A stretch of 64,000 nt of DNA from a phage, in sequence record PZ386972.1; one strand, given 5' to 3'. The notes beneath the pieces were generated by a model. The model was given only the letters and a program-made list of their open reading frames with translations. It ran no database searches and was not told where the DNA came from. Below are positions 1 through 64,000 of the stretch, one piece after another (within the stretch, counting starts at the first letter, position 1; each line of letters begins with the position of its first letter). A program made the translations under genes and the position numbers.

Positions 1-2476
1 GCATCTTATGAAAGAATGCAGCTCTATCATTCGGTTTATCTTTGATATATTGTTCAACATGCTCAACCGTTACATCTTTAATAGACTCAAGATGATAATA
101 GCGAACAAGAAGTAGTTTAGCTTCATACGCATCTGCATGGCGGGGGGCACAATAATCAGGAGTTGAGTACAAAATGGCTTTGATTCGCTCTTCTGTATAC
201 TCTTTACCTGCACCTTCGATAGTTCCCCAGCTTTCACTGAAAATATCAATAGTTGCACCCTGATCAAGCAAGTAATAACGTAAAGTACTAGTATAGTTCC
301 TAGACTCCAGCTCCCTGCGACGTGCGTATAATTGCTGTGCTAACTCCAGCCAACCCTCATCAATGTTATATTGTTCAGAACCTGCGGAAAATCCACTCGT
401 AGATTTATCAATAAAATAATAAATGTTCTGAGCGCCACGGTCGCGCCTGATTGCTTGAAAACGCATGTTTGGCGCTTGGTTACTAGTTCTAGTAATAACG
501 AATACGTTATCAAAATAGTTGAAGTCAACACCACTCGTTACGGATGGACTACATAATAAGCAATCAATTTGTTGGTCAATTAGCTCATTAGTTGTGTAAT
601 CCAGAATACGTCGAATATCCACATCAGACGTAGAGTTTGAGTGGATTTCCTTAACTAACGCACCCGTATTACGACGCAATGCCATGCCCTTCTCATTCAG
701 TTCATCCGGACCACAGTCAGATACTAGGATAGATTTCTCACCCATCTCTAGGGAAGTCTGAAGTGCAACCCAAATACTGGATTCATCAGGGAACTCATAA
801 GCATGAGCTTTTGACAGCATTTTACGATGATGATTATAAAATGCAACCGGTTTATCAAACTCAATCAAAGAACCATATGCTTCAATTGTTTCTGCACTAA
901 TATCCCCATCAGATAATATAATGATTTTTGCAGTTGCAAGAATATCCCGAAGAACCTGAATGCACTCGCGACGTTGTTTAACAACCGGGGCGAATAATAG
1001 GTCATTCATTACTGCATCACATTCATCAATAAAGATTGCATCAATTTGACCAATAAAACTCTTGAACTTATGCAAAGAGTGAATAGTTGTGGACATACGG
1101 TCAATAGCACCACGCTTAAAATTAAGCATATCTACAGACTTATCATATTGTCCTGCGCTAAATTTCTTAGCGTTTGAAGATACCAGCGCTCTAGTATTTG
1201 TAACTGCTAAGAAATTACCTTTAATAACTCCTGAATCTAACCAACGCACAACCGCCGTGGTTTTACCTGTACCTAGACTTGCTTTTACAAAAGTCATATA
1301 ACCTTCTGGCGGTACAGTATTTAATTTCAAAAAGTTATCAGTTTCTAGGGAATTAGTTTCTAGCTTTTTAAGTGGAATACCTTTTAAAACATCAGGTATA
1401 TCACGTTTAGAATTATTAACAAACGCTTTCAGAGCCTGTTTACGACCGTTATTAAAGTAATCTTGAATATTACGACTATTATCTTTAGTTGCAATATATT
1501 CTGATAAGGCTGGACGGATTTCTTTTTCTAGCCATGCAAAATCAACACCATCCTCTAAAGCTCTGTGATAGAGTTTAGGTATGATACGTAGATACACTCC
1601 ATCCTCAGCTTCTTCTAGTTCGCTGATAGTTTCCTCTACTTTATCAGAGGCAGCTTTTTTACCTTTAATTTGATCGAGTAAAGAGTAAAACTCCTCCTTA
1701 AACTCACCTCTAGTTGTTTCATAGTCAACCAGATTATTAGGTAAATTTACTTTAGAACCCTTAACAAATACCAGACGTGAAGCACCCTCCGCCTTAAACG
1801 GATCTACTATACCATCAGTAAATAACGGATCTGCAAAATAATGGAGCTGTACGGAAGAGTAATAAGCTAAGTCGGCAATATCAAAGCCATACTTTTGTCT
1901 ACTACTTTCGTTGATAGATGTAAATAAGAATTTGATTTGACCCTGAGTTACTTTAACATTAGATTCTAGTATTAGGTGCATTCGGATACCTGGTTTTAGC
2001 CCAGCCGAAGACGATGCATGAGCGATAAACCCTGCATCGAGAGGAAACATGTCCTCACTAATACTATTTAACATTCTAATAATATGTCGAGCCATGCCAA
2101 CAAGATCAAACTTGTTACAACCACCTGTATCTACAATACCATCCACGTCCATTGCAATTATATGACTTGGATTAGATACATTAAAGTTGCCCTTCTTACG
2201 CCGCACATTATTTTTAGGTGCAAGACATCGACCTCGTACCGCAACGATATGAGGATCAGACGTTAAACGTCTCATAAGAGGGAGCATTTCTACTAGGGTT
2301 TGAGGATCAACTTCATCAATTACATCAAACTTGAAGGGCATTGAAGCTGGTTTACCTTCAGAATGCTTTGAGGAAAATCTTTTAGCAAAAAGATAGTCTT
2401 CTGCTTTAACTTCTCGCCAAATGCCTGTGGCTAAATCGCGATGAAATCCTGCATGACCTTGTAGGATTGAGAACAC
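1..2476 (-). CDS. SF2-type helicase/ATPase with large N-terminal domain (possible replication initiator or origin-binding helicase); 3' end runs past window start
   Basis: Uninterrupted minus-strand frame from GTG at about 2474-2476 (AGGAG 7 nt upstream) to position 1; translation shows Walker A GTGKTT and Walker B FIDECD; absent from ORF track because no stop lies inside the window. Confidence 0.55.
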   Translation of the reverse strand, partial: MFSILQGHAGFHRDLATGIWREVKAEDYLFAKRFSSKHSEGKPASMPFKFDVIDEVDPQTLVEMLPLMRRLTSDPHIVAVRGRCLAPKNNVRRKKGNFNVSNPSHIIAMDVDGIVDTGGCNKFDLVGMARHIIRMLNSISEDMFPLDAGFIAHASSSAGLKPGIRMHLILESNVKVTQGQIKFLFTSINESSRQKYGFDIADLAYYSSVQLHYFADPLFTDGIVDPFKAEGASRLVFVKGSKVNLPNNLVDYETTRGEFKEEFYSLLDQIKGKKAASDKVEETISELEEAEDGVYLRIIPKLYHRALEDGVDFAWLEKEIRPALSEYIATKDNSRNIQDYFNNGRKQALKAFVNNSKRDIPDVLKGIPLKKLETNSLETDNFLKLNTVPPEGYMTFVKASLGTGKTTAVVRWLDSGVIKGNFLAVTNTRALVSSNAKKFSAGQYDKSVDMLNFKRGAIDRMSTTIHSLHKFKSFIGQIDAIFIDECDAVMNDLLFAPVVKQRRECIQVLRDILATAKIIILSDGDISAETIEAYGSLIEFDKPVAFYNHHRKMLSKAHAYEFPDESSIWVALQTSLEMGEKSILVSDCGPDELNEKGMALRRNTGALVKEIHSNSTSDVDIRRILDYTTNELIDQQIDCLLCSPSVTSGVDFNYFDNVFVITRTSNQAPNMRFQAIRRDRGAQNIYYFIDKSTSGFSAGSEQYNIDEGWLELAQQLYARRRELESRNYTSTLRYYLLDQGATIDIFSESWGTIEGAGKEYTEERIKAILYSTPDYCAPRHADAYEAKLLLVRYYHLESIKDVTVEHVEQYIKDKPNDRAAFFHKM

Positions 2477-3095
2477 AACAATACTCCTGTGTTGGAAATG
2501 AAATAAGTTTTCTTTAGGACTATTCAGAAAGAATAGAACAACTGTTACTGTCAATTTCTCAACAAATTAATTGCAAATACTGAAGTGGGGTGGCAACTTC
2601 CACTTTCACGCTGCGCTGCTGCTTTGCTATATCGCACAAATCCTTGAGGATGGCCGCTAAGCCAGATTTGCTCACCTAATGCTTCATATACTAGCTCATA
2701 CTAGATGCAATATAACTTACAGAATCACGTCTCGGAGTTTTTCACTCCTCCCGTCTCACTTCACAACCACCTCTATCTAGGTTGCTTCGAGGCCTTACCA
2801 GGGTTCCTACGGGACGCAGATCGCTAAGTATTCTATTAACTATTTGTTTAAAAACTAACACGTAACAGTTAAAACAACCCTTAATGTGGCAGCCTAACTG
2901 TTCCGTATCGCGGATTGTAAACAAGAAAAATTAGCAAAATCAATTTTTACTAATGTCTCTCAATTCAATATAAATATTATACCAAGATTTTGGGCATCAT
3001 GCAAGTAAAATTTTCCGGATGGTGCTATCATTGGTCTTAAGTACGGATAAAACCGAGCCAAAATGACTCGGTAATCAGAGTTCAGCTAATAAAAA
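2477..3095. other. about 620 nt non-coding spacer, GC-richer than flanks, no ORF of 60 aa or more
   Basis: Only short ORFs in six-frame track; several local inverted repeats visible. Confidence 0.4.
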
Positions 3096-3488
3096 TCATT
3101 CATCATTTAATCCTGGAACATAGATCCCAACACGATTTAATTGTTCTTTAGCTTCTGCGAGAATATCTGGAGTGTACTCCCAAATATCGTCTTCCACCTG
3201 TAAAAGATGGGAAGAACAACCATCATGCGGCACACGACATATGGCCAAACCACGTGGATGGAACAAAGAGAAATTTAGGGCAACAATTAAACCCATAGCA
3301 GACAACTCATTCCAATCCAACTCCCATTCCCCCGCGTAGCCGGATAGGAAAACACCAACACAGGGATCATCTATTTGCTGCTCCGGAAAAGTGAAGGAGG
3401 CTTGTCTTACCCCCAACCAACGTTGTAGCAGCTTCTCCGCACGTTTCACCAAACTAGGATCAATCTGACGCCAATATACTTGTTCCAT
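3096..3488 (-). CDS. hypothetical protein, paralog of the adjacent 3498..3926 gene
   Basis: ORF track; shares DDP/EAPC-G, MGL-ALN-LF-P and PGL motifs with neighbour. Confidence 0.5.
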   Translation of the reverse strand: MEQVYWRQIDPSLVKRAEKLLQRWLGVRQASFTFPEQQIDDPCVGVFLSGYAGEWELDWNELSAMGLIVALNFSLFHPRGLAICRVPHDGCSSHLLQVEDDIWEYTPDILAEAKEQLNRVGIYVPGLNDE

Positions 3489-3497
3489 TCTGCCTCC

Positions 3498-3926
3498 TTA
3501 AGCAGTTAAACCTGGGATCATATACCCGAAACGTCGAAGTTTCTGAATCCCATCATTTACTTCTTCCGGTGAGTAAGACCAACCGTAACGTTCATTAACC
3601 TGAAAACCAGGAGATTCACTAGTTTTATAGTTAACAACAAGGCGATGCTTAGCAGGCATAAACAGCTTATAGTTTAACGCAAAAACTAAGCCCATTTCAT
3701 CTAACTCTTTCCAGCCGACAATTTCTTCAAGACCCTCCTCTACCTGAACAATTAAACCAATACAGGGAGCCTCATCAATATCATCTTTAAAAGCAAAGGA
3801 GATTTCGTTATTCTCACACCATATTTTCAAAGAGTTAATAGCCTCATTATATAGGCTAGCTGGGAGAGTACGCCAAAAGTTAACCAAAATTGGGTTAGCT
3901 TCTTTAGAGAATACATTATTGAACAT
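3498..3926 (-). CDS. hypothetical protein, paralog of 3096..3488
   Basis: ORF track; tandem arrangement with 10 nt spacing; shared motifs with neighbour. Confidence 0.5.
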   Translation of the reverse strand: MFNNVFSKEANPILVNFWRTLPASLYNEAINSLKIWCENNEISFAFKDDIDEAPCIGLIVQVEEGLEEIVGWKELDEMGLVFALNYKLFMPAKHRLVVNYKTSESPGFQVNERYGWSYSPEEVNDGIQKLRRFGYMIPGLTA

Positions 3927-3928
3927 AT

Positions 3929-4435
3929 TTACACCTTAAATTGCTGTAAGGATTTACACATTTCAAGATCCGGACTAAATTCTAGCATATAGCTAACAGC
4001 TTTTAAATCTTGAAGATTTATCCCAGTCCTACCGTTGACTATAACCGTTGGATACTGATACATCATAGCACCCGCATCATCAAGCACACACCAATGTTTG
4101 AGCTTATGCTTTTCAACGAAGCGAAGAACAGAATTACCCCTAGATAATCCACCTCCAGTAAAATCCGTTGTACCAAGAAAGCGATCGATAAGACCTAATC
4201 CGGTCATAATCTGAACGTTCTCCATCTCATTTCTAACAGAGAACCAAGATGATACCCCAACAATCATTATTGGGGAAGGACGAATAAAGTCCTGAAAAGC
4301 CTTGAGAAGTGGTTTGAAAACCCAGTCACTTCCAAAGAAAATCTTTTCATCATCAGGTGCATGATGGTGGGAGATGCTCGAATTGAGCACCCCATCAATA
4401 TCTAGAAAAATAATTGGAGTATTACTTATTTCCAT
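3929..4435 (-). CDS. HAD-superfamily phosphatase (nucleotidase-like)
   Basis: N-terminal FLDIDGVL motif (DxDxV/T) typical of HAD hydrolases. Confidence 0.5.
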   Translation of the reverse strand: MEISNTPIIFLDIDGVLNSSISHHHAPDDEKIFFGSDWVFKPLLKAFQDFIRPSPIMIVGVSSWFSVRNEMENVQIMTGLGLIDRFLGTTDFTGGGLSRGNSVLRFVEKHKLKHWCVLDDAGAMMYQYPTVIVNGRTGINLQDLKAVSYMLEFSPDLEMCKSLQQFKV

Positions 4436-4604
4436 TTTTGTTCCTTTCTAAGAACGTATCATACTCAACCGTATCAACATATATAACACCATAGTCATCG
4501 GATTTATAGTCCATTTCCCACAGCTCACAGCGATAGCACCAACTACCATCAGCCCATACAAATATATCATCGGGATGTGTATAAACAGATTTAACTATGG
4601 ACAT
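4422..4604 (-). CDS. small hypothetical protein with WCYR motif
   Basis: ORF track; motif DIFVWADGSWCYR shared with next ORF. Confidence 0.35.
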   Translation of the reverse strand: MSIVKSVYTHPDDIFVWADGSWCYRCELWEMDYKSDDYGVIYVDTVEYDTFLERNKNGNK

Positions 4605-4780
4605 ACCTGTTTCTCCTCATCTCCAGAGGAGAACCACATATTATCCGTAGTATAGATAATTTTATATGTGTATCCCAACCGTTTTCTTACACTAGGAAAC
4701 CTGTAGGCAAACCTATAACACCAAGTGCCAGACTCAGTTATAAAAATATCCCATTCATTATTTCTTGCTTCTCGACACAT
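4595..4780 (-). CDS. small hypothetical protein with WCYR motif (paralog of 4422..4604)
   Basis: ORF track; motif DIFITESGTWCYR. Confidence 0.35.
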   Translation of the reverse strand: MCREARNNEWDIFITESGTWCYRFAYRFPSVRKRLGYTYKIIYTTDNMWFSSGDEEKQVCP

Positions 4781-5576
4781 AAGGTCTACCCTCTAAATGA
4801 GCTTCTACACGAGCAATAAAATCAGGATCACTGAAAGCATCTACCGCACCCTTACTCCAATAAGGGATACTACGTTCTTCCAGCTGGTACATCTCACTAC
4901 GAGTCATACCCTGATAGCCTGGCTCCGCTGCTAGGGCACTATCATAGTAGTTAACTACCATAAATTTCGCAGCAGTCCTATTAAGAACAGGAAATAATTC
5001 CCAGTAGAAGTTAATTACTTGGTTAGAGCAACCAACCACAACGATCATATCTTGGCTGGTAATACCATCAAAAACATTGTACATTTCTGCATATGCTGGA
5101 GCATGCTCTCCAAAGAAGATTACATTAGGTTTAACCCATTTATAATCATCTGGATCAATAGAAGTATATCCTACATCAATAACCAGTTTATTGCTACTAT
5201 TGTAGCTATCAGCTACAACAACCTCTTTTAAATATCCGTGAATGTGCAGAATGTCACTATGTGGAACGCCAGCACGCTCAATAAGGTCATCGACGTTGGT
5301 AGTCAAGTTTACTACTTGACCTGGATATTGTTTATACCATTCACCAATACGCAAATGCGCAAGATTGGGTTCAACAGTTTTTAGCTCTTCACGACGCTTG
5401 TTGTAAAACATATGGGTTTTATGATAAAAATTACCACGAAAGGCATGAATATTACATACTTCTTCTAGATCATAATCATCCCACAATGCTTTACCACTAG
5501 CAGTATCAGTACGAAAAGCTCGTACACCACTTTCAACACTCAAACCTGCACCGCTAATAATAATTAATCTACGCAT
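4758..5576 (-). CDS. Sir2-family NAD-dependent deacylase/ADP-ribosyltransferase-like protein
   Basis: N-terminal IISGAGLSVESGVRAFR matches the sirtuin GAGxSxxSGIxxFR NAD-binding signature. Confidence 0.65.
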   Translation of the reverse strand: MRRLIIISGAGLSVESGVRAFRTDTASGKALWDDYDLEEVCNIHAFRGNFYHKTHMFYNKRREELKTVEPNLAHLRIGEWYKQYPGQVVNLTTNVDDLIERAGVPHSDILHIHGYLKEVVVADSYNSSNKLVIDVGYTSIDPDDYKWVKPNVIFFGEHAPAYAEMYNVFDGITSQDMIVVVGCSNQVINFYWELFPVLNRTAAKFMVVNYYDSALAAEPGYQGMTRSEMYQLEERSIPYWSKGAVDAFSDPDFIARVEAHLEGRPYVSRSKK

Positions 5577-5790
5577 TTTTCACCTGTTCTCTGAAGTTTT
5601 GCCCAATACTGTCTAATAGCTCAGCTAATTCTTTATTGCCTTTCTCCGTTAAGGTATTAGCAATAACTTCTAGCATAGTAGCGCAGGATTCAACACCGTC
5701 CTTATAGCCAGCTTCCCATTGCTGCATTAATGCGTTTTCCAAAGCAGCGTTTAAACCCTTATCTGGTAGCATCGGCTTCGAGAATGCCAT
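5569..5790 (-). CDS. hypothetical protein
   Basis: ORF track, overlaps start of Sir2 gene by 8 nt (operon-like). Confidence 0.35.
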   Translation of the reverse strand: MAFSKPMLPDKGLNAALENALMQQWEAGYKDGVESCATMLEVIANTLTEKGNKELAELLDSIGQNFREQVKNA

Positions 5791-5977
5791 AAAGTTTCTC
5801 CTCTAGTTCCATAACACGATTTTCATAAGAGGCACGCAACTTTTCAATTGCCAGCGCACGCACTGTAACCTCATTAGAGTTAATAGCTAATTGGGCCAGA
5901 TCTTCTGTTTCCATACGTCCGTTGTAAATTAAGCGATATTTAAGATGTTTTACATTCTTCATAGTTTCTCCTCTCAA
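5759..5977 (-). CDS. hypothetical protein
   Basis: ORF track, RBS-like GGAGA upstream. Confidence 0.35.
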   Translation of the reverse strand: MRGETMKNVKHLKYRLIYNGRMETEDLAQLAINSNEVTVRALAIEKLRASYENRVMELEEKLYGILEADATR

Positions 5978-6060
5978 ATTTATAAATCAATTATACATAA
6001 GTTTTAGCTCGAAAGCAAATAAAATAAAAGCCAGGTCGACTAGCAACCCGGCTGATTAGC

Positions 6061-7935
6061 TTATTTAGCTCGAATATCCTGATGTTTCACCCTACCCATA
6101 ACTTCATGTTGTTTGCCGGGGTTAAATGGACGAGCACCCGGATTTCCAAGATACCCACAAACTCGACGAGTTACTTCAAGAGTTTCTGGGTCATGATTAC
6201 CACAGATAGGGCACTTAAATCCATCTTCGGATGCTATTGTTTCACCTAAGAATCCACATTTACCACAAGAATCTACTGGAGTATTAATACCGAAGTAATG
6301 AACCTTACTAGCAGCATAATTAATAACCCATTCGAGTGCATCTGGGAATCGTTTCATATCCGGTAGTTCTACATAGGAAATACACCCACCAGAAGCAATC
6401 GGAGTAAAGTTAGATTCATAATCAAATTTCACGTTAGGAGCAACTTTACGTTCTACATCAAGGTGATGCGAGTTAGTATAGTATCCTTTGGACAGAATAT
6501 CTTCATGCTCCGGGAAATATTCACGATCTAGACGACAAAAACGGTCACATAGGGACTCTGATGGTGTAGCATACAGGCTATAACCTAACTTAGTTTCTTC
6601 CTTCTTCTGATCTACCCTATCCCGCATGTACTGCAGTACACGCTGAACAAACTTGATGCAGGTCTCGGACATTGTGTCTATATCTTTGCCAAACATGAAC
6701 TGTAGCATTTCATGGCAACCAATATACCCTAGAGATACAGAAGCACGGTTATAGAAATGATCGAATACGTATTCATCAGGCTCCAAGCGCAGTCCAAAGG
6801 CTCCTGACATATAGAGGATGGGTGCAGCTTTAGCTTGAATGTATTTTAAGCGATCAACTCTCCACTCCAATGCTTTTAACGCTGTATCCACACGTAGCTC
6901 AAGCAAATCAAAGAATAGGTCAATATTTCCTTCAGCTTCGATAGCAATTCTAGGCAAGTTTACAGAAACAACACCTAAGTTATTACGACCGGCAGTTTCA
7001 CCATCTTCTGTAGCAGCTAGGAATGAACGGCAGCCCATAGAAACTTTGTAGTCTCCAGTAACTTCTACAACTTTGTCATAGCTGATATAATCTGGATACA
7101 TACGTTCAGCAGTACATTTCATAGCTAACTTCTTGATGTCATAATTAACATCTCCTGGTTTCATATTTACGCCATCACGAAGCACAAATACCAGTTTCGG
7201 GAAGATAGCTGTACGTTTATTGATACCTAAACCATCCATGCGTACTTTCAGTATTGCTTTCTGTACTAGACGTGCTTCCCAAGAAGTTCCTAGACCAAAA
7301 CCAAAGGTAATAAATGGACTCTGACCATTAGAGTTGAACATCGTATTGATTTCATACTCTAGACCCTGACAAGCATCATAGACTTCTTTTTCAGTCATCT
7401 CCGTAGCCATTACTGATGCTTTGGCTTCATCCTTAGTCCAACGTTTTGCAAAGGCATGATTTTTGTCATAGGATTTACGAACATAAGGAGCTAATACCTC
7501 ATCTAATCGGTCTACAGAAGTACCACCATACTGATGGGAGCTAACCTGTGTGATAATCTGAGCTGTAATAGCCGCCGCAGTAGTAATAGAGTTTGGAGTA
7601 CTAATTTCAGCATTACCAACCTTCATACCATTCTTCAACATATCTTCCAGAGCTACCAGACAACAATTAGTCATGCCTAATGCAGCATAATCAGCATCAT
7701 GGAAATGAATATCCCCAATCATATGAGCATTTCGAATCTGAATTGGCATTTCTTCTAGAATCAGATACTTACTCAATTCACCTGCAAGCATATCCCTCTG
7801 TGTAGGGAAACGTTCTGAGGGTTTATTGGCATTATTAAACAGCAGCTCTTCATCTGCTGACCCTTCGATAATCTCTTTGCAGTTTCTAATTAACGCCTGC
7901 ATTTCTTTATACTTTAGTTCTTCATTGCGATTCAT
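6061..7935 (-). CDS. nrdD: anaerobic ribonucleoside-triphosphate reductase (class III RNR)
   Basis: 624 aa; C-terminal glycyl-radical motif RVCGYLG and Cys-rich CxxC...CxxC zinc ribbon; overall NrdD-like sequence. Confidence 0.85.
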   Translation of the reverse strand: MNRNEELKYKEMQALIRNCKEIIEGSADEELLFNNANKPSERFPTQRDMLAGELSKYLILEEMPIQIRNAHMIGDIHFHDADYAALGMTNCCLVALEDMLKNGMKVGNAEISTPNSITTAAAITAQIITQVSSHQYGGTSVDRLDEVLAPYVRKSYDKNHAFAKRWTKDEAKASVMATEMTEKEVYDACQGLEYEINTMFNSNGQSPFITFGFGLGTSWEARLVQKAILKVRMDGLGINKRTAIFPKLVFVLRDGVNMKPGDVNYDIKKLAMKCTAERMYPDYISYDKVVEVTGDYKVSMGCRSFLAATEDGETAGRNNLGVVSVNLPRIAIEAEGNIDLFFDLLELRVDTALKALEWRVDRLKYIQAKAAPILYMSGAFGLRLEPDEYVFDHFYNRASVSLGYIGCHEMLQFMFGKDIDTMSETCIKFVQRVLQYMRDRVDQKKEETKLGYSLYATPSESLCDRFCRLDREYFPEHEDILSKGYYTNSHHLDVERKVAPNVKFDYESNFTPIASGGCISYVELPDMKRFPDALEWVINYAASKVHYFGINTPVDSCGKCGFLGETIASEDGFKCPICGNHDPETLEVTRRVCGYLGNPGARPFNPGKQHEVMGRVKHQDIRAK

Positions 7936-7964
7936 TATACTCTCCTTCTCTAACTAAGACTACT

Positions 7965-7993
7965 ATTATAACTCATTCGAGGGCGGATGTCAA
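7965..7993 (-). promoter_or_regulatory. sigma70 consensus promoter (TTGACA-17-TATAAT on minus strand) driving nrdD
   Basis: Reverse complement of the plus strand reads TTGACA, 17 nt spacer, TATAAT. Confidence 0.6.
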
Positions 7994-8044
7994 CAATATT
8001 TTACTATAAAGTTCTGTAACATGATCTGAGTCAAAAAATTTTAT

Positions 8045-8073
8045 TTGCCAATTTCTATTAAAAATTGTATAAT
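8045..8073 (+). promoter_or_regulatory. promoter TTGCCA-17-TATAAT followed by palindrome CACGCACTCGTGCACGCG
   Basis: Seen in sequence upstream of phoH. Confidence 0.5.
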
Positions 8074-8186
8074 CACGCACTCGTGCACGCGATATAAAAT
8101 GATTATCTAGTATCACACATCTCACGTTAAAAGCAAGCAAATTTTTTATTTAAATGCAATATCATAGGCTTATTTAAAATTGTAGT

Positions 8187-8214
8187 TGCTTTTTACTGTA
8201 TATATTGGTATAAT
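8187..8214 (+). promoter_or_regulatory. T5-type early promoter (TTGCTT-16-TATAAT)
   Basis: Member of the dispersed promoter module family. Confidence 0.55.
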
Positions 8215-8287
8215 ATATTTGTAAGTTGATAAACAAGATCTTTTTGTTGATCCTCTGTTAGCGAAGTACACTATAGGAGTGTTATTT

Positions 8288-9040
8288 ATGGGAAAAGCAC
8301 GTCAAAAAAGAGAGAACCGCAATGGTTCAAGAAAGCGTGGCAACAAATATGAGAATAACGTAATTCAGGCTGATTTTTCTAATGATTACGCTAACCCAGT
8401 TGCTAAATCCCTAGTAGGTAAAAACCGCGAGCAAAAATCATATATCAATATGATCAAGAACAACACAGTGACTGTGGGTATCGGTGAGCCAGGTACTGGT
8501 AAAACCTTTATTCCGTCCGTTCTTGCAGCTCAGGAACTCGTAGACATTCACTCAGATATTGAGCAAGTGATCCTCGTACGTCCTAATGAACCTCTAGGTA
8601 AGTCTCTTGGTATGCTTCCTGGTGATCTAGCAGAAAAGCTAGAGCCTTGGTTGGAGCCAATAGCTGATGGTATGAAATGGGCCATCGGCGAACATGCCTA
8701 TAAGGGATATGTCGAACGTCAGAAAATTAAATTTTTGGCTATCGAACATGCTCGTGGCAGAACTTTCAACAACTCCTATGTAATTGTCGATGAAGCTCAG
8801 AATATTTCCGTTGAGGCAATGATTTGTCTCCTAACTCGTGTAGGACAAGACTGCCGTTTAATTATCTGCGGAGATATAGCTCAGAAAGACATTAAAGGTG
8901 ACTCAGGTCTAGCACTCCTTATGGAAGTCTATGAGAAATACGAAAATGCCCCATTCTCAATGATCGAATTGATTGATAACGTTCGTTCTGTTGAGTCTAA
9001 AGCATTCTATGACATCTTTAAAGACATGGGGAAGGTGTAA
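8288..9040 (+). CDS. phoH: PhoH-like ATPase
   Basis: Walker A GEPGTGKTF and PhoH-like body; start moved to ATG 8288 with AGGAG RBS (track gives GTG 8279). Confidence 0.8.
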   Translation: MGKARQKRENRNGSRKRGNKYENNVIQADFSNDYANPVAKSLVGKNREQKSYINMIKNNTVTVGIGEPGTGKTFIPSVLAAQELVDIHSDIEQVILVRPNEPLGKSLGMLPGDLAEKLEPWLEPIADGMKWAIGEHAYKGYVERQKIKFLAIEHARGRTFNNSYVIVDEAQNISVEAMICLLTRVGQDCRLIICGDIAQKDIKGDSGLALLMEVYEKYENAPFSMIELIDNVRSVESKAFYDIFKDMGKV

Positions 9041-9041
9041 T

Positions 9042-9263
9042 ATGGGAAACGTCGTTCATCTGAGCCGTAAAACTAAAATACATCGTACTTCACTGAGTGC
9101 TGCTAATATGATTACACGTAAGGAAGGGGAAGAAAGTCCTAAGACAACCCTAGCGTGGAAAATTGTAACCTCAAATCCAAATAAACCATTCAATTATAAC
9201 GAGCTGAGCACCTCCATAGATATTCTATTAAAAGAAGTAGCTAGAGCTAAAGTAATTGAATAA
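9042..9263 (+). CDS. hypothetical protein
   Basis: ORF track 8973..9263; internal ATG 9042 preferred because it avoids overlap with phoH. Confidence 0.35.
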   Translation: MGNVVHLSRKTKIHRTSLSAANMITRKEGEESPKTTLAWKIVTSNPNKPFNYNELSTSIDILLKEVARAKVIE

Positions 9264-9405
9264 GCTAAAAAGCTAGACTGGTAATATACAGGGCCTGGGT
9301 ATGAAAATACTCGGGCCTTTTCTATCAGAAAATTTTATTTGCCTAATGACCGATAATAAAGTAGAATATTCCTTAAATCCTGATAACTATAAAAAGGAAA
9401 GCCAA

Positions 9406-11736
9406 ATGAGCCATCGCATTGAAAAAGTAATTAAACGTGACGGTACTGTAGAAGACTTTGCTCCTGAAAAACTCAATGGTTGGGCAGAGTATGGTTGCAA
9501 AACAGTTGATGTAAGTTGGTCCGCCATTACTATGGCTGCTCAAAAAACGCTACCTAAAGGGGTTGTAGATTCCGACACTCTGATGGACGCATTAATTAAA
9601 GCTGCTGAAAGTCTTATCAAAGATAACCCAGCATACGATGTGCCAGCAAAGGAATTACGTCTTGCGCAAATGCGTAAACGCCTTTATGACTCTTTCGAAC
9701 CGCCTTCTCTACGCTTCTTCCATGACCACATGGTTAGCGTAGGTGCATGGGAAGACATGAGTGCATGGATTACCGATGAGCAATTTGAAGCTCTGAATCA
9801 GGTTATCGACCATGATCGTGACCGTCTTTTTACTAGTGGTGGGCTGAAGCAGTTCTTTGATAAGTATTCCCGTCGTAACATAGCCACTGGTGAAATTTAC
9901 GAAACTCCGCAGTTTGCCTACATGGGTATGGCAATGGCGATGCTATCTCAACCTAACTGGACAATTCTAGATGCAATCGACCTCTACAACGCAATGTCAC
10001 TCCACAAAATCAACGTTCCTACGCCGCCACTGGTTGGTCTGCGCTCTAGTGACCGTGGATTTGCTAGTTGCTGCCTCGTGGATTCCACTGACACGTTGGA
10101 TTCAATCGACACCGCCGAGCACATCGTCTTCAAAATGGTCGCAGCCAGAGCGGGAATCGGGTATCATCTTGAAAGCCGATCAATTGCTGATCCGGTGCGA
10201 AATGGGGCATTCCCGCATTCCGGAAAACTGCCATATTATCGACACATTGACCGCTCAGTAAAGGCCAATACTCAGCAAACTCGTGGTGGTTCTGCTACAG
10301 TATCTTATCCATACTTCGACCCTGAAATCATTCAATTGATGCAGGTTAAGCAACAACGTGCTACAGATGAGAATAAAATCGATAAGATGGATTATTCTCT
10401 GAGCTTTAACAACCTTTTGTTAAAACGTTATCTTAAAAACGAAGATATTACGCTAATGTCATACTTCTATGCTCCAGAAGTTCATGAAGCGTTTTATAGT
10501 GATGACGAGGCTAAATTTGAAGAAATCTACGTGGCAGCGGAGAAACGTGTGGCATCTCTTACAAAGATCGACCACGAAGGAAAAACAGTTCCTGCAGCTC
10601 CTAAAGTCTCTGCAAAAGAAATCCTAGATACTTGGCTACGTATCCGAATGGAAACAGGACGTATGTATGCTCACCACATTGGAGAATCTAATCGTCACGG
10701 TAACTTCCTTGATCCGATCCGTATGACAAACCTTTGTGTTGAAATTACTCAGCCTACACGCCCGTTCCATCACATTACAGAGCTGTACAAGACAAAAGAG
10801 CAGCTTGATCAAATGAAGCCGGAGGATATTGGTGAAGTATCTCTGTGTAACTTAGGTGGTGTTGTACTTGGACGCATGGAATCTCTGGCTGAGTGGGAAA
10901 AAACTTGCTACATCCTTCTGAAATTTGTTGACACAATTATTGAAATTCAGGATTATCCGTTCCCAACTATGGAATATACGGCTAAGAAACGTCGTAATGT
11001 TGGTATTGGCCTGATGAACGCAGCGGGTGCAATGGCAGCAGAAGGTCTGGCTTACGAAGGTATTGAAGCCCGTAACTGGATTCACCGTGAGGCTGAAAAA
11101 CTGTCTTACTTCCTGCATAAAGCCTCTGTACGCCTGGCTAAAGAACAGGGTGCATGTGAGTGGTTTGATCGTACTAAACCATCTAAAGGAATTCTAGTAA
11201 TCGACACGTATAAGAAAACTGTTGATGAACTGGTATCCGTAGGTCTAGAAATGGATTGGGAGTCTCTACGTGCAGATATTCTGAAATATGGTATGCGTAA
11301 CTCTGTTCTGACTGCTCAGATGCCGGGAGAAAGTTCTTCTGTTCTGCTAGGAGTTACTAACTCTATTGAACCGCCTCGTAAGATTGTATCTATCAAGGGT
11401 AGTGCAGTGAATAAAGTAATTGCAATTGCTCCGGGTGCAACCGATTGGGAAACGTTAATGAGCTATAAACTGGCTTATGATGTAGATCGTATCGAGTGGA
11501 TCAAATGGGTAGCAACTATGCAAAAATTCTTCAGTCAGTCTATCAGTACGAATATGTACTATGACTACACCAAGTTTGAGAATGAAATCATTCCTGGCCC
11601 AGTAGTAGTTCGTGATTTCATGACTGCTGTTAAGTATGGGTGGAAAACTTTCTACTATGCAAACTTCAATACCGCAAATGGTGGAGGTGCTGGAGAAGAA
11701 GCAGCCGGTTGTGCATCCGGTGGTTGTACTATTTAA
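9406..11736 (+). CDS. nrdA: ribonucleoside-diphosphate reductase alpha subunit (class Ia)
   Basis: ATP-cone N-terminus, NLCVEI active-site region, C-terminal CASGGC; start at ATG 9406 with AAGGAAAG RBS (track start 9301 probably too early). Confidence 0.9.
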   Translation: MSHRIEKVIKRDGTVEDFAPEKLNGWAEYGCKTVDVSWSAITMAAQKTLPKGVVDSDTLMDALIKAAESLIKDNPAYDVPAKELRLAQMRKRLYDSFEPPSLRFFHDHMVSVGAWEDMSAWITDEQFEALNQVIDHDRDRLFTSGGLKQFFDKYSRRNIATGEIYETPQFAYMGMAMAMLSQPNWTILDAIDLYNAMSLHKINVPTPPLVGLRSSDRGFASCCLVDSTDTLDSIDTAEHIVFKMVAARAGIGYHLESRSIADPVRNGAFPHSGKLPYYRHIDRSVKANTQQTRGGSATVSYPYFDPEIIQLMQVKQQRATDENKIDKMDYSLSFNNLLLKRYLKNEDITLMSYFYAPEVHEAFYSDDEAKFEEIYVAAEKRVASLTKIDHEGKTVPAAPKVSAKEILDTWLRIRMETGRMYAHHIGESNRHGNFLDPIRMTNLCVEITQPTRPFHHITELYKTKEQLDQMKPEDIGEVSLCNLGGVVLGRMESLAEWEKTCYILLKFVDTIIEIQDYPFPTMEYTAKKRRNVGIGLMNAAGAMAAEGLAYEGIEARNWIHREAEKLSYFLHKASVRLAKEQGACEWFDRTKPSKGILVIDTYKKTVDELVSVGLEMDWESLRADILKYGMRNSVLTAQMPGESSSVLLGVTNSIEPPRKIVSIKGSAVNKVIAIAPGATDWETLMSYKLAYDVDRIEWIKWVATMQKFFSQSISTNMYYDYTKFENEIIPGPVVVRDFMTAVKYGWKTFYYANFNTANGGGAGEEAAGCASGGCTI

Positions 11737-11745
11737 TAAAAACAA

Positions 11746-11769
11746 GGAGATCTTCGGGTCTCCTTTTTC
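11746..11769 (+). terminator. rho-independent terminator after nrdA
   Basis: GGAGATC-TTCG-GGTCTCC hairpin followed by TTTTTC. Confidence 0.6.
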
Positions 11770-11782
11770 TTTGAAATTTTAC

Positions 11783-11811
11783 TTGCTAATCGCTACCAGA
11801 TTTGCTATAAT
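11783..11811 (+). promoter_or_regulatory. T5-type promoter (TTGCTA-17-TATAAT) immediately upstream of HNH gene
   Basis: Seen in sequence. Confidence 0.5.
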
Positions 11812-11817
11812 ATTTAT

Positions 11818-12315
11818 ATGAAATTAACACAGAGTAGATTAAAAGAGCTAATCTCCTATGATCCTGAAACTGGTGAATTTACCTGGCTTCCAAGAAAAAA
11901 TTTAGCAAAGCATTTATGGAACGCTAAAGCAGGAACCTACGATAAGCTAGGGTATCTTCGTATAAAAGTGGAAGGAGTTCAATACTTAGCTCATCGCCTA
12001 GCCTTCTTGTATATGACTGGAGAAATACCAGAAGGAAAAATTGACCATAAAGATACTAATCCGTCCAATTGTGCCTGGAATAATCTACGTGAAGCCACGA
12101 GTTCCCAAAATTCTATGAACTCATGCGCAAGAGTGGATAACCAGCTTGGAATGAAAAATATTCGTGTAAAAGGCAATTCATTTCAGGTTAGGATAGGCAA
12201 AGACGGTAAATCTTATACAAAAACTTTAAAAACCATAGAAGAAGCTATAGAGTGGAGAGATACCAAACTACTAGAACTTCATGGGGACTTTGCAAACAAC
12301 GGAGAAGCTAAATGA
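11818..12315 (+). CDS. HNH homing endonuclease inserted between nrdA and nrdB
   Basis: 165 aa; HNH-like KDTNPSNCAWNNLREATSSQNSMN region; overlaps nrdB start by 4 nt. Confidence 0.7.
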   Translation: MKLTQSRLKELISYDPETGEFTWLPRKNLAKHLWNAKAGTYDKLGYLRIKVEGVQYLAHRLAFLYMTGEIPEGKIDHKDTNPSNCAWNNLREATSSQNSMNSCARVDNQLGMKNIRVKGNSFQVRIGKDGKSYTKTLKTIEEAIEWRDTKLLELHGDFANNGEAK

Positions 12316-13457
12316 CTACTTTACTTAACTTAGAATGGGATCATACTAACGCTGATCTTTTCCTCGGTGATTCTTTGGGTATCGCAGATTATGTGCGTGT
12401 GGCACATCCCGAACTGGAGCGATTAGCTCTGTTGCAGCGTTCCCAATTCTGGACTGAAACTGAAATTAGTCTTGAAGCTGATAAAAAGCAGTGGGGTAAT
12501 CTCCCGCGTGAAATTCAGGAAATTACACTCCTGAACTTAGCATGGCAAACTCAAACTGATTCCTTTATCAGTCGTGCCCCTGAAGCAGCTATTATGCCGC
12601 TTGTAAGTCGTCCAGAATTGGAAGGTATGCTCAAGCAGTGGAGCTACTTCGAAGATCTGCATAGCCGTGCATATAGTAATATTATTCGTAATGTGCTGAC
12701 TGATCCAGCAGAATTTATTGATTCTGTAACCAAAAACCAGGAAGCATTCGCACGCATCGCTGATTCTGTTGAACTATTCGATGAACTGTATCAGTTAGGT
12801 CAGTATTTCATCGCAGTACGCGATCATCGTGGTGACAATACATATCCAGAAACTGAGTTCCCTGAAGTTAAACGTGAAACTCAGGCTAAACTATTAGACG
12901 CTTACTTTGCGATCTATGGTCTGGAAGCAATGCAGTTTTACGCATCCTTTGCATGTACCTTTGCATTAGCAGAGAACGATATTCTGCAAGGTATTGCTAA
13001 AAATCTGCAATTAATCGCTAAAGATGAAGCTCTGCACACTCAGATGTCCAAAGCAATCATCCAGATTATGTTCCAGCAGTTTGACAAAGATCTGGTGAAT
13101 GAAGCAGTGGCTAAAGCACCAGCACAGCTCCTGAAAACTCTGAAAACTGAAATTGAATGGGGTCATTTCATTTTCAAAGGTCGTAGTCTGATTGGCTTGA
13201 ATGCAGAACTTCTAGAAGAATATCTGTACTTTGTGGGGCGTAATGCATTTATGCACATCGGTGTAGAATGGCCTAGTCATTTACCAGTAATCACCAAGAA
13301 CCCCATTCCGTGGATCATGAACTGGCTGGATACCACTTCTTTACAGCCTGCTCCACAAGAAATCCAGATTGGTGCAGCATATCGTGTAGGTCAGGTAACT
13401 GAGACCTCTACTGATACTCTGAAAGATCTGGGTAATGAATTTGGAGATTTCTTATGA
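12312..13457 (+). CDS. nrdB: ribonucleoside-diphosphate reductase beta subunit
   Basis: 381 aa ferritin-like R2 protein, position directly after nrdA. Confidence 0.85.
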   Translation: MTTLLNLEWDHTNADLFLGDSLGIADYVRVAHPELERLALLQRSQFWTETEISLEADKKQWGNLPREIQEITLLNLAWQTQTDSFISRAPEAAIMPLVSRPELEGMLKQWSYFEDLHSRAYSNIIRNVLTDPAEFIDSVTKNQEAFARIADSVELFDELYQLGQYFIAVRDHRGDNTYPETEFPEVKRETQAKLLDAYFAIYGLEAMQFYASFACTFALAENDILQGIAKNLQLIAKDEALHTQMSKAIIQIMFQQFDKDLVNEAVAKAPAQLLKTLKTEIEWGHFIFKGRSLIGLNAELLEEYLYFVGRNAFMHIGVEWPSHLPVITKNPIPWIMNWLDTTSLQPAPQEIQIGAAYRVGQVTETSTDTLKDLGNEFGDFL

Positions 13458-13987
13458 TTACAGCAATGTATGCAGTTGGGCCGAATGGAGAGTTCGGCCT
13501 CCGCGGTAAACTTCCCTGGGGTTCCTTCAAAGAAGAACTAGATGCCTTCTATTCTCAACTGGACGTGTTGAATCCAGATAACATCATCATTGGTGCTGGT
13601 ACTTATTTAGCTCTTCCATACGCCGTTAGGGAACGTATGATTGGAGCTTCTGATCTATTTATTCGTGCTGATCGTCCACTGCCAGACGATATTACGCATG
13701 ATATTTACACCCCAATTTCAAAGATTGGGGATACATTACCTACTTTTCTAAAAGATCAGCAAACAGTAGTTCTAGGTGGAGCTAATCTTCTTCTAGAAAT
13801 GTACCAACATGGGCATATAGAAAGTGCTTTTGTATCTACAATCTTTAGCGAACAGAAGCTAGAGGCAGATATACACCTAGATAGTATGATACTGGATTAT
13901 AACTATGAATCCACCCGATTAGTCTATGCAGTTGGCGCAAACAGTGATAACAGCCTGCGATTTGTACAGGAATTGGTTACTTATTAA
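13454..13987 (+). CDS. dihydrofolate reductase
   Basis: 177 aa; N-terminal AVGPNGEFGLRGKLPW matches the DHFR NADPH/folate-binding region. Confidence 0.75.
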   Translation: MITAMYAVGPNGEFGLRGKLPWGSFKEELDAFYSQLDVLNPDNIIIGAGTYLALPYAVRERMIGASDLFIRADRPLPDDITHDIYTPISKIGDTLPTFLKDQQTVVLGGANLLLEMYQHGHIESAFVSTIFSEQKLEADIHLDSMILDYNYESTRLVYAVGANSDNSLRFVQELVTY

Positions 13988-14826
13988 TGCAACAATATTT
14001 AAAAATTTTGACAGATGTAATTTTACTAGGTGAACCCCGTAATGACCGTACAGGAACAGGCACAGTTTCAATTTTTGATTCCTATGCTAAGTTCGACCTA
14101 CGTGAAGGGTTCCCGGCTGTAACTACCAAACGCCTGGCCTGGAAATCAGTAGTAGGAGAACTTTTATGGTTCTTGTCTGGTTCCACAAATCTTCATGATC
14201 TACGTGTATTCACATTCGGTCGTGACGAAGGACAGTGGACCATCTGGACTCCAAATTATGAAGACCAAGCCATAAGTATGGGGTATGATAAGGGTAATCT
14301 AGGACCAGTATATGGTAAACAGTGGCGTAACTTTGGTGGGCGAGATCAGATTCTAGAACTTATTGAAGGACTCAAGAATAATCCTCATGGCCGCAGACAT
14401 CTAGTTTCTGCATGGAACGTAGCTGAACTTGATAAAATGGCATTACCACCCTGTCACTACGGCTTCCAGTGCTATGTAAGTAACGAGGGATACCTAGACC
14501 TTAAATGGACACAACGTTCTGTAGATTGTTTCCTCGGTTTACCTTTCAATATTGCTAGTTATGCTTTATTAACGCATATATTAGCAAAACTGACAGGGTT
14601 AAAACCTCGTTATCTTATCTTTAGTGGCGGTGATACTCATATCTATAATGACCACATGGAACAGGTAGAAGAACAGGTAAAACGTAAACCTCGTGCTTTA
14701 CCTACTCTAGTAATGCCAGAGTTTGTAGATCTTTACGATTTATTAGAAAATAATACAGCAGCTTGGTCCTTCCAGCTTGAAGGATATGATCCGCATCCGG
14801 CTCTTAAAGCTAAAATGTCCTCTTAA
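13987..14826 (+). CDS. thyA: thymidylate synthase
   Basis: 279 aa; ThyA motifs WFLSG and active-site PCHYGFQCYV. Confidence 0.9.
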   Translation: MQQYLKILTDVILLGEPRNDRTGTGTVSIFDSYAKFDLREGFPAVTTKRLAWKSVVGELLWFLSGSTNLHDLRVFTFGRDEGQWTIWTPNYEDQAISMGYDKGNLGPVYGKQWRNFGGRDQILELIEGLKNNPHGRRHLVSAWNVAELDKMALPPCHYGFQCYVSNEGYLDLKWTQRSVDCFLGLPFNIASYALLTHILAKLTGLKPRYLIFSGGDTHIYNDHMEQVEEQVKRKPRALPTLVMPEFVDLYDLLENNTAAWSFQLEGYDPHPALKAKMSS

Positions 14827-14832
14827 CTTAAA

Positions 14833-14856
14833 TAGCCCTTCGGGGCTATTATATTT
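14833..14856 (+). terminator. rho-independent terminator after thyA
   Basis: AGCCC-TTCG-GGGCT hairpin followed by AT-rich run. Confidence 0.55.
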
Positions 14857-14865
14857 AAATTTCAT

Positions 14866-14894
14866 TTGCTTATTTAGTGAAATCTAAATATAAT
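14866..14894 (+). promoter_or_regulatory. T5-type early promoter
   Basis: TTGCTT-17-TATAAT inside conserved module. Confidence 0.6.
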
Positions 14895-14919
14895 ATATTT
14901 TATAAATTGGAGGTATACA

Positions 14920-15201
14920 ATGATTTCAGCCAAAGAAGCTCAAGAACTTGCAGGATTAACAGAAGTACCCGCATTTCTAAAGTTTATAGAAGAAAAGATT
15001 GTAGAAGCTGCTAAGTCTGGAAATACAGAAGTAATTATTCGAGATAATCCTTACGCTAGGTGGCTATATAATCCTAGAGAAATGCCAGGAGCAGCTAAAT
15101 CGGTACTAAAAACCTTATCGGATAAGGGGTATCATCTCTCACAATACTACCGAGAAGCCGCCTTTGTAGACATGGGTCTTAAAATTAGTTGGGAGGTATA
15201 A
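14920..15201 (+). CDS. hypothetical protein
   Basis: ORF track, RBS GGAGG upstream. Confidence 0.45.
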   Translation: MISAKEAQELAGLTEVPAFLKFIEEKIVEAAKSGNTEVIIRDNPYARWLYNPREMPGAAKSVLKTLSDKGYHLSQYYREAAFVDMGLKISWEV

Positions 15202-15677
15202 TGTCGGTTTTCCACATTTATACAGATGGTGCTTGTAAGTCTAATCCAGGTCCAGGTGCTTGGGGTTTTATTGTCTATGATGATAACGACGATCGTTTAG
15301 GTTCTAAATCTGGATATAGTCCTAAAACTACAAATAATGAGATGGAACTCACGGCTATTGTAGAAGCTCTACGTTGGTCTGTTAAAAAAGATAATAGACC
15401 AATTGCTATCTATACTGACTCTGCTTATTGCAAAAATGGCATGGAAAGTTGGATGTTTTCTTGGCAAAGGAAAGGCTGGAAGAAAGCAGATGGTGAAGTC
15501 CCTCTTAATCTAGAACTTTGGCAGGAAGCATTTAAATTAACACAGCAGTATATCAACTTTCACAATACTAATCCTACCTTTATTAAGGTTAAAGGACATT
15601 CTGGTATTAGTGGTAATGAAGCTGTAGATGCATTGTGTAACACAGTTATTACTGAGGCTGAAATGGCCGAGATGTGA
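15201..15677 (+). CDS. rnh: ribonuclease H
   Basis: HIYTDGACKSNPGPGAWGF and later DSAYC/HSG motifs typical of RNase HI; start taken at ATG 15201 with GGAGG RBS. Confidence 0.8.
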   Translation: MSVFHIYTDGACKSNPGPGAWGFIVYDDNDDRLGSKSGYSPKTTNNEMELTAIVEALRWSVKKDNRPIAIYTDSAYCKNGMESWMFSWQRKGWKKADGEVPLNLELWQEAFKLTQQYINFHNTNPTFIKVKGHSGISGNEAVDALCNTVITEAEMAEM

Positions 15678-15697
15678 TAAATAAATTAAAAATTTTC

Positions 15698-15726
15698 TTG
15701 CTTAAAGCCACCTAATTTAGTATAAT
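15698..15726 (+). promoter_or_regulatory. T5-type early promoter
   Basis: TTGCTT-17-TATAAT. Confidence 0.6.
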
Positions 15727-15753
15727 ATTCGTATTGAAAGTGAGGAGGGCTTT

Positions 15754-16038
15754 ATGCGAATTTATAACTCAAATTCATTAGGATTTAAACCATTGAGAAA
15801 ACGTGCACAATCACCTCGTCAAATAAGAAAGGCTAATATTGGTGAGCCAGAAACACGTCTTCCACCTCCTCCAGAACAACGTTTAGTTTATCTGGACGAA
15901 GAATTAGCTGAACGCGAAAGAAAAGCTCAAGAAGAGATTGAGCGTAAGAAAATGTGTACTGCCCCAGCCTACTCCAAAGGGGCTTATCAGTATATCTATA
16001 CAGCCGAAGAGGCCAAAGATGCGGGGCGTAAAAAATGA
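15754..16038 (+). CDS. hypothetical protein
   Basis: ORF track, RBS GAGGAGGG upstream. Confidence 0.45.
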   Translation: MRIYNSNSLGFKPLRKRAQSPRQIRKANIGEPETRLPPPPEQRLVYLDEELAERERKAQEEIERKKMCTAPAYSKGAYQYIYTAEEAKDAGRKK

Positions 16039-16484
16039 AGATTACTGAATTTAAAGGTGCTTATAGTTTCTTATCTAACTTTTATTTATCACCAATTACT
16101 TTCGAATATCTGAATGAAATATGGCATGCTGATACTGTAGAACATGCTTTTCAGGCTATGAAATCCGACCAAAAAGATGATGTAGCTCATGTACTACGCT
16201 CCCTAAATGCAGGAGTTGCTAAACGTAGAGGACGTAAATTAATTCTACGCTCTGACTGGGATAAGGTAAAAGATGATGTAATGTTAGAGCTTTTACGGTT
16301 AAAGTTTGCAATCCCTGATTTGAGAGACAAACTGTTAGCAACAGAAAATGCAACTTTGATTGAAGGAAATACCTGGGGGGATACATATTGGGGTGTTTGC
16401 CGAGGCATCGGGGATAATACTTTAGGAGTTCTTTTGATGCAGGTAAGGTCTGAAATTAAAAGAAGCTTACAGTTAATAAATTAA
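16035..16484 (+). CDS. NADAR-domain (YbiA-like) protein
   Basis: FLSNFY...EHAFQAMK motifs characteristic of the NADAR/DUF1768 fold. Confidence 0.55.
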   Translation: MKITEFKGAYSFLSNFYLSPITFEYLNEIWHADTVEHAFQAMKSDQKDDVAHVLRSLNAGVAKRRGRKLILRSDWDKVKDDVMLELLRLKFAIPDLRDKLLATENATLIEGNTWGDTYWGVCRGIGDNTLGVLLMQVRSEIKRSLQLIN

Positions 16485-16492
16485 AAATTCAT

Positions 16493-16521
16493 TTGCTAAA
16501 CGCTTCAAATTCTCGTATAAT
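16493..16521 (+). promoter_or_regulatory. T5-type early promoter
   Basis: AAAAATTCATTTGCTAAA...TATAAT...CATAAATTGA module. Confidence 0.65.
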
Positions 16522-16559
16522 ATACTTCATAAATTGATAAACAAAAAGGAAAATAAATA

Positions 16560-17075
16560 ATGGCTAAGCAGAAAAACGCAAAAACTCAAGCAGCTCCGGC
16601 AGTTAAAACTTTCCCCCAGACTGAGGCTAACCGCAAAGCTCGTCTGGAACGCCACCTGCGTAAGCATCCTACCGATGCTCAGGCTGCGCAAGCACTGAAT
16701 AATCCGGCTCCGATTCGTCAAAAGCCGAAGGCTAAGAACGCTACTCGTTCTGTAGCCCGCCTTGTGACCTATGTACAGGGTTACGGTCACAAATCTGTTC
16801 CCGTAGCACTGAGTTTCAATGCTGGAGCAGAATTGTTCCCTCGTAATGGCATGGCCATGAAAGATTATGAGAAAGCAGTTAACCAGAAACGCAAACCAAC
16901 GGCAGATGTATTGCGTGATACTCGTGGACAGTTTGGTTCTGTTAAGCCAAATATCTTTGGCGTAGAGTATAGTAAAGATAATGTTCGTGCTCTGTGTTAC
17001 GGTGTAGGCATTAAGTTCACGGGTGATTCTGCTCGTAAATCTGCTAAACCAGCTCGTAAACGTAAAGAGAAGTAA
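16560..17075 (+). CDS. basic hypothetical protein (possible nucleic-acid binding)
   Basis: 171 aa, Lys/Arg-rich termini. Confidence 0.45.
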   Translation: MAKQKNAKTQAAPAVKTFPQTEANRKARLERHLRKHPTDAQAAQALNNPAPIRQKPKAKNATRSVARLVTYVQGYGHKSVPVALSFNAGAELFPRNGMAMKDYEKAVNQKRKPTADVLRDTRGQFGSVKPNIFGVEYSKDNVRALCYGVGIKFTGDSARKSAKPARKRKEK

Positions 17076-17138
17076 TAGATAAATAGGGGCTTCTGCCCCT
17101 AGAATCTACTAATTCTCTAACTAATCAAGGATATTTTT

Positions 17139-17354
17139 ATGTTCTCTAAGAAACCACGTTCTGTTACTGAAATCGTTGCTTCCTTTACCACTATCACTGA
17201 TGAGCTTCAAGCTCGTATTGAGGCTGATCAAAAAATTGCTGCGGATATTCAGAAACAGCAGGAAGAACTCGCTTTAAAGTTGGCTGAAACCAACAAGAGT
17301 GAAAAATCTGCCCAAACTATTATGGAAAATATCCTTAAACTGCTGGGCAAGTGA
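17139..17354 (+). CDS. hypothetical protein
   Basis: ORF track. Confidence 0.4.
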   Translation: MFSKKPRSVTEIVASFTTITDELQARIEADQKIAADIQKQQEELALKLAETNKSEKSAQTIMENILKLLGK

Positions 17355-17363
17355 TTTAAATCA

Positions 17364-17388
17364 GGGGGCGAAAGCCCCTCTTATTTGG
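17364..17388 (+). terminator. rho-independent terminator
   Basis: AGGGGGC-GAAA-GCCCCT hairpin then CTTATTTGG. Confidence 0.55.
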
Positions 17389-17395
17389 AGAAACT

Positions 17396-17632
17396 ATGCG
17401 TAATTTTGTAGCAAAGAATGATTTTAACCGTGCTAGCACCCATAAGTCAGCTAGGGATTATACACGACTTTCTAGTCATGAGGTAATGGATGCCTGTTAT
17501 GAAGAGCTGGAAGGTAGCTGGAATGAATGGCCCGACTTCTCTATGGAAGAGAACTGGGATGTCAGTGAGGATATGCTTCCTGGTTTTAAAGACCCCAAGA
17601 AGTGGGAGTCTATTAAAGAGACAGCTCTTTAA
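17396..17632 (+). CDS. hypothetical acidic protein
   Basis: ORF track. Confidence 0.4.
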   Translation: MRNFVAKNDFNRASTHKSARDYTRLSSHEVMDACYEELEGSWNEWPDFSMEENWDVSEDMLPGFKDPKKWESIKETAL

Positions 17633-17660
17633 TAGTTTTCTACACAATAAAGGATAGATT

Positions 17661-18362
17661 ATGAAAGTAAAACCATTTGGTATGCTAGATATTGAATCTC
17701 TAGGAACTCCAGGAGATTGTGGTACTACTCATATCGCAATGCCTTCTTTCGCTTTTGTGGCTATGCATGGGATTGATAAAGACCCTGACTTAGTATTTGT
17801 TACTTTGGATGTGCAGGATCAGCTTAATTCTGGTGCCAAAGTTACAGCATCTACTCTAGCATTCTGGATGGATCAAGCTAAAAATAGCCCCTCTGCTATT
17901 CACATAATGGAAGCTATGAAGGAACGTAATCCAAAACTGATTGCCTTCCAAAATGGTAAACATCATTGCACTAATAAATTAGGCTCAAACTATGCTGCCT
18001 TCTCTATGGCGCAAAATATTATGGAGTTGGCTCTAGGCGAAAATGCTTTGTATTATGGCAATGGCCCAGAGTTTGATATGACTATCTACTCTGCAAACAC
18101 GTTCCATGCTGGAACCAATGAAGAGGTAGTTCCGTGGAAATTCTGGAATTTAGGCAATGTTCGATCTCTTCGTAATCTCTGGATGCAAGCTGGTTATAGT
18201 TACAAAGATCTAGAGGCTGAAGGTATTAGCTGGGCAAAAGCTAAAATGGAAAAGATGGACACCATTCGTTATGGGATCTATCCGGTTAAGCACGACCCAG
18301 CATTCGATGCCCTAGTTGAGGGCTATTGTGTTGCAGCTATGATCGAAAAAATGAAAATTTGA
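17661..18362 (+). CDS. DEDDh-type 3'-5' exonuclease (DnaQ-like)
   Basis: N-terminal MLDIESLG (DxE) and C-terminal HDPAFDA (H-x4-D) motifs. Confidence 0.5.
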   Translation: MKVKPFGMLDIESLGTPGDCGTTHIAMPSFAFVAMHGIDKDPDLVFVTLDVQDQLNSGAKVTASTLAFWMDQAKNSPSAIHIMEAMKERNPKLIAFQNGKHHCTNKLGSNYAAFSMAQNIMELALGENALYYGNGPEFDMTIYSANTFHAGTNEEVVPWKFWNLGNVRSLRNLWMQAGYSYKDLEAEGISWAKAKMEKMDTIRYGIYPVKHDPAFDALVEGYCVAAMIEKMKI

Positions 18363-18363
18363 T

Positions 18364-18392
18364 TTGCTTCCGGCTCCAAAATTCTGTATAAT
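18364..18392 (+). promoter_or_regulatory. T5-type early promoter
   Basis: TTGCTT-17-TATAAT. Confidence 0.6.
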
Positions 18393-18432
18393 ATATTCAT
18401 AAATTTGAGAAAACAATAAAAGGAAAACAAAT

Positions 18433-18615
18433 ATGCCAGTATCTAAAAATGTTCGTAAAAATGGTAAGAAAGCTACTCGTAATCTTGGTATCCGTCGTAT
18501 GGCTGAACGTCAATCAGGTATCCAGAAAATCTTTGATCTGCTAAATCGTGCTAATCCTAAAATTGATAACAGTAACGATACTGTTCTGCGCACTCTGCTG
18601 GCAATTGGTCTGTAA
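18433..18615 (+). CDS. small basic hypothetical protein
   Basis: ORF track, RBS AAGGAAA. Confidence 0.4.
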   Translation: MPVSKNVRKNGKKATRNLGIRRMAERQSGIQKIFDLLNRANPKIDNSNDTVLRTLLAIGL

Positions 18616-18668
18616 TAGACCAAGTTTAAACAAATTCAAATCTCAAACTTCATATAAGGAAGCAAATA

Positions 18669-19307
18669 ATGACTACTCGTATTTCTAAAACTCGTGCTCT
18701 GGCAACCATCAAATCTCTGGAAGCTAAAATCCGTAAAGCTACTGAACAACAGCTCCTGATCGCTGTTGGTGAAGGTAAGGATAAAAATAAGGTTGTAGTT
18801 GGCGCTGCAATCGAAGTAGACGATCTATCTGCTCGTATTAAGGCAGATTTCCAATCTCTCCTAGATATGATGTCCCAGCGTGATCGTATAAAAGCTGCTC
18901 TGATTAAGAGCAATGCGGAAACAGTAGTTGAGATTGGTTCTCGTAAGATGACTGTTGCGGAAGCAATTGAAGCTAAGCGTTCTATGGAACTTAAAGCTCA
19001 ACTGCTGGCTAACATGCGTAAACAGTTCCATGCCGCTACGGTTAAGTTTAATACGCAGAAAGCACAGTTTGATGCTAAATATGAGCGTCTGCAGGATAGC
19101 ATGGCTACCCGCGATAAGAAAACTTCCGAAGATGAAGTTAAAATGCAGCTCAACCTGCTGGAACTCAAGAATACTCCATTCTTGATTGATCCGCTGGAAC
19201 TGGAAAAGCTGATTAAGCAGCATGACGAGGAATATCAGGACTTTGCAACAAATGTTGACTTTGTTCTGTCCGAGTCTAACGCCTCTACCTTCATTGAAGT
19301 AGAGTAA
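18669..19307 (+). CDS. coiled-coil hypothetical protein
   Basis: ORF track; heptad-rich sequence. Confidence 0.45.
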   Translation: MTTRISKTRALATIKSLEAKIRKATEQQLLIAVGEGKDKNKVVVGAAIEVDDLSARIKADFQSLLDMMSQRDRIKAALIKSNAETVVEIGSRKMTVAEAIEAKRSMELKAQLLANMRKQFHAATVKFNTQKAQFDAKYERLQDSMATRDKKTSEDEVKMQLNLLELKNTPFLIDPLELEKLIKQHDEEYQDFATNVDFVLSESNASTFIEVE

Positions 19308-19690
19308 TAATTTAAAAGCTAGTAAATCGGTAGACGAAAGCCCAAGCATCTTACCTCGCAGCAGCGGTTGAAATACGAGGTTAAATAAGACCGCTGACCA
19401 TACTATAAAGTATAATCTATTGGAGATTATGTTTATTACACCAGCCTTTTAAGCTGACACGTAAGAACAAAGCGTCGTTGATATTACCGACACAACTTCA
19501 AAGATCAACATTTAAGTATGAAAGCTGAAAAGTTTAAAGAACTCAAACTTCTAAACTTCTAAAGCTAAAAGATGCAAAGTATTCGTTGATGATTCAAACC
19601 CTAGATCAAAGGTACATGGCTTATAAGATATGGCCTGTGGCGCCTCTAGGCTGTTTATCGGTTTACTAGTTTCACAATTTAAAAATGTAT

Positions 19691-19719
19691 TTGCTAATTT
19701 ACTAAGTTATTTGTATAAT
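19691..19719 (+). promoter_or_regulatory. T5-type early promoter
   Basis: TTGCTA-17-TATAAT. Confidence 0.6.
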
Positions 19720-19749
19720 ATATTTTTAAATTGATGAAACGAGGCTATT

Positions 19750-20067
19750 ATGACTTTTCATATTTTGATTGATGATGTGCGTAATCTTCACGGAATGGAC
19801 ATTATCATTCGAACCCCAGAAGCCGCTGTAGAGTTTCTGAATAAAACTGATACCACAGGCCACTTCGTTTATATGGATAATGACTTGGCTGTAGATGGTA
19901 TGGAAGGTTATCAAATTCTTCGTTTACTATTAGAATTTGGGCAGAGACCAAAGAAAGTGGTACTAGTAACCTCGAACCCAGTAGCTAAGCAAAATATGCG
20001 TAATGATTTGCTTGACTTAGGGTATAAAGAAAATCCCAATCGTGTTGAATATGATTGGCAGGAGTAA
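19750..20067 (+). CDS. hypothetical protein
   Basis: ORF track. Confidence 0.45.
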   Translation: MTFHILIDDVRNLHGMDIIIRTPEAAVEFLNKTDTTGHFVYMDNDLAVDGMEGYQILRLLLEFGQRPKKVVLVTSNPVAKQNMRNDLLDLGYKENPNRVEYDWQE

Positions 20068-20072
20068 AAAGA

Positions 20073-20522
20073 ATGAAGGCAGCTTTGCTTTTAGTAGCTG
20101 CCCTTACCTTCAGCTTTAGTAGTCAGGCATCGCACGATGCAAAAGAAATAGATTGCATTGCTAAAAATATCTATTTCGAGAGTCGTGGTGAGGGCATAAA
20201 GGGAATGACGGCGATAGCACATGTTACTAAAAACCGTGTAAACTCCGGTAAATTCCCAGATTCCTACTGTAAAGTAGTATATCAGTCTAACCAGTTCTCT
20301 TGGGTATCTAAGAGACCAAAAGTTGATAAAACTGATGAGGCTTGGCAAACCGCTAAGAATTTAGCTAGAGTGATATACTACGTTGATTTACCACAAGATC
20401 CTACACATGGAGCACTATACTTCCATAGTGGTAAAGATAAACCTTACTGGACAAAGAAGTTTAAGAAAACAACTAAGATTAAGGGACATACGTTTTATAA
20501 ACCTGTTGTCACTAAAACTTAA
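20073..20522 (+). CDS. secreted SleB-like cell-wall hydrolase
   Basis: Signal peptide MKAALLLVAALTFSFSSQA and NIYFESRGEG...AIAHVTKNRV resembling the SleB/Hydrolase_2 family. Confidence 0.55.
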   Translation: MKAALLLVAALTFSFSSQASHDAKEIDCIAKNIYFESRGEGIKGMTAIAHVTKNRVNSGKFPDSYCKVVYQSNQFSWVSKRPKVDKTDEAWQTAKNLARVIYYVDLPQDPTHGALYFHSGKDKPYWTKKFKKTTKIKGHTFYKPVVTKT

Positions 20523-20530
20523 AAATTTAC

Positions 20531-20559
20531 TTGCTTAAATACTTAAATTTCTGTATAAT
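20531..20559 (+). promoter_or_regulatory. T5-type early promoter
   Basis: TTGCTT-17-TATAAT. Confidence 0.6.
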
Positions 20560-20590
20560 ACTTTCATAAATTAATGAGAGGAAGCGAATT

Positions 20591-20760
20591 ATGAAATCAG
20601 TTGTAATTATTGGTGTTAACACTCGCGGTATTCGTACTACGAAAACTGTTAAAACTTCTAACGTTGCTGAAATCACTACGAACCCTAAAAAGTTTGATTT
20701 CGCCAAAGTCTCAGCAGTTATGACAGAACAATCTTTTAACCAAGCATTGGGGATGAAATA
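20591..20760 (+). CDS. small hypothetical protein (56 aa)
   Basis: ATG 20591 with GAGGAAG RBS; below ORF-track length cutoff. Confidence 0.3.
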
Positions 20761-21195
20761 ATGGGTACGAATATGCTTCGTGTGCTGCGAGAATTAATTG
20801 AAAAAGCTCGCAAACACGGTGATACTGTGTCAGTCAAGCACCTTAGTACGATTTTAGGCGACTTACAACGAATTGATAAAGATTGCGTATCTAGACTAGA
20901 GTTTACTAACTGGGTTAAATCACAGTTCAAAGCAATTGAGAATACAATGACTTCTGCTGCAAAAGCAAATATCGAATATACTCCAGATGCTGAATATCTC
21001 GACTTGTTAGCAGGTCTAGAGCATGAATATGCTCTGGAGCAGTTAACTGAAGTTCAGATTCGTGAGTATTTTGCAGAACTGGTTAAATTAAACCCAGGTA
21101 TTACCAAAGCTCTATTAATGAAAACTATTAAGGCAGAATTTCCTGGACGTTATGATGGTAAAACAACTGCTTTGATTGCTAGTGAATTTTTCTAA
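20761..21195 (+). CDS. hypothetical protein
   Basis: ORF track. Confidence 0.45.
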   Translation: MGTNMLRVLRELIEKARKHGDTVSVKHLSTILGDLQRIDKDCVSRLEFTNWVKSQFKAIENTMTSAAKANIEYTPDAEYLDLLAGLEHEYALEQLTEVQIREYFAELVKLNPGITKALLMKTIKAEFPGRYDGKTTALIASEFF

Positions 21196-21203
21196 AAATT
21201 CAT

Positions 21204-21232
21204 TTGCTAAATACTTATAAATTCTGTATAAT
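21204..21232 (+). promoter_or_regulatory. T5-type early promoter at head of tRNA region
   Basis: AAAAATTCATTTGCTAAA...TATAAT. Confidence 0.6.
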
Positions 21233-21239
21233 ATATTCA

Positions 21240-22029
21240 TAAATTAGGGAACAGCGAGCCGATTACGCTGAGTGCAGAATCCCAACCGGAGCGCATTGAA
21301 TAGAGTCGGTGGGTTAGTTGTAAAACTAGTACACAGGGGGCGGCAATCCCGGTTAGTGGCTAGAACGTGTAAAATGAGGCGTCTGAAACCTCTCCCCTAA
21401 ACTCTTCTCTGATTTATAAATAGTGGGGTGTGGAAATCACTTATGTAGTAACACTGCCGTCCTAGTATAATTGGTATTATCAAGCCGTAACTGGTGGAAG
21501 ATGTAGGTTCGAATCCTACGGTCGGTAAGAACTGGATAACTGATGCTTTTAACGTAAAAGCTTCCTAGGTTAGTTGCGCACTGCCTAAACCACGCGGTAG
21601 TTGGTTCCAGACTAACCAACCAGTCTGCTGAATAGTTTTATTACGATTTAACTATGTCCAGGCTAAAGAAGAACTTTAGAAGGTATTCTAGGATAGTGAA
21701 GTTCTTTCTCCATATCGGAGTAGTTTTTCAAGCTATCCACAAAGTGGGAAATGCTGACATGAGAGATGTCACTAATGGTGCACAATAGCACAGGTAATTC
21801 GCGATAACTCCTGTTGAGTAGCAGCAAAAGGTGGGAAGTCATGACCCCAAGCCTAACCGAGTCCTCAATATACCGCAGGACATAACCACTAAGTCACCCT
21901 GACTTAAACTGGAAAATAATAGACGTTACTGTATTTTGTCTTGAAATACTTAATGAGTGAGACTTATGACTCTCCCGGTATCGTCTGTATTTTTAAGAGT
22001 TTTTACGAGAGTTCTTAAAAATACTTAAA
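21240..22029 (+). ncRNA. about 790 nt structured non-coding transcript region (candidate stable RNAs)
   Basis: No ORF of 60 aa or more on plus strand; multiple hairpins such as AAGAACTT/AAGTTCTT and TTTTTAAGAGT/GAGTTCTTAAAAA; lies between promoter and first tRNA. Confidence 0.3.
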
Positions 22030-22101
22030 CGGGGTGTAGTCTAAGGGAGAGGCAGGAGTCTTCTAAATTCCTTTATGCAGGTTCGAATCCTGTCACCTCG
22101 G
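22030..22101 (+). tRNA. tRNA-Arg (anticodon TCT)
   Basis: Acceptor CGGGGTG/CACCTCG, anticodon loop CTTCTAA, T-arm GCAGG-TTCGAAT-CCTGT, encoded CCA. Confidence 0.7.
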
Positions 22102-22138
22102 CCAATTTTATTAACTGTAACTAAAACAAAGGAAATAT

Positions 22139-23086
22139 ATGTTTAATACTAAAAATATGAAAGAACTGACTTCTGAGCAGAAAGTAATTCGTACTATTAA
22201 ACGTTGGGGTATTGGTGCTGTAGTTGGTTTAGCAGGCTTGATTCTAGCCTTTAATTCATATACTATTGTTTCTGATGGTACGGTTAAAACTCAAACATTC
22301 CTGGGTAAAGTAGATCCTAATCCAGTATTGCCGGGTTTCCATCTTGTAAACCCGTTTGCATCTTTCGATACTTTTAGTACAAAAGATATTGCTGTAAAAT
22401 TAGATAAACTTCAGGTTCCTAGTCAGGATAAGTTTAAATCCACTGTTGACCTGACTGTTATGTTGCAATTTGATGGTTCTAAGGCACCGATTAACCGTAT
22501 TAACGCAGGTACTCAGGATCAGGCACTAGACAAGTATGTAACTGAAAAATTACTGTCTACTATTCGTGAGTTTGGTAAGTCTGTACCTAAAGCACAAGAT
22601 TTGTTTGATGCTAAAATTCAGGCTCAATTGCAAACTGCAATTCAACAGGAAGTTGAAGAGTATGCGCGCCCATATGGTTACACAGTTAAGCAGGTATTCC
22701 TTCAGGATATTACCTTGCCGCCAGTAATCATGGAACAGGTACAGAATACCAAAGTTCGTGAAGAGCAAGTTAATGCTGCGAAAGCTGAACTTGCTCGCGT
22801 TGAACAGGAAGCACAGCAAAAAGTTAAACAAGCAGAAGCAGATCGTGAAGCTCGTAACAACCAAGCTATTGCTAATGAACGTGACGCAGATGCTAAACTG
22901 TACGCAGCTAAGAAAGAAGCTGAAGCTAACGCCGCATTGCAACGTACCATTACTCCTGAAATGATTCGTTGGAAACAACTGGAAGTTGAAATGATCCGTG
23001 CTCAGAAGTATCAAGGTGGTGTACCTCAGACTGTGGTAGGTACTGGCTACGATGGTCAAATGATCATGGATATGCGTAATAAATAA
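22139..23086 (+). CDS. SPFH/band-7 (HflC/prohibitin-like) membrane protein
   Basis: N-terminal TM helix, SPFH-like core, C-terminal Ala/Glu-rich coiled coil. Confidence 0.55.
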   Translation: MFNTKNMKELTSEQKVIRTIKRWGIGAVVGLAGLILAFNSYTIVSDGTVKTQTFLGKVDPNPVLPGFHLVNPFASFDTFSTKDIAVKLDKLQVPSQDKFKSTVDLTVMLQFDGSKAPINRINAGTQDQALDKYVTEKLLSTIREFGKSVPKAQDLFDAKIQAQLQTAIQQEVEEYARPYGYTVKQVFLQDITLPPVIMEQVQNTKVREEQVNAAKAELARVEQEAQQKVKQAEADREARNNQAIANERDADAKLYAAKKEAEANAALQRTITPEMIRWKQLEVEMIRAQKYQGGVPQTVVGTGYDGQMIMDMRNK

Positions 23087-23110
23087 TACCCGCATGTAAC
23101 ATCTGAAGTA

Positions 23111-23146
23111 AGCCCTGCGTTTCCTGGAGAGCGCAGGGCTTTTCTA
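23111..23146 (+). terminator. rho-independent terminator
   Basis: AGCCCTGCG...CGCAGGGCT hairpin followed by TTTTC. Confidence 0.6.
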
Positions 23147-23182
23147 TATAATGTAATTATAAAACTAACTAGGAGATTAAAC

Positions 23183-23701
23183 ATGGGTGTTGATGAATTA
23201 ACACAGCATCTTCTATCTAGAGGATTTGATGCGGATAAATATCATTGCTGGTTAAGTCCGGAAGGATGGCTAACAGTCCCGTTGTATGATTTCTCTGGGA
23301 TGTTGAGGGGCTATCAAACTTATAATCCTTCTGCTCCAAAAGGTCATGGTAAGTGTCCCTTTGAAGCTAAATATTTTACCTATTCTACTACCCAGTGTGT
23401 ATGGGGATTAGAAACTCTCAATGGAGATGAAAAAGTAGTATTGATCGCTGAATCTGTATTTAAGGCAGTTGCGTTACATAATGCTGGTTATCCAGCCCTA
23501 GCAATGTTGGGTTCTTCTCCAGGAAAAGCGTTATTAAAGCAACTGAAATTATTACCTTTTAAATTGGTAGCTGTCGGGGATAACGATCCTGCGGGTGAAA
23601 AATTTGCTAGAAAATTAAACGGCTTTGTTTCTCCTGTAGATGTGGATGAGATGTCTACAGAAAACTTGAAAAATTTTCTTGCTATGAAGCTAAATTTCTA
23701 A
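23183..23701 (+). CDS. Toprim-domain protein
   Basis: Conserved acidic residues LIAESVFKA and VGDNDPAGEKFA resemble the Toprim E and DxD motifs. Confidence 0.4.
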   Translation: MGVDELTQHLLSRGFDADKYHCWLSPEGWLTVPLYDFSGMLRGYQTYNPSAPKGHGKCPFEAKYFTYSTTQCVWGLETLNGDEKVVLIAESVFKAVALHNAGYPALAMLGSSPGKALLKQLKLLPFKLVAVGDNDPAGEKFARKLNGFVSPVDVDEMSTENLKNFLAMKLNF

Positions 23702-23707
23702 TATAAT
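23679..23707 (+). promoter_or_regulatory. T5-type promoter overlapping the 3' end of the upstream CDS
   Basis: TTGCTA-17-TATAAT ending about 15 nt before tRNA-Ser. Confidence 0.5.
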
Positions 23708-23722
23708 ATATCTTATAAATTC

Positions 23723-23808
23723 GGAAGAATAGCATAACGGTATTGCAGCAGATTGCTAATCTGTCGGTTTGAAATATAGCCTTGTGGGTTCGATTCCCAC
23801 TTCTTCCA
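23723..23808 (+). tRNA. tRNA-Ser (anticodon GCT), class II
   Basis: Acceptor GGAAGAA/TTCTTCC, anticodon loop TTGCTAA, long variable arm, T-arm GTGGG-TTCGATT-CCCAC, CCA encoded. Confidence 0.8.
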
Positions 23809-23817
23809 CCAAATTCT

Positions 23818-23892
23818 GGTTCTCAAGCTCATATGGTATGAGCACCCGGCTCATAACCGGAAGGTACGTAGGTTCGAATCCTCGGGGAGCCA
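23818..23892 (+). tRNA. tRNA with CAT anticodon (Met or Ile2)
   Basis: Acceptor GGTTCTC/GGGAGCC with wobbles, D-arm GCTC...GAGC, anticodon loop CTCATAA, TTCGAAT T-loop (imperfect T stem), CCA encoded. Confidence 0.6.
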
Positions 23893-23914
23893 CCAAATTA
23901 AATAAGGACAACTA

Positions 23915-24103
23915 ATGGAATTATTCATAGTTTCTGTTAAATTTGCACAAGATAGAGAACGTTCGGATGAGTTTAAACAAGGGTACAGACTAGTAAAGGC
24001 TACATCTGAACTCCATGCTATGGACAAAGTAGTAGACTATATGTATAATGTAGAAGATGTTTACTACGTCAATGCTTTAGAAGCCTCAAAAGTAATTAAC
24101 TAG
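23915..24103 (+). CDS. hypothetical protein
   Basis: ORF track. Confidence 0.4.
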   Translation: MELFIVSVKFAQDRERSDEFKQGYRLVKATSELHAMDKVVDYMYNVEDVYYVNALEASKVIN

Positions 24104-24112
24104 GGAGACTAT

Positions 24113-24289
24113 ATGTCTAAGTTTCAAGAACTCAAGCAAGAGCTAGAAGAGTGTGCCTGCCCTGAGTGTAGGGGAATTGGTGAAAGTTCTGATGCAGAAG
24201 CAGGAGATACTTTTTGCAATATCTGGGTTTGCCCAAATTGCAGTGGTACAGGTATTAATCCTAACTGCGGTATTTCCCCTAGATATTGA
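24113..24289 (+). CDS. small Cys-rich (zinc-ribbon-like) protein, 58 aa
   Basis: ATG 24113; CxxC...CxxC pairs (CPECRG, CPNCSG); below track cutoff. Confidence 0.35.
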   Translation: MSKFQELKQELEECACPECRGIGESSDAEAGDTFCNIWVCPNCSGTGINPNCGISPRY

Positions 24290-24400
24290 ACGAGGGTAAC
24301 ACCTGTGAAACTAAAAGATTATTATATTGGTTGGTTTGTGGGACTAGTAGTAGGATTTTCACTAGGCTATAATATGTATCAACTAATAAACTGATTACAT

Positions 24401-24474
24401 GGGGGTGTAATCGAATTGGCATAGGTACTGGACTTAAAATTCAGGTTTTGTGGGTTCGAATCCCACCACCCCTA
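24401..24474 (+). tRNA. tRNA with TAA anticodon (Leu by anticodon) but class I architecture
   Basis: Acceptor GGGGGTG/CACCCCT, anticodon stem CTGGA/TTCAG, loop CTTAAAA, 5-nt variable loop, T-arm GTGGG-TTCGAAT-CCCAC, CCA encoded; weak D stem. Confidence 0.5.
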
Positions 24475-24652
24475 CCAACTTAAGGAAATAAGATGTATAG
24501 ACATCCACCTCCGCCAACACGTCGTTCTAGAGAAGTTATCCTCATGGAATTGACGAAAAACTTCAAGGCAACTCTTGAAGATAGAGATCTAGGCACGGAT
24601 GAAGACATTGATTTTATTTGTAGACTATTAAAGATGAAACTGGAGAAACAAC

Positions 24653-24859
24653 ATGGCTAATCCTGAAATTACCGCACAACGTTTCATGCTTAAAGGCATG
24701 ATTGCTGAGGCAGGTATGACCCAAGAGGTTGCAGACTTTCATAAGCAATTTCTTGATATTATAACTCTAGCTAAAGAGACAGGAGAAAGAGAACACGGAG
24801 CAGCAATTATGGCTATATCTCTTATTAGCCTAGACTTAGCTGAAGAATCTGGAGTTTAG
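24653..24859 (+). CDS. hypothetical protein
   Basis: ORF track. Confidence 0.4.
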   Translation: MANPEITAQRFMLKGMIAEAGMTQEVADFHKQFLDIITLAKETGEREHGAAIMAISLISLDLAEESGV

Positions 24860-24889
24860 CTCCTCCAAACAGAATTTTTAAAAATGTAC

Positions 24890-24919
24890 TTGCCTTTTGC
24901 TTTAAATTTCTGGTATAAT
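24890..24919 (+). promoter_or_regulatory. T5-type early promoter
   Basis: TTGCCT-18-TATAAT. Confidence 0.55.
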
Positions 24920-24949
24920 AGTTATATAAATTGATGAAGGAGTTAACGA

Positions 24950-25225
24950 ATGCAAAATCGTGTTATAGCAACTGGTATTGAAAGTGCAATCTGTAAATCC
25001 TGGGAAGGCTGGGAAGGTGAGATTGAATGGCTTTATTTCTACGATGTAGAACTTCTGCCGGAAGTTAAAGCTAAATGTGTTGAAGCTGGCATGGCTCCAG
25101 ATGCAAAAGCTGATATTGATATTTCAATGTCTGAACTTAAAGGTCGTGTAATTACTGTTAGTGATGAGGGCGAAGAAGTTTTCGAACTTCCATTCTCCTT
25201 AACTGTCGCTCCTAAGTTCGACTAA
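24950..25225 (+). CDS. hypothetical acidic protein
   Basis: ORF track. Confidence 0.4.
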   Translation: MQNRVIATGIESAICKSWEGWEGEIEWLYFYDVELLPEVKAKCVEAGMAPDAKADIDISMSELKGRVITVSDEGEEVFELPFSLTVAPKFD

Positions 25226-25261
25226 CTAATACAGCACTGAGCAAGTTCTTTAAAATTTGAC

Positions 25262-25290
25262 TTGCTCAGTGCCATAAAACTTGATATAAT
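25262..25290 (+). promoter_or_regulatory. T5-type promoter; its -35 lies in the 3' arm of a long terminator-like inverted repeat
   Basis: CAGCACTGAGCAAG...CTTGCTCAGTGC inverted repeat at about 25232-25273, then TTGCTC-17-TATAAT. Confidence 0.55.
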
Positions 25291-25353
25291 AGTTATCTAA
25301 TTTGGAAACATATCTAAAAGTGTTTAAACTAGTATTTGAATACTTTTAAATAT

Positions 25354-25438
25354 GGGCGTTTATTCCGTAGATGGTAGCGGAGGGGATTGTAAATCCCTGG
25401 TCATTGCGACTCGAGTGGTTCGACTCCATTAACGCCCA
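25354..25438 (+). tRNA. tRNA-Tyr (anticodon GTA), class II
   Basis: Acceptor GGGCGTT/AACGCCC, anticodon loop TTGTAAA, long variable arm, T-arm GTGG-TTCGACT-CCAT, CCA encoded. Confidence 0.8.
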
Positions 25439-25459
25439 CCAAATTTAAAGGTAAAATAT

Positions 25460-25942
25460 ATGTACACTGATAGAATTGTTCAAGAAGCTGCAAACAGAGG
25501 TCTTATTGATCTGGGATCACCAGTTGATATAACTAAAGAGCTAATAACAGAGAGCCTTACGTTTGGCACAGCTAACTTTGGCCGAGATAGTAACCGTCGG
25601 TATAGCTTGAAACTATCAGCATTATCTTTTATTAAGTACAATAAGAGTATTGGAGAAAAATCAAGTTGTGGTTTTATCTACGCGATAACTAATCCAGCTT
25701 GGACTGATTATGTAAAAATTGGCATGTCTTCTGACCCAAAAACAAGATTAGCCAATTACCAGACATATTCTCCACTACGTGACTATAAGTTAATACATTG
25801 GTCATTTTGGTTTAATGCTAGAGAAGCAGAGAAAATGCTTCATAATAGCTTTCCAAAAAGAATTAATGAATGGGTAGTTTTGGACAGAAGTGTAGATGAA
25901 ACACTTGCTGATTTTAATAAACTATCTAATAAACAATTTTAA
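25460..25942 (+). CDS. T5orf172/GIY-YIG-like domain protein (homing-endonuclease-like) embedded in tRNA cluster
   Basis: GFIYAITNPAWTDYVKIGMSSDPKTRLANYQT matches the GIY-YIG-related T5orf172 signature. Confidence 0.5.
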   Translation: MYTDRIVQEAANRGLIDLGSPVDITKELITESLTFGTANFGRDSNRRYSLKLSALSFIKYNKSIGEKSSCGFIYAITNPAWTDYVKIGMSSDPKTRLANYQTYSPLRDYKLIHWSFWFNAREAEKMLHNSFPKRINEWVVLDRSVDETLADFNKLSNKQF

Positions 25943-25943
25943 T

Positions 25944-26015
25944 GCACCTATCATCTATCGGTTAGGACATCAGGTTTTCAACCTGAGAAGCTTGGTTCGA
26001 TTCCGTGTGGGTGTA
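25944..26015 (+). tRNA. tRNA-Glu (anticodon TTC)
   Basis: Acceptor GCACCTA/TGGGTGT, anticodon stem TCAGG/CCTGA, loop TTTTCAA, TTCGATT T-loop, CCA encoded. Confidence 0.7.
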
Positions 26016-26026
26016 CCAAATTCTGC

Positions 26027-26100
26027 ATTCCTAGAGTGTTACTGGACAGCATGTCGGTCTCCAAAACCGTACGGTCTAGGTTCGAGTCCTAGTAGGTTTG
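26027..26100 (+). tRNA. tRNA-Trp (anticodon CCA)
   Basis: Anticodon loop CTCCAAA, T-arm CTAGG-TTCGAGT-CCTAG, CCA encoded; acceptor stem has two U-U mismatches. Confidence 0.55.
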
Positions 26101-26109
26101 CCAAAATTT

Positions 26110-26181
26110 GCACCTTTAGCTGAGATGGATTAGCGCTTGCCTGAAGAGCTTGAGAGGTTCGTTCGATACGAACAGGGTGCA
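26110..26181 (+). tRNA. tRNA-Phe (anticodon GAA), tentative
   Basis: Acceptor GCACCTT/AGGGTGC, loop CTGAAGA, T-arm GTTCG-TTCGATA-CGAAC, CCA encoded; anticodon stem weak. Confidence 0.5.
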
Positions 26182-26201
26182 CCAAATTGAGGGAGCTGCT
26201 G

Positions 26202-26474
26202 ATGCATCCTGAAAACTTCTTTATTTACTGCGCGGATAAGTTGCTGAAACGTAGAATTAACAAAGTCTATCATTATCGTGCTAGTCAACAGCCTTATGTA
26301 TACGCTTTTGACGGTGATCACATCCCATTAGAACAACTATCTTGTGATTACATGATATTGAAGAACTTTGACGAGACAAAGATCTCAAGCGTTCATAATC
26401 GACAGAATCCCTTAACGTGGAAATATAAGAAGAAAAAGAAAGGCATCAAATTCTTAAAAAATGTAGTTGCTTAG
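26202..26474 (+). CDS. hypothetical protein
   Basis: ORF track (TTG 26187); ATG 26202 with GAGGGAG RBS preferred. Confidence 0.4.
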   Translation: MHPENFFIYCADKLLKRRINKVYHYRASQQPYVYAFDGDHIPLEQLSCDYMILKNFDETKISSVHNRQNPLTWKYKKKKKGIKFLKNVVA

Positions 26475-26495
26475 TTTCCAAAAGTTCTGTATAAT
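26467..26495 (+). promoter_or_regulatory. T5-type early promoter
   Basis: TTGCTT-17-TATAAT. Confidence 0.6.
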
Positions 26496-26523
26496 AATTA
26501 CATAAATTGAACTGGAGAAGCAA

Positions 26524-26811
26524 ATGAAACGATTAGTTAGATTTAAGTGTTGTGGTTCTGAACATATTTTCACACATCTTCGTGAATTTAAAATGTGTGA
26601 TTGTGGTAAATCAGGCTATGACTCAGGAGATGGGTTCTACACCCGTACTCTAGGGAACTTCAATGATCTAGAATTTGAAGATCTCGAAAAACAAGAAAAA
26701 GAATTATGTATCTGTTATGAATGTGGTGATCAAGATTACTACTCTAAAACAGGTAAGAAAGTGTGTAGCAATTGTGGTTCCGATCATGTAGCTACACATT
26801 ATGAAAGATAA
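26524..26811 (+). CDS. zinc-ribbon protein with four CxxC pairs
   Basis: CCGSEH, CDCG, CICYECG, CSNCG motifs. Confidence 0.45.
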   Translation: MKRLVRFKCCGSEHIFTHLREFKMCDCGKSGYDSGDGFYTRTLGNFNDLEFEDLEKQEKELCICYECGDQDYYSKTGKKVCSNCGSDHVATHYER

Positions 26812-26816
26812 TAAAC

Positions 26817-26889
26817 CGACCGTTGGCTGAATGGCTTAGGCGAAGGATTGCAAATCCTTTTTATGTGAGTTCAAATCTCATGCGGTCGT
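26817..26889 (+). tRNA. tRNA-Cys (anticodon GCA)
   Basis: Acceptor CGACCGT/GCGGTCG, anticodon stem AAGGA/TCCTT, loop TTGCAAA, T-arm GTGAG-TTCAAAT-CTCAT, CCA encoded. Confidence 0.75.
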
Positions 26890-26892
26890 CCA

Positions 26893-27044
26893 ATTTGCTG
26901 AAAGAATTGTTAAATCAATTCAGGCACGCGTAGGAACACTGTCTCCGTAATTGAAAGATGAGACACGGTTTGGAGAGGTATGCCGCTACACGCTACGGTG
27001 CTAACTCCGTCTAGGTGAAAATCCTAGTCAGCAATATAAATTTA
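26893..27044 (+). ncRNA. about 150 nt structured spacer between tRNA-Cys and tRNA-Asn (candidate small RNA)
   Basis: Hairpins such as GTCTC...GAGAC; no ORF. Confidence 0.25.
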
Positions 27045-27124
27045 GGGTCGTTAGCCAAGCGGTTTGGCGGTGGACTGTTAATCCATGTCGAAAGACAACG
27101 TAGGTTCGAATCCTACACGGCCCG
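27045..27124 (+). tRNA. tRNA with GTT anticodon (Asn) and unusually long 13-nt variable arm
   Basis: Acceptor GGGTCGT/ACGGCCC, D-arm GCCA...TGGC, anticodon stem GTGGA/TCCAT, loop CTGTTAA, variable GTCGAAAGACAAC, TTCGAAT T-loop, CCA encoded. Confidence 0.65.
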
Positions 27125-27229
27125 CCAAATTCTGTGTAGAGTTAAGTAAACCGGTAGCCAACCAGCTATCATTGCTGACATCGAATTCAGCCACAGATAC
27201 CATTTTCATTAATAACTGAGGAAACAAGC

Positions 27230-27415
27230 ATGTCCAAGAATGTAATTGCACAGTTAGAAGTTCATCGTGATAACACAGCTAATAACATTAAGTGCCGACA
27301 AAAAGATATTGAAGCTCAAAAGGCTGATCTTTTAATGAGTATTCGAGAGCTTAATGTACGAAAAGAGTTTCTTAAAGAACTTAATGCAGCTATTGAAAAA
27401 CTCAAAGCTGAGTAA
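27230..27415 (+). CDS. small coiled-coil protein
   Basis: ORF track. Confidence 0.35.
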   Translation: MSKNVIAQLEVHRDNTANNIKCRQKDIEAQKADLLMSIRELNVRKEFLKELNAAIEKLKAE

Positions 27416-27424
27416 ATGAATTAT

Positions 27425-27498
27425 GCGACCGGGGCTGGCTTGGTAATGGTACTCCCCTGTCACGGGAGGGAATGTGGGTTCGAATCCCATCGGTCGCG
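27425..27498 (+). tRNA. tRNA-Asp (anticodon GTC)
   Basis: Acceptor GCGACCG/CGGTCGC, anticodon stem CTCCC/GGGAG, loop CTGTCAC, T-arm GTGGG-TTCGAAT-CCCAT, CCA encoded. Confidence 0.8.
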
Positions 27499-27678
27499 CC
27501 AAATAAGGTAGGTTAGCTATGGAACGTAGGGAGTTTACTCCGGAAGAGATAGAGCAGATAAAAGAATCTGCTATGAAAAATGCTAGAATATCTCTGTCAC
27601 TGGAAGGTATCATTATAAGTGATGTAAACTTTGAAAAAATCAAAGCCATAGCTGATGAACTGGAAAAAGTAATTTAAT

Positions 27679-27751
27679 ACATCCATAGCTCAATGGTTAG
27701 AGCTACCGCCTCTTAAGCGGAGGGTTCTAGGTTCAAGTCCTAGTGGGTGTA
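27679..27751 (+). tRNA. tRNA-Lys (anticodon CTT)
   Basis: Acceptor ACATCCA/TGGGTGT, D-arm GCTC...GAGC, loop CTCTTAA, T-arm CTAGG-TTCAAGT-CCTAG, CCA encoded. Confidence 0.65.
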
Positions 27752-27780
27752 CCAAACTAAACTAGCACGAGAAATATGCT

Positions 27781-28128
27781 ATGATTAATGCTAAAGAAGA
27801 GTTGTTACTTGCCCTAAAGAATACTAAGTCTGAAGTTAAGTGTATTAAGATAGAATTCGGTTATTATGGGAACAAAGAAGTTTGGATATTACCCGTAGGT
27901 TATACAGAAAAAGATATTGAAGATTTTCTAAATAATCTAGACTTCAAATATGATTCTGGTTTCGGTGGACAATTGCTTTACGGTAACGTATGGTTTACTG
28001 ATGGAACTTGGTTAGAGCGTGGTGAATATGATGGTTCTGAATGGTGGGAGTATAAGACTACACCAGCAATCCCAGAAGAATGCCGAACAATTAATGGTGA
28101 AGTAGATCGTACTTTACTATTAAATTAA
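27781..28128 (+). CDS. hypothetical protein
   Basis: ORF track. Confidence 0.45.
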   Translation: MINAKEELLLALKNTKSEVKCIKIEFGYYGNKEVWILPVGYTEKDIEDFLNNLDFKYDSGFGGQLLYGNVWFTDGTWLERGEYDGSEWWEYKTTPAIPEECRTINGEVDRTLLLN

Positions 28129-28250
28129 CAAAATTTCAGTGCAGAACACGGAGCTAGCAATTCGGAAGTGCTGACTCATGATAGGCTGCCTATGTACTTG
28201 CGAAGCGGTCGTGTCCAAGACTCGGACTCTTGCACTGAAAACAATCAAAC

Positions 28251-28368
28251 ATTCTAGCGTGGTTGATGGGGAAACCAGCTTGGCTAGGGCAGAAGCTCGT
28301 TCGATTCGAGTGAAAGAATGGTTCTCGTAAGTCCGCACAAGTGATAACAGGTTCGAGTCCTGTCTAGA
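28251..28368 (+). ncRNA. 118-nt tRNA-like RNA: perfect 7-bp acceptor-like stem and canonical T-arm, no encoded CCA
   Basis: 5' ATTCTAG pairs with 3' CTAGAAT; T-arm ACAGG-TTCGAGT-CCTGT; internal second TTCGATT hairpin. Confidence 0.35.
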
Positions 28369-28383
28369 ATGACACTATAAAGT

Positions 28384-28494
28384 TTACTTATTATGTAGGT
28401 TCCGATAGATCGGCGGGTCTATTCTGGCATTTAAGAGAGGTCTCGCAAACTTCTTTGTCAGCCGTGGGGTTGATAGCCTCCAGGTGGCCTACAC
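28384..28494 (+). ncRNA. about 110-nt structured RNA closed by terminal helix
   Basis: 5' TGTAGGT pairs with 3' GCCTACA; internal hairpins; no ORF. Confidence 0.3.
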
Positions 28495-28520
28495 AATAAG
28501 TAAATTTATTAAAAATTCAT

Positions 28521-28549
28521 TTGCTATTCTGCTTAATTATCTGTATAAT
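28521..28549 (+). promoter_or_regulatory. T5-type early promoter
   Basis: TTGCTA-17-TATAAT. Confidence 0.6.
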
Positions 28550-28579
28550 ATATTTTATAAAGTGAGTTAACAAAATTAA

Positions 28580-28652
28580 CAGTGCGTAGCGCAGTTGGTA
28601 GCGTGGGAGCCTTGGATGCTTCGGGTCGCAGGTTCGAGTCCTGCCGCACTGA
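28580..28652 (+). tRNA. tRNA-Pro (anticodon TGG)
   Basis: Acceptor CAGTGCG/CGCACTG, D-arm GCGC...GCGT, loop CTTGGAT, T-arm GCAGG-TTCGAGT-CCTGC, CCA encoded. Confidence 0.75.
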
Positions 28653-28661
28653 CCAAACAAT

Positions 28662-28736
28662 TGCGGGTTAGATCTCTGGTAGAGATCGCTAGTCTCATAA
28701 GCTAGAAAGAGGTAGGTTCGATTCCTGCACCCGCTT
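28662..28736 (+). tRNA. tRNA with CAT anticodon (Met or Ile2)
   Basis: D-arm GATC...GATC, anticodon stem CTAGT/GCTAG, loop CTCATAA, TTCGATT T-loop, CCA encoded; 1-72 U-U mismatch. Confidence 0.6.
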
Positions 28737-28759
28737 CCATTTTAATAGAGGATTTCGAA

Positions 28760-28927
28760 ATGAAAGTATTTCGATTAGTAGTAAGTGACAAACGTTTAGG
28801 TAAGAATACCTCAAAATCCTTACTTGCTCATTATGGAAAAGATGAGAAAGAAGTAATGGCGGAGTTTGGGATTAATCACCCTTACTTGAAAGTTCACTCT
28901 ATTAAAGAAGTATATAATGGTTACTAA
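28760..28927 (+). CDS. small hypothetical protein (55 aa)
   Basis: ATG with GAGGA RBS between two tRNAs; below track cutoff. Confidence 0.3.
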   Translation: MKVFRLVVSDKRLGKNTSKSLLAHYGKDEKEVMAEFGINHPYLKVHSIKEVYNGY

Positions 28928-28928
28928 T

Positions 28929-29004
28929 AGATCGCTAGCTCAATAGGTTTAGTAGCATCCGACTTTTAATCGGAAGGTTCTGGGTTCGAGTCCCAGGCGA
29001 TCTA
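28929..29004 (+). tRNA. tRNA-Lys (anticodon TTT)
   Basis: Acceptor AGATCGC/GCGATCT, anticodon stem TCCGA/TCGGA, loop CTTTTAA, T-arm CTGGG-TTCGAGT-CCCAG, CCA encoded. Confidence 0.8.
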
Positions 29005-29026
29005 CCAATTTCAAGAAAAACGCAGT

Positions 29027-29054
29027 TGCTTGATGCTTAATTTCTTGTTATAAT
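29027..29054 (+). promoter_or_regulatory. T5-type early promoter
   Basis: TTGCTT-16-TATAAT. Confidence 0.55.
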
Positions 29055-29104
29055 ATTTATATAAATTGATGAGGATTTCTCCTCATCATAGTTCACTAAG
29101 GTAT

Positions 29105-29268
29105 TAGCTCGACCTAGGACTGGCTGCCAAAAAGCACGATCCCTACGATTCGGGAGAAGTTCTAGATTAGTCCACTAGATTCAGCGGCAACTGAATAGTG
29201 TATCGGGTTTGCGAGATGACGCGGTTCCTTCCGCTCGAAGCGAAGGTGCTGTAGTTACGCCGAGCTAA
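29105..29268 (+). ncRNA. about 165-nt structured RNA closed by TAGCTCG/CGAGCTA helix
   Basis: Long-range complementary 7-mers plus internal hairpins; no ORF. Confidence 0.3.
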
Positions 29269-29292
29269 TAGCCTTAGTAAACTAAAGAATTT

Positions 29293-29368
29293 GGGGAATG
29301 GGTCTGCATGGAGTGGACACCTCGCTTGCACCGAGGACATCAGAACGGTTCGATTCCGTTATTCTCCA
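29293..29368 (+). tRNA. tRNA-Ala (anticodon TGC)
   Basis: Acceptor GGGGAAT/ATTCTCC with G3-U70 wobble, anticodon stem CCTCG/CGAGG, loop CTTGCAC, T-arm AACGG-TTCGATT-CCGTT, CCA encoded. Confidence 0.75.
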
Positions 29369-29376
29369 CCAAATAC

Positions 29377-29450
29377 GCGTGATTGATGGAATTGGCATAC
29401 ATACCGTCCTTAGAAGTCGGGTTTTGAGGGTTCGAATCCCTTGTCACGCA
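29377..29450 (+). tRNA. tRNA with TAG anticodon (Leu by anticodon) but class I architecture
   Basis: Acceptor GCGTGAT/GTCACGC, loop CTTAGAA, 5-nt variable loop, T-arm GAGGG-TTCGAAT-CCCTT, discriminator A, CCA encoded; weak D stem. Confidence 0.5.
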
Positions 29451-29453
29451 CCA

Positions 29454-29565
29454 AATTTGATGGTCAGAGTAAATTAAACCTACTATCTCGGTTGAGCTGT
29501 TTTAATGGGTTCGAATCCCAGCGAGGCGTAACTGCCTGGCGTGATAGAGGCATCATCTTATTATT
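29454..29565 (+). ncRNA. about 110-nt segment containing an orphan T-arm-like hairpin (tRNA-like fragment or small RNA)
   Basis: TGGG-TTCGAAT-CCCA hairpin with no matching acceptor stem or CCA; AGGCGTAACTGCCT hairpin. Confidence 0.25.
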
Positions 29566-29653
29566 GGAAGAGCAAATCGAATTGGCGACGAAAACCGCTT
29601 GGAAAGTGGCTGACTGGTAAAACGGCTTGAGAGTTCAAATCTCTCCTCTTCCG
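29566..29653 (+). tRNA. tRNA-Ser (anticodon GGA), class II
   Basis: Acceptor GGAAGAG/CTCTTCC, loop TTGGAAA, long variable arm, T-arm GAGAG-TTCAAAT-CTCTC, CCA encoded. Confidence 0.7.
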
Positions 29654-29668
29654 CCAAACAATTTATAT

Positions 29669-29760
29669 GGTAGGTCAATCCAATGGCTGGCGCTGGACTC
29701 CGACTTGAAATCGGTTGATCGTAGTGATACGGTGTAAGGGTTCGATCCCCTTACCTACCT
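29669..29760 (+). tRNA. tRNA-Ser (anticodon TGA), class II
   Basis: Acceptor GGTAGGT/ACCTACC, loop CTTGAAA, long variable arm, T-arm AAGGG-TTCGATC-CCCTT, CCA encoded. Confidence 0.7.
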
Positions 29761-29764
29761 CCAA

Positions 29765-29910
29765 GTCTTGAAGTATGCCGGAATCGGTAGACGGGGCTGC
29801 CTAAAAGGTTTATAGGGAACATCCACTCCCTACAACATACCTCATAAAGCGGCTGAGATAAATGGTCTATCTCGTGAAGGTTCAAGTCCTTCTGCTTCTT
29901 GATACATCTA
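29765..29910 (+). ncRNA. about 145-nt structured segment with D-arm-like and T-arm-like hairpins but no complete cloverleaf
   Basis: GAGATA-AATGGTC-TATCTC and GAAGG-TTCAAGT-CCTTC hairpins; no CCA. Confidence 0.25.
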
Positions 29911-30014
29911 TGGCTCAAAGTGTAACGGTGCTATTTGATGCTCTTAGTAAGACTTTCCCGACATGCGTTCGGGAGTAAGCTGCTAAGGCTAGAATAGAAG
30001 AGTTTCTGAGAGCC

Positions 30015-30134
30015 GCCACAATTGAAAATTCGTACTCGTCTTGAGCTGCGTGCAATAGGAGATAACTTGATTAGTATTCTAGAACATGCTAATTGAGGAT
30101 GGTTTCGCTAACCCTGCGAGTTTTCAATTGTGGC
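30015..30134 (+). ncRNA. structured element closed by a perfect 14-bp helix whose 3' strand overlaps the 5' end of tRNA-His
   Basis: GCCACAATTGAAAA at about 30015-30028 is the exact reverse complement of TTTTCAATTGTGGC at about 30121-30134. Confidence 0.4.
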
Positions 30135-30203
30135 TATATCATAATTGGTTAATGATCCTGATTGTGAATCAGGCCTATGTGGATTCGAATTCCACTAGCC
30201 ACC
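30130..30203 (+). tRNA. tRNA-His (anticodon GTG)
   Basis: Acceptor GTGGCTA/TAGCCAC, anticodon stem CCTGA/TCAGG, loop TTGTGAA, T-arm GTGGA-TTCGAAT-TCCAC, discriminator C, CCA encoded. Confidence 0.8.
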
Positions 30204-30231
30204 CCAAATTAACTTAAATAGGAAATAAAAT

Positions 30232-30429
30232 ATGGCTGATTTCTGCAAACAATGCTCCATTGATATGTGGGGCAGAGATACTGGTGATCTTTCTGGTTTG
30301 ATTACAGAAGCTGAGGTCAAAGAAGGTTATGGTGCAGTTGTGATTTGCGAAGGATGCGGAGTTATTCGAGTAGATCATGAAGGCAAACGTTTAGAAGAAC
30401 AGGAAAACTTAGGAGAAACAAATGAGTAA
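30232..30429 (+). CDS. small Cys-containing protein
   Basis: ORF track. Confidence 0.4.
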   Translation: MADFCKQCSIDMWGRDTGDLSGLITEAEVKEGYGAVVICEGCGVIRVDHEGKRLEEQENLGETNE

Positions 30430-30658
30430 TGCTTTAATTAGTGAAATTATGTTAACACGTCTTGCAGAACTGCAAACTCTTCGAGATGAATCTCAGAATA
30501 ACTTAGCCTACCATAAACAGATGGTAGATACTCTTACTACTCGTATTGATACTTACGAGCGTGATATTGCAGCATTACAAGCTCTTTTCTCTGTATCAGC
30601 ACCAGATACGTTAGAACAGCCTGCTGTATCTCAGCCAGTAGAAACAGCATCTAGCTAA
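30422..30658 (+). CDS. hypothetical coiled-coil protein
   Basis: ORF track; overlaps upstream stop. Confidence 0.4.
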   Translation: MSNALISEIMLTRLAELQTLRDESQNNLAYHKQMVDTLTTRIDTYERDIAALQALFSVSAPDTLEQPAVSQPVETASS

Positions 30659-30667
30659 TAGCATTCT

Positions 30668-30740
30668 TGGGATGTAGATCAATTGGCAGATCGTCGGCCT
30701 CTGACTCCGAAGGTTCCACGTTCGATCCGTGGCATCCCAG
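30668..30740 (+). tRNA. tRNA-Gln (anticodon CTG)
   Basis: Acceptor TGGGATG/CATCCCA, D-arm GATC...GATC, loop CTCTGAC, T-arm CCACG-TTCGATC-CGTGG, discriminator G, CCA encoded. Confidence 0.7.
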
Positions 30741-30749
30741 CCAAACAAT

Positions 30750-30822
30750 TGGAGAGTAGTGTAACGGTTAGCACAACGGCCTTTGACTCCGTTAATGGTA
30801 GGTTCGATTCCTCCTTCTCCAG
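30750..30822 (+). tRNA. tRNA-Gln (anticodon TTG)
   Basis: Acceptor TGGAGAG/TTCTCCA, loop CTTTGAC, TTCGATT T-loop, discriminator G, CCA encoded. Confidence 0.65.
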
Positions 30823-30833
30823 CCAAGTAATAA

Positions 30834-30906
30834 GCGGTTAAGCACACGGGTTGTGTCGCAGGCCTTCCAAGCCTCGCTGAGTAGGGTTCGATTCCCTCTA
30901 GCCGCT
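30834..30906 (+). tRNA. tRNA-Gly (anticodon TCC)
   Basis: Acceptor GCGGTTA/TAGCCGC, loop CTTCCAA, TTCGATT T-loop, CCA encoded. Confidence 0.6.
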
Positions 30907-30925
30907 CCAACTTTAAGGAAACATT

Positions 30926-31177
30926 ATGCACGTTTTTGAGTTTCGTAATAAAAGTACCGATAAACGAGTTATTGTTATTGGAGAAACATACCGAGCATAC
31001 GAACAAACTGACGGCTCTGTTATCCTAAACGATGAGAAAGGAGGTTTTAGCTTTTATCCAGAAGAACCTTATGAAGAGTTTCGAAAACAATTTAACCTAG
31101 ACTGGAGAAAGCATTTAAACACTGTTGCTTCATCTGTAGTATTGCCAACTACCAGTACTGTACTCTCTAATGGCTGA
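30926..31177 (+). CDS. hypothetical protein
   Basis: ORF track. Confidence 0.4.
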   Translation: MHVFEFRNKSTDKRVIVIGETYRAYEQTDGSVILNDEKGGFSFYPEEPYEEFRKQFNLDWRKHLNTVASSVVLPTTSTVLSNG

Positions 31178-31342
31178 TAACCTAAAAGTCAAGATCGATA
31201 AACAAAAGAAACGTGTAGAAGTAGAGATTGGTGAAGAACGTGTAGCCTTCACCTTTGAATTTCTACAACAAATGGCAATGGCGGTTATGACTGATAAGTC
31301 TCCTGTTATTGAAAAAGAAATCCCGTTGAAATAACGGGTTCT

Positions 31343-31426
31343 GCTGGGTTGGCAGAATGGTTGAATGCACCTGATTTGTAATCAGGAGGAGTAATCCCGT
31401 TGCAGGTTCGAATCCTGTGCCCAGCA
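31343..31426 (+). tRNA. tRNA with TGT anticodon (Thr) and long 15-nt variable arm
   Basis: Acceptor GCTGGGT/GCCCAGC, anticodon stem CCTGA/TCAGG, loop TTTGTAA, T-arm GCAGG-TTCGAAT-CCTGT, CCA encoded. Confidence 0.55.
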
Positions 31427-31611
31427 CCAACTTAAGGACTATTATGTTTAAATTATTAGTAGTTATCTGGTATAGTCAATCAAATAGAGCGAATACCTCC
31501 CACGTTATAGACTTTAATACTAAAAATGAAGCTGAAAAAGCATATTCTAATTTAATAGAACGTAATAAAGAATCTCGTAGTATAGTTTATGAAGTGACTA
31601 AACTTTATTAA
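31417..31611 (+). CDS. small hypothetical protein (track start overlaps tRNA 3' end; true start probably the internal ATG)
   Basis: ORF track. Confidence 0.3.
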   Translation: MPSTNLRTIMFKLLVVIWYSQSNRANTSHVIDFNTKNEAEKAYSNLIERNKESRSIVYEVTKLY

Positions 31612-31619
31612 AAATTCAT

Positions 31620-31648
31620 TTGCTTTCTCTCTTATTTATTGTTATAAT
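31620..31648 (+). promoter_or_regulatory. T5-type early promoter
   Basis: TTGCTT-17-TATAAT. Confidence 0.6.
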
Positions 31649-31678
31649 ATTTATATAAATTAATGAGAGGGAAGCCAA

Positions 31679-31972
31679 ATGAAACGTTATCTTTCTGTTG
31701 TGTTCCAAACTGGTGGTCAACGCTATACCTATGAATTTCCTGGCTCTTGGAAGATCAAAGAGGGTGATCAAGTAGTAGTGTTAACACCGCGTGAGGGTTT
31801 CAAGGTAGTAACGGTTAAGCAAGTATTTCCAAAAGAGCATGAACCAGCTAAAGGCATTCGCTATAAGATGATTCATGGTGTAGTTCGTCAAGTACCACGA
31901 GCGGAAGTCGAAATCAAAGTAGATAAAGATGGTAGACTTAAATATACCTCTTGCTTAGATGAGCTGCTATAA
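31679..31972 (+). CDS. hypothetical protein
   Basis: ORF track, GAGGGAAG RBS. Confidence 0.45.
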   Translation: MKRYLSVVFQTGGQRYTYEFPGSWKIKEGDQVVVLTPREGFKVVTVKQVFPKEHEPAKGIRYKMIHGVVRQVPRAEVEIKVDKDGRLKYTSCLDELL

Positions 31973-32178
31973 TGAGGATTACTTTCACAGAAAAGATCAT
32001 GAGTAATGGTGTTATGATCATTACTGCATGGGATGGCAATCAGTGGTGTAGTGTTTCAGGTATTAAGCCTGAAGAACAAACACTAGAAAATATCTCAAAG
32101 ATTAAGCGAAGAATGGCAGAACGTGCACGACTTCCAGGTGCACCTAGAAATGGCAAACGTTCTGCTGCAAAATGTTAA
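31972..32178 (+). CDS. hypothetical protein
   Basis: ORF track, ATGA start-stop overlap with upstream gene. Confidence 0.4.
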   Translation: MRITFTEKIMSNGVMIITAWDGNQWCSVSGIKPEEQTLENISKIKRRMAERARLPGAPRNGKRSAAKC

Positions 32179-32179
32179 T

Positions 32180-32253
32180 GCTTCGGTAGCTTAGCGATCT
32201 AAAGCACTCGGCTGATAACCGAGAGATCGGGGGTTTAAATCCCTCCCGGAGTA
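32180..32253 (+). tRNA. tRNA-Ile (anticodon GAT) with atypical TTTAAAT T-loop
   Basis: Acceptor GCTTCGG/CCGGAGT, anticodon stem CTCGG/CCGAG, loop CTGATAA, T-arm GGGGG-TTTAAAT-CCCTC, CCA encoded. Confidence 0.7.
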
Positions 32254-32352
32254 CCAAATTTAGGAATTAAGACTATGCGTCCAGGAAAGTTTAAAAAAGC
32301 TAATTGGTCTAAAGAGTATAAAGAATACTTACTTAGTCTAGTAAAACATAAC

Positions 32353-32425
32353 AGTTAGTTGGCAGAGTGGTTATGCACCTCCTTCATACGGAGCGACTAC
32401 AGTGGTTCAAATCCACTACTAACTA
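32353..32425 (+). tRNA. tRNA with CAT anticodon (Met or Ile2)
   Basis: Acceptor AGTTAGT/ACTAACT, loop TTCATAC, T-arm AGTGG-TTCAAAT-CCACT, CCA encoded. Confidence 0.65.
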
Positions 32426-32465
32426 CCATTAAAAGAGCTAGAGATAGCTAAATTTAGGAGCAGCT

Positions 32466-32660
32466 ATGTTAACAATTAAAATAATGTCAGCCAAGAATGG
32501 TGAACATATCCATACAGGCAAAAGTGTGAGCTTTAATCCTAGAAATAAAAGATTGGCTATAGTTGGAGTAGACCAAGCCATCTTTTTAAAAGAAGATGAA
32601 GTAGCATATGTCATGAACCAAACTGGTAAGACAGTTTCCGTATACTATGGAAAAGTATAA
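32466..32660 (+). CDS. hypothetical protein
   Basis: ORF track. Confidence 0.4.
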   Translation: MLTIKIMSAKNGEHIHTGKSVSFNPRNKRLAIVGVDQAIFLKEDEVAYVMNQTGKTVSVYYGKV

Positions 32661-32702
32661 AGAATAAATAGCTGAGCCAAATTCTAACATCTGGGAGATC
32701 TA

Positions 32703-33071
32703 ATGAAAGCATATCAAAATCTTAAATCTGGCGTAATTAACCTTGTTCATGAAAATCAGATTATTCAGCTATACTCCGACAACGGTGAACTTAAACAGAA
32801 AGTTCTAGTTGAAGATCTAGAAGGTATCACACCACAATTCGATCCCGAAGCCTTCCGTGAAGTCAAAGTGGAAGTCGCCCCTCAAATCGAAGGTGGTCAG
32901 CACCTAAATGTCAATGTGTTAAGCCGTGATCAGCTTTTGGATGCGCAGAAACATCCTGAAAAATATCCTCAGTTGACCATCCGTGTCTCTGGCTACGCTG
33001 TTCGATTTAACGCACTGACTCGTGAACAACAGAACGACGTTATTAGTCGTACATTTACTCAGGCGATGTAA
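32703..33071 (+). CDS. autonomous glycyl-radical cofactor protein (GrcA/YfiD-like)
   Basis: C-terminal [27 protein letters not shown] matches the glycyl-radical domain signature of PFL/GrcA. Confidence 0.6.
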
Positions 33072-33152
33072 TGGGGTTTGGGTACGATTTCTCCGAACTA
33101 CGTGAGGTAGTCGAGCAAACTCCATTTATCTCCCAAGTTTTAGGAGAAATGT

Positions 33153-33467
33153 GTGGATCGAGCATTAAGACGCCATCACCGGCAACGTGTGAAGAACAAC
33201 CGCAGGAAGTATTGGACAGTCTTCCCACATGAAGAAAGCCCTAAGCGGTTAGGTATTATCACTACTACTCCTTGCATCTGTTCTTGTTGGATGTGTGGGA
33301 ACCCTCGCAAATACTATAAGAATAGTAAAGCAGGCATGAAAATTTCGGAGATTAGAAAAATGGAAGCAATGATTATGGGCATCTCAAATGATGAATTTGA
33401 TGGCTTTGTAGGATTCGGAGAAGGAATCAGCTCAAGCTGTTTCGAAGATGAACGCCCCGATCTGTGA
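33153..33467 (+). CDS. hypothetical Arg-rich/Cys-rich protein (alternative overlapping small ORFs exist in the other two frames)
   Basis: ORF track (GTG start); see findings for the overlapping coupled ORFs. Confidence 0.3.
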   Translation: MDRALRRHHRQRVKNNRRKYWTVFPHEESPKRLGIITTTPCICSCWMCGNPRKYYKNSKAGMKISEIRKMEAMIMGISNDEFDGFVGFGEGISSSCFEDERPDL

Positions 33468-33476
33468 TTAATAACA

Positions 33477-33512
33477 AACCCCAGCTATTGAATAAGTAGT
33501 CTGGGGTTTTTC
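33477..33512 (+). terminator. rho-independent terminator
   Basis: AAACCCCAG...CTGGGGTTTTT hairpin. Confidence 0.65.
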
Positions 33513-33588
33513 TGTATATAGGTAAATAATTTATGTATAACAAAATTCATCCACATTAGGTTAATTTAAAAGACTTAATGGAGGTAAT

Positions 33589-33936
33589 ATGAGCCGTACT
33601 TATCGTAAACAATCTGGTGATCAGTGGTGGAAGTCTAAAGAACAATTCTCTCAAGAATATTCTTTCTTCAAAGAAAATGGCTACTGGATTCGTGTTATTT
33701 ATGCTAAATCCTGGGATGATATAAGACAGGAAATGAAGGAAGCAACCATTCGTAATGAGAAAAAGGATGGTTATAACTGGAATTCTATTAGTAAGAATGT
33801 TAAGTGGCATTCTAATAAAATGGTTCGTCAAGGGAATCGTCAAGAACTCCACCGCGTGATGAAAGATCCAGAAAATTACGACTATAATCGCGATCATGAC
33901 ATGCGTAAGCGTGGATTATGGTGGTGCTATGACTAA
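33589..33936 (+). CDS. hypothetical protein
   Basis: ORF track, GGAGG RBS. Confidence 0.45.
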   Translation: MSRTYRKQSGDQWWKSKEQFSQEYSFFKENGYWIRVIYAKSWDDIRQEMKEATIRNEKKDGYNWNSISKNVKWHSNKMVRQGNRQELHRVMKDPENYDYNRDHDMRKRGLWWCYD

Positions 33937-33953
33937 ATTCTGAAATAATTCAT

Positions 33954-33982
33954 TTGCTAAACCTCTCTTTTCTTGATATAAT
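33954..33982 (+). promoter_or_regulatory. T5-type early promoter
   Basis: TTGCTA-17-TATAAT. Confidence 0.6.
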
Positions 33983-34012
33983 ATATTTATAAATTGATGA
34001 GAGAGGTTTGAA

Positions 34013-34294
34013 ATGAAAAATCGCCTAGACTGTGCTGTTCATGTTCTTGAACATGATGTTGTGGGAACCTGTATGTCTTACCATGAAGCAGGTCGTTTAA
34101 TTAAAGAACGTGTGGCAGATGTGTGCGGGTTGAAGATTACTGCTGAGGAAGCTGATGATCTCTTAGGTCAAGCACTGGAGAAAACCGAAATGTTCCTCTG
34201 CGATTCTTGTTCTTGGTGGTGTGAAGCTCACGAACGTTCTTTCAACGATTATGATGTATGTCGTGATTGTAGCGGGGAGGATGAAGATGAATAA
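34013..34294 (+). CDS. Cys-rich hypothetical protein
   Basis: ORF track. Confidence 0.45.
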   Translation: MKNRLDCAVHVLEHDVVGTCMSYHEAGRLIKERVADVCGLKITAEEADDLLGQALEKTEMFLCDSCSWWCEAHERSFNDYDVCRDCSGEDEDE

Positions 34295-34586
34295 GTTTAT
34301 TATTGCACTGATGATCTCCGCAGTTAGTTTCGGTTCTCTGGCATCTACCAAAGTTTCTATGAAAAATGGTAATGTTAAAGTCCAACAGAACGGCATTATT
34401 ACTGAATATGGTAAAGTTCGTGATGTTAAGGAACGTAATGGTAAAGTAGAAATATATACTAATAAAAACTTCTCTACTCCAGCCGTTACTATTAGCAAAC
34501 GCGGTGAAATAACCACTCAACGTACTAATAGCTCTAGTTCTTTTACTTGTCGTTATGATTGCGACTTTGAAGGTGAAGATGAATAA
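34287..34586 (+). CDS. secreted small protein with signal peptide
   Basis: MNKFIIALMISAVSFGSLAST signal sequence; ATG 34287 with GGAGG RBS preferred over track start 34221. Confidence 0.45.
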   Translation: MNKFIIALMISAVSFGSLASTKVSMKNGNVKVQQNGIITEYGKVRDVKERNGKVEIYTNKNFSTPAVTISKRGEITTQRTNSSSSFTCRYDCDFEGEDE

Positions 34587-34998
34587 TTTAGACCCTAGAA
34601 TTAAATTTGCAATTACAGAAATCCAAGATCAAATTGATGAGGACTTCACTGTTTGGTCAAGGTCTGGTAATGGAGAATATTGCCAGCTTTATAGCATGAA
34701 AATGGGTATCTCAATTGAGCTTAATATCAACTCTGAAGGTAGAGTAGAAGCCCAACCCATGTTCAGTGTTCCAGGCTTCTCTGGATTTGTTTCAGGTATA
34801 AAATTGTGTCTACCAAATAACCATCTTCATCGAGTTATTTGTCAGCTAGAGACTATCAAGCATTTCTTGCCAGAAGATAACATTAATGACTACTACCACG
34901 AAGTTATAGCAGCTCATATGATGAAAGAATGTAAACGTCGGAGAGAAGAACGTGAAAAGGCTAAACATCAACAGCACGGTGCAGATTCCAGCAACTAA
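34555..34998 (+). CDS. hypothetical protein
   Basis: ORF track. Confidence 0.45.
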   Translation: MIATLKVKMNNLDPRIKFAITEIQDQIDEDFTVWSRSGNGEYCQLYSMKMGISIELNINSEGRVEAQPMFSVPGFSGFVSGIKLCLPNNHLHRVICQLETIKHFLPEDNINDYYHEVIAAHMMKECKRRREEREKAKHQQHGADSSN

Positions 34999-35248
34999 GG
35001 ATATTTTAACATTCCTACGTAGTGAGAATACCCAGTTTTGGCATGACTATATTCAGGAAAATAAAAATAATCCAGATATAGTTGCTTTTGCCAAGAAACG
35101 TATTGGGGAGTATAAAGATCCAGAGATTAAAGATGGGATGATTACTATGCAGTTATGGATAGCTATGAAAACCTTTGGACCCACTATGAGTCTAGGATTT
35201 ACTCCACTGTTTACTGATATTCTAATTAATGAAAAGGATCTGAAATGA
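34952..35248 (+). CDS. hypothetical protein
   Basis: ORF track. Confidence 0.4.
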   Translation: MKRLNINSTVQIPATKDILTFLRSENTQFWHDYIQENKNNPDIVAFAKKRIGEYKDPEIKDGMITMQLWIAMKTFGPTMSLGFTPLFTDILINEKDLK

Positions 35249-35529
35249 TTATCTCTCCCTTTGCTCTTTGGTTCGTCATCGGGTCTGTGGTTGCTATTTA
35301 CAGCTTGATTGATGATCTATATATTTCTAAGAATAAAGATGTAATATTATACGTTATACATAAAACCCGACCATTAGACCTACCACCTCTTGATGATAAA
35401 ACATTACTCAGGTGTGCTAGATCTATGATATTTATTATGGATATTCTTTTAGGGCCAGCATCTGTACTTTTCTTTTATAGAAAAACTCGTAATATGAAAA
35501 AGTTTAAAGCTGAAATGCGGAATATTTAA
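35245..35529 (+). CDS. small membrane protein
   Basis: ORF track; hydrophobic N-terminal helix. Confidence 0.4.
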   Translation: MIISPFALWFVIGSVVAIYSLIDDLYISKNKDVILYVIHKTRPLDLPPLDDKTLLRCARSMIFIMDILLGPASVLFFYRKTRNMKKFKAEMRNI

Positions 35530-35603
35530 AGAACTCGCGTAGGACCGAGTTGCGTCACCTGCAACTGTTACGGATAAGGGAGTCGTGCCCCTTAGTGCGG
35601 TAA

Positions 35604-35984
35604 GTGGTGAGGTGGCTGCTAGCCATAACTGGAGATGATATGACTATATTACTAATTCTTGTTACAACTTGGTTTTTAATTGGTGCTGGATATGCGATAG
35701 CTATTATTAGACATTTGGACGAATATTCTGCTGAATGGTTTGTTAAGTATCTACGTATTGATGATCAGGAACATGAATTTAAGGATGAAAAGCAGAAAAA
35801 GGCAGTAGAGAAAATGACAGGCAAAGAATGTTTATTCTACATGCGTATTGTAGGATTCTTTGGGTTATTAATTGCTGGCCCAATTGGTTCTACTATTGCT
35901 CCGTACAAAGAAACAGTTGCTGACATCAAATTATGGAGAAATGCAGGGGTACTACGCAAAGCTAGAGAAACTAATATCACATAA
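35604..35984 (+). CDS. membrane protein (2-3 TM helices)
   Basis: ORF track; hydrophobic segments. Confidence 0.4.
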   Translation: MVRWLLAITGDDMTILLILVTTWFLIGAGYAIAIIRHLDEYSAEWFVKYLRIDDQEHEFKDEKQKKAVEKMTGKECLFYMRIVGFFGLLIAGPIGSTIAPYKETVADIKLWRNAGVLRKARETNIT

Positions 35985-36028
35985 GATTGACACTAAGTCA
36001 ACTTACTAGCAAAAGCAAATAATGACAA

Positions 36029-36064
36029 AGCCCAGCCTGCACTTTTGCGACTGGGCTATTTTTG
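36029..36064 (+). terminator. rho-independent terminator
   Basis: AAGCCCAG...CTGGGCT hairpin then ATTTTTG. Confidence 0.6.
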
Positions 36065-36078
36065 TAATAAAATTTTAG

Positions 36079-36107
36079 TTGCATAGATGCCCGAACTTTT
36101 GTATAAT
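36079..36107 (+). promoter_or_regulatory. T5-type early promoter
   Basis: TTGCAT-17-TATAAT. Confidence 0.55.
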
Positions 36108-36138
36108 ATATTCATAGATTGAGGCAAGAGGATTAAAT

Positions 36139-36837
36139 ATGAGGATTATTTCTAAATTCGCAGATGTATATGATTTGCAGAACAGTTTGTTTGATCCCGA
36201 TCGTGTTTGGGAGCGTAAAACTGAAGAGTTACTGGTTAAAGTAACTGATGATGCAGAAAAGAACATCGTGCATAGTCGCCAGGTATTTCGTGAAGATTCA
36301 CTATCTTTCCGTGGAGACTTCGAATACTTTGTAAATCCATTGTTCGTTGCAGGTGAAGTTTACTGGTTACACGAGCTGTACTGCTGGCATCCAGAGTTTA
36401 GCTTCAAAACGTTCGACCTCGACACTATGTTCGATAAAATGGAAGAGATGGGATTGCATGCTCGCTCTTACTTAATGGATAAGAGTCGTGGAGATGTTCG
36501 TGAAACAATGCGTGATTTGCTCGTTGAAGCAAAACCTAAAGCAGAACGTATCTTGTCCGAACTGCGTGTACCGATTGCATATGTGAAAGGTATCAAGAAG
36601 AACGATAACGATGATGTTCGTAACTTCGTGATTCAGACTAACATTCGTTTCCATCAGTCAGGTATTCCGTGGCAGGAAATTGAAAGTAACTTATACCGTT
36701 TACACCAAGTTCTCGAACAGTATATCTTCGGTGTACTAGGAACTGGTGAGCCTGATATGATTAAAGTATCAGATAAAGATAGGTTAGCAGCGCATGGATT
36801 TGATACAAAAACTTCTTTCAGGAATATGGCATGGTAA
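36139..36837 (+). CDS. hypothetical protein
   Basis: ORF track. Confidence 0.5.
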   Translation: MRIISKFADVYDLQNSLFDPDRVWERKTEELLVKVTDDAEKNIVHSRQVFREDSLSFRGDFEYFVNPLFVAGEVYWLHELYCWHPEFSFKTFDLDTMFDKMEEMGLHARSYLMDKSRGDVRETMRDLLVEAKPKAERILSELRVPIAYVKGIKKNDNDDVRNFVIQTNIRFHQSGIPWQEIESNLYRLHQVLEQYIFGVLGTGEPDMIKVSDKDRLAAHGFDTKTSFRNMAW

Positions 36838-37243
36838 GTGGTATATCCTGGGAGCAGGTCTAGCGATAGGCATCGGATTCGGTGCTTATCACTTAGTAGA
36901 TAAAGTGGAGACTTTAGCGGGAGATCTTGCAGTAGCTACTAAAAAGATCTCTTCTCTAGAGACTTCCCTTAATAAGGTGAAAGCTGAAAGCGAACTTCGT
37001 GAGACTAGAATGAATCAGTATTTCACGATGAATAATATTTCTCAAGCAGATCTAGACAAAAAGATTAAGCAGCTAGATAAAGCTCTTAGTCGTCAAGATG
37101 TTATCGCTGCAAAACCTGGATTGGTAACATTAATTGCTAAAAAGCAGAATAAAGAGTTCGAGGAAAGATTAGCGTGTTTAACTGGAAACTTGGAGTACTG
37201 CTCGCAGCCACAATCACAATCACAGGCTGTGCAGAAGAAATAA
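36794..37243 (+). CDS. i-spanin-like protein (N-terminal TM helix plus periplasmic coiled coil)
   Basis: TM segment WYILGAGLAIGIGFGAY followed by heptad-rich region; 3' end overlapped by lipoprotein gene in another frame. Confidence 0.4.
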   Translation: MDLIQKLLSGIWHGKWYILGAGLAIGIGFGAYHLVDKVETLAGDLAVATKKISSLETSLNKVKAESELRETRMNQYFTMNNISQADLDKKIKQLDKALSRQDVIAAKPGLVTLIAKKQNKEFEERLACLTGNLEYCSQPQSQSQAVQKK

Positions 37244-37527
37244 AACCAGAGCCATCTCATGAGTTAAAGCAAGCTCATGTAGATTGGCCTAAAGGACTTC
37301 AACCTTGTAGCTTTGACTTTAAATTTGAAAAGAAATTAGCTACAAATGGGGAAGATGGCGTAGTAGTTGTTATACCATACAAAGATTGGAATGCAAAAGC
37401 AAAATGTGAGGAAGCAGTTTACTCTTACATTTCACGACTGACTGGTATGGTCTGCTTTTATCGTCAAGATTTACAAGAAAAACGTTGCTTAGTTTACTAT
37501 CCACCAATTAACAATAGGAAAGATTAA
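37174..37527 (+). CDS. outer-membrane lipoprotein (o-spanin-like), start embedded in the previous gene
   Basis: Signal peptide with lipobox LLAATITITGC; embedded/overlapping arrangement typical of Rz/Rz1 pairs. Confidence 0.4.
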   Translation: MFNWKLGVLLAATITITGCAEEIKPEPSHELKQAHVDWPKGLQPCSFDFKFEKKLATNGEDGVVVVIPYKDWNAKAKCEEAVYSYISRLTGMVCFYRQDLQEKRCLVYYPPINNRKD

Positions 37528-38279
37528 TGTCAGTATTAGTCGGTTTACATGGTGAAGCTGGTTCGGGAAAAGATACCGTTGCAAAATTAATTATCGATTG
37601 GTGTAATGACACGTATCCAACGTGTTTATCTCGTCGTTATAGTTTTGCTAAGCCCGTTTATGAACTTGCATCCGTAATCCTCGGTGTAACTCCAGAGTTT
37701 CTAGGAGAGCGCAGGGGGAAAGAGATTGACCAATGGTTTACGGTCACACAATCTCAGTTGGAACGAGCCAGGGATGTGTGGTTTAAGTACGGTATCGATA
37801 AGTTTGAAGACTTCTCGTACGTTTGGCCTATTTTTGAGGAAAAATATCTTAATCCTCAACAACTTATCTCAGAGAATAAAGAAGACGGACTTTATAGTTT
37901 ATTTATTTCTCCGAGAAAAATGTTACAGCTCGTAGGGACAGAGCTAGGAAGGCAGCTGGTGCATGAACGCATTTGGCTCATAATTCTGGAGCAATCCATC
38001 GCTAAAGACGACCCAGACGTCGCCGTAATAACAGATGTTAGATTCCCCAATGAAGGAGAGCTACTCAGAGAAACAAACCATTTAGATATGGATTCTTTGA
38101 TAGTAAATGTAGTACCCGCTGAGCAGAAGTTTACTATTAAATCAGATCATCCATCTGAAAGTGGTATTCCTGCAAAATATATTACCCACGAATTAGTTAA
38201 TAAATTCGATGGTATCAATAACCTTAAACTAGAAGTTTATAACTTCTGTGACTTAGAGCTAGAACCACTAGTTGAATAA
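37527..38279 (+). CDS. deoxynucleoside monophosphate kinase
   Basis: 250 aa; P-loop GLHGEAGSGKDT at N-terminus; T5-type dNMP kinase size and position. Confidence 0.6.
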   Translation: MSVLVGLHGEAGSGKDTVAKLIIDWCNDTYPTCLSRRYSFAKPVYELASVILGVTPEFLGERRGKEIDQWFTVTQSQLERARDVWFKYGIDKFEDFSYVWPIFEEKYLNPQQLISENKEDGLYSLFISPRKMLQLVGTELGRQLVHERIWLIILEQSIAKDDPDVAVITDVRFPNEGELLRETNHLDMDSLIVNVVPAEQKFTIKSDHPSESGIPAKYITHELVNKFDGINNLKLEVYNFCDLELEPLVE

Positions 38280-38291
38280 TCAAGGATCGCT

Positions 38292-38891
38292 ATGACTAAT
38301 AAAAAAGAAGAAAAGACTAACCTGTTTCACTCCATTCGCCAATCTAATGAGTATACCTTTTTCTTTGATGAAGAATTAGGCCCGCCGGATGAATACCGTG
38401 ATTTATCAATGGTACTTATGCAGGCAAATGAGGACGACGAAATTAATCTGATGATTAATGGCCCGGGTGGTTATGTTGATACTGCTGCACAGTTATCTAA
38501 CTTAATTGCTAATTGCCGTGGAACAGTTATAGGACATCTGGTTGGTCCTAGTGCTTCTGCTTACTGCACAATTTTCCTATCCTGTCATGGATGGGTGGTA
38601 CATCCACATGCTACGCTAATGGGACACACGTTCTCTGGCGGATTCTGTGAGAAAGGTCAAGAAATCAAGAAAGCCTATGAATCTTACAACAAGTTCGTAG
38701 AAGATATGATGCTAGATGTCTACTATCCGTTCTTCTCAATAGATGAAATCGACGAGATGGTAAAAGACAACAAAAATATCTATCTAGATAGCAAGGAAAT
38801 CCATAAGCGTATTGAAATCTTGGCAAAATATCGATCTGAGCAATATAATAAAGCCCATTTACCTAAATCCGAGAAGCACAACGAAGAGTAA
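38292..38891 (+). CDS. ClpP-like serine peptidase
   Basis: MINGPGGYVDTAAQL resembles the ClpP INSPGG motif; GPSASAY and MGHTFSGG around candidate Ser/His. Confidence 0.5.
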   Translation: MTNKKEEKTNLFHSIRQSNEYTFFFDEELGPPDEYRDLSMVLMQANEDDEINLMINGPGGYVDTAAQLSNLIANCRGTVIGHLVGPSASAYCTIFLSCHGWVVHPHATLMGHTFSGGFCEKGQEIKKAYESYNKFVEDMMLDVYYPFFSIDEIDEMVKDNKNIYLDSKEIHKRIEILAKYRSEQYNKAHLPKSEKHNEE

Positions 38892-38900
38892 GTAATTTTA

Positions 38901-38934
38901 AGCCAGGGTTTAACGACCCTGGCTTTTCTTTTAT
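38901..38934 (+). terminator. rho-independent terminator
   Basis: AGCCAGGG...CCCTGGCT hairpin then TTTCTTTT. Confidence 0.65.
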
Positions 38935-38994
38935 CTAAAATTCTTCTTGACAACGACAAAATTTTATGCTCCAGAAGTGATCTTTAAAAACACA

Positions 38995-39023
38995 TTGTAA
39001 TTTTCCTCCAAAATTAGTATAAT
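38995..39023 (+). promoter_or_regulatory. candidate promoter upstream of holin (TTGTAA-17-TATAAT)
   Basis: Seen in sequence; weaker -35. Confidence 0.35.
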
Positions 39024-39047
39024 GGTAATGGTTAGAGGAGGTTACAA

Positions 39048-39704
39048 TTGGAAAAGTTCTTACAATTATTAACAGTACTGCTCCAAGAAGCGAAAGATCC
39101 AGCATCGCTTCTTAAACGTCTGCTAACTATCTTAGTTGCTGTCATTATTTTCTTATTTGTTAGTAATACTAGCGAGGTGATGTCATTCTTAAAGACTTTC
39201 TCCACGTCTGCGGTTCTACAGGATGTTCAAACTCAAAGGATAGATAACTTTCCCAATGTAGCTAGAGAAAAGAGCATGGTACTCTTTTCTCAAACGGGTG
39301 CGGATGCTGTTTTTGTCGTCAAGTATAAACCCGATGCCATTAATGATTATTCTAACATTATTGCATGGGAAAGCAATGCGCAATTAGATAGGGCTGACTT
39401 GGCCGATAAAGCGGTAAATAAAACGTCTGAGCTATATAGACGTCACTTGGAAGGCTTTAACTACGCATCGGATTTAAGTGTAAAAGTAAATAAATACATG
39501 GGGTTAAATATACCTGCGTTTAAGAACGTTACTTTTAATTACATATACACTTGTCCGTATTTCAATCTAAACAATATCTATGCTGGATATATTGGTATTG
39601 CTTGGAAAGATAATCCTGTAGATGCGGCCGATTCTGAGAAATTTAACGAGTATTTAACAAAGCTCTGTTCTCCACAACAGAGATCTTTAGGTAGATCAAT
39701 ATGA
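39048..39704 (+). CDS. putative holin
   Basis: TTG start with GAGGAGG RBS; TM segment LLTILVAVIIFLFV; immediately upstream of and overlapping the endolysin start. Confidence 0.5.
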   Translation: MEKFLQLLTVLLQEAKDPASLLKRLLTILVAVIIFLFVSNTSEVMSFLKTFSTSAVLQDVQTQRIDNFPNVAREKSMVLFSQTGADAVFVVKYKPDAINDYSNIIAWESNAQLDRADLADKAVNKTSELYRRHLEGFNYASDLSVKVNKYMGLNIPAFKNVTFNYIYTCPYFNLNNIYAGYIGIAWKDNPVDAADSEKFNEYLTKLCSPQQRSLGRSI

Positions 39705-40114
39705 GTTTTAAATTTGGTAAAAATAGCGAAAAACAATTAGCTACCGTTAAGCCAGAGCTACAAAAAGTAGCTCGTAGAGCTTTAGAATTATCTCCATATG
39801 ATTTCACGATCGTACAGGGTATTCGTACAGTAGCACAAAGTGCCCAGAATATTGCTAATGGTACTTCATTTTTAAAAGATCCTAGTAAAAGCAAGCATAT
39901 TACTGGGGATGCCCTTGATTTTGCTCCATACATTAATGGCAAAATTGATTGGAATGATTTAGAAGCATTTTGGGCAGTTAAAAAGGCTTTTGAACAAGCT
40001 GGTAAAGAACTGGGCATTAAACTTCGTTTTGGTGCTGATTGGAATGCTTCGGGAGATTATCACGACGAAATAAAACGTGGTACCTATGATGGTGGTCATG
40101 TCGAACTAGTTTAA
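39701..40114 (+). CDS. lys: endolysin, M15-family L-alanyl-D-glutamate peptidase
   Basis: 137 aa; VanY/M15-like H...D...H zinc-binding pattern (SKHITGDALDF, DGGHVE); matches T5-type endolysin size. Confidence 0.75.
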   Translation: MSFKFGKNSEKQLATVKPELQKVARRALELSPYDFTIVQGIRTVAQSAQNIANGTSFLKDPSKSKHITGDALDFAPYINGKIDWNDLEAFWAVKKAFEQAGKELGIKLRFGADWNASGDYHDEIKRGTYDGGHVELV

Positions 40115-40124
40115 TTAATAACTG

Positions 40125-40148
40125 AGGCGGGGATATTCCCGCCTTTTT
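40125..40148 (+). terminator. rho-independent terminator after endolysin
   Basis: AGGCGGGG...CCCGCCT hairpin then TTTTT. Confidence 0.65.
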
Positions 40149-40191
40149 AGGCAAAGGGGGCTTTAATAATTTTTGAAGATAGGAGAAAGCC

Positions 40192-40608
40192 ATGTTTGCA
40201 GAACTATTCACTATGATGCTGCTAGGTATCTGGAAAATAAGTCTAGTAGTATTCGTTTTAATGATAGTCTTTACTATCATTGCATTAACTACCCGAAATA
40301 GCTTATTAATAAAGGTTATTCACGGACTAGAGTATATAATTATGGGTTCATTCGGCGTTTGTAAATGCAATTGCCATAGAGATACGAAATATTGTTGGTT
40401 ATGGATGGAACTAGAGAATCCTATATCCATAGCTTTGGCTGTTTCATTCGGTATGATTCTTATGGCCCTTACTCTAGCATTAATACCTTTGATGTTAGCT
40501 GGGGGAGTTACAGCGTATTTCACCCTTTTCTCCCCGATACTTATGTACTCAATTTACCCAATAACTATGTATCTAGTTAGGAAAAAATTTATACATACAG
40601 TAGATTAA
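40192..40608 (+). CDS. multi-pass membrane protein
   Basis: ORF track; 3-4 hydrophobic helices. Confidence 0.45.
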   Translation: MFAELFTMMLLGIWKISLVVFVLMIVFTIIALTTRNSLLIKVIHGLEYIIMGSFGVCKCNCHRDTKYCWLWMELENPISIALAVSFGMILMALTLALIPLMLAGGVTAYFTLFSPILMYSIYPITMYLVRKKFIHTVD

Positions 40609-40621
40609 GATAAAAAAGTAG

Positions 40622-40650
40622 TTGACTTTTAGCCCTAGTTATTATATAAT
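40622..40650 (+). promoter_or_regulatory. promoter TTGACT-17-TATAAT
   Basis: Seen in sequence. Confidence 0.55.
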
Positions 40651-40683
40651 ATATACATAAATTAGTTAAGAGAGGTATATATT

Positions 40684-41115
40684 ATGTCTGATCGTTTCTA
40701 TACTCAAATGGCGGAACATTTTCGTATACCACATTACGAGCTAAACATTGCACTCCGTGATCATGACTCTCCTGAGTACAAAAAGCTCGAAAAGAAAGCG
40801 GAAAAATCTATTGATACAAAGGTAGGTGCATCTATGTCTAAGGGCAAAAAGTTAACTCGTCTTGATCTTAATAAAATTTTAACTGAACTTTTGGGTACTG
40901 ATATTGAAGGTGCTAAATTACCGCTTCTTGTATTAGAGACTATGATTAAAAAGGTCAAAAATAAAGAATATAAGAAGGTAGAAGTGCCAGAAGGCAGATT
41001 AAAGGCTCCTTATCAGGAAGCATTAACCGAGTGTTTGGGTGTAAATCTTGATCTGAGCACCGCAACCGTAAAAACTATGAAAAACTTCTTAGAGGCCATT
41101 AATAACTATGAGTAA
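40684..41115 (+). CDS. hypothetical protein
   Basis: ORF track. Confidence 0.45.
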   Translation: MSDRFYTQMAEHFRIPHYELNIALRDHDSPEYKKLEKKAEKSIDTKVGASMSKGKKLTRLDLNKILTELLGTDIEGAKLPLLVLETMIKKVKNKEYKKVEVPEGRLKAPYQEALTECLGVNLDLSTATVKTMKNFLEAINNYE

Positions 41116-41398
41116 ACTAGTATATCTATTGAAAGGTTCCACTTGCAATCCTTGCAAAATGTTTGAGCCAGTATTTGATAAAGTAGTCAATGACTATAAT
41201 TTGGAAATCCATAAAGAGACTGATAACACAGAATTAATGCAGAAATTTGGTGTGCGCCAAGTTCCTGTAGTAGTTCTGGCGGATCGCTTACCTAATGGTC
41301 GAGTAGAAGCTAATCATATTCTGATTGGACGTCAGCTTCGTAAAGAAACTATGCACGAAGCTATTAAAAATTTCCTGGATGATAATCCAGAGGACTAA
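41108..41398 (+). CDS. thioredoxin/glutaredoxin-like redoxin
   Basis: CNPC active-site-like CxxC motif near N-terminus, about 96 aa. Confidence 0.5.
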   Translation: MSKLVYLLKGSTCNPCKMFEPVFDKVVNDYNLEIHKETDNTELMQKFGVRQVPVVVLADRLPNGRVEANHILIGRQLRKETMHEAIKNFLDDNPED

Positions 41399-41403
41399 TA
41401 AAC

Positions 41404-41437
41404 AAAGCCTGATCTTAGCGGATCAGGCTTTTATTTT
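41404..41437 (+). terminator. rho-independent terminator
   Basis: AAGCCTGATC...GATCAGGCTT hairpin then TTATTTT. Confidence 0.65.
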
Positions 41438-41439
41438 AC

Positions 41440-41468
41440 TTGCTTTTTGCTAAAAATTTTGGTATAAT
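41440..41468 (+). promoter_or_regulatory. T5-type early promoter
   Basis: TTGCTT-17-TATAAT. Confidence 0.6.
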
Positions 41469-41495
41469 ATTTATATAAATTGACCGGAGGATTAA

Positions 41496-41741
41496 ATGTT
41501 AGCGGAACAGGCAAAACGTTTAGCCAGAATAAATAGAGCTGCACTTCTTAAAAGCAGAAAGAAACAATATAAGTATGTTAAAAAGAGAATAGTTTCTTCT
41601 GTGGGGATTGGAGGTTCTTTTGTACAGTTTAATCGTGATGAAATTAGTTATGAAGCTATAAAAGCCCTCTATAAAGAGGGTTATACCCTCCAACTATCTA
41701 ATGATTATGGTACAACTATTTTAACTGTTATTTGGGAATAA
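41496..41741 (+). CDS. hypothetical protein
   Basis: ORF track. Confidence 0.4.
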   Translation: MLAEQAKRLARINRAALLKSRKKQYKYVKKRIVSSVGIGGSFVQFNRDEISYEAIKALYKEGYTLQLSNDYGTTILTVIWE

Positions 41742-42607
41742 TTATGAAAAAAGAATTTAATGTACATAAAACTCTAGTAGTGCCGGATGATGCCAACTTG
41801 TTTTTCGTTGGTGATATTCATGGATGCAACGATTTGCTAGAAGATGCGTTGAAATTAGCTGGGTATAATAGCAAAAAAGATTGCGTAGTATGTGTTGGTG
41901 ATTTAATTGACCGAGGCACGCAAAACCTACAAGTTTTAGCCAAATTCCTGTATAATCCACGCTTTATCAGTGTCCGTGGTAATCATGACCAATTTATGAT
42001 TGTGGGAGATTGGGCTAATTGGATGTATAATGGCGGTATGTGGGCCATGAATGAACTAGATGCAGACACCATTAAAAATATTGCCGAAGATATGGCTGAA
42101 AAAATGCCAGTATTCCTAACTGTTAGACATCGTGGTAAGAAGTTTGGTGTTGTTCATGGTGGTGTACCTTTTACATACAAAGAATGTGGTAATGAAGTAG
42201 AAACCCCAGTATGGGATAATCTTATTGCACAAGTAGAAGCAACTAAGGAAGACCCACATGACCATCCGGGATACCATGTTGAACCATATTTATGGGATCG
42301 AGATGTAATCCAAGAAATAGGCTTCTACTTGTCCAAAAATGGTGAGGAACACCCATATTTCCAGCGTTATGCAGGATTTAAAGAAAAATACATGGTAGAA
42401 GTGCCAGAAGTTAAAGGGGTAGATTTCGTATTTCACGGGCATACTGGGGTCCCTTACCCGCTTCTTTATAAAAACCGTGTTTATCTTGATACTGGCGGTG
42501 TTTTCAACGGGCAGTTGACGGTTGCGCAGGTTAATGATGAAACGGGCAAAATCACCACATTTACTACACTCCGGGAAGATAGCTGTGGTGTACAGAGGAT
42601 TCTTTAA
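41732..42607 (+). CDS. Ser/Thr protein phosphatase-like metallophosphoesterase
   Basis: GDIHG, GDLIDRG and GNHD motifs of the calcineurin-like phosphoesterase fold. Confidence 0.65.
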   Translation: MGIIMKKEFNVHKTLVVPDDANLFFVGDIHGCNDLLEDALKLAGYNSKKDCVVCVGDLIDRGTQNLQVLAKFLYNPRFISVRGNHDQFMIVGDWANWMYNGGMWAMNELDADTIKNIAEDMAEKMPVFLTVRHRGKKFGVVHGGVPFTYKECGNEVETPVWDNLIAQVEATKEDPHDHPGYHVEPYLWDRDVIQEIGFYLSKNGEEHPYFQRYAGFKEKYMVEVPEVKGVDFVFHGHTGVPYPLLYKNRVYLDTGGVFNGQLTVAQVNDETGKITTFTTLREDSCGVQRIL

Positions 42608-42906
42608 TGAATGATAGAATGAAAGAAGTACGAGAAGAATTACGAGCAATGCGTATTGATGCCCTTCGTTGGAGGGCATTAGTTAATGCTTTCGTCAAAG
42701 GAGATACTGGGGTAATATATTCTGGGATAGCAGTCAATTTTTGTTTTAATTCTCCTACTGAAATAGAGGTAGAAACAAGGCTTACTACCTATCTTAATGA
42801 GGTAGACCTTAAGGAAGGAGAGACTTCCGAGGAGTTTAAAACCAAAGTGTTAACCTCTTGGGTTGATAGTTTAATACAGAATAAGGAAAAGAGTAATGAA
42901 AGTTAA
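42607..42906 (+). CDS. hypothetical protein
   Basis: ORF track. Confidence 0.4.
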   Translation: MNDRMKEVREELRAMRIDALRWRALVNAFVKGDTGVIYSGIAVNFCFNSPTEIEVETRLTTYLNEVDLKEGETSEEFKTKVLTSWVDSLIQNKEKSNES

Positions 42907-43486
42907 ATTCTGGTCAGACTTGCACCTAGACCACCCTGGAGCGTTACGTTTCCGTCCGTGGTTTAAGAACATGAAGGAGCACGATGAGTATATTCTAGAC
43001 ACTTTGTCCAAGCATATTGGTAAACGAACAAAACTTATTTTGCTAGGGGATATTGCAGTAGGTCGTGAAGGTCTGGCCAAATTAAAGTCGGTTATCCACA
43101 ATGTTCCTAACCAACTTATAATGGGCAACCACGATGCGGAACGTCAAGGACTGAGTATTAGGGACTTAGCAGAAGTTTATGACGATATTCAGGCTCTAGG
43201 TAAACAGACTGGAGGCGGCAAAAAGTTTTGGCTATCTCACTGCCCTTTGCACCATAATGAACTTCGTGGCAAACTAAATATTCACGGACACGTACATACT
43301 ACTTCTCTACGTGATCCACGTTATATCAATGTCTCATTTGAAATGAGTAAAACTCCAATTCCACTAGAAGATATTGTGTCTGGTAAGTTTACTAGTTATG
43401 ATAGAGTAGTTAATTGTACTACCGGCGAGGTATTACAAATAGGGGAAGACGTAGCTGCTGTATTGCGTGGTGATATAAATGTCTGA
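42896..43486 (+). CDS. second calcineurin-like metallophosphoesterase
   Basis: SDLHLD, GDIAVG, GNHD and GHVH motifs. Confidence 0.55.
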   Translation: MKVKFWSDLHLDHPGALRFRPWFKNMKEHDEYILDTLSKHIGKRTKLILLGDIAVGREGLAKLKSVIHNVPNQLIMGNHDAERQGLSIRDLAEVYDDIQALGKQTGGGKKFWLSHCPLHHNELRGKLNIHGHVHTTSLRDPRYINVSFEMSKTPIPLEDIVSGKFTSYDRVVNCTTGEVLQIGEDVAAVLRGDINV

Positions 43487-43594
43487 GTATATAGCTGAGG
43501 CTATTATTAAACGAATTATACAAGCGGTAGCAATACTTATAATCATTTGTATTGCTATTGGCACAGGATTAGGCATTTTAATTAAAAGTTTTAT

Positions 43595-43623
43595 TTGCTA
43601 AAATGCTTAAGTTTCTGTATAAT
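43595..43623 (+). promoter_or_regulatory. T5-type early promoter
   Basis: TTGCTA-17-TATAAT. Confidence 0.6.
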
Positions 43624-43653
43624 TACTTTATAAATTGATGAGAAGGAATCAAA

Positions 43654-44082
43654 ATGAACAAAGTTGATAAAGCTCTAGTTTTCGCAGCAGCAGATAAGTT
43701 TGAACAAGTTAAGGCAACTTTCCGAACCTTGTTCCAGTCTTACGTTCAGGATAAGTCTAACCCTATCTCTGAACGTTTGATGGTCTGGGAATGTTACGCA
43801 ACTGATGCCCTATTAATGGCAGATTACAGAGGTGAGGCAGACGAAGAGATCGAAGAACTCTTTGCTGAAGAAGCACCACGTTACCAGGCAGTTTATTTCC
43901 AGGATCTAGCTGAACGCATCATTCCTGATGATCTTTGGGACAAATACTATGGCAATCCTGAAGATGATGGAATGACACCAGAAGCGTGTATTGAGCTGAT
44001 CTGCAAAGATCATCCTGAAATCGCAGAAAAATTTGAGCAAGTATTGGCTTCTGAGTTTTCAGGTTTCGTTAACGATTGGTAA
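43654..44082 (+). CDS. acidic hypothetical protein
   Basis: ORF track. Confidence 0.45.
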   Translation: MNKVDKALVFAAADKFEQVKATFRTLFQSYVQDKSNPISERLMVWECYATDALLMADYRGEADEEIEELFAEEAPRYQAVYFQDLAERIIPDDLWDKYYGNPEDDGMTPEACIELICKDHPEIAEKFEQVLASEFSGFVNDW

Positions 44083-44099
44083 GTAATTAAAAAATTCAG

Positions 44100-44128
44100 T
44101 TGCTTTAAGCCTTAAAATTCTGTATAAT
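44100..44128 (+). promoter_or_regulatory. T5-type early promoter
   Basis: TTGCTT-17-TATAAT. Confidence 0.6.
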
Positions 44129-44142
44129 AAGTTCATAAATTA

Positions 44143-44412
44143 ATGAGAGAGGAAATTCTAATGGAAAACATGACTAAAAATGAAATGGCTAACGTTCTGG
44201 CAATTCTCCTCGACATGCAGGGTTTTGAGGGCCAGCTCATGAAGATGTCTATTCCGGCAATGAAAAAGATGTATGATTCCCTGAATAAGAATGCTATGGC
44301 GTTCAACCTCGCAAAACAGGAAGCACGTTTTGCGAAAGAACATCAGGCGACTGCCGAACGCCGTGCAGCATCTTTTGAGCGTGAAGTTAAGCAACTGAAA
44401 GGTAAGAAATAA
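44143..44412 (+). CDS. hypothetical protein
   Basis: ORF track. Confidence 0.4.
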   Translation: MREEILMENMTKNEMANVLAILLDMQGFEGQLMKMSIPAMKKMYDSLNKNAMAFNLAKQEARFAKEHQATAERRAASFEREVKQLKGKK

Positions 44413-44575
44413 TGGAAAGAGTATCAATTTCAATACTGTCATTCCTTATAGGAGTACTAATATATAATATGGTTGCTCTTAACATACACTTAACTGAAGT
44501 AGACAAGTCTCTTCATGAGCTAAATGTAGAGATTTGCAAAGTAACTCCAAATAACGAAAAATGTAAGGGTATTTA

Positions 44576-44857
44576 ATGTTAATTGAAATTCTTATTGGAC
44601 TGCTAGTGCTTATGACACTAGCAGCGATTGGTGGAATTATTGGTATTGTAAGCATACGAAAAAATATGGAAGGTATGCTCATTACTAACAGCGGATTGCA
44701 CCACCGTTTACTAGAGCAAGAACAAGATATTGAACTGGCCCAAAGACGCTCAGATATTCTTAAAGAAAAGTTAAATAATATTGAAGTAATAGTTGGAAAT
44801 AATAAATTACCTGCTAAAGTAATGCGTGCGCAGATAATTACGGAGATTAAAAAATGA
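44576..44857 (+). CDS. membrane-anchored coiled-coil protein
   Basis: ORF track; N-terminal TM helix. Confidence 0.4.
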   Translation: MLIEILIGLLVLMTLAAIGGIIGIVSIRKNMEGMLITNSGLHHRLLEQEQDIELAQRRSDILKEKLNNIEVIVGNNKLPAKVMRAQIITEIKK

Positions 44858-45099
44858 TGATGTTTATTCTCGCATTTTATTTAGTTGTGGTTGGTGTACT
44901 AGTTACTAAATACCACACATGGACACCAAAGAATGTAGCTAAGGTAGCTTTATTTGTTATTCCAGTACCTTTTATTATCTTCTCTATGTTACTGGTAATG
45001 CTAATTGGTAAAGTAACAAAAACCGATGTTAAACGTATTGCTGATGAATTGCAACAGTCTTGTGATATGGTAGAGGATATTATTAAAGATGAAGCTTAA
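44854..45099 (+). CDS. small membrane protein (2 TM)
   Basis: ORF track. Confidence 0.4.
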   Translation: MMMFILAFYLVVVGVLVTKYHTWTPKNVAKVALFVIPVPFIIFSMLLVMLIGKVTKTDVKRIADELQQSCDMVEDIIKDEA

Positions 45100-45415
45100 T
45101 TTTAATGAATTAAATACCTTACATGAGATATTACAGTTTGTGAATAATAATATTAGTATTCCGGATGATACAGTAGAAGTTCTCAAGATAATTGAGAAAA
45201 AAGTAGGAATTGAGATTGAGGACTCCTGGAAGCCACTTTCTGTATTAACACCTCTTAATATGAAAGTGATAGTTAAAAATATTGATACTGGTGAAGAATG
45301 TGAAATGATTCGTAAAGAACTAGCTGATAGCTATTCACCAAAGTCTGTAGTAATGTACCATGATGATACCGCTAAGATTCTACAGACAGCTAATTACGTA
45401 TGGCGTCTCCCATGA
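45089..45415 (+). CDS. hypothetical protein
   Basis: ORF track. Confidence 0.4.
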   Translation: MKLNFNELNTLHEILQFVNNNISIPDDTVEVLKIIEKKVGIEIEDSWKPLSVLTPLNMKVIVKNIDTGEECEMIRKELADSYSPKSVVMYHDDTAKILQTANYVWRLP

Positions 45416-45514
45416 TTGATTTAGTACCAATTACTGCGGGGCTAATAGCACTATTAGTGCTCGCAGTTTTTATTATTGTGGAGCAGGCCAAAGTAATAAG
45501 GAGACTTAAAAACA

Positions 45515-45715
45515 ATGATTGATTTTTATAACCCTAACATTCCCACAGCAGCAACAGAGTATTGTGTATTGCTCCCTTTTGCCGCTCTGTTAGCAGCACT
45601 CTTTAATATAGTTTTTAAAACAATAGGTCTAGATGTTCCTCCATATTATATTTCTGACCTCATTCCTTATATGTATGAGATGCTTCCAGTAGCGTTTAAT
45701 GGAGTTCGTAAATGA
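45515..45715 (+). CDS. small membrane protein
   Basis: ORF track. Confidence 0.35.
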   Translation: MIDFYNPNIPTAATEYCVLLPFAALLAALFNIVFKTIGLDVPPYYISDLIPYMYEMLPVAFNGVRK

Positions 45716-46173
45716 CAGCACTACAACAACTACAGAATTACTGGTTTGATAATCAATTTAACGATCTCTTTATCCAGTTATTTGTCGAAACGAACGGACG
45801 CTTCAACTACCGATTCTTTAATAAGTTTCACGAAACAAAATTCTCTCATACAGAAATTAATGCAGCGATCCAAGACCTAACGGGTTCTAAAGTAATTCAG
45901 TATCGTGAAGTAGACTTCACACCAGATTGTTTTGGGTTTGAATTGTTTAAGAAAGCGTATAAATTTGGTAAGTTTGAGGATGCTCGTCAATGGGTTCACG
46001 ATTTCTGGTACAACACTGATATTGTTCCTAGTCGTGTACTGATTCTTAACTGGATTGCTAAACAACATCCACCTAAAATGCAGTCATCCTTCTTACCAAC
46101 TGACACAGGAAACCTCTACCATGACAGAAAAGAAAAATCCATTGCTGGAGCAGATGAAGGAATGGGAGAGTAA
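45712..46173 (+). CDS. hypothetical protein
   Basis: ORF track. Confidence 0.45.
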   Translation: MTALQQLQNYWFDNQFNDLFIQLFVETNGRFNYRFFNKFHETKFSHTEINAAIQDLTGSKVIQYREVDFTPDCFGFELFKKAYKFGKFEDARQWVHDFWYNTDIVPSRVLILNWIAKQHPPKMQSSFLPTDTGNLYHDRKEKSIAGADEGMGE

Positions 46174-46492
46174 TATTGAATCTGGTCTAGTAGACGGAGA
46201 AGATATTGTTAACTCTATGCTAGAAATAACAATAGATAATGTTAACCCTATCTTGGCCAGTGAAACCTCAGATCTTATAGGACTTTCTAGTACTTTCGAT
46301 TCTTTAGCTAAATTAGCTTTAGATAATGAAGAGATAACCAAAGAAGATCTCGCCTCAGCTATGAATATGGCTATTAACGCTTACATTGGCAAACGTACCG
46401 ATGAACTTGACAAACAAATCAAAAAGCGTGATACAACGTTAAATCTTATGGAAACGGCCACTATTTTAAGAAGTGGTAAACAACTTCATTAA
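46121..46492 (+). CDS. acidic hypothetical protein
   Basis: ORF track 46055..46492; internal ATG 46121 preferred. Confidence 0.4.
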   Translation: MTEKKNPLLEQMKEWESNIESGLVDGEDIVNSMLEITIDNVNPILASETSDLIGLSSTFDSLAKLALDNEEITKEDLASAMNMAINAYIGKRTDELDKQIKKRDTTLNLMETATILRSGKQLH

Positions 46493-46498
46493 TTTTAG

Positions 46499-46530
46499 AG
46501 GCCAGGACTTAATTGTTCTGGCCTTTTGTG
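46499..46530 (+). terminator. rho-independent terminator
   Basis: AGGCCAGGA...TCTGGCC hairpin then TTTTGTG. Confidence 0.6.
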
Positions 46531-46750
46531 TTTCAAGGAACTTCAAATGCAAGTATATGTCCTTACTAGAGATATAAATGAGTATAATCAGGATGGTGAG
46601 TATTTTGTAAAAGTATTCGCTGAAAAGCCAAGTAAACAACAATTATTAGATGCTGGAGTACCAGAAGACCAGGCTAAGTGTATACTACAAGATAAAGAGT
46701 TTACTGGTGATGCTTACGAATGTTTCTACCTTAGCTGTGAGAATATCTAA
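46526..46750 (+). CDS. hypothetical protein
   Basis: ORF track. Confidence 0.4.
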   Translation: MCFKELQMQVYVLTRDINEYNQDGEYFVKVFAEKPSKQQLLDAGVPEDQAKCILQDKEFTGDAYECFYLSCENI

Positions 46751-47192
46751 TATGAGAGAAAAAGTAAATGAATTACTAATCAAGGAAGCTAACAACTTTC
46801 CAATAAATAGATTCATCAAATCGGATGGATCTATTAATAGAACTAAGATTAAGCAGCTACATCCCGACTTTCAACAAGAAGCACTAAACCTTATATTTAT
46901 CAAGAAAGCTGTTGCAGCTCATGGAGCTTTCTTTGGGTATGAGCGTGTAAATTACAAAACAATGCAACAGCAAGTAGAAATCTATTGTCCAGATCATGAA
47001 GGATATTACTGGCAAACTGCTAGATCTCATTTAGAAGGGCACGGTTGTCGACTGTGTGCACACAAGGTTGTGCAGCGTGTCACGGATTATGGAACTTATA
47101 CCGTACCAGCATGTTATCATAAATTTGTAATTGACGATAATCACATAGTTTGGTATAATAAGTTTTCAAAGTTAAGAATGGAGATAAAATAA
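46751..47192 (+). CDS. hypothetical Cys/His-rich protein (possible nuclease or DNA-binding)
   Basis: Internal start of track ORF 46650..47192; CPDHEG...HGCRLCAH cluster. Confidence 0.35.
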
Positions 47193-47377
47193 TGGAAACT
47201 CTTTTTATTTTAATGCTAGTAGGTTCCTTGCTAGTTATACTAGCACTTCTATTTATTTGCAGTCTTCTTAATAAAGAGAACCTAGAGTTAAAGTGTGAGA
47301 ACCAAATCCTTAATCGTGAACTTGAACAATATAACCTAGCAGCCCATAAACTGTTAGACAAACTGGAGAATAAATAA
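47192..47377 (+). CDS. small membrane protein
   Basis: ORF track. Confidence 0.4.
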   Translation: METLFILMLVGSLLVILALLFICSLLNKENLELKCENQILNRELEQYNLAAHKLLDKLENK

Positions 47378-47982
47378 TGACTTTTAATGCACAACAATCT
47401 ATTCAAGTAGTACCGGATCATGAATTGAATACGTGGGATTATAGCTTTAAAGATTTAACTGCTACTGTACAATTCAAATCTATGAAGCTAACATTTGCAC
47501 ACGCTGACATTAGCGCCTGTAAAGATCTTGAAAGTAAGCTCGAAGATGCTCGTAAGATTTTTGGTACGGCTCGCATCCCCGCTGATAACCTGATTAATGC
47601 ACTGATCGATGCAGGGTACAAACTCGTGAAGACCGAGGTGAACCGCCCTAGTACTCCAGTGACTATTAGAGATCCGTGGCAATCAGGGTCAATCGCACTG
47701 TTAAATAAATCATCGGATTTGCACAATATTCCATGCGGTGGTACGCTGTCATCTAACCAATCCTATCGAGTTGGGGAAGATTATGGCCCTTCTGTACAGT
47801 TGAAACATACTCAAGAAGCTTTTGAATCTGATATGCGAAGCGTAGCACCTGCGGATGCTGGAGTTTCTAGGAGTTCTGTTTGTACTATTCATTTTAATAA
47901 TCCTGGTAAACATGGAAGTTTAGAGGATGCTATTATGGAGGCGTTGGGAGCTGCTATTAACGAGAGTAAAAAAGATCAATAA
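47377..47982 (+). CDS. hypothetical protein
   Basis: ORF track. Confidence 0.45.
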   Translation: MTFNAQQSIQVVPDHELNTWDYSFKDLTATVQFKSMKLTFAHADISACKDLESKLEDARKIFGTARIPADNLINALIDAGYKLVKTEVNRPSTPVTIRDPWQSGSIALLNKSSDLHNIPCGGTLSSNQSYRVGEDYGPSVQLKHTQEAFESDMRSVAPADAGVSRSSVCTIHFNNPGKHGSLEDAIMEALGAAINESKKDQ

Positions 47983-48054
47983 AGATCGTTAACTAATTTA
48001 TAGGTCTACGCCTCTCCAGACCTTTTATTAGGGGAGGCACATTAGGAGAATAAT

Positions 48055-48438
48055 ATGTTACATTACACAATCGCATTAAATCGTCAAATAACTAGTCAAA
48101 CTCGTGTTATCATTCGTGAGCTGGATGCAAATAGAGTCCATCCAGAAGAGGAGGGAATAATCATAGAAGTATCTTTAGTTACTAATGGAGTGGATGAAGT
48201 AATCTATGAATCTCAAGCCTTAGCTGTACATCAGGTTGAAGATGCAAAAAAGATCCTAGAGATTTTGGTAGAAGAAATCATAAAGCTCAAACCTAATCGT
48301 AAGATCTTCAAAGAGTCTTTTATTAATGAACTGCGTTATATCCAGAATACTGCTGATTACTTAAGTTTTGAGTTCTTTACTGCTCACTACAATTCACTAG
48401 AAGATTTCTATCCGGCAGACAAAGTTCAGGAGGCTTAA
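48055..48438 (+). CDS. hypothetical protein
   Basis: ORF track. Confidence 0.45.
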   Translation: MLHYTIALNRQITSQTRVIIRELDANRVHPEEEGIIIEVSLVTNGVDEVIYESQALAVHQVEDAKKILEILVEEIIKLKPNRKIFKESFINELRYIQNTADYLSFEFFTAHYNSLEDFYPADKVQEA

Positions 48439-48439
48439 T

Positions 48440-49171
48440 ATGAGTATTAGTGAGAATTTAAAGACTATTATTAAGCTGGCTAAGAATGCAGACGGCAAAT
48501 GTGTTTCTGAACTAACTCCTGATGAAGCTCATGCAGTAGCATTCTGTTCTGAGTTTCATCCCGCAGCTTATACAGAAGCTGGAATTGTTAAATATAATAA
48601 AGAAGAAAAATTCGTAACTCTATCTCCTTCTTATATTGCAATGAGAAAGATCATCAATTCTGTTGGTGATAAGATTGTAGGGTTCAAGGCAGATTCATAT
48701 CATGTCTTTGCAGATCAGGAACTTCCAGTATTTAAAGAAGGAAATGTTAGAGTTGCACTAGAATTATATCCCGAGGAAAAGTTCATTCCACCTAAACGTT
48801 GTGAATATGATCATCTTCCTAGACTCCAAAGAAAAGATACTGGATTCCCTTATACAAAAGATGAAGTGTTGCTAGGGATTGCTTCTACGATTGCGCAGGT
48901 TCATCTATGTCTCGAAAAGAACCTAGAGATGCCATTAATCTTACAGTCTGCACATAAAGCAATGTTAAATGACTGGGATCAATTCTTTAAGATTATAGGA
49001 GCTGTCGGATTAGCACGTTTACTTCCTGCATTTGAGAACTCTGAAGTATTTGGCGAAGGTTCTTTCGGAACTGTAGATTATGATGCGCTAAAATCCCCAC
49101 ACTCCTATCTTGCAACTTTTCTCTTCATGGTCTCGAAGGGTATCGTTCTCAAATACAAGCGGAAGGAATAA
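48440..49171 (+). CDS. hypothetical protein
   Basis: ORF track. Confidence 0.45.
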   Translation: MSISENLKTIIKLAKNADGKCVSELTPDEAHAVAFCSEFHPAAYTEAGIVKYNKEEKFVTLSPSYIAMRKIINSVGDKIVGFKADSYHVFADQELPVFKEGNVRVALELYPEEKFIPPKRCEYDHLPRLQRKDTGFPYTKDEVLLGIASTIAQVHLCLEKNLEMPLILQSAHKAMLNDWDQFFKIIGAVGLARLLPAFENSEVFGEGSFGTVDYDALKSPHSYLATFLFMVSKGIVLKYKRKE

Positions 49172-49188
49172 ACGTTAACAAAATCTTC

Positions 49189-49218
49189 TTGACAACTCAT
49201 TAAGGTACATGTTATAAT
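49189..49218 (+). promoter_or_regulatory. promoter TTGACA-18-TATAAT directed into the gene-poor repeat locus
   Basis: Consensus hexamers; downstream 1.3 kb has no convincing plus-strand ORF. Confidence 0.5.
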
Positions 49219-49254
49219 AATCTCATAGATTAAAAACAACTTCTGTTTTTAGCT

Positions 49255-49536
49255 CTAGGCAACAAGATTATTGCTATCCCAACTCGAAGAGTACACCAGA
49301 GCCCCTGGCGCTAGGATGTATTCTGCAGCAGTTTTCACGGGATTAGCATACAGATCTTGAACGCCTAGAGCAGCAGACTTACGAGATTGGGGGATCTTAT
49401 ATTTAAAATAAAAGTAAAACTTTTGACCACATAATTTACATTCAAGATGATACACCTGTTGCCGCTCATCTGCTAGGATGGCACAACACTTTCCTAGAAA
49501 CTCCAGAGTTCTCACGAAATAATCACGAGATACCAC
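49255..49536 (-). CDS. small hypothetical protein (possible Zn-binding regulator), doubtful
   Basis: ORF track; CKLCGQKF motif; sits antisense to a promoter-driven region, so may be spurious. Confidence 0.3.
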   Translation of the reverse strand: MVSRDYFVRTLEFLGKCCAILADERQQVYHLECKLCGQKFYFYFKYKIPQSRKSAALGVQDLYANPVKTAAEYILAPGALVYSSSWDSNNLVA

Positions 49537-49544
49537 TCTTTCTA

Positions 49545-49625
49545 GGGCGGTTCTCCTAAGTTTCTAGGAACATATACTAGGCGGTTTAATACAGGGCGGT
49601 TATTGGGAGGGCGGTTATTTCTAGG
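49545..49625 (+). repeat. short direct repeats GGGCGGTT (x4) interleaved with TTTCTAGG(A) (x3)
   Basis: Seen in sequence. Confidence 0.6.
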
Positions 49626-49660
49626 AGACATTTTTTGAAAACACATTTCCAGAAATTACT

Positions 49661-50260
49661 GTCGGATTTGCACATTGTGTTTCTAGAAATTTATGGTCGG
49701 ATTTGCACAATCGCCTAAGTTTTTAGGAACATATAATCTCTTGAAAATGGCAGCATTATTTCGGGCCGAAGGCCCATGATTGCCTGAGTTTTTAGAGCCA
49801 CAAGAATTTTCACTTGTCAAGCTATTTTGCCCCATTTTGCTAATAAAATTTTACTTTATCTGCACTTATCTCAAATTAACCCAAATCTTCTCAACTCTTC
49901 TCCAAAATCCCCGCAAATCAGGTGCTCCGCACCAAACATGCGCCCCTCCCGCAGTTCCCCCAAATTTCTCTCGCTCTCTCAACTTCTCCCCAAACTCACA
50001 CAATCACACACCCTCTAATCGAAGTCACAAAAATCTTGTCGGATTCGCACATCTTAATCCTAGAAAAACCATGTCGGATTTGCACATACCCCACAGGATT
50101 CGAACGCAGTTCGTGATTGCTGGAGTTTTTAGGAAAATTCATTGTCGGATTTGCACACTATAAAAATTTTTCGGGTCGGATTTGCACACTACCAAAAATT
50201 GTCGGATTTGCACATACACGCCCCCGCGTAATCCATGGGGGCAAATGTCGGTTTTGCACA
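49661..50260 (+). repeat. array of 8 direct copies of the 14-mer GTCGGATTTGCACA (two with single substitutions), irregular spacing
   Basis: Copies at about 49661, 49696, 50038, 50073, 50144, 50175, 50201, 50247. Confidence 0.8.
49800..50035 (+). other. G-depleted, C/A-rich low-complexity tract on the plus strand
   Basis: About 235 nt with almost no G on the plus strand. Confidence 0.6.
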
Positions 50261-50285
50261 AAAGCGCAGGGCAATTGCCCTGCCC

Positions 50286-50450
50286 ACCTGAATGCAAATA
50301 AAAATGAGAATCGTTTGCATTTAAAAAGTGAAATGAGAATGATAATGATTCGCATTTAGAAAGTGAAATGATTCTCATTTAGAAAGTGGAATGATTCTCA
50401 TTTAGATAGTGAAATACAAATGATAATGATTCGCATTTAAGAACGGAAGT
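50286..50450 (+). repeat. iteron-like repeat cluster (ATGATTCTCATTTAGAAAGTG and GATAATGATTCGCATTTA units)
   Basis: Three to four tandem or inverted copies of about 20-bp units rich in AATGAGAAT/ATTCTCATT. Confidence 0.7.
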
Positions 50451-50470
50451 GAGAAACACTATTATTTAAG

Positions 50471-50479
50471 TTATCCACA
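50471..50479 (+). promoter_or_regulatory. DnaA box TTATCCACA
   Basis: Exact consensus 9-mer. Confidence 0.6.
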
Positions 50480-50543
50480 GACTTATTAACAGCACGATTT
50501 GACTTGACAGAATCCTAGCCATTTTGAGGCGTTATTAACAGAC

Positions 50544-50552
50544 TTATCCACA
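50544..50552 (+). promoter_or_regulatory. DnaA box TTATCCACA
   Basis: Exact consensus 9-mer; adjacent CTTATCCTA variant. Confidence 0.6.
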
Positions 50553-50945
50553 GCTTATCCTACTGTATAAATATACAGTATTCCTACGCAGTGAATAATT
50601 CTAATATAGCGTTAAAACGTCCTAGATCGCATTCTAACGCGTTTAATTTTGGTGGGGATACTAAAACAAGGGCAAAATTGGAGGAGGCTTGAAAATTAGT
50701 TAGCTCGCTAACGATCACACAAGGCGACACGTAACATCCTAATCATTAGCAGGCTAACCATCGCGGGCGCGGTCAAATAAGAATGATTCTCATTTGAGAA
50801 TTGGGGCACTTCCTGATAGTTGCGCCCCGTGATTATTACAGTAGTGGGCAACCGTTACGCTTTGCCCATTCCCGCCACTCATCTTGATGTCTAGACTTGC
50901 GACGGCGTACTAAAAACCGTTTATACCAGTGATTAAACCATCGTT

Positions 50946-51179
50946 TCATAAATCCTCCTCCGGTAGTCGATGCGTGATTTTTTCCTCCTCCCCATAGGAA
51001 TCCGCCAAATGCTGATAATAACCCTCGTGATCATAAATCACTTTATCATACTCGCCACGCTCGACCGCTTGCCGATTCTCTGGCGTATCGGGCACGTAAA
51101 AAACGTCTACCATCGTAGTAGTTTTGGTCACAATAATTTTATTGCTCATAGTAACTCCTAGTAAATATATTTTTGCCAA
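50946..51179 (-). CDS. hypothetical acidic protein
   Basis: ORF track; GGAGG RBS. Confidence 0.4.
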   Translation of the reverse strand: MAKIYLLGVTMSNKIIVTKTTTMVDVFYVPDTPENRQAVERGEYDKVIYDHEGYYQHLADSYGEEEKITHRLPEEDL

Positions 51180-51249
51180 TAGTGGCGAACGTTATCGCCA
51201 CCAGCGGAATCATTAGCTGCCTCAACATTACCAACGAAAATATATAATT

Positions 51250-51609
51250 TCATTGCGCCACCTTTCGAAACGCTGTTTCAATACTATCAGCCGTGGATTG
51301 AATATACGCGCCTTTCATTATCAGGCGCTCGGTGCATACCTTGCGGAAAATATTAATAAAATCCTCTTCATTTTCTGCAATCAATGCTTCCCCCATGACC
51401 TGAATATCACAAGATGCAAAGGTCAAAAATTGAAATGCTAGTTCACGGGCAACGACCGCATTGATTTTATAATGCGCCTTGCCCTCATAAATATTAATAA
51501 CGCCCTTGTAAGCTGGGGAAAGCTGATTTAAGTAATTTGCTAGTAATGCCGGACGGCAATTAGCAACAAAGCGATTGCCTTCATAAATTATCATTTGCAT
51601 AGCTCCCAA
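51250..51609 (-). CDS. hypothetical protein
   Basis: ORF track. Confidence 0.4.
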   Translation of the reverse strand: MGAMQMIIYEGNRFVANCRPALLANYLNQLSPAYKGVINIYEGKAHYKINAVVARELAFQFLTFASCDIQVMGEALIAENEEDFINIFRKVCTERLIMKGAYIQSTADSIETAFRKVAQ

Positions 51610-51836
51610 ATAGTTCCGCCGATGATCATTAGCTGACTAATAATTATCAGAATAAAACCAATTGAAGGCAGGACGCCCCAATATTGGAACGCCCTTTTAA
51701 TTTGTTGAATCATTTGTTAGCCTCCCAATCAGATAGCCAGATAAAAGCATAAAAATCCCCAATGAAAGGGGATCATTTTTAAATAAGGTGGCGGTAAAAC
51801 CGCCAACCATTGCAAGGATAATAATAATAACGCTTT

Positions 51837-52049
51837 TCATAGTACCCCACGAAAGGCCGCGTAAAAGGTGGCAAAGTGTTTAACCGTTTCAGCGATAACG
51901 TTGCCGCGCTTATCAAATTTCTTTTCTGTAACACGGAAGGCGTTTTTATTCCGCGCTACATATTCGATTTTACAATCAGGACGCTCAAACGTGTTTACAT
52001 CCACCAGCTTAAAGCCTTTCGAACGTGCAAGGGAAACGTTGCGAATCAT
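51837..52049 (-). CDS. hypothetical basic protein
   Basis: ORF track. Confidence 0.35.
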   Translation of the reverse strand: MIRNVSLARSKGFKLVDVNTFERPDCKIEYVARNKNAFRVTEKKFDKRGNVIAETVKHFATFYAAFRGVL

Positions 52050-52248
52050 TTTTTATTCTCCTTTACTAGTCATGCAGCCCAGCAGATAAGAAAATGCAGC
52101 GATACCCGCGCCAATAATAACCGCGTGGACACCGAAAGCTATTGCAAAAAGGGATAAAATAGCGCCCAAGATACCTGCTAGAATAGCTCGAAAAATAACC
52201 ATTTTCATTCTCCTAGTTAGTGGGGCGAAAGTAACGCCCCGTTATTAA

Positions 52249-52557
52249 TTACATTAAAACAATTTTAGCGGCTTGTTTTTTAGTACAGTGTTCCGCTTTC
52301 AGGGTATCCAGCAAAAAGCCCGCCGTTTGCTGATCGATTTTATCGGCATTATATAGTTCCTGAATGGTGTTATAGGTTTTAGCAATGCCGAACTCCTGCA
52401 CCATTTCATGAATGATGACGCGATTAGATACCCAACCTTGCGCGGTGAACAGATGACTAGCAGAAGAATAAGCAACCATTTTAAGCCTCCAAATTTTTGG
52501 GAAAATTTTTAATCCACCGTTTTGGTGTAAAGGCATTATAACAAAAAAGGCCACCAT
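52249..52557 (-). CDS. hypothetical protein (start uncertain, may be an internal ATG)
   Basis: ORF track; hairpin GGGGCG...CGCCCC just downstream. Confidence 0.35.
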   Translation of the reverse strand: MVAFFVIMPLHQNGGLKIFPKIWRLKMVAYSSASHLFTAQGWVSNRVIIHEMVQEFGIAKTYNTIQELYNADKIDQQTAGFLLDTLKAEHCTKKQAAKIVLM

Positions 52558-52584
52558 AAAAGGCGACCTTTACAAAACTTTACA

Positions 52585-53079
52585 TTAAACTACCTGTAAG
52601 GATTCAATATTGAAACATCGTTTCAATTCGTCATGCAAAACAGCATATTCCTCCCATCGGGTACTATCAGGAATATAAACAAGCTGTTTTAATCGGTTTG
52701 CATATATTACCGCTTTGTTATCGACTATCTCGACGCCGCCATATTTAATAATTAATTTCATGACGGAATTAATAGGATCTCCGCCGTTTACATATGTGCC
52801 GGATTTACTTAGCTGATAATGATAAAGGCTTGCATATACGTTTTCATTTTCATACCATTCGCCAGTTTCTTCGTCTTCATAGCCATCGCTACCAAAACGA
52901 GAAGCATTATCAACAGCCATTTCATGAGCAAAAGCGTCCAGATCCGTACCAGCAGGAACAAAATATTCCTCGGTATTCCCTTCCCCGCAATAGCCAGTAT
53001 GACAATCGACCAAAATGATCATATCATGTTTTGCCGTGCTCACTTCCCCTAGCGAGAAGCCGTATTTTTCCTCAGCCAT
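52585..53079 (-). CDS. hypothetical acidic protein
   Basis: ORF track, AGGAGG RBS. Confidence 0.45.
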   Translation of the reverse strand: MAEEKYGFSLGEVSTAKHDMIILVDCHTGYCGEGNTEEYFVPAGTDLDAFAHEMAVDNASRFGSDGYEDEETGEWYENENVYASLYHYQLSKSGTYVNGGDPINSVMKLIIKYGGVEIVDNKAVIYANRLKQLVYIPDSTRWEEYAVLHDELKRCFNIESLQVV

Positions 53080-53144
53080 TTATTAGCCTCCTATTAGTTA
53101 ACAAGGGAATAGTAGAGCGGGGAAATAATCCCCGCTAGTTATTA

Positions 53145-54155
53145 TTACTCGCTTTCGGTGCTAGTGGTAAAAGTAGAAATATCAATACCTTTTACCATTT
53201 CATCAATCATTTCAGCGATGTTAAAACTTTGCACCATTTCTAGCATTGCCGCCTCCATAGCTGCACCTGCCACCGCTTTCGCCTTTTGGTTAGTCGGGGC
53301 GTACTGGTCAACCGCTACACTTAGCAGGTTAGCGATCACTACACGACCAATCGGCGTATCAATATAACCTTTAATCATGAACGGCGCTTTTTTAGCCGCT
53401 ACTTTCGTGATTTGAGTCAGTGCAATTTTACCCGCTTCCAGTTTTGCAGCATTTACAACAGCGGATTTATTGGCGGCAACGATGTTAGCAATCTTGGTCA
53501 TGGTATTTTTTCCTTTGTTTTCAGTAGTTTGAGTGTTAACGCTTTGAGTGTTAGAATTTACATCATGTTTTTCTATATTGTCAATAGGCTGATTTTCATC
53601 TTTCCAGAAAGAAAAACCAGCGCTTTCAATATCTCCGTCATAAATATACGAGTATAGTTCCGAGGGTAACAAAAAATTACCATCGCCATCAAAAGCCATT
53701 ACAGCGGTATATTGAGATCCGTCATCATCCGGCTTATGCCACCCAGCGGGTAAATACTTCCAGATAACATTTAAAAATCCCTCAATACTAGAAAGTCCAT
53801 TTATCAGATCAAGTCCAATAAGCTCAAAACCATTTATATTAAATGATTGACGGCCTGAATTGCTATGATACGCAACAATATTATTGCCCTGCGCAATAAT
53901 AAAATCGGCATCCGGCCCCGCTCCCCTGCCTGTAAAGATATGGCAATCCCGATTATATAAAACTAACGTTGCCCCTTGCTTATATAGTGGTAGAAAACTA
54001 TCAATATCATAAGCGTCATAATCATCAAAAAAGTTTTGATGAATAGTTTCAGCCTTGTTAATAAAATGTTTAATACTGGTTGTCCTGCTACCGTCCAGCA
54101 GGTTGCGCAATGCACCTTTTAAAACGGTGGCATTATCAGGTTTATAAAGCCTCAT
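53145..54155 (-). CDS. hypothetical protein (336 aa), first gene of the minus-strand pre-early block
   Basis: ORF track, GAGGGAGG RBS; terminator-like hairpin GCGGGGA...TCCCCGC downstream. Confidence 0.5.
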   Translation of the reverse strand: MRLYKPDNATVLKGALRNLLDGSRTTSIKHFINKAETIHQNFFDDYDAYDIDSFLPLYKQGATLVLYNRDCHIFTGRGAGPDADFIIAQGNNIVAYHSNSGRQSFNINGFELIGLDLINGLSSIEGFLNVIWKYLPAGWHKPDDDGSQYTAVMAFDGDGNFLLPSELYSYIYDGDIESAGFSFWKDENQPIDNIEKHDVNSNTQSVNTQTTENKGKNTMTKIANIVAANKSAVVNAAKLEAGKIALTQITKVAAKKAPFMIKGYIDTPIGRVVIANLLSVAVDQYAPTNQKAKAVAGAAMEAAMLEMVQSFNIAEMIDEMVKGIDISTFTTSTESE

Positions 54156-54456
54156 TTGTTCGGCCTCCCTCGTTAATCGGTGAGTGAATGATATAGATAT
54201 TTTCTTTCTAGGGGCAAATATTATTTTACCTTTTTACCTTTTTATTTTCCTTGCCTAGCGCCTAGTTTTATGCTAACCGCGCAGCGGTGCAATAAAGAGC
54301 AAAACACGGCGAAGCCACCAGGGCGACGGGTGAAGGCTTTACTTTAATATTACTCCACCGCATTTAGCTCGTTAGAAAGCGTTTTAGGCCGCTTAAAATT
54401 GATTGCAGTTGTTAACACTACCTTTCTACCCTGTATATTTATACAGTAGAATAACC

Positions 54457-54465
54457 TGTGGATAA
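54457..54465 (-). promoter_or_regulatory. DnaA box (TGTGGATAA on plus strand)
   Basis: Exact consensus. Confidence 0.6.
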
Positions 54466-54468
54466 GTC

Positions 54469-54477
54469 TGTGGATAA
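54469..54477 (-). promoter_or_regulatory. DnaA box (TGTGGATAA on plus strand)
   Basis: Exact consensus, 12 nt from the previous box. Confidence 0.6.
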
Positions 54478-54529
54478 GTCTTTATATCGCCGCCTATCGT
54501 GTCAAATCATTTTGTGCTGTTAATAAACT

Positions 54530-54538
54530 TGTGGATAA
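54530..54538 (-). promoter_or_regulatory. DnaA box (TGTGGATAA on plus strand)
   Basis: Exact consensus. Confidence 0.6.
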
Positions 54539-54649
54539 CTTAAATGATAGTGGTTCTCACTTAGGCCGATAGTTTCTTATAGTTATTATTTCTCATTAAT
54601 TTATATGTATATTATATATCATGAAATAGTTAGTTGGCTAATGAGATTT

Positions 54650-54830
54650 TCCGTGATTAATAGTCTGCTAATAGTTTAAGCCGTTACAATCCACCAGCAT
54701 GATTATCATCCTAGCAATTATTAGTCTGCTATCTTTCCGATGCATACTAACAAATAAAAGTCAATTAATTTATTTCATAAAATAAGTAGTTATCCACTGG
54801 AAAATAAAAGTCAAGTGGATAACTAGGAAA
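54650..54830 (+). repeat. AT-rich control region with direct repeats (ATTAnTAGTCTGCTA x2, AATAAAAGTCAA x2) and two convergent DnaA-like boxes
   Basis: TTATCCACT at about 54790 and its inverse AGTGGATAA at about 54814. Confidence 0.55.
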
Positions 54831-55280
54831 ATTTCATTTTTGCTTTTGGGGATAAGTTATCAACAAGGCTAGAATGCGCCTAAAACGCCCTAGAATGCGA
54901 TGAAAGTTTTAGTCATGCCATTGCATTGCCTACCCTCGTTTATCGCTACCACGAGCTTTTTAGGTTTTGTCAAGTAGGGCAAAGCAAATATAAATGAAAA
55001 AATTACTTGCCTATCTGCTATGTTTTGTGGTATTCGCGCGCCCGTTTCTTTTAATTTTAGTGCGCCGCGCCCAGGTCGCCGCACGCCGTCCGGTGGATCG
55101 TGTCTTTACATTTCTTTACAAAATTAAGGTTGCGCCCTTTTCGGGAATCCCCTATTATTTATCACGTAGGGCGGCAATGACGAACTACACGGCGGGAAGT
55201 TTACCGCCGCGCTCTTTAAAAATTGGGTACATCTTAAAGCCTATCGGCGGTAAACTTATACATTATAAGGAATCGACGAT

Positions 55281-55484
55281 ATGAAACAAACTTTATTGAT
55301 CACTGGTAAACCTAGCAAGGCACTGGACAGCAAAACAAAAAATTTGTTGACAGTAGCGCAAAGATCGGTAAAATATCGATTTAAGCAGTACAAGAAAGGT
55401 CGCCAGCAAGGTCTGGAAATGATCTGGCGAAATATTATGATTGACCTGAAAGAAAATCATAAAAAATCTCAAAAAATTGTTTGA
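55281..55484 (+). CDS. small basic protein
   Basis: ORF track. Confidence 0.4.
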   Translation: MKQTLLITGKPSKALDSKTKNLLTVAQRSVKYRFKQYKKGRQQGLEMIWRNIMIDLKENHKKSQKIV

Positions 55485-55711
55485 CAACCTAGCCGATAGG
55501 TTTTAAGATGTACTCAGTTCGATAAGAGCGATAACTTGATAAAATTTGACGGTCGGTGCTTACCATAATGCATCCCGCCCCCTAACTGGGATATAGCGGC
55601 CTACGTGGAGTTCTTTAAATTGAATATACTGGCGAGCGGATTGTTACTTATTACCTGCTACTTTCTAGCAGGTAATGCGGAACAATCCCCAAATAACTAG
55701 GAGTTTATATT

Positions 55712-55963
55712 ATGCAAAACGTTATCACCGCGCCGAAAGTTGGTCAGTCTGTTTTTATTCCTTTCGTTACTAAAACGGATGAACTAACCGGAAAAGCCGA
55801 ACGTATTAAAGGTGCGGCGCTTATGCCGTTTGATACAATCGACGCGGTATATGCTGAAAATGAACGCAGTAACAACGGCAAAACCGTTTTTAGCGTTCGG
55901 GTTAAATCCGGCGATGTTGTAAAGGTTGTTCAACGCAACGAAAAATGGGAAGCTGTTTTATAA
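55712..55963 (+). CDS. hypothetical protein
   Basis: ORF track, AGGAG RBS. Confidence 0.45.
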   Translation: MQNVITAPKVGQSVFIPFVTKTDELTGKAERIKGAALMPFDTIDAVYAENERSNNGKTVFSVRVKSGDVVKVVQRNEKWEAVL

Positions 55964-56061
55964 TTTAGTGTTAACTTTATATACCCCAGTAGTTAGGGGT
56001 ATATAACGATTAACATTATGTTAATCTTATCCCTTAAATTAAACTAATAGGAGTTTTTACC

Positions 56062-56469
56062 ATGACTAACGTTAAAACCGCAAAATTCGCTTGGAATGAA
56101 GAAAACACCCAGAAAGCTGTTTCTATGTACCAGCAGTTAATCAATGAAAACGGTTTAGATTTCGCAAATAGTGACGGGCTGAAAGAGATTGCAAAAGCAG
56201 TAGGCGCGGCTTCTCCCGTGTCAGTTCGCTCAAAATTGACCAGTGCAAAAGCCTACCAAAAAAGCGATAAGCCTCGTAAAGTTGGCGGCGGTAGTTCTGT
56301 ACGCAAGGCGCATTATGTGCGCGTTATCGCTAAACACGCCATTGATTCCGGCATTATCAAAGACGCTGATGATCTGGCAAGTCTGGAAAGTGCAAAACTT
56401 GAAACGCTGGATGCGGTAGCGCAACTGTTAGGCGTTGCTGATGAAGTGAAACAAGCCGCAGGAGAATAA
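56062..56469 (+). CDS. hypothetical protein
   Basis: ORF track, AGGAG RBS. Confidence 0.45.
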   Translation: MTNVKTAKFAWNEENTQKAVSMYQQLINENGLDFANSDGLKEIAKAVGAASPVSVRSKLTSAKAYQKSDKPRKVGGGSSVRKAHYVRVIAKHAIDSGIIKDADDLASLESAKLETLDAVAQLLGVADEVKQAAGE

Positions 56470-56477
56470 TTATATAC

Positions 56478-56508
56478 CTTGCCCCCTTCTAGTGAGGGGG
56501 CAATAATA
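56478..56508 (+). terminator. rho-independent terminator
   Basis: CTTGCCCCC...GGGGGCAA hairpin. Confidence 0.55.
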
Positions 56509-56558
56509 TAACTGTTTAGCGATAGTTATTTTCTTCCCTTAAATCAGGAGTTTTAAAA

Positions 56559-56756
56559 ATGATTTTCTTTCCTACTGAATCCTTAATTCTAGGCTTGTTT
56601 ATTATGGCGGCCTCGTTATTGTTCGCTTATTTTCAAAATGATTTAGATTCGTATTATTTTAAACGTAAATCTAAGTTAGCAAAACGTTTGGGCTTGCTTT
56701 GTTTTATCGCTGCCGTTGCTTGTGGTGTTAGTTCTAGCCTTATGCCTTTAAATTAA
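56559..56756 (+). CDS. small membrane protein (2 TM)
   Basis: ORF track. Confidence 0.4.
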   Translation: MIFFPTESLILGLFIMAASLLFAYFQNDLDSYYFKRKSKLAKRLGLLCFIAAVACGVSSSLMPLN

Positions 56757-56846
56757 TGTTGCAAATTATAACGCCTATTATTCGAGGCGTTATATTTGGC
56801 AATATTGCCGTTATTAATCTAATCCCTTTAATGGAGTTTTATTATT

Positions 56847-58511
56847 ATGATTATTTCCGCAGAAAAACAAACCGTTATCCTGAAAATGGCCGCTGACTTT
56901 AATTTCTATGGTAAACGTCTGCGCGCCACTAAACTGGAGGTCTGCGACGATATATCAAAAGCGGTATATGATACTACAAAACACTCGACCGCTATCTGCG
57001 ACTGGCTGGAAGCAAATAAACCAGTTAAACCGAAAGCGGCGAAAGTAGCAAAAGCCATTAAAAACGATGAGCGTCCAGAAGCGGCGGGGATTGTTTCTAG
57101 CACGGTTGAACAGTGGGAAGTAAAACAAGGCAAACGCTTTATTATTACGTCGATTCAGAATAATACTTTCCCGCATAAAAACTTTTTAGCCTCATTGGAA
57201 AAATTCGCTGAATATATCGGTGCTGATTTGCTTGTTTCTAAGTATATTTATAATAAAAACGGCTTCCAAAATGGCGAGGGTGCGGATGGAATCAAATATG
57301 ATTCCGCGTTCGATAAATATATTTGCAGCAAAAACGTGTTTTTAAATAACCGCCGTTTTGCTTTCATGGCTGAAATTAACGTGTTACCAACCGCAGACTA
57401 TCCGCTTTCTGGATTCGCTGAAACTGCAACGGCGCTTAATCTGGAAGGTCTGGCAATCGGTCACGCTAAAATCACCGCTGAAAGCGTGCCAGCTCTCAAA
57501 GGTGAAGTAGTACGCCGTATGTATTCAACGGGCACGGCAACGCTCAAAAACTACATTCAGCAAAAAGCAGGGCAAAAAGCGGAGGCGCTTCATAACTTTG
57601 GTGCGCTGATTGTCGAGTTCGATGATGATGGTGAGTTTTTTGTGCGCCAGCTTGAAACAATGGATGAAAGCGGGGTGTTTTATGATCTGAATGTTTGCGC
57701 TACTCCCGCAGGATGCTATGAAACATCGGGGCATGTGCTAGGCTTGCAATATGGTGACATACACGCCGAAAAACTGGATGATGATTGTGCCGTTGCGTCA
57801 TGGGCTGGCGAAAATAGCTTGCTTGATATTCTTAAACCAAAATATCAGTTTATCCATGACGTGCATGATTTTACATCCCGCAATCATCATAATCGTGCAT
57901 CCGGTGTATTCCTAGCTAAACAATACGCCGCCGGACGTGATAAAGTTCTGGATGATCTTATCGATACTGGTCGCGTGCTGGAATCGATGGAACGTGATTT
58001 TAGTCAAACGATTATTGTGGAATCTAACCATGATTTAGCGTTATCCCGCTGGTTGGATGATCGTAATGCTAACATTAAAGACGATCCAGCAAACGCGGAA
58101 CTATATCACCGCCTGAATGCCGCGATTTACGGAGCTATTGCAGAAAAAGACGATACTTTCAACGTGCTAGATTATGCATTGCGCAAGGTTGCAGGTTGTG
58201 AGTTTAACGCCATTTTCCTAACAACTGACCAATCATTTAAAATTGCAGGCATCGAGTGTGGCGTACACGGTCACAACGGCATTAACGGCAGCCGTGGCAA
58301 TCCTAAACAATTTAAGAAATTGGGCAAATTGAACACCGGACACACTCACACCGCCAGCATTTACGGCGGGGTATATACCGCTGGCGTTGCTGGTAGTCTC
58401 GATATGGGTTACAACGTTGGCGCGTCAAGCTGGACGCAAACGCATTTAATTACCTATGCAAACGGGCAGCGCACTTTGATCGATTTTAAGAATGGTAAAT
58501 TCTTTGCGTAA
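56847..58511 (+). CDS. A1: A1-like pre-early protein, metallophosphoesterase-fold nuclease
   Basis: 554 aa; calcineurin-like motifs GDIHAE, ESNHD, GHTHT; size and placement beside dmp-like gene match T5 A1 (from memory). Confidence 0.6.
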   Translation: MIISAEKQTVILKMAADFNFYGKRLRATKLEVCDDISKAVYDTTKHSTAICDWLEANKPVKPKAAKVAKAIKNDERPEAAGIVSSTVEQWEVKQGKRFIITSIQNNTFPHKNFLASLEKFAEYIGADLLVSKYIYNKNGFQNGEGADGIKYDSAFDKYICSKNVFLNNRRFAFMAEINVLPTADYPLSGFAETATALNLEGLAIGHAKITAESVPALKGEVVRRMYSTGTATLKNYIQQKAGQKAEALHNFGALIVEFDDDGEFFVRQLETMDESGVFYDLNVCATPAGCYETSGHVLGLQYGDIHAEKLDDDCAVASWAGENSLLDILKPKYQFIHDVHDFTSRNHHNRASGVFLAKQYAAGRDKVLDDLIDTGRVLESMERDFSQTIIVESNHDLALSRWLDDRNANIKDDPANAELYHRLNAAIYGAIAEKDDTFNVLDYALRKVAGCEFNAIFLTTDQSFKIAGIECGVHGHNGINGSRGNPKQFKKLGKLNTGHTHTASIYGGVYTAGVAGSLDMGYNVGASSWTQTHLITYANGQRTLIDFKNGKFFA

Positions 58512-58564
58512 TTAAATTATTCCCTAGCGGCTTGAAATATAGCCGCTATCACAGGAGTCAAAAA

Positions 58565-58822
58565 ATGAAAGTTACATTACCCAAAACATTGGACGAAAAA
58601 GTATTCATTTCACCGGATGAAATGGAATCTGATAAAGTTTACAGCTTCGGGCCTATCCTAGCCGCCAAAACTAATACGGATGGTATTATTTCCGTCGATT
58701 CCCGTGATAACGATATTGTCCCTTTTGATGATGATGGTGCTTTTTATGAGTGGCTAAGCGATAATAATTTACCCGTAAACGGTGAATTAACGCCATACCA
58801 GATGCAGATTATTATCAAATAA
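58565..58822 (+). CDS. hypothetical acidic protein
   Basis: Internal ATG of track ORF 58532..58822 with GGAG RBS. Confidence 0.4.
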   Translation: MKVTLPKTLDEKVFISPDEMESDKVYSFGPILAAKTNTDGIISVDSRDNDIVPFDDDGAFYEWLSDNNLPVNGELTPYQMQIIIK

Positions 58823-58860
58823 ATTAAATCCATTATCAAACTAACTGGAGTTTTATAAAT

Positions 58861-59259
58861 ATGAAAAAGCAAAATATCCCATTCGATCGCGCTCAGTCCT
58901 CAATTGTTCTGGTTTATTCTAATGGCGAACGTTACCACGTCGAGGCGGGGCACGTTATTGATGACCTATTAGATTTCAATGACGCTTTGCAGGTTACTAC
59001 CTTTGCCTATACGCAAGGCAAACTAACCAGCCATATTAAGGCAAAAGGCGTTTATGTTGACACGGTGAAACAAGAAACGGTTATCATCGATGCCGTAAAA
59101 TCCGGCCTAGCCTTTGCAGTTGTCGCGCCTTGCCTCGCTTGCCTTGATGATCAATTGATTAGTGCAAAGGTCTACACATGTGCGGGGATTCGTTCTAGCG
59201 TATCCGGTGAGGATGTTAGTTTTATCGCTGATGCTCTCGCTTTTGGTCTGGCGTTCTAA
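58861..59259 (+). CDS. hypothetical protein (132 aa; possibly A2-like)
   Basis: ORF track; position between A1-like and dmp-like genes. Confidence 0.35.
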   Translation: MKKQNIPFDRAQSSIVLVYSNGERYHVEAGHVIDDLLDFNDALQVTTFAYTQGKLTSHIKAKGVYVDTVKQETVIIDAVKSGLAFAVVAPCLACLDDQLISAKVYTCAGIRSSVSGEDVSFIADALAFGLAF

Positions 59260-59273
59260 TAGTTAATTGAACA

Positions 59274-59306
59274 TAGCCCACTAATAAAATATAATTAGTG
59301 GGCTAG
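59274..59306 (+). terminator. hairpin, possible terminator
   Basis: AGCCCACTAAT...ATTAGTGGGCT inverted repeat, no clear U-run. Confidence 0.35.
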
Positions 59307-59346
59307 ATTGAATTAATCTAATCCCTTAAATGGAGAACGTAACAAA

Positions 59347-60081
59347 ATGAATCAAGTTAAAACGAATATTACCCGTAATTTCCCGCATATTTCCCGCGTC
59401 ATGATTTGGGATTTAGACGGCACTATCGTTAATTCCTTCCATCGTGTAGCGCCTTGCTTTGATAGCGAGGGCAATTTAGATTTAAATAAGTATAAAAATG
59501 AAGCCTGCAAACATCATTTAATAATGCAAGATACTTTATTGCCATTAGTTGAATATATGCGCCAGTGCATGAATGACGCAAATACTTTAAACATTATTTG
59601 CACCGCTCGACTAATGAGCAAGTCGGACTATTATTATTTGCGCAAACAAGGCTTGCGCGGTCGTGGTAATAGTAATATTCGCGTGTTTTCCCGTGATACA
59701 CTGCATAAATATTTTGAGGCTGATAAAGTTAGCGAAATATACCACAGCAAGGACGCAGTATATAAATCTTATTATTTTGAATTATTTAAACAACTATATC
59801 CGAACGCTGATTTTACAATGATTGATGATCATAAAGGCGTGCTATCAGCGGCAGCATCATACGGATTTAAAACGCTGGACGCGCAAGCCGTTAACGATAT
59901 TCTATCAATCGGCGTGACATTAATAGGTGAAACCTTTATTGATGAATCTCTCGACGATGATAATGATTATCAATTCCTAGCTGACCGCTTAAAGCTATGC
60001 TGGGAAGGTATGACCGAGGAAGAACGCGCAGAATATAGTTGCAGCCCGCAACAATATATCGAGAAATTAAAAGTTGCGTAA
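59347..60081 (+). CDS. dmp: HAD-type 5'-deoxyribonucleotidase (dmp-like)
   Basis: 244 aa with WDLDGTI HAD motif; size matches T5 dmp (from memory). Confidence 0.6.
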   Translation: MNQVKTNITRNFPHISRVMIWDLDGTIVNSFHRVAPCFDSEGNLDLNKYKNEACKHHLIMQDTLLPLVEYMRQCMNDANTLNIICTARLMSKSDYYYLRKQGLRGRGNSNIRVFSRDTLHKYFEADKVSEIYHSKDAVYKSYYFELFKQLYPNADFTMIDDHKGVLSAAASYGFKTLDAQAVNDILSIGVTLIGETFIDESLDDDNDYQFLADRLKLCWEGMTEEERAEYSCSPQQYIEKLKVA

Positions 60082-60099
60082 TAATTAAAGTTGAAATAG

Positions 60100-60136
60100 T
60101 TTCATCCTGCAATTAAAATGATTGCAGGATGAAACA
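60100..60136. terminator. bidirectional terminator hairpin between convergent gene blocks
   Basis: GTTTCATCCTGCAAT...ATTGCAGGATGAAAC perfect 15-bp inverted repeat. Confidence 0.65.
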
Positions 60137-60245
60137 ATTACCCTGCTAATAGTAACGGGGGTGGCGGTTAGCAGACTAAGTATTTTCGCCGGAGGCAGTG
60201 GACACACCTCCATGTGTAATCTTATGAAATTTGGCAAAAGTCAGA

Positions 60246-60491
60246 TTAGCGCATAGAAGGGTCATCAAACCGATGTTCAGGTCTAAACTCACGAAATCTC
60301 TTCCGCGACGCCCGAGATCCATCCGACCACTCCCGCTCAAACTCCACACGTTTCTCGTCAAACTTCCGCTCCCTTTCCGCAATCTCCCGCGTCACTCCCG
60401 CAATATATTCCCGATGTTTATTGATTGCCGCAGTTGTCCCGAAAACTCCCGCGAGTATCCCGATAATAAAAGCAATTATAATACTAAACAT
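60246..60491 (-). CDS. small single-pass membrane protein
   Basis: ORF track; N-terminal TM helix. Confidence 0.4.
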   Translation of the reverse strand: MFSIIIAFIIGILAGVFGTTAAINKHREYIAGVTREIAERERKFDEKRVEFEREWSDGSRASRKRFREFRPEHRFDDPSMR

Positions 60492-60681
60492 CTAATTCCT
60501 TCTCAATTTGCAGAATACGGGTGCTATCACAACGTTGCAGTAGTACTAGCTTTTCTAGAATAACTTGTTGTTGTTGTTTCACCTGAGCTTCTAGAGTTTT
60601 TAGGCGGAGATACACGACACGAGAGACAATGAGGATTACCCATACTAATATTACTATTAGTGTAACTGCCGCTTCCATCAT
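60484..60681 (-). CDS. small single-pass membrane protein (paralog family)
   Basis: ORF track; TM helix plus coiled-coil tail. Confidence 0.4.
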   Translation of the reverse strand: MMEAAVTLIVILVWVILIVSRVVYLRLKTLEAQVKQQQQVILEKLVLLQRCDSTRILQIEKELDV

Positions 60682-60784
60682 TTACGTTTCCCCGATAGTA
60701 AGGTTTCGATTCTAGCTAAGTGATTATCTAAAATACACTGCCCAATAATCACAATCCCCAGTAGTGCAATAATTACCCATTCCA

Positions 60785-60970
60785 TTATTTACGCTCCTCT
60801 AATAAAGTTTCAATTCTAGATAGTCTATTGCTCAACTGCATTAATTTAATTTCTGTTTGGGTTACAGAGGTATCTATTACACGTAAGCCTATAAAGAGAA
60901 GTATCAATAAGACGAATATGCCAATAATTACCCATTCCATTAAATCCACCCCGCCATAGCTGCTAACCAA
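60785..60970 (-). CDS. small single-pass membrane protein (paralog family, MEWVII N-terminus)
   Basis: ORF track; an unlisted 34-aa sibling MEWVIIALLGIVIIG... lies at about 60690-60790. Confidence 0.4.
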   Translation of the reverse strand: MVSSYGGVDLMEWVIIGIFVLLILLFIGLRVIDTSVTQTEIKLMQLSNRLSRIETLLEERK

Positions 60971-61015
60971 AAACCTACGAAAATTAGGAATAATACAAAA
61001 CCAAATCCGTAAATA

Positions 61016-61348
61016 TTAATCCACGCTTCGTACACTTCTCCGCGCCTGTTCTTTCTTTTGTTTGACATATCTTTCATGCTCCCGTAAATGTGGTATTTGG
61101 AATATTCTAGCAATTGCACGAACCATTATAACTGTTCCTATGAGATCCATCATTTCATCAAATCCAGATTCTTCTAGAAGAAATGATGTTCCCATTACAT
61201 CTTCCATAGTGTCTTGTATGACGTCCTGAATGATTTCATTAACTGCATTGTGAACCGCTTTTGCTCTAGGAGTCATCTCAAGTGGCATAGGTTCCTGGAA
61301 GGGCTTCTCATTTTCTTGCATAGTGTTTTCTGCCAGTACACCATCCAA
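61016..61348 (-). CDS. hypothetical protein
   Basis: ORF track. Confidence 0.4.
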   Translation of the reverse strand: MDGVLAENTMQENEKPFQEPMPLEMTPRAKAVHNAVNEIIQDVIQDTMEDVMGTSFLLEESGFDEMMDLIGTVIMVRAIARIFQIPHLREHERYVKQKKEQARRSVRSVD

Positions 61349-61395
61349 GAAATAAAAAATTTAGTTTACTTGGATGTCTTTTTGTTTTATACTAA

Positions 61396-61662
61396 TTACA
61401 GGTAATTAGATTGTTCTAGTTTAAATTTACAATTACCATATTTAAGGTCAAACTGACTGAGATCCCACCATCCAAACTTAGTACGGAGCTGTACTACTGG
61501 AAAGCGATCTCCCTTAATACGAACTTTTTGAACCTTGAGACCGTAATGTTCTTCTCCCGCACCACCAAAAGATTTTACAAATCCCGTACAAAATGGTTTG
61601 GGAGCAGGTGCACAACCAGATAACATAACTGCGGCAACTAGTGCAATCACAAACTTTTTCAT
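61396..61662 (-). CDS. llp: Llp-like lipoprotein (candidate receptor-blocking superinfection-exclusion protein)
   Basis: Signal peptide with lipobox LSGC; small size; divergent from the adjacent receptor-binding-protein-like gene, as for T5 llp/oad. Confidence 0.5.
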   Translation of the reverse strand: MKKFVIALVAAVMLSGCAPAPKPFCTGFVKSFGGAGEEHYGLKVQKVRIKGDRFPVVQLRTKFGWWDLSQFDLKYGNCKFKLEQSNYL

Positions 61663-61747
61663 ATTTATCTCTCCATTTCTAATTTATGAATCTATTATAG
61701 CAAAATAGAGGGATGAAAGCAAATACATTTTTATAATAGGAGATTAT

Positions 61748-63508
61748 ATGGGTTTTTTCGCTGGAAAATATAGTGATGGTAAAACTGTATTATCACTAAA
61801 TACTGCTAGTGGTGGAGATATTAATGCTCATAAAAACCCTAGTACTAATACTATTTTTCATTCTGATATGCCCTTCGTATTAGTAGAAAGCACTTATGAG
61901 AGTGCATTAAGTAGTGCTGGGAATGGTTTCTATGTATGCCAGATGCCTTCTGCAATAGCTAACTTAAAGAGTAATGATCCTGGTAGAGTTATACTAACAG
62001 CTATAGAAGTTAATGGTACTCATCGTGGTTTTTTGAATGGTACTCAATCTCAAGTTGGGCAGTTTCTTTCTTCTACTCAGGCCGATCCTTTTAGATCATT
62101 TGCTAGCTTAAGTCAAACTGCTGGATTTGCTTTTGGTAATAGTCTAGCTTCAGGTACTTATTCCTATAATAGTTCTCTAGGGCATGAAGAATCTATAGCT
62201 AGAAGTGGTACTGGCGGTACTGTACTACATAGTACTTATCATGGTGTTGTAAGACCAGGTGGTGGTGCACCTGTAGGTGCTACTGTAGCTGAAACTTTCA
62301 AACAACTAGGGTATCCTATAGGAAGTACTTCTGTTCCTATATCTTCAGGTGATACGTACTATTGGGATCCTAACTGGATGGCTCCAATGGGGGCTGGTAA
62401 ACGTGGCCATAACTGGTTTTATGTATGTAATTCTAATATTAGGGGGTATGCTGGATACAAACAAACAATCCCTAGCAATATAGTACAGCACTTTAGTGAT
62501 GGGGGGTATAGATATGTTTGTAGAGGTTCTACTACTAAGTTAGTAAGTCAATCAGCTAATACAAAAATAGTTCAAGATGGCTACGGAGTAACCCCTACAA
62601 AAGTTATATGGTATGTACTAAACCTAAGGTATTCTAATGGTGGTATGTCTGTTTCTAGCAATCCCTTTACAGGTTCTGACATAATAATTTCTCCGTCCAA
62701 CTTTACTATTAAGGGAGTTAAGTTATCTACTACTGGTTGGAAGTTTATTAATCAGAATGCTCTAGGGAATCTAAGTTCTCGTGCTGATATGGAGTATATT
62801 GGAGTAAACGCTGCGCATGGTGGAGTGTTTGGGGATACTACTGGAAGATGTGAATTTGTATGCTCTAACAAAGGATCTATATGGGCACCAGTCAACTATA
62901 GTGGTACAAGAGCACAACTTAGTATTTATAAGTTCTCTGCTAGTAAGACCTGGTATGTAAACTCTAATAATAATACTATTGGTAATGAGAATGGTGTTGT
63001 CTGGGGACCTTCATCAATACCTTTACGCCTATTATCCGGTAATGTGGCTAGTGCCTATATTGGTAATGATATTACTCCGACCTATCCGGGCACTGGTAAT
63101 GTTTATAAATCCCTAGCAACAGTTGGATTAGGCCTACCCAATAATAACTCTACTGTTATACTAACTAGTGAAATATTATCGGGTAACCTTAATGTTGCTG
63201 GGTTACCAGTAAATACGTGGAATGGTAGTGTTTTTCAGGTGCAAGGAAGAAAATCACAAAGTTATACAGGAGGAGATGCTATATTTCACCAAATTTTAGT
63301 TCTTCCTCCCGGAAAGTTAGTACCTTTCCACACTACCTCCGCCTATAAATATACTCCAGATAGCGGAGCTTTTAGTAGAAACAGTTTTATATATACAATA
63401 AAAAATCTTGGTAATGGTAATGCAGAATTAGGTGTTATACTACACGTTAGTTTAGGTTCCGCAGTTTTCTTACCGAGACTACGAGTAACAGTTCAACGCC
63501 TTACCTAA
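61748..63508 (+). CDS. receptor-binding tail protein (pb5/Oad-like), by synteny
   Basis: 586 aa, Gly/Ser/Thr/Asn-rich; adjacent and divergent to llp-like gene. Confidence 0.45.
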
Positions 63509-63518
63509 AGGAGGAAAT

Positions 63519-64000
63519 ATGGCAAATGATGTATTAGTACCAGATCTTATGTCCCCTGAAGGGATGGATGTGATTGAAGCTTATTTACAGTGTGGCAGCG
63601 ATGTGCCTTCTGCCGCACGTAGTCTTGGAATGTCCGAAATTGCTTTCCGAGATATTATGAATCGTAGTGAAGTTAAGAACTACTTAAACGATATTTTTAT
63701 GGAAAGTGGTTTCCGTAACAGAGACCGTTTGTTCGGTGTTCTAGATGAAGTTATTAAACGTAAGCTGGAGGAACTGGAAGAAACTGGCATGGGTTCTGAC
63801 CAGGATATTATGGATATTCTCTGGAAGGCACATAAAATGAAGATGGAAGAGATGAAAATGATGGTGGAGCTAGAAAAAGCTAAAGCTGCTGTCCGAGCTC
63901 CTGCTAGTCAGACCAATATCCAGAATAATATTATTGCTGGAGCTGGGGATCAAAACTACATGGACTTAATTACTTCCCTAGCTACTGGAGGTAAGAAGTA
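63519..64000 (+). CDS. HTH-containing protein (possible terminase small subunit or DNA-binding protein), 3' end beyond window
   Basis: Reading frame from ATG 63519 with GGAGG RBS runs to window end; [16 protein letters not shown] helix-turn-helix-like segment. Confidence 0.35.

What the first reader, a model, noticed from the sequence alone, without database searches (positions are those of the whole stretch)
50300..54640. Imperfect inverted repeat with DnaA boxes bracketing a 3.9 kb block of minus-strand pre-early genes
Sequence at 50440-50575 and the reverse complement of 54440-54600 align over more than 130 bp, each arm carrying 2-3 DnaA boxes. The arms flank six minus-strand genes (50946..54155) of unknown function. 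This could be an invertible or recombinogenic segment, a symmetric DNA-injection pause structure, or a two-sided origin.
Basis: seen in the sequence. Interest (0 to 1): 0.75.

Follow-up and report, generated by a model that had tools for sequence, protein, structure and literature searches.

The report
Known T5 injection-stop inverted repeat pair
The inverted repeat is real, but it is the already described IRC/IRD repeat pair in the terminal repeat of T5-like phages, which brackets a dispensable block of pre-early genes; the new points are that each arm also carries a near-perfect LexA (SOS) box and that the block lies in the opposite orientation in two other phage genera.

Summary
Window 50447-50581 and the reverse complement of 54429-54562 are about 80% identical, far beyond chance, with weaker similarity running inward to 50666 and 54343.

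The window is a Tequintavirus (T5-like phage) read in reverse orientation. The two arms are the IRD'-spacer-IRC' and IRC-spacer-IRD repeats annotated in the T5 GenBank record. Davison's 2020 preprint analyses them in 25 phages, including the eight DnaA boxes in pairs 3 bp apart. So the finding is already known.

- The injection-pause idea matches the published but untested hypothesis.
- The origin idea has no support.
- A programmed invertible switch is not supported. There is no recombinase, 37 close relatives share one orientation, and the arms never homogenise.

New here:
- Each arm ends in a CTGT-N8-ACAG palindrome matching the LexA consensus at 19/20 (left) and 17/20 (right) positions.
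- The module of two double DnaA boxes plus this palindrome keeps fixed spacing in five further phage genera.
- The block is inverted relative to A1/A2 in Pectobacterium phage My1 and Klebsiella Sugarland-type phages.
- A published T5 deletion apparently spanning the A2-side arm is viable, so pairing of the arms seems dispensable.

How the arms work remains untested.

The parts
50447..50581 (+). Left arm core. It lies next to the injection stop signal (iss) and equals T5 IRD'-spacer-IRC' read in reverse.
   Evidence: 92% identical to T5 AY587007 9325-9468, which that record annotates as inverted repeats D' and C'. 79.5% identical to the reverse complement of the right arm.
54429..54562 (-). Right arm core. 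It lies on the A2 side, in the divergent-promoter region, and equals T5 IRC-spacer-IRD.
   Evidence: 81% identical to T5 AY587007 6022-6156. The alignment with T5 has no gaps in the core.
50471..50491 (+). Double DnaA box: TTATCCACA gac TTATTAACA
   Evidence: The 3-bp spacing is the arrangement that E. coli DnaA prefers in vivo (PMC11317965).
50532..50552 (+). Double DnaA box: TTATTAACA gac TTATCCACA
54457..54477 (-). Double DnaA box: TTATCCACA gac TTATCCACA
54518..54538 (-). Double DnaA box: TTATCCACA aag TTATTAACA
50561..50580 (.). LexA/SOS-box-like palindrome TACTGTATAAATATACAGTA (T5 'palindrome D') at the inner end of the left arm
   Evidence: Matches the LexA consensus at 19 of 20 positions. 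Scores 25.5 bits on a matrix built from recalled E. coli operators, whose best score is 23.6. The pattern CTGT-N8-ACAG occurs 3 times in the window, two of them in the arms.
54429..54448 (.). LexA/SOS-box-like palindrome CCCTGTATATTTATACAGTA at the inner end of the right arm
   Evidence: Scores 22.4 bits. The next best site in the 64-kb window scores 13.5.
50448..50460 (.). Small palindrome AGTG-N5-CACT at the outer end of the left arm; binding partner unknown
   Evidence: Conserved in both arms across 32 genomes.
54549..54561 (.). Small palindrome AGTG-N5-CACT at the outer end of the right arm
50586..50666 (+). Weaker inward extension of the left arm, including the motif CGCATTCTAACGCG
   Evidence: A third copy of the motif lies at 54883-54901 (pair I10).
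54343..54425 (-). Weaker inward extension of the right arm
54188..54217 (-). Predicted sigma-70 promoter of the block (TTGCCC-18-TATCAT with an A-rich upstream tract), the counterpart of T5 promoter P11. It lies inside the arms.
   Evidence: The T5 promoter upstream of gene 011 was validated by primer extension (PMC7472727). The equivalence is inferred from position.
50946..54155 (-). Block of at least 8 accessory pre-early ORFs. The first (53145..54155) is DUF7566, the T5.011 homologue. 51837..52049 is the gp015-type nickase that cuts abasic sites.
   Evidence: In T5 these genes are dispensable.

Best explanation
This is the conserved inverted-repeat pair of the T5-type terminal repeat, on the DNA that enters the cell in the first step of transfer. 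The left arm is IRD'-spacer-IRC', at the inner edge of the non-coding injection-stop region. The right arm is IRC-spacer-IRD, in the divergent-promoter region on the A2 side.

Each arm is a composite protein-docking module. It holds two tandem 'double DnaA boxes' 40 bp apart, followed 10 bp further on by a near-consensus LexA-type palindrome. The arms bracket a variable, dispensable cassette of accessory pre-early genes that carries its own promoter.

Shown: the identity with the T5 repeats, the anatomy, the conservation, the absence of homogenisation, and the absence of inversion among close relatives.

Inferred: host DnaA, as dimers on each double box, and probably LexA assemble on these modules as soon as the first-step DNA enters. 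The arm next to the stop region is the ancestral, functionally important copy. It marks or holds the DNA end at the stop point and is where the A1/A2-dependent restart acts. The A2-side arm is an old, diverged duplicate that gives a second docking site and is not required. It is neither a programmed invertible switch nor a replication origin, although rare recombination between the arms has flipped the cassette at least once in the family's history.
For: Identity: the region is 90-93% identical to many Tequintavirus genomes, where it falls in the annotated left terminal repeat. The arms align without gaps to T5 IRD'/IRC' and IRC/IRD. Davison 2020 describes the 131-bp repeats, the eight DnaA boxes in pairs 3 bp apart and the constant spacer in 25 phages.

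Binding-site quality: the window holds four double DnaA boxes, all in the arms, against 0.02 expected. In vivo, E. coli DnaA binds almost only to such doubles spaced 2-3 bp apart. The LexA-like boxes score 25.5 and 22.4 bits, against 13.5 for the next best site in 64 kb.

Family-wide module: DnaA boxes sit at about -92 to -80, -31 and -19 relative to CTGT-N8-ACAG. This holds in T5, Klebsiella IME260, two Proteus phages, Vibrio Dax and Vibrio valsw3, where nucleotide similarity is otherwise gone. In Vibrio 70E37-3 the boxes lie nearby but at other offsets and orientations. A non-T5-like control locus has no such site.

The left arm is better conserved than the right: 90.9% against 83.8% between genomes.

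The second arm appears dispensable: the T5 mutant deleted from hegG to gene 017 is viable with small plaques. In NC_005859 those genes run from 5411 to 9157, which spans the arm.

Not a switch.
Against: No experiment shows DnaA or LexA bound to T5 DNA. Papers from 2023 and 2026 state that functional studies of these sites are lacking and that second-step transfer is still not understood.

Proteins that bind incoming DNA would more naturally pull it in than stop it (my inference).

T5 plates well on recA laboratory strains (my own knowledge), so LexA cleavage cannot be required for restart.

The palindrome could instead be the operator of the phage's own dimeric DNA-binding protein A2.

The LexA box is about 225 bp upstream of the predicted block promoter, so it is not a classical operator position.

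That the hegG-017 deletion is one contiguous gap is inferred from the text; the figure was not seen.
Confidence: 0.6

Rival explanations
1. The arms are mirror-symmetric transcription boundaries or regulators. DnaA and LexA bound at both ends of the cassette would block RNA polymerase from reading out of, or into, the accessory operon. They could also repress a promoter in the A2-side arm. This would insulate toxic cargo genes and keep transcription off the half-injected DNA end.
For: The arms sit exactly at the two ends of the operon, with their boxes in mirror orientation. DnaA/DnaA-box complexes are known to block transcribing RNA polymerase (Schaefer and Messer 1988, listed). The right arm has a promoter-like TTAACA-16-TATATT whose -10 element lies inside the LexA box and points towards A2. 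In Proteus and Vibrio relatives the second LexA-like box also lies in the divergent intergenic region. Several cassette genes are toxic.
Against: The experimentally known pre-early promoters (P-H22, P-D/E20, P11) lie outside the arms. The left arm has no matching -35 element (read from the sequence). Promoter-like sites in the region are not enriched over shuffles: 24 found against 19.3 expected. Deleting the A2-side arm together with the cassette says nothing about an insulating role.
Confidence: 0.2
2. The palindrome, and perhaps the whole arm, is the recognition site of the phage's own A2 protein, alone or as the A1-A2 complex. The resemblance to the LexA box would then be coincidental or mimicry. 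A2 binding there would trigger second-step transfer.
For: A2 is an essential dimeric double-stranded-DNA-binding protein with no known target, and it is proposed to associate with viral DNA. A2 is found in all the genera that keep the palindrome. A perfect 16-bp palindrome suits a dimer.
Against: A2 is only about 38-43% identical in Proteus and Vibrio phages. Yet the palindrome stays on the LexA consensus, including the flanking TA and the A/T-rich core, and some variants are identical to recalled host operators. Host LexA specificity is constant across these hosts, whereas a co-evolving phage protein and site would be expected to drift. The neighbouring boxes are host-type DnaA boxes.
Confidence: 0.2
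3. A programmed invertible segment: recombination between the arms flips the 3.9-kb cassette within a phage population, switching which genes are expressed.
For: The cassette is bracketed by inverted repeats. It is found in the opposite orientation in My1 and in the Sugarland-type phage IME260, with the conserved DUF7566 gene as marker; Sugarland shows the same reversed DNA match.
Against: None of the 8 ORFs or their neighbours is a recombinase or invertase. The arms are only about 75-80% identical. Within-genome identity (74.9%) equals between-genome left-right identity (74.5%), and no arm of 64 has the other arm type as nearest neighbour. All 37 close loci that hold the block, and 124 records, are colinear. 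The cassette carries its own promoter, so flipping would not switch expression.
Confidence: 0.03
4. A DnaA-dependent replication origin, or a pair of origins, in the terminal repeat.
For: There are four high-quality double DnaA boxes and A/T-rich flanks. Davison notes the resemblance to oriC.
Against: T5 origins were mapped near the genome centre, and the replication genes are not on the first-step DNA. There are no oriC-type 13-mer arrays: 46 loose matches against 52 expected, and only one near an arm. GC skew changes only where the coding strand changes. The second arm is dispensable.
Confidence: 0.04

Closest known systems
T5 IRC-spacer-IRD / IRD'-spacer-IRC' repeats (Repeat Regions 2 and 3 of the left terminal repeat). 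Annotated by Wang et al. 2005 in AY587007 and analysed by Davison in 2015 and 2020.
   Same: Same position, same order of motifs and same core length without gaps. Eight DnaA-type boxes in pairs 3 bp apart. 92% and 81% identity to the T5 arms.
   Different: Nothing essential. This phage has all eight boxes where T5 has seven. It lacks the HNH gene (hegG) insertion next to the A2-side arm. Its arms are 3.85 kb apart, against 3.18 kb in T5.
E. coli 'double DnaA boxes' (DARS2, purH, polA, mioC; Stringer, Fitzgerald and Wade 2024)
   Same: Two 9-mers in tandem, 3 bp apart, typically one perfect and one with 7/9 matches.
   Different: Here two doubles sit 40 bp apart, each set is coupled to a LexA-type palindrome, and the whole unit is duplicated in inverted orientation on phage DNA. 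Binding has not been tested.
LexA operators (SOS boxes) of Gammaproteobacteria, consensus TACTGTATATATATACAGTA
   Same: CTGT-N8-ACAG with an A/T core. The left-arm site matches the consensus at 19/20 positions and outscores the recalled chromosomal operators.
   Different: The sites do not overlap a demonstrated promoter. They lie in a strictly lytic phage that destroys host DNA. No LexA link to T5-like phages was found in the searchable literature.
Phage DNA-inversion systems (Mu G/Gin, P1 C/Cin, Salmonella Hin)
   Same: A kilobase-scale segment flanked by inverted repeats.
   Different: Those systems have short, nearly identical crossover sites, an adjacent serine recombinase and an enhancer, and both orientations coexist in a population. 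None of this is seen here.
Origins with DnaA-box clusters (oriC; P1 oriR, which has boxes at both ends)
   Same: Clustered, oriented DnaA boxes next to A/T-rich DNA.
   Different: No unwinding-element repeats, no iterons with an initiator gene, and T5 origins have been mapped elsewhere. The comparison with P1 oriR rests on my own knowledge.

Membership tests
[quoted passage not shown] | Lies in the terminal repeat of a T5-like phage, with one arm at the inner edge of the non-coding injection-stop region and the other between the two divergent pre-early operons | tested here: met
   A2 (56062..56469) and A1 (56847..58511) lie to the right. The direct-repeat arrays of the stop region (49660-50452) lie to the left.
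[quoted passage not shown] | Sequence homology of each arm to the corresponding T5 arm, with the same internal spacer length | tested here: met
   92% and 81% identity. The four-way alignment has no gaps in the core.
[quoted passage not shown] | Eight DnaA or DnaA-like boxes, two pairs per arm, with the members of a pair 3 bp apart | tested here: met
[quoted passage not shown] | Acts in cis as (part of) the injection stop signal | not testable with these tools
   This is only a hypothesis in the literature.
Programmed DNA-inversion switch | A site-specific recombinase encoded in or next to the segment | tested here: not met
   Pfam and PHROG scans of 8 inner and 6 flanking ORFs found none.
Programmed DNA-inversion switch | Both orientations found among close relatives or within a population | tested here: not met
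   37 close loci that hold the block are all colinear, and 124 records cover at least 80% of the region on one strand. Read-level data were not available.
Programmed DNA-inversion switch | Nearly identical crossover sites, or homogenised arms | tested here: not met
   Arms are 75-80% identical with no concerted evolution.
DnaA-dependent replication origin | Cluster of DnaA boxes | tested here: met
DnaA-dependent replication origin | Adjacent unwinding element with repeated A/T-rich 13-mers | tested here: not met
   Only the oriC-type 13-mer was tested.
DnaA-dependent replication origin | Replication starts there | not testable with these tools
   The literature places T5 origins near the genome centre. 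GC skew is uninformative.
LexA (SOS) operator | CTGT-N8-ACAG palindrome scoring in the range of proven operators | tested here: met
   The scoring matrix was built from operator sequences recalled from memory.
LexA (SOS) operator | Overlaps the promoter it represses | tested here: inconclusive
   The right arm has a predicted TTAACA-16-TATATT overlapping the box. The left arm has none. The known promoters lie elsewhere.
LexA (SOS) operator | LexA binds it | not testable with these tools
   Needs gel-shift, footprinting or ChIP experiments.

The most novel reading that the evidence does not exclude
The conserved cis element at the T5 injection-stop boundary is not just a set of DnaA boxes. It is a fixed-geometry composite site for two host proteins, DnaA (two double boxes) and LexA (one near-consensus SOS box). 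It has been kept for the whole history of the Demerecviridae, from Escherichia to Vibrio phages. LexA would then be an unrecognised host factor in the parking, protection or regulation of first-step-transfer DNA in a strictly lytic phage.
Probability: 0.35. Interest if true: 0.6.

Novelty: already known. Interest (0 to 1): 0.3.

Why it matters
The two-step DNA injection of T5 has lacked a mechanism for more than 50 years, and this repeat pair is the leading candidate for the cis-acting stop signal. The finding as submitted adds nothing to what is annotated and published.

Three points from this analysis sharpen the experiments that could settle the question:
- The module that matters is probably the single arm next to the stop region, because the other arm is apparently deleted in a viable mutant.
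- Its DnaA sites have exactly the 'double box' form now known to be needed for binding in vivo.
- It contains a LexA-type operator that the literature I could search does not mention. This makes lexA and dnaA host mutants and point mutations in the boxes direct tests.

The inverted cassette in two genera also shows that inverted repeats can reshuffle the pre-early gene cargo.

Tried and rejected
1. Fur boxes in the neighbouring AATGATTCTCATT repeats: 9 loose matches in the window against 5.8 expected, so not enriched. Dropped.

2. A search for the classical T5 promoter P-N25 in the T5 terminal repeat found nothing, so it is not a pre-early promoter of this region.

3. An Rfam scan of 49000-56200 gave only two chance-level hits. 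No known RNA lies there.

4. I tested whether the inner flanks of the arms moved with the inverted cassette in IME260. The scores (23-29) are at noise level, partly because the inner flanks are themselves inverted copies of each other. Uninformative.

5. The conserved TTGACA in the middle of each arm (50504-50509; 54500-54505 on the minus strand) has no -10 partner at 16-18 bp in any arm (read). It is not a promoter as far as the sequence shows.

6. An RNA duplex or cruciform between the arms is unlikely. The block's promoter lies inside the right arm, so that arm is not in the transcript, and 3.9 kb is too far for a cruciform. I did not fold it.

7. A model in which LexA cleavage after host DNA breakdown releases the stop is rejected, because T5 grows on recA strains (my own knowledge).

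8. Davison's 2015 review, Wang 2005 and Heusterspreute 1987 could not be read. I therefore cannot exclude that one of them mentions the SOS-box resemblance.

9. The Aeromonas phage Akh-2 locus was cut by the record end, and Shewanella phage 1/4 is not T5-like. The latter was used only as a negative control.


Full report

Yes. The repeat finder reports an inverted pair at 50418-50578 and 54431-54591: 161 nt, 75% complementary without gaps, 3852 nt apart. MAFFT and BLAST place the core at 50447-50581 against the reverse complement of 54429-54562, with 79.5% identity over 132 nt.

A local alignment of the two 401-nt neighbourhoods scores 93. The maximum was 28 among 394 random pairs of window segments and 20 among 300 shuffles. 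The alignment continues more weakly inward, to about 50666 and 54343.

The perfect DnaA box TTATCCACA occurs six times in 64 kb, and five of those lie in the arms.

At least eight minus-strand ORFs between 50946 and 54155 match PHROG families. One of them (51837..52049) belongs to the family of the T5 nickase that cuts abasic sites left by Ung. The first (53145..54155, 336 aa) is Pfam DUF7566.

**2. What is it?**

The region is 90-93% identical to many Tequintavirus genomes, and in annotated records it falls in the left terminal repeat. The window is in reverse orientation relative to the standard T5 map. A2 is 56062..56469 (+), A1 is 56847..58511 (+) and the dmp-position ORF is 59347..60081 (+).

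The T5 record AY587007 annotates 'inverted repeat C' (6022-6060), 'D' (6112-6152), 'D'' (9332-9372) and 'C'' (9424-9462), plus 'palindrome D' (9330-9349). The window's left arm aligns to D'/C' at 92% and the right arm to C/D at 81%, with no gaps in the core.

Davison's 2020 preprint (10.1101/866236) describes these same 131-bp repeats in 25 T5-like phages. It reports eight DnaA or DnaA-like boxes 'always in pairs separated by 3 bp', a constant spacer, and a variable distance between the arms. It proposes that both repeats belong to the injection stop signal by binding membrane-associated DnaA.

Later papers repeat this and state that experimental tests are lacking. The finding is therefore already known.

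**3. Anatomy in this window**

Each arm, read from outside to inside, contains:
- A small palindrome, AGTG-N5-CACT (50448-50460; 54549-54561).
- A double DnaA box (50471-50491; 54518-54538).
- A 40-bp stretch with a conserved TTGACA (50504-50509; 54500-54505 on the minus strand).
- A second double DnaA box (50532-50552; 54457-54477).
- Ten bp further, a 20-bp palindrome (50561-50580 TACTGTATAAATATACAGTA; 54429-54448 CCCTGTATATTTATACAGTA).

The four double boxes have 3-bp spacing, at least 7/9 matches in each half and at least 16/18 in total. They are the only ones in the window; first-order Markov simulations give a mean of 0.02. This matters because ChIP-seq showed that E. coli DnaA binds in vivo almost exclusively to such pairs, spaced 2 or 3 bp apart and often one perfect plus one 7/9 box (PMC11317965).

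The block's own promoter is predicted at 54188-54217 on the minus strand, inside the arms. It corresponds by position to T5 promoter P11, which was validated by primer extension.

**4. A LexA-type box in each arm**

The inner palindrome fits CTGT-N8-ACAG. That pattern occurs three times in the window, against 0.73 expected. Two of the three are in the arms, and both have an all-A/T core.

The left-arm copy matches the LexA consensus TACTGTATATATATACAGTA at 19 of 20 positions. I built a position weight matrix from 25 E. coli operators recalled from the literature, so small errors are possible. With it:
- The left-arm box scores 25.5 bits and the right-arm box 22.4 bits.
- The recalled operators range from 12.8 to 23.6 bits, with a median of 19.9.
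- The next best site in the window scores 13.5.

Davison's preprint contains no occurrence of 'LexA' or 'SOS'. Four literature searches found no paper that links LexA with T5-like phages or the stop signal. The older primary papers could not be read, so novelty is probable rather than certain.

**5. Conservation**

In 32 distinct genomes, 30 left arms and 27 right arms keep an exact CTGT-N8-ACAG.

The composite module also survives where nucleotide similarity is lost. Relative to the CTGT, DnaA boxes sit at about -92 to -80, -31 and -19 in:
- T5
- Klebsiella phage IME260
- Proteus phages VTCCBPA139 and phage 2
- Vibrio phage Dax
- Vibrio phage valsw3

Vibrio phage 70E37-3 has the boxes nearby but at other offsets and orientations. 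In Pectobacterium My1 the left-arm palindrome is a CTGG variant scoring 24.9 bits.

Each of these loci has one to three sites scoring at least 18.9 bits. A non-T5-like control locus (Shewanella phage 1/4) peaks at 12.0.

The Proteus phages keep a second LexA-like box in the divergent intergenic region without DnaA boxes. Dax keeps DnaA boxes there without a LexA box. The arm next to the stop region therefore looks ancestral to the family, and the second arm looks like a later duplicate, fully developed in the enterobacterial genera.

**6. Is it an invertible or recombinogenic segment?**

Not on short time scales.
- In the 37 of 40 related loci that hold both the flanks and the inner block, the block is colinear with its flanks. 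In 124 phage records a single same-strand match covers at least 80% of the 6-kb query.
- Corresponding arms are much more alike between genomes (left-left mean 90.9%, right-right 83.8%) than the two arms of one genome (74.9%). That figure equals the all-against-all left-right value (74.5%).
- None of 64 arm sequences has the other arm type as its nearest neighbour. There is no gene conversion between the arms.
- No recombinase is encoded in or near the block.

On the scale of the family, however, the block has flipped. Homologues of the DUF7566 gene are:
- Divergent from A2/A1 in the window, in T5 (88% identity) and in Proteus phage VTCCBPA139 (E = 2e-25).
- Co-oriented with A2/A1 in IME260 (34% identity, E = 4e-44) and My1 (52% over 110 residues, E = 4e-38), and still between the two arms. 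Sugarland shows the same reversed DNA match.

[quoted passage not shown] The conserved gene shows that it is an inversion of a homologous cassette, as recombination between the arms would produce.

The distance between the arms ranges from about 1.6 to 4.1 kb. This is consistent with a cargo cassette.

**7. Is it an origin?**

No support.
- GC skew is negative across the minus-strand block and changes sign only where the coding strand changes.
- oriC-type 13-mers are not enriched: 46 loose matches against 52 expected, with a single hit (54196) lying inside the block next to the right arm.
- The literature summarised places T5 origins near the genome centre and notes that the replication genes are not on the first-step DNA.

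**8. Experimental constraint from the literature**

Annor et al. 2026 (bioRxiv 10.64898/2026.04.02.716235) built a T5 mutant, ΔLΔR, in which 'genes hegG to 017' are deleted. It keeps only genes 009, hdi, A2 and A1, and it is viable with smaller plaques.

In NC_005859, hegG begins at 5411 and gene 017 ends at 9157. The annotated stop-signal feature runs from 9140 to 10149. A contiguous deletion would remove IRC-spacer-IRD and the whole cassette while leaving IRD'-spacer-IRC' in place.

The A2-side arm, and any pairing or looping between the arms, therefore seems not to be needed for productive infection. That the deletion is contiguous is my inference from the text.

**9. Most likely mechanism**

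Shown:
- The arms are conserved non-coding modules made of sites of the type that DnaA binds in vivo, plus a LexA-consensus palindrome.
- They bracket a dispensable cassette that has its own promoter.
- The arm next to the stop region is ancient and better conserved.

Inferred:
- Pre-existing host proteins load on these modules as the first 8% of the genome enters. This fits a stop that needs no protein synthesis.
- The arm next to the stop region marks or holds the DNA at the stop point and is the substrate for the A1/A2-dependent restart.
- The second arm gives a redundant docking site. This is consistent with the minor 5.8-kb first-step band of Rhoades 1979, as cited.

I give 0.6 to this whole statement. 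Identity is close to certain; the mechanistic half is about even odds.

The rivals are transcriptional insulation or regulation by DnaA and LexA (0.2), recognition of the palindrome by A2 (0.2), a programmed switch (0.03) and an origin (0.04).

A tempting model, in which A1-driven host DNA breakdown induces LexA cleavage and releases the stop, is contradicted by the good growth of T5 on recA strains (my own knowledge).

**10. Verdict**

The structure is real and biologically meaningful, but it is annotated and published, so novelty is 'already known' and interest is low (0.3).

The side observations are leads worth a bench test rather than a new kind of system. They are the family-wide DnaA-plus-LexA-type composite module, the evolutionary inversion of the cassette, and the lack of homogenisation between the arms.

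Noticed in passing
window 50561-50580 and 54429-54448; also L041 4471/8171, L043 6727/10700, L044 631, L045 7758/10855/11532, L046 3659/7610, L048 6373/9911, L049 7430: A near-consensus LexA (SOS) box, equal to T5 'palindrome D', sits at the inner end of each arm. Its distance from the double DnaA boxes is fixed in most of the Demerecviridae genera examined. The accessible literature does not mention it.
   Followed up: yes
L041 5562-6527 (+), L046 4996-5958 (+), compared with window 53145-54155 (-): The cassette between the arms is inverted relative to A1/A2 in Klebsiella phage IME260 (with the same reversed DNA match in Sugarland) and in Pectobacterium phage My1. The marker is the conserved DUF7566 (T5.011) gene. 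This was previously described as a replacement, not an inversion.
   Followed up: yes
window 49660-50263 and 50299-50452 (plus 50782-50804): Eight copies of TGTCGGATTTGCACA and six copies of a 23-nt unit AATGATTCTCATTTAGAAAGTGA lie just outside the left arm. They correspond to the DRD and DRC/DRE repeats of the T5 injection-stop region. A Fur-box resemblance was checked and is not significant.
   Followed up: partly
window 54787-54825 and 54847-54865: A 15-nt hairpin-type palindrome, TAGTTATCCACTGGA/TCAAGTGGATAACTA, carries DnaA-like boxes (TTATCCACT). Two more one-mismatch boxes lie outside the right arm. This is probably the counterpart of T5 Repeat Region 1.
   Followed up: no
window 50448-50460 and 54549-54561: A small palindrome AGTG-N5-CACT at the outer end of both arms is conserved in 32 genomes. 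I could not name a binding protein for it.
   Followed up: no
window 50504-50509 and 54500-54505: A TTGACA hexamer is conserved at the centre of the 40-bp stretch between the double boxes in both arms and in T5. It has no -10 partner at promoter spacing.
   Followed up: partly
arms of 32 genomes; T5 L002 6135 and 9330: The asymmetric centre of the palindrome (ATAAATAT or ATATTTAT) is flipped in 10 of the 30 left arms that keep the box. In T5 the two arms carry the same centre on the same strand instead of mirror images. This hints at strand switching or exchange within the palindrome.
   Followed up: no
L002 6417-7154 compared with window 53145-54155 and L051 2996-4006: Gene 011 is an intact 336-aa ORF in this window and in NC_005859 but is truncated to 245 aa in AY587007. 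This is one of the known discrepancies between the T5 sequences.
   Followed up: partly
window about 49770 and about 60180: Projecting the repeat annotation of phage MM-1 onto the window places the terminal repeat at about 49770 to 60180. ORFs continue beyond 60231, which suggests that the source record holds a single collapsed or permuted copy of the repeat.
   Followed up: no

What the first reader, a model, noticed from the sequence alone, without database searches (positions are those of the whole stretch)
54160..55280. 1.1 kb divergent control region for the pre-early module with DnaA boxes, direct repeats and GC-rich hairpins
No credible ORF between the divergently transcribed 53145..54155 (-) and 55281.. 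(+) blocks. The region contains three inverted DnaA boxes, a convergent DnaA-like pair at about 54790 and 54814, duplicated AT-rich 12-16-mers, and an unusually GC-rich stretch (55030-55230) with palindromes GCGCGCC/GGCGCGC and CGGCGG...CCGCCG. This is likely where host factors control the first genes expressed after injection.
Basis: partly seen in the sequence, partly recalled or inferred. Interest (0 to 1): 0.6.

Follow-up and report, generated by a model that had tools for sequence, protein, structure and literature searches.

The report
T5-type terminal-repeat noncoding control hub
This is the conserved non-coding centre of the terminal repeat of a T5-like phage: it holds start signals for the first genes expressed and predicted docking sites for the host proteins DnaA and LexA, and it has already been described in phage T5 without any functional test.

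Summary
Window 54160-55280 is a gene-free, strongly conserved 1.1 kb spacer between divergent pre-early genes of a T5-like phage. It corresponds to "Repeat Regions 1+2" of the T5 left terminal repeat (Wang 2005; Davison 2020), fused here because no HNH homing-endonuclease gene is inserted.

It contains:
- four phased DnaA boxes
- a second set of DnaA-like boxes
- an AT-rich stretch with duplicated 13-15-mers
- a GC-rich segment with hairpins

The leftward promoter of the gene-011 homolog lies inside, as does a family-wide conserved promoter (TTGCGC-17-TATTAT) for hdi. The two strong characterized rightward promoters, P-H22 and P-D/E20, lie outside it. The DnaA-box module is an inverted second copy of the module at the injection-stop region 3.85 kb away. 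The two copies evolve independently and share only motif positions, which points to protein binding.

Two things appear new:
- Each module begins with a near-consensus SOS (LexA) box, conserved as far as Vibrio and Proteus relatives.
- Repeat IRA and its partner IRA' bracket hdi and co-vary, consistent with an RNA stem.

Verdict: a known kind of element, function untested, modest interest.

The parts
54188..54217 (-). Sigma-70 promoter-like site TTGCCC-18-TATCAT for the gene-011 homolog (53145-54155). A phased A/T-rich tract lies upstream at 54218-54250. Expected start is near 54181.
   Evidence: Promoter scan. Maps onto the promoter annotated in T5 at NC_005859 6411-6489 / AY587007 T5P4. Listed as experimentally characterized.
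54362..54395 (.). Inverted repeat IRB', partner of IRB at about 54866-54905.
   Evidence: 88% match to T5 IRB in opposite orientation. Exact 11-nt arms at 54379-54389 / 54878-54888. T5 annotation of IRB/IRB'.
54429..54448 (.). SOS-box (LexA-box) look-alike CCCTGTATATTTATACAGTA, at the outer end of the DnaA-box module. Its twin in the injection-stop copy is at 50561-50580 (TACTGTATAAATATACAGTA).
   Evidence: 17/20 and 19/20 matches to the consensus TACTGTATATATATACAGTA. CTGT-N8-ACAG occurs 3 times in 64 kb against 0.73 expected. These are by far the two best sites in the window. The arms are nearly invariant in 68 copies, including Klebsiella, Proteus and Vibrio phages.
54457..54538 (-). Four DnaA boxes in two pairs, each pair separated by 3 bp: 54457-65 and 54469-77 (both TTATCCACA), 54518-26 (TTATTAACA, non-consensus) and 54530-38 (TTATCCACA). 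All have the same orientation.
   Evidence: Across 30 relatives, boxes 1, 2 and 4 fit TTWTNCACA in 27, 28 and 26 cases. Box 2 varies only at the degenerate positions.
54431..54591 (.). The IRC-spacer-IRD module of T5 Repeat Region 2. It is an inverted copy of 50418-50578 in the injection-stop region.
   Evidence: 161-nt arms, 75% complementary, 3852 nt apart. Alignment of 61 copies. T5 annotation. Davison 2020. No concerted evolution between the copies.
54554..54583 (+). Promoter-like site TTCTCA-18-TATAGT directly after DnaA box 4. Its spacer (GCCGATAG) resembles that of P-D/E20.
   Evidence: Promoter scan. Direct repeat D19. A -10-like hexamer is kept 18 nt downstream of TTCTCA in two of the three allelic forms seen downstream of box 4 (my reading of the alignment). 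Function untested.
54592..54786 (.). AT-rich segment (28.6% GC) with duplicated 13-15-mers. It holds the 'empty' site where relatives carry an HNH homing-endonuclease gene (T5 hegG).
   Evidence: T5 5420-6017 is absent here. Insertions in other loci. HNH_3 domain in the inserted ORFs.
54787..54865 (.). Second group of DnaA-like boxes: a palindrome at 54787-54801 / 54811-54825 (TTATCCACT twice, convergent), then back-to-back TTATCCCCA and TTATCAACA at 54847-54865.
   Evidence: There are two allelic forms. This form is shared with Klebsiella-type relatives. T5 carries a different palindrome, GGTCTTGA...TCAAGACC, at the same place.
54866..54905 (.). IRB, containing CTAGAATGCG twice. A related motif (CTAAAACCGCTTAGAATCG) recurs in Klebsiella-type and Vibrio relatives.
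55007..55042 (+). 'Block X': TTGCCT-18-TATTCG followed by GCGCGCC. Its upstream half is typical of T5 promoters (AAAAAATTACTTGCCT), but the -10 is poor. Role unknown.
   Evidence: Flanks invariant and spacer variable in 28 sequences. Counterparts in L040, Proteus and Vibrio phages.
55103..55158 (+). 'P_Y', the candidate hdi promoter: TCTTTAC twice (55103, 55113), -35 TTGCGC (55130-55135), a 17-nt spacer, -10 TATTAT (55153-55158). Expected start is near 55165.
   Evidence: Hexamers invariant while the spacer varies, at 16-17 nt. The same architecture occurs in a Klebsiella-type relative and, in both orientations, in a Proteus phage. Not annotated in the T5 records.
55190..55209 (+). GC-rich hairpin CGGCGG-GAAGTTTA-CCGCCG in the predicted hdi leader. 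Its 3' half also pairs perfectly (13 bp) with 55245-55257.
   Evidence: The loop is inverted in two relatives.
55210..55248 (+). IRA, the inverted partner of IRA' (55492-55530). IRA' overlaps the -10 and start of P-D/E20. The pair brackets hdi (55281-55484) and P-H22.
   Evidence: 39 nt, 82% complementary. 4 pairs show changes on both sides, reached by 0 of 500 shuffles. Haplotypes CG/TG/TA are seen and CA never. Both arms are replaced in concert in L040. An analogous bracket exists in a Proteus phage. The predicted RNA fold contains the duplex.

Best explanation
The region is the central non-coding hub of the terminal repeat (first-step-transfer DNA) of a T5-like phage. It is homologous to T5 Repeat Regions 1 and 2, which are contiguous here because no homing-endonuclease gene is inserted. 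It is a mosaic rather than one element.

(1) Divergent promoters. The leftward promoter of the gene-011 homolog is at 54188-54217. A family-conserved rightward promoter, P_Y, is at 55130-55158 and most likely drives hdi, the FtsZ inhibitor.

(2) A module of about 160 bp (54429-54591). It consists of a near-consensus SOS box followed after 10 bp by four same-oriented DnaA boxes in two 3-bp-spaced pairs. It is a second, inverted copy of the module at the injection-stop region.
- I infer that both copies are landing pads for host DnaA and probably LexA.
- The resulting nucleoprotein complexes would organise or hold the entered DNA during the pause between first- and second-step transfer.
- At most they would modulate nearby weak promoters.

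(3) An AT-rich stretch that serves as a homing-endonuclease target in relatives, followed by a second group of DnaA-like boxes.

(4) The GC-rich part is the hdi promoter and leader. Its repeat IRA pairs, in the rightward transcript, with IRA' beyond hdi. That would give a duplex of about 24-39 bp, a plausible RNase III or mRNA-end-pairing site.

Shown here: homology, anatomy, enrichment, conservation patterns and arm co-variation. Inferred: all binding, all transcription starts and all functions.
For: Identity:
- 459 phage records match, all T5-like.
- The region is colinear with T5 7509-4473, minus the hegG insert.
- T5 records annotate IRA, IRB, IRC and IRD and the promoters at the corresponding places.
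- Davison 2020 describes Repeat Regions 1-3 and paired DnaA boxes with 3-bp gaps.

Protein-binding reading of the module:
- The module copies within one genome are no more alike (73.9%) than copies from different genomes (73.5%). Orthologous copies are 84-90% alike. Sequence motifs are conserved, not complementarity between the copies.
- Box substitutions follow the DnaA consensus degeneracy: box 2 is TTATCCACA, TTTTACACA or TTTTGCACA in 28 of 30 relatives.
- The palindrome keeps CTG(T)...(A)CAG nearly invariant while its centre varies, which is the LexA-box pattern.
- The box-palindrome pairing, with a gap of about 10 bp, recurs in Klebsiella, Proteus and Vibrio Demerecviridae whose A2 protein is only 38-66% identical.

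Promoters.

IRA/IRA'.

Non-coding status.

Strong purifying selection on the spacer.
Against: - No binding, transcription-start or genetic data exist for this region in any T5-like phage.
- Davison reports that 'Type 4' relatives lack IRC/IRD altogether and that boxes in IRC are the ones lost. The copy in this region may therefore be dispensable.
- T5 itself has replaced the second, palindromic DnaA-like group by another palindrome.
- The promoter-like site that overlaps the SOS box (54412-54439) is not conserved in T5.
- Box 3 is non-consensus in this phage.
- The + strand wobble bias in IRA/IRA' is weak: 6 positions against 3. Arm co-variation could also come from gene conversion.
- The heterology index used a LexA matrix recalled from memory.
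Confidence: 0.6

Rival explanations
1. One reading: a classical divergent operator region in which host DnaA, bound to the boxes, directly switches the pre-early promoters on or off.
For: - A 10/12 promoter-like site (TTAACA-16-TATATT, 54412-54439) has its -10 inside the SOS box, with the four DnaA boxes immediately downstream. Another (54554-54583) starts 16 nt after box 4.
- In a Proteus relative a perfect DnaA box lies in the spacer of a TTGACA promoter-like site.
Against: - The strong characterized promoters P-H22 and P-D/E20 are 0.8-1 kb away and outside the region.
- The boxes are 240-320 bp from the 011 promoter.
- The same module sits at the injection-stop region with no downstream gene.
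- The -35 of the 54412 site is lost in T5.
- Pre-early shut-off is attributed to phage protein A1.
Confidence: 0.2
2. The module is read by a phage protein, for example the DNA-binding protein A2 that is needed for second-step transfer. Its resemblance to DnaA and LexA boxes would then be incidental.
For: - A2 binds double-stranded DNA, and A1 and A2 are required to resume transfer.
- All hosts of the family share the same DnaA and LexA motifs, so comparative data cannot exclude a phage ligand.
Against: - Substitutions track the DnaA consensus degeneracy and the CTGT-N8-ACAG rule.
- The motifs stay the same while A2 diverges to 38-43% identity.
Confidence: 0.2
3. A replication origin of the oriC or plasmid type: a DnaA-box cluster next to an AT-rich unwinding region with repeated 13-15-mers.
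For: - Boxes adjoin a 28.6% GC stretch with repeated 13-15-mers.
- The paired module adjoins iteron-like arrays (8 x TGTCGGATTTGCACAT, 6 x 23-mers).
Against: - According to Davison 2020, electron microscopy placed T5 origins near the genome centre, and the replication genes are not present during first-step transfer.
- The AT-rich part is interrupted or replaced by HNH genes or other alleles in relatives.
- No initiator gene lies nearby.
Confidence: 0.07
4. The two inverted modules are terminal inverted repeats of a mobile or invertible cassette that carries the variable leftward genes (011-017).
For: - The 3.85 kb between the arms is the most variable part of the repeat.
- The arms are 131-161 bp inverted repeats.
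Against: - Order and orientation are the same in all 40+ loci examined.
- No transposase or invertase gene was found in the ORF list or in the annotated relatives.
- The arms are only about 74% alike and show no concerted evolution.
- The arrangement is fixed across the whole family.
Confidence: 0.04
5. The spacer hides small protein-coding genes, as many GenBank records annotate (T5.009 and others).
For: - Records list 2-7 'hypothetical proteins' under the match.
- T5.009 is annotated in NC_005859.
- The first 19 codons of the 96-aa ORF are conserved.
Against: - ORF lengths range from 17 to 96 aa.
- The start codon is missing in T5 and two others.
- Indels are not multiples of three.
- The T5.009-like frame is broken or lacks a start in at least 11 of 28 sequences.
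- Conservation is uniform rather than codon-patterned.
- The conserved 'N-terminus' coincides with promoter-like Block X.
- No Pfam family passes threshold.
Confidence: 0.03

Closest known systems
Repeat Regions 1 and 2 of the phage T5 left terminal repeat (IRA/IRA', IRB/IRB', IRC-spacer-IRD; Wang et al. 2005 annotation; Davison 2020 preprint 10.1101/866236)
   Same: - Same position between the gene-011 and hdi homologs, and same order of repeats.
- Paired DnaA boxes 3 bp apart.
- Inverted relation to the injection-stop module.
- 82-87% nucleotide identity to T5.
   Different: - No HNH gene splits the two regions here.
- Three of the four module boxes are perfect.
- This phage carries the DnaA-like palindrome at 54787-54825, where T5 has a different palindrome.
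T5 injection stop signal region (Repeat Region 3; Heusterspreute et al. 1987, as cited)
   Same: Shares the palindrome plus four-box module, in inverted orientation, and an IRB-like motif.
   Different: - It lies 3.85 kb further in on the entering DNA, not at the shear point.
- It lacks the DRE and DRD repeat arrays.
- Its boxes fit the strict DnaA consensus better than those of the injection-stop copy.
Bacterial DnaA-box clusters (oriC, datA, DARS)
   Same: Several 9-mers matching TTWTNCACA, closely and regularly spaced in one orientation, next to AT-rich DNA.
   Different: - Box period is 12 bp (9 + 3). From general knowledge of oriC, not checked here, its arrays have 2-bp gaps.
- No homologous DNA occurs in 5,426 E. 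coli genomes.
- No evidence of unwinding or of a replication role.
SOS (LexA) operators such as those of sulA, recA and umuDC
   Same: A 20-mer palindrome matching TACTGTATATATATACAGTA at 17-19 of 20 positions, with nearly invariant CTGT/ACAG arms.
   Different: - It is not clearly placed over a conserved promoter.
- It occurs in a virulent phage.
- It is always coupled to DnaA boxes and is present twice in inverted orientation.
Long-range RNA stems that bracket a cistron and are cut by RNase III (rRNA precursor stems; phage T7 early mRNA sites). This comparison rests on general knowledge.
   Same: The two arms flank one small gene. The predicted duplex has at least 24 continuous pairs, and co-variation keeps the pairing.
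   Different: - No cleavage data exist.
- The 3' arm doubles as the core of promoter P-D/E20.
- Only transcripts that start upstream of 55210 would contain both arms.

Membership tests
T5 terminal-repeat Repeat Regions 1+2 | Lies in the terminal repeat between the gene-011 and T5.008 (hdi) homologs of a T5-like phage | tested here: met
   Colinear blastn map to NC_005859. Pfam DUF7566 and DUF7416 on the flanking genes. A2, A1 and dmp lie downstream.
T5 terminal-repeat Repeat Regions 1+2 | IRC-spacer-IRD is an inverted copy of IRD'-spacer-IRC' at the injection-stop region | tested here: met
   Arms 54431-54591 / 50418-50578, 161 nt, 75% complementary. 61-copy alignment.
T5 terminal-repeat Repeat Regions 1+2 | DnaA or DnaA-like boxes in pairs separated by 3 bp | tested here: met
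   54457-65 / 54469-77 and 54518-26 / 54530-38.
T5 terminal-repeat Repeat Regions 1+2 | IRA/IRA' and IRB/IRB' are present in the T5 order | tested here: met
T5 terminal-repeat Repeat Regions 1+2 | Constant 52-bp spacer between IRC and IRD (Davison 2020) | tested here: inconclusive
   Box 2 to box 3 is 40 nt, and the alignment of 61 copies has almost no indels in the spacer. The exact IRC and IRD borders of T5 were not transferred base by base.
DnaA-binding box cluster | 9-mers matching TTWTNCACA, more numerous than chance | tested here: met
   3 perfect boxes in 82 bp. 6 occur in 64 kb against about 0.76 expected. Conservation follows the consensus degeneracy.
DnaA-binding box cluster | DnaA protein actually binds | not testable with these tools
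   Needs footprinting, gel shift or ChIP.
SOS (LexA) operator | CTGT-N8-ACAG palindrome with an AT-rich centre, close to the 20-mer consensus | tested here: met
   17/20 and 19/20 matches. Best two sites in the window. Arms nearly invariant in 68 copies.
SOS (LexA) operator | The box overlaps the -35, -10 or start of a promoter that it represses | tested here: inconclusive
   A 10/12 promoter-like site at 54412-54439 overlaps it, but its -35 is not conserved in T5. In Proteus and Vibrio relatives the box abuts Block X.
SOS (LexA) operator | LexA binds, and there is a RecA-dependent response | not testable with these tools
   Needs gel shift or footprinting, and infection of lexA(Def) and lexA(Ind-) hosts.
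Sigma-70 divergent promoter region | Outward-facing promoters at both ends of the spacer | tested here: met
   54188-54217 (-) by scan and by homology to a characterized T5 promoter. 55130-55158 (+) by conservation of hexamers and spacing across genera. Start sites were not measured.
Replication origin (DnaA-dependent) | DnaA boxes next to an unwinding element, with initiation mapped there | tested here: inconclusive
   The AT-rich neighbour is present but is replaceable in relatives. Literature cited places the origins elsewhere. Initiation is not testable here.
Known RNA families (Rfam 15) | Covariance-model match at or near the gathering score | tested here: not met
   The best hits are far below threshold: 26 bits against 90 in the window, and none near threshold in L040.
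RNase III-type bracketing stem | At least 20 bp of RNA duplex formed by sequences flanking a cistron, kept by co-variation | tested here: met
   In the inner 24 pairs only 2 of about 670 cells fail to pair, and 3 of these pairs (4 in the whole 39-pair helix) show changes on both sides, a count no shuffle of 500 reached. The fold contains the duplex. The arms are replaced in concert in L040.
RNase III-type bracketing stem | Both arms are co-transcribed and cleaved by RNase III | not testable with these tools
   Needs 5'/3'-end mapping in wild-type and rnc hosts.

The most novel reading that the evidence does not exclude
The conserved module is a composite landing pad for two host proteins. A high-affinity SOS (LexA) box, which I could not find reported for T5-like phages, is coupled at a fixed gap of about 10 bp to phased DnaA boxes. 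The module is present twice in inverted orientation on the first DNA to enter the cell.

Co-occupancy by LexA and DnaA would set or stabilise the pause between first- and second-step transfer. Alternatively it would gate weak promoters in the hub, tying pre-early expression to the host's SOS and DnaA state. That expression includes Hdi, an FtsZ inhibitor that acts like the LexA-controlled SulA.

In addition, the hdi cistron would be excised or stabilised through an RNA stem formed by IRA and IRA'.
Probability: 0.25. Interest if true: 0.7.

Novelty: already known. Interest (0 to 1): 0.35.

Why it matters
How T5 stops after injecting 8% of its genome, and then restarts, has been open since the 1960s, and the cis-acting signals remain untested.

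This region holds the second copy of the candidate signal. Here that copy has the cleaner DnaA boxes. The module also carries a near-perfect LexA box conserved from Escherichia to Vibrio phages.

That gives two concrete host factors and a handful of point mutations to test. Practically, the analysis also shows that small 'hypothetical proteins' annotated in this spacer in many phage genomes are probably not genes.

Tried and rejected
- Rfam scans of the window (49000-56500) and of the divergent relative L040 found nothing near threshold.
- No tRNA or tmRNA lies in the region.
- Hidden-gene reading: rejected by ORF tracing in 28 relatives and by Pfam.
- Structured leader RNA in L040: the fold is no more stable than shuffles, z = -1.2.
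- Origin in host DNA: the module has no match in 5,426 E. coli genomes.
- Pairing between the two modules as a DNA or RNA structure: rejected, because the copies do not co-evolve.
- IRA as a leftward duplicate of promoter P-D/E20: rejected. The -35 is missing and the spacer is 12-13 nt here, and the -35 is likewise missing in L040 (my reading).
- A sigma-28 reading of the recurring GCCGATAG motif was considered and dropped as a weak match (my reading of the sequence only).
- A strand-bias test for RNA pairing (G.U against A.C) with 13 extra metagenome loci stayed inconclusive, at 6 positions against 3.
- Literature searches for LexA or SOS boxes in T5-like phages found nothing. Davison 2015, Wang 2005 and Heusterspreute 1987 could not be read, so prior mention there cannot be excluded.
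Full report
**What the window is**

The 1.2 kb around the finding matches 459 phage records. They are overwhelmingly T5-like phages of Salmonella, Escherichia and Klebsiella, with the best matches at 92-95% identity. Against T5 itself (NC_005859) the window runs in reverse orientation:
- 53141-54561 maps to T5 7509-6098.
- 54760-58567 maps to T5 5419-1647.
- 58813-60204 maps to T5 1380-1.

The finding therefore lies in the terminal repeat, the DNA that enters the cell first. It sits between the homolog of gene 011 (53145-54155, minus strand, Pfam DUF7566) and the homolog of T5.008 (55281-55484, Pfam DUF7416). T5.008 is hdi, which encodes an inhibitor of FtsZ.

T5 5420-6017 carries the HNH endonuclease gene hegG and has no counterpart here. 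In Davison's 2020 preprint this spacer is "Repeat Region 1" plus "Repeat Region 2". He notes that the two are one region in phages without the HNH insert.

**Check of the observation**

- **ORFs.** No ORF in the spacer behaves like a gene. The 96-aa ORF ranges from 17 to 96 aa in 28 relatives and lacks a start codon in T5 and two others. The T5.009-like 35-aa ORF is broken or startless in at least 11 of 28. By contrast hdi is intact at 67 aa in 23 of the 28 (five diverged relatives carry a different ORF or another start), with synonymous and conservative changes.
- **DnaA boxes.** Perfect TTATCCACA lies at 54457, 54469 and 54530 on the minus strand. The window holds six perfect boxes against about 0.76 expected, and two of the others are at 50471 and 50544.
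- **Convergent pair.** It is real (54790 and 54814, TTATCCACT, inside a 15-nt palindrome). TTATCCCCA and TTATCAACA follow back to back at 54847-54865.
- **Duplicated AT-rich words.** They are exact: AAATAAAAGTCAA twice and a 15-mer twice.
- **Base composition.** 55030-55230 is 51% GC, the top 0.5% of 200-nt windows. 54560-54800 is 28.6% GC, the bottom 1%.
- **Palindromes.** The CGGCGG/CCGCCG hairpin exists and has a third copy at 55245. "GCGCGCC/GGCGCGC" is one site read on both strands.
- **Conservation.** Among nine colinear relatives the spacer is 93-98% conserved, against 80-91% for the adjacent gene.

**The DnaA-box module**

Window 54431-54591 is an inverted copy (161 nt, 75% complementary) of 50418-50578, which lies in the region homologous to the T5 injection stop signal. 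This is the IRC-spacer-IRD / IRD'-spacer-IRC' pair of the T5 literature.

An alignment of 61 copies shows a fixed design:
- a 16-bp palindrome;
- then 10 bp;
- then two boxes 3 bp apart;
- then a spacer with a conserved TGTCAA;
- then two more boxes 3 bp apart;
- then CTTAAATGATAGTG.TTCTCAC.

Three results bear on mechanism.
1. The two copies in one genome are no more alike (73.9%) than copies from different genomes (73.5%). Orthologous copies are 84% and 90% alike. The copies do not co-evolve. What is kept is a set of motif positions, as expected for protein binding sites and not for a stem between the copies.
2. In the copy inside the finding, boxes 1, 2 and 4 fit the strict consensus TTWTNCACA in 27, 28 and 26 of 30 relatives. 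Box 2 switches between TTATCCACA, TTTTACACA and TTTTGCACA, so it varies only where DnaA tolerates change. In the injection-stop copy, boxes 2 and 3 are mostly TTATTAACA or TTATCAACA.
3. The design recurs in Klebsiella, Proteus and Vibrio members of the family, whose A2 protein is only 38-66% identical.

**An SOS box**

The 16-bp palindrome is CTGTATATTTATACAG at 54431 and CTGTATAAATATACAG at 50563. As 20-mers they match the LexA consensus TACTGTATATATATACAGTA at 17 and 19 positions.
- CTGT-N8-ACAG occurs three times in the window against 0.73 expected.
- With an approximate heterology index these are the two best sites in 64 kb, scoring 1.1 and 4.0 against 9.3 for the next. The matrix was built from SOS boxes I recalled from memory, so the values are rough.
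- In 68 copies, including the distant genera, the CTG(T) and (A)CAG arms are nearly invariant while the centre varies (ATATTTAT, ATAAATAT, ATATCCAT, TTATTTAT, ATATAATT, AAACCTTT).
- The Davison preprint never mentions LexA or SOS. Three literature searches linked no T5-like phage to a LexA box. Older subscription papers could not be read.

**Promoters**

The scan finds TTGCCC-18-TATCAT at 54217-54188 on the minus strand. This is the place of the T5 promoter annotated upstream of gene 011, which a 2026 preprint counts among three experimentally characterized pre-early promoters.

The other two, P-H22 and P-D/E20, map to 55347-55374 and 55481-55509. Both are outside the finding.

Inside it, 55103-55158 reads TCTTTAC-N3-TCTTTAC-N10-TTGCGC-N17-TATTAT.
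- The hexamers are invariant in 28 sequences while the spacer varies in sequence and between 16 and 17 nt.
- The same architecture is kept in a Klebsiella-type relative.
- It is kept in both directions in a Proteus phage.
- Because hdi starts upstream of P-H22's start point, it needs such a promoter. This is inference; no T5 record annotates it.

A second conserved block (55007-55042, TTGCCT-18-TATTCG-CGCGCC) looks like a T5 promoter upstream but has a poor -10. It is conserved family-wide and its role is unknown.

**The GC-rich part and IRA**

IRA (55210-55248) is complementary to IRA' (55492-55530), which overlaps the -10 and start of P-D/E20. The pair brackets hdi.
- On 28 sequences, only two cells in the inner 24 pairs fail to form a Watson-Crick or G.U pair on the + strand. 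Four pairs in the helix show changes on both sides, which none of 500 shuffles reached.
- At one pair the haplotypes are C-G, T-G and T-A, never C-A.
- In the Klebsiella-type relative L040 both arms carry a very different sequence yet remain complementary. A Proteus phage has an analogous bracket around two small genes.
- The leftward copy lacks a -35, so it is not a second promoter (my reading).
- A rightward transcript from 55166 to 55560 is predicted to fold with this duplex.
- The strand bias of single changes is only suggestive, at 6 positions giving G.U against 3 giving A.C. Gene conversion between the arms is an alternative.

I read this as a probable RNA stem, possibly an RNase III site. 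That function is unproven.

**Other anatomy**

- Relatives carry HNH_3 endonuclease genes at two sites in the spacer: about 54672/54760 (T5, L004, L009) and about 55058/55105 (L027, L034).
- The palindromic DnaA-like group at 54787-54825 has two allelic forms. T5 carries the other one.
- No Rfam family matches.
- The module has no counterpart in E. coli genomes.

**Verdict**

It is, however, a described feature of T5-like phages, DnaA boxes included. The control-region reading is half right: promoters sit at both ends, but the major ones lie elsewhere. The DnaA boxes belong to a duplicated host-factor module that the literature ties, without experiments, to two-step injection.

I rate the finding as already known and of modest interest. 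The SOS box and the hdi-bracketing stem are the parts worth testing.

Noticed in passing
window 50561-50580 and 54429-54448: Near-consensus SOS (LexA) boxes sit at the outer end of both DnaA-box modules. They are conserved in Klebsiella, Proteus and Vibrio relatives and are not mentioned in the T5 literature I could read.
   Followed up: yes
window 49650-50450: The injection-stop region next to the paired module holds iteron-like arrays: 8 copies of TGTCGGATTTGCACAT and 6 copies of a 23-mer, AATGATTCTCATTTAGAAAGTGG.
   Followed up: no
window ~54672-54760 and ~55058-55105; L004 5199-5717, L009 5192-5716, L027 5697-6038: Relatives use two separate insertion sites for HNH_3 homing-endonuclease genes. 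Both sites are empty in this phage.
   Followed up: partly
window 55347-55374 within 55281-55484: The strong promoter P-H22 (TTGACA-16-TAAAAT) lies inside the coding sequence of hdi, which is itself clearly under protein-level selection.
   Followed up: partly
window 55210-55222; L046 5863 and 6037; L040 ~5793 and ~6277; L047 ~4676: The motif (A/C)GCTCTTTAA(A/C/G) recurs downstream of pre-early promoter-like sites across genera, often just after a hairpin. It could be a pause, attenuator or binding signal.
   Followed up: no
alignment A1, rows L021 and L022, window 55196-55203: The loop of the CGGCGG/CCGCCG hairpin is reverse-complemented in two relatives (GAAGTTTA becomes TAAACTTC). This looks like a hairpin-templated inversion.
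   Followed up: no
window 60204 onward: T5 position 1 maps to window 60204, yet the window continues into further genes, including a 586-aa ORF at 61748-63508. The source assembly therefore has the terminal repeat collapsed or is circularly permuted.
   Followed up: no
window 22030-32428: A cluster of 22 tRNA genes, as expected for the early region of a T5-like genome.
   Followed up: no
L045 4826-4851, 5729-5754 and 6037-6062; L040 5401-5436: The IRB-type motif CTAAAACCGCTTAGAATCG is conserved in Vibrio and Klebsiella-type relatives. In L040 it forms a perfect 36-nt palindrome. In the Vibrio phage two copies bracket a small gene.
   Followed up: no
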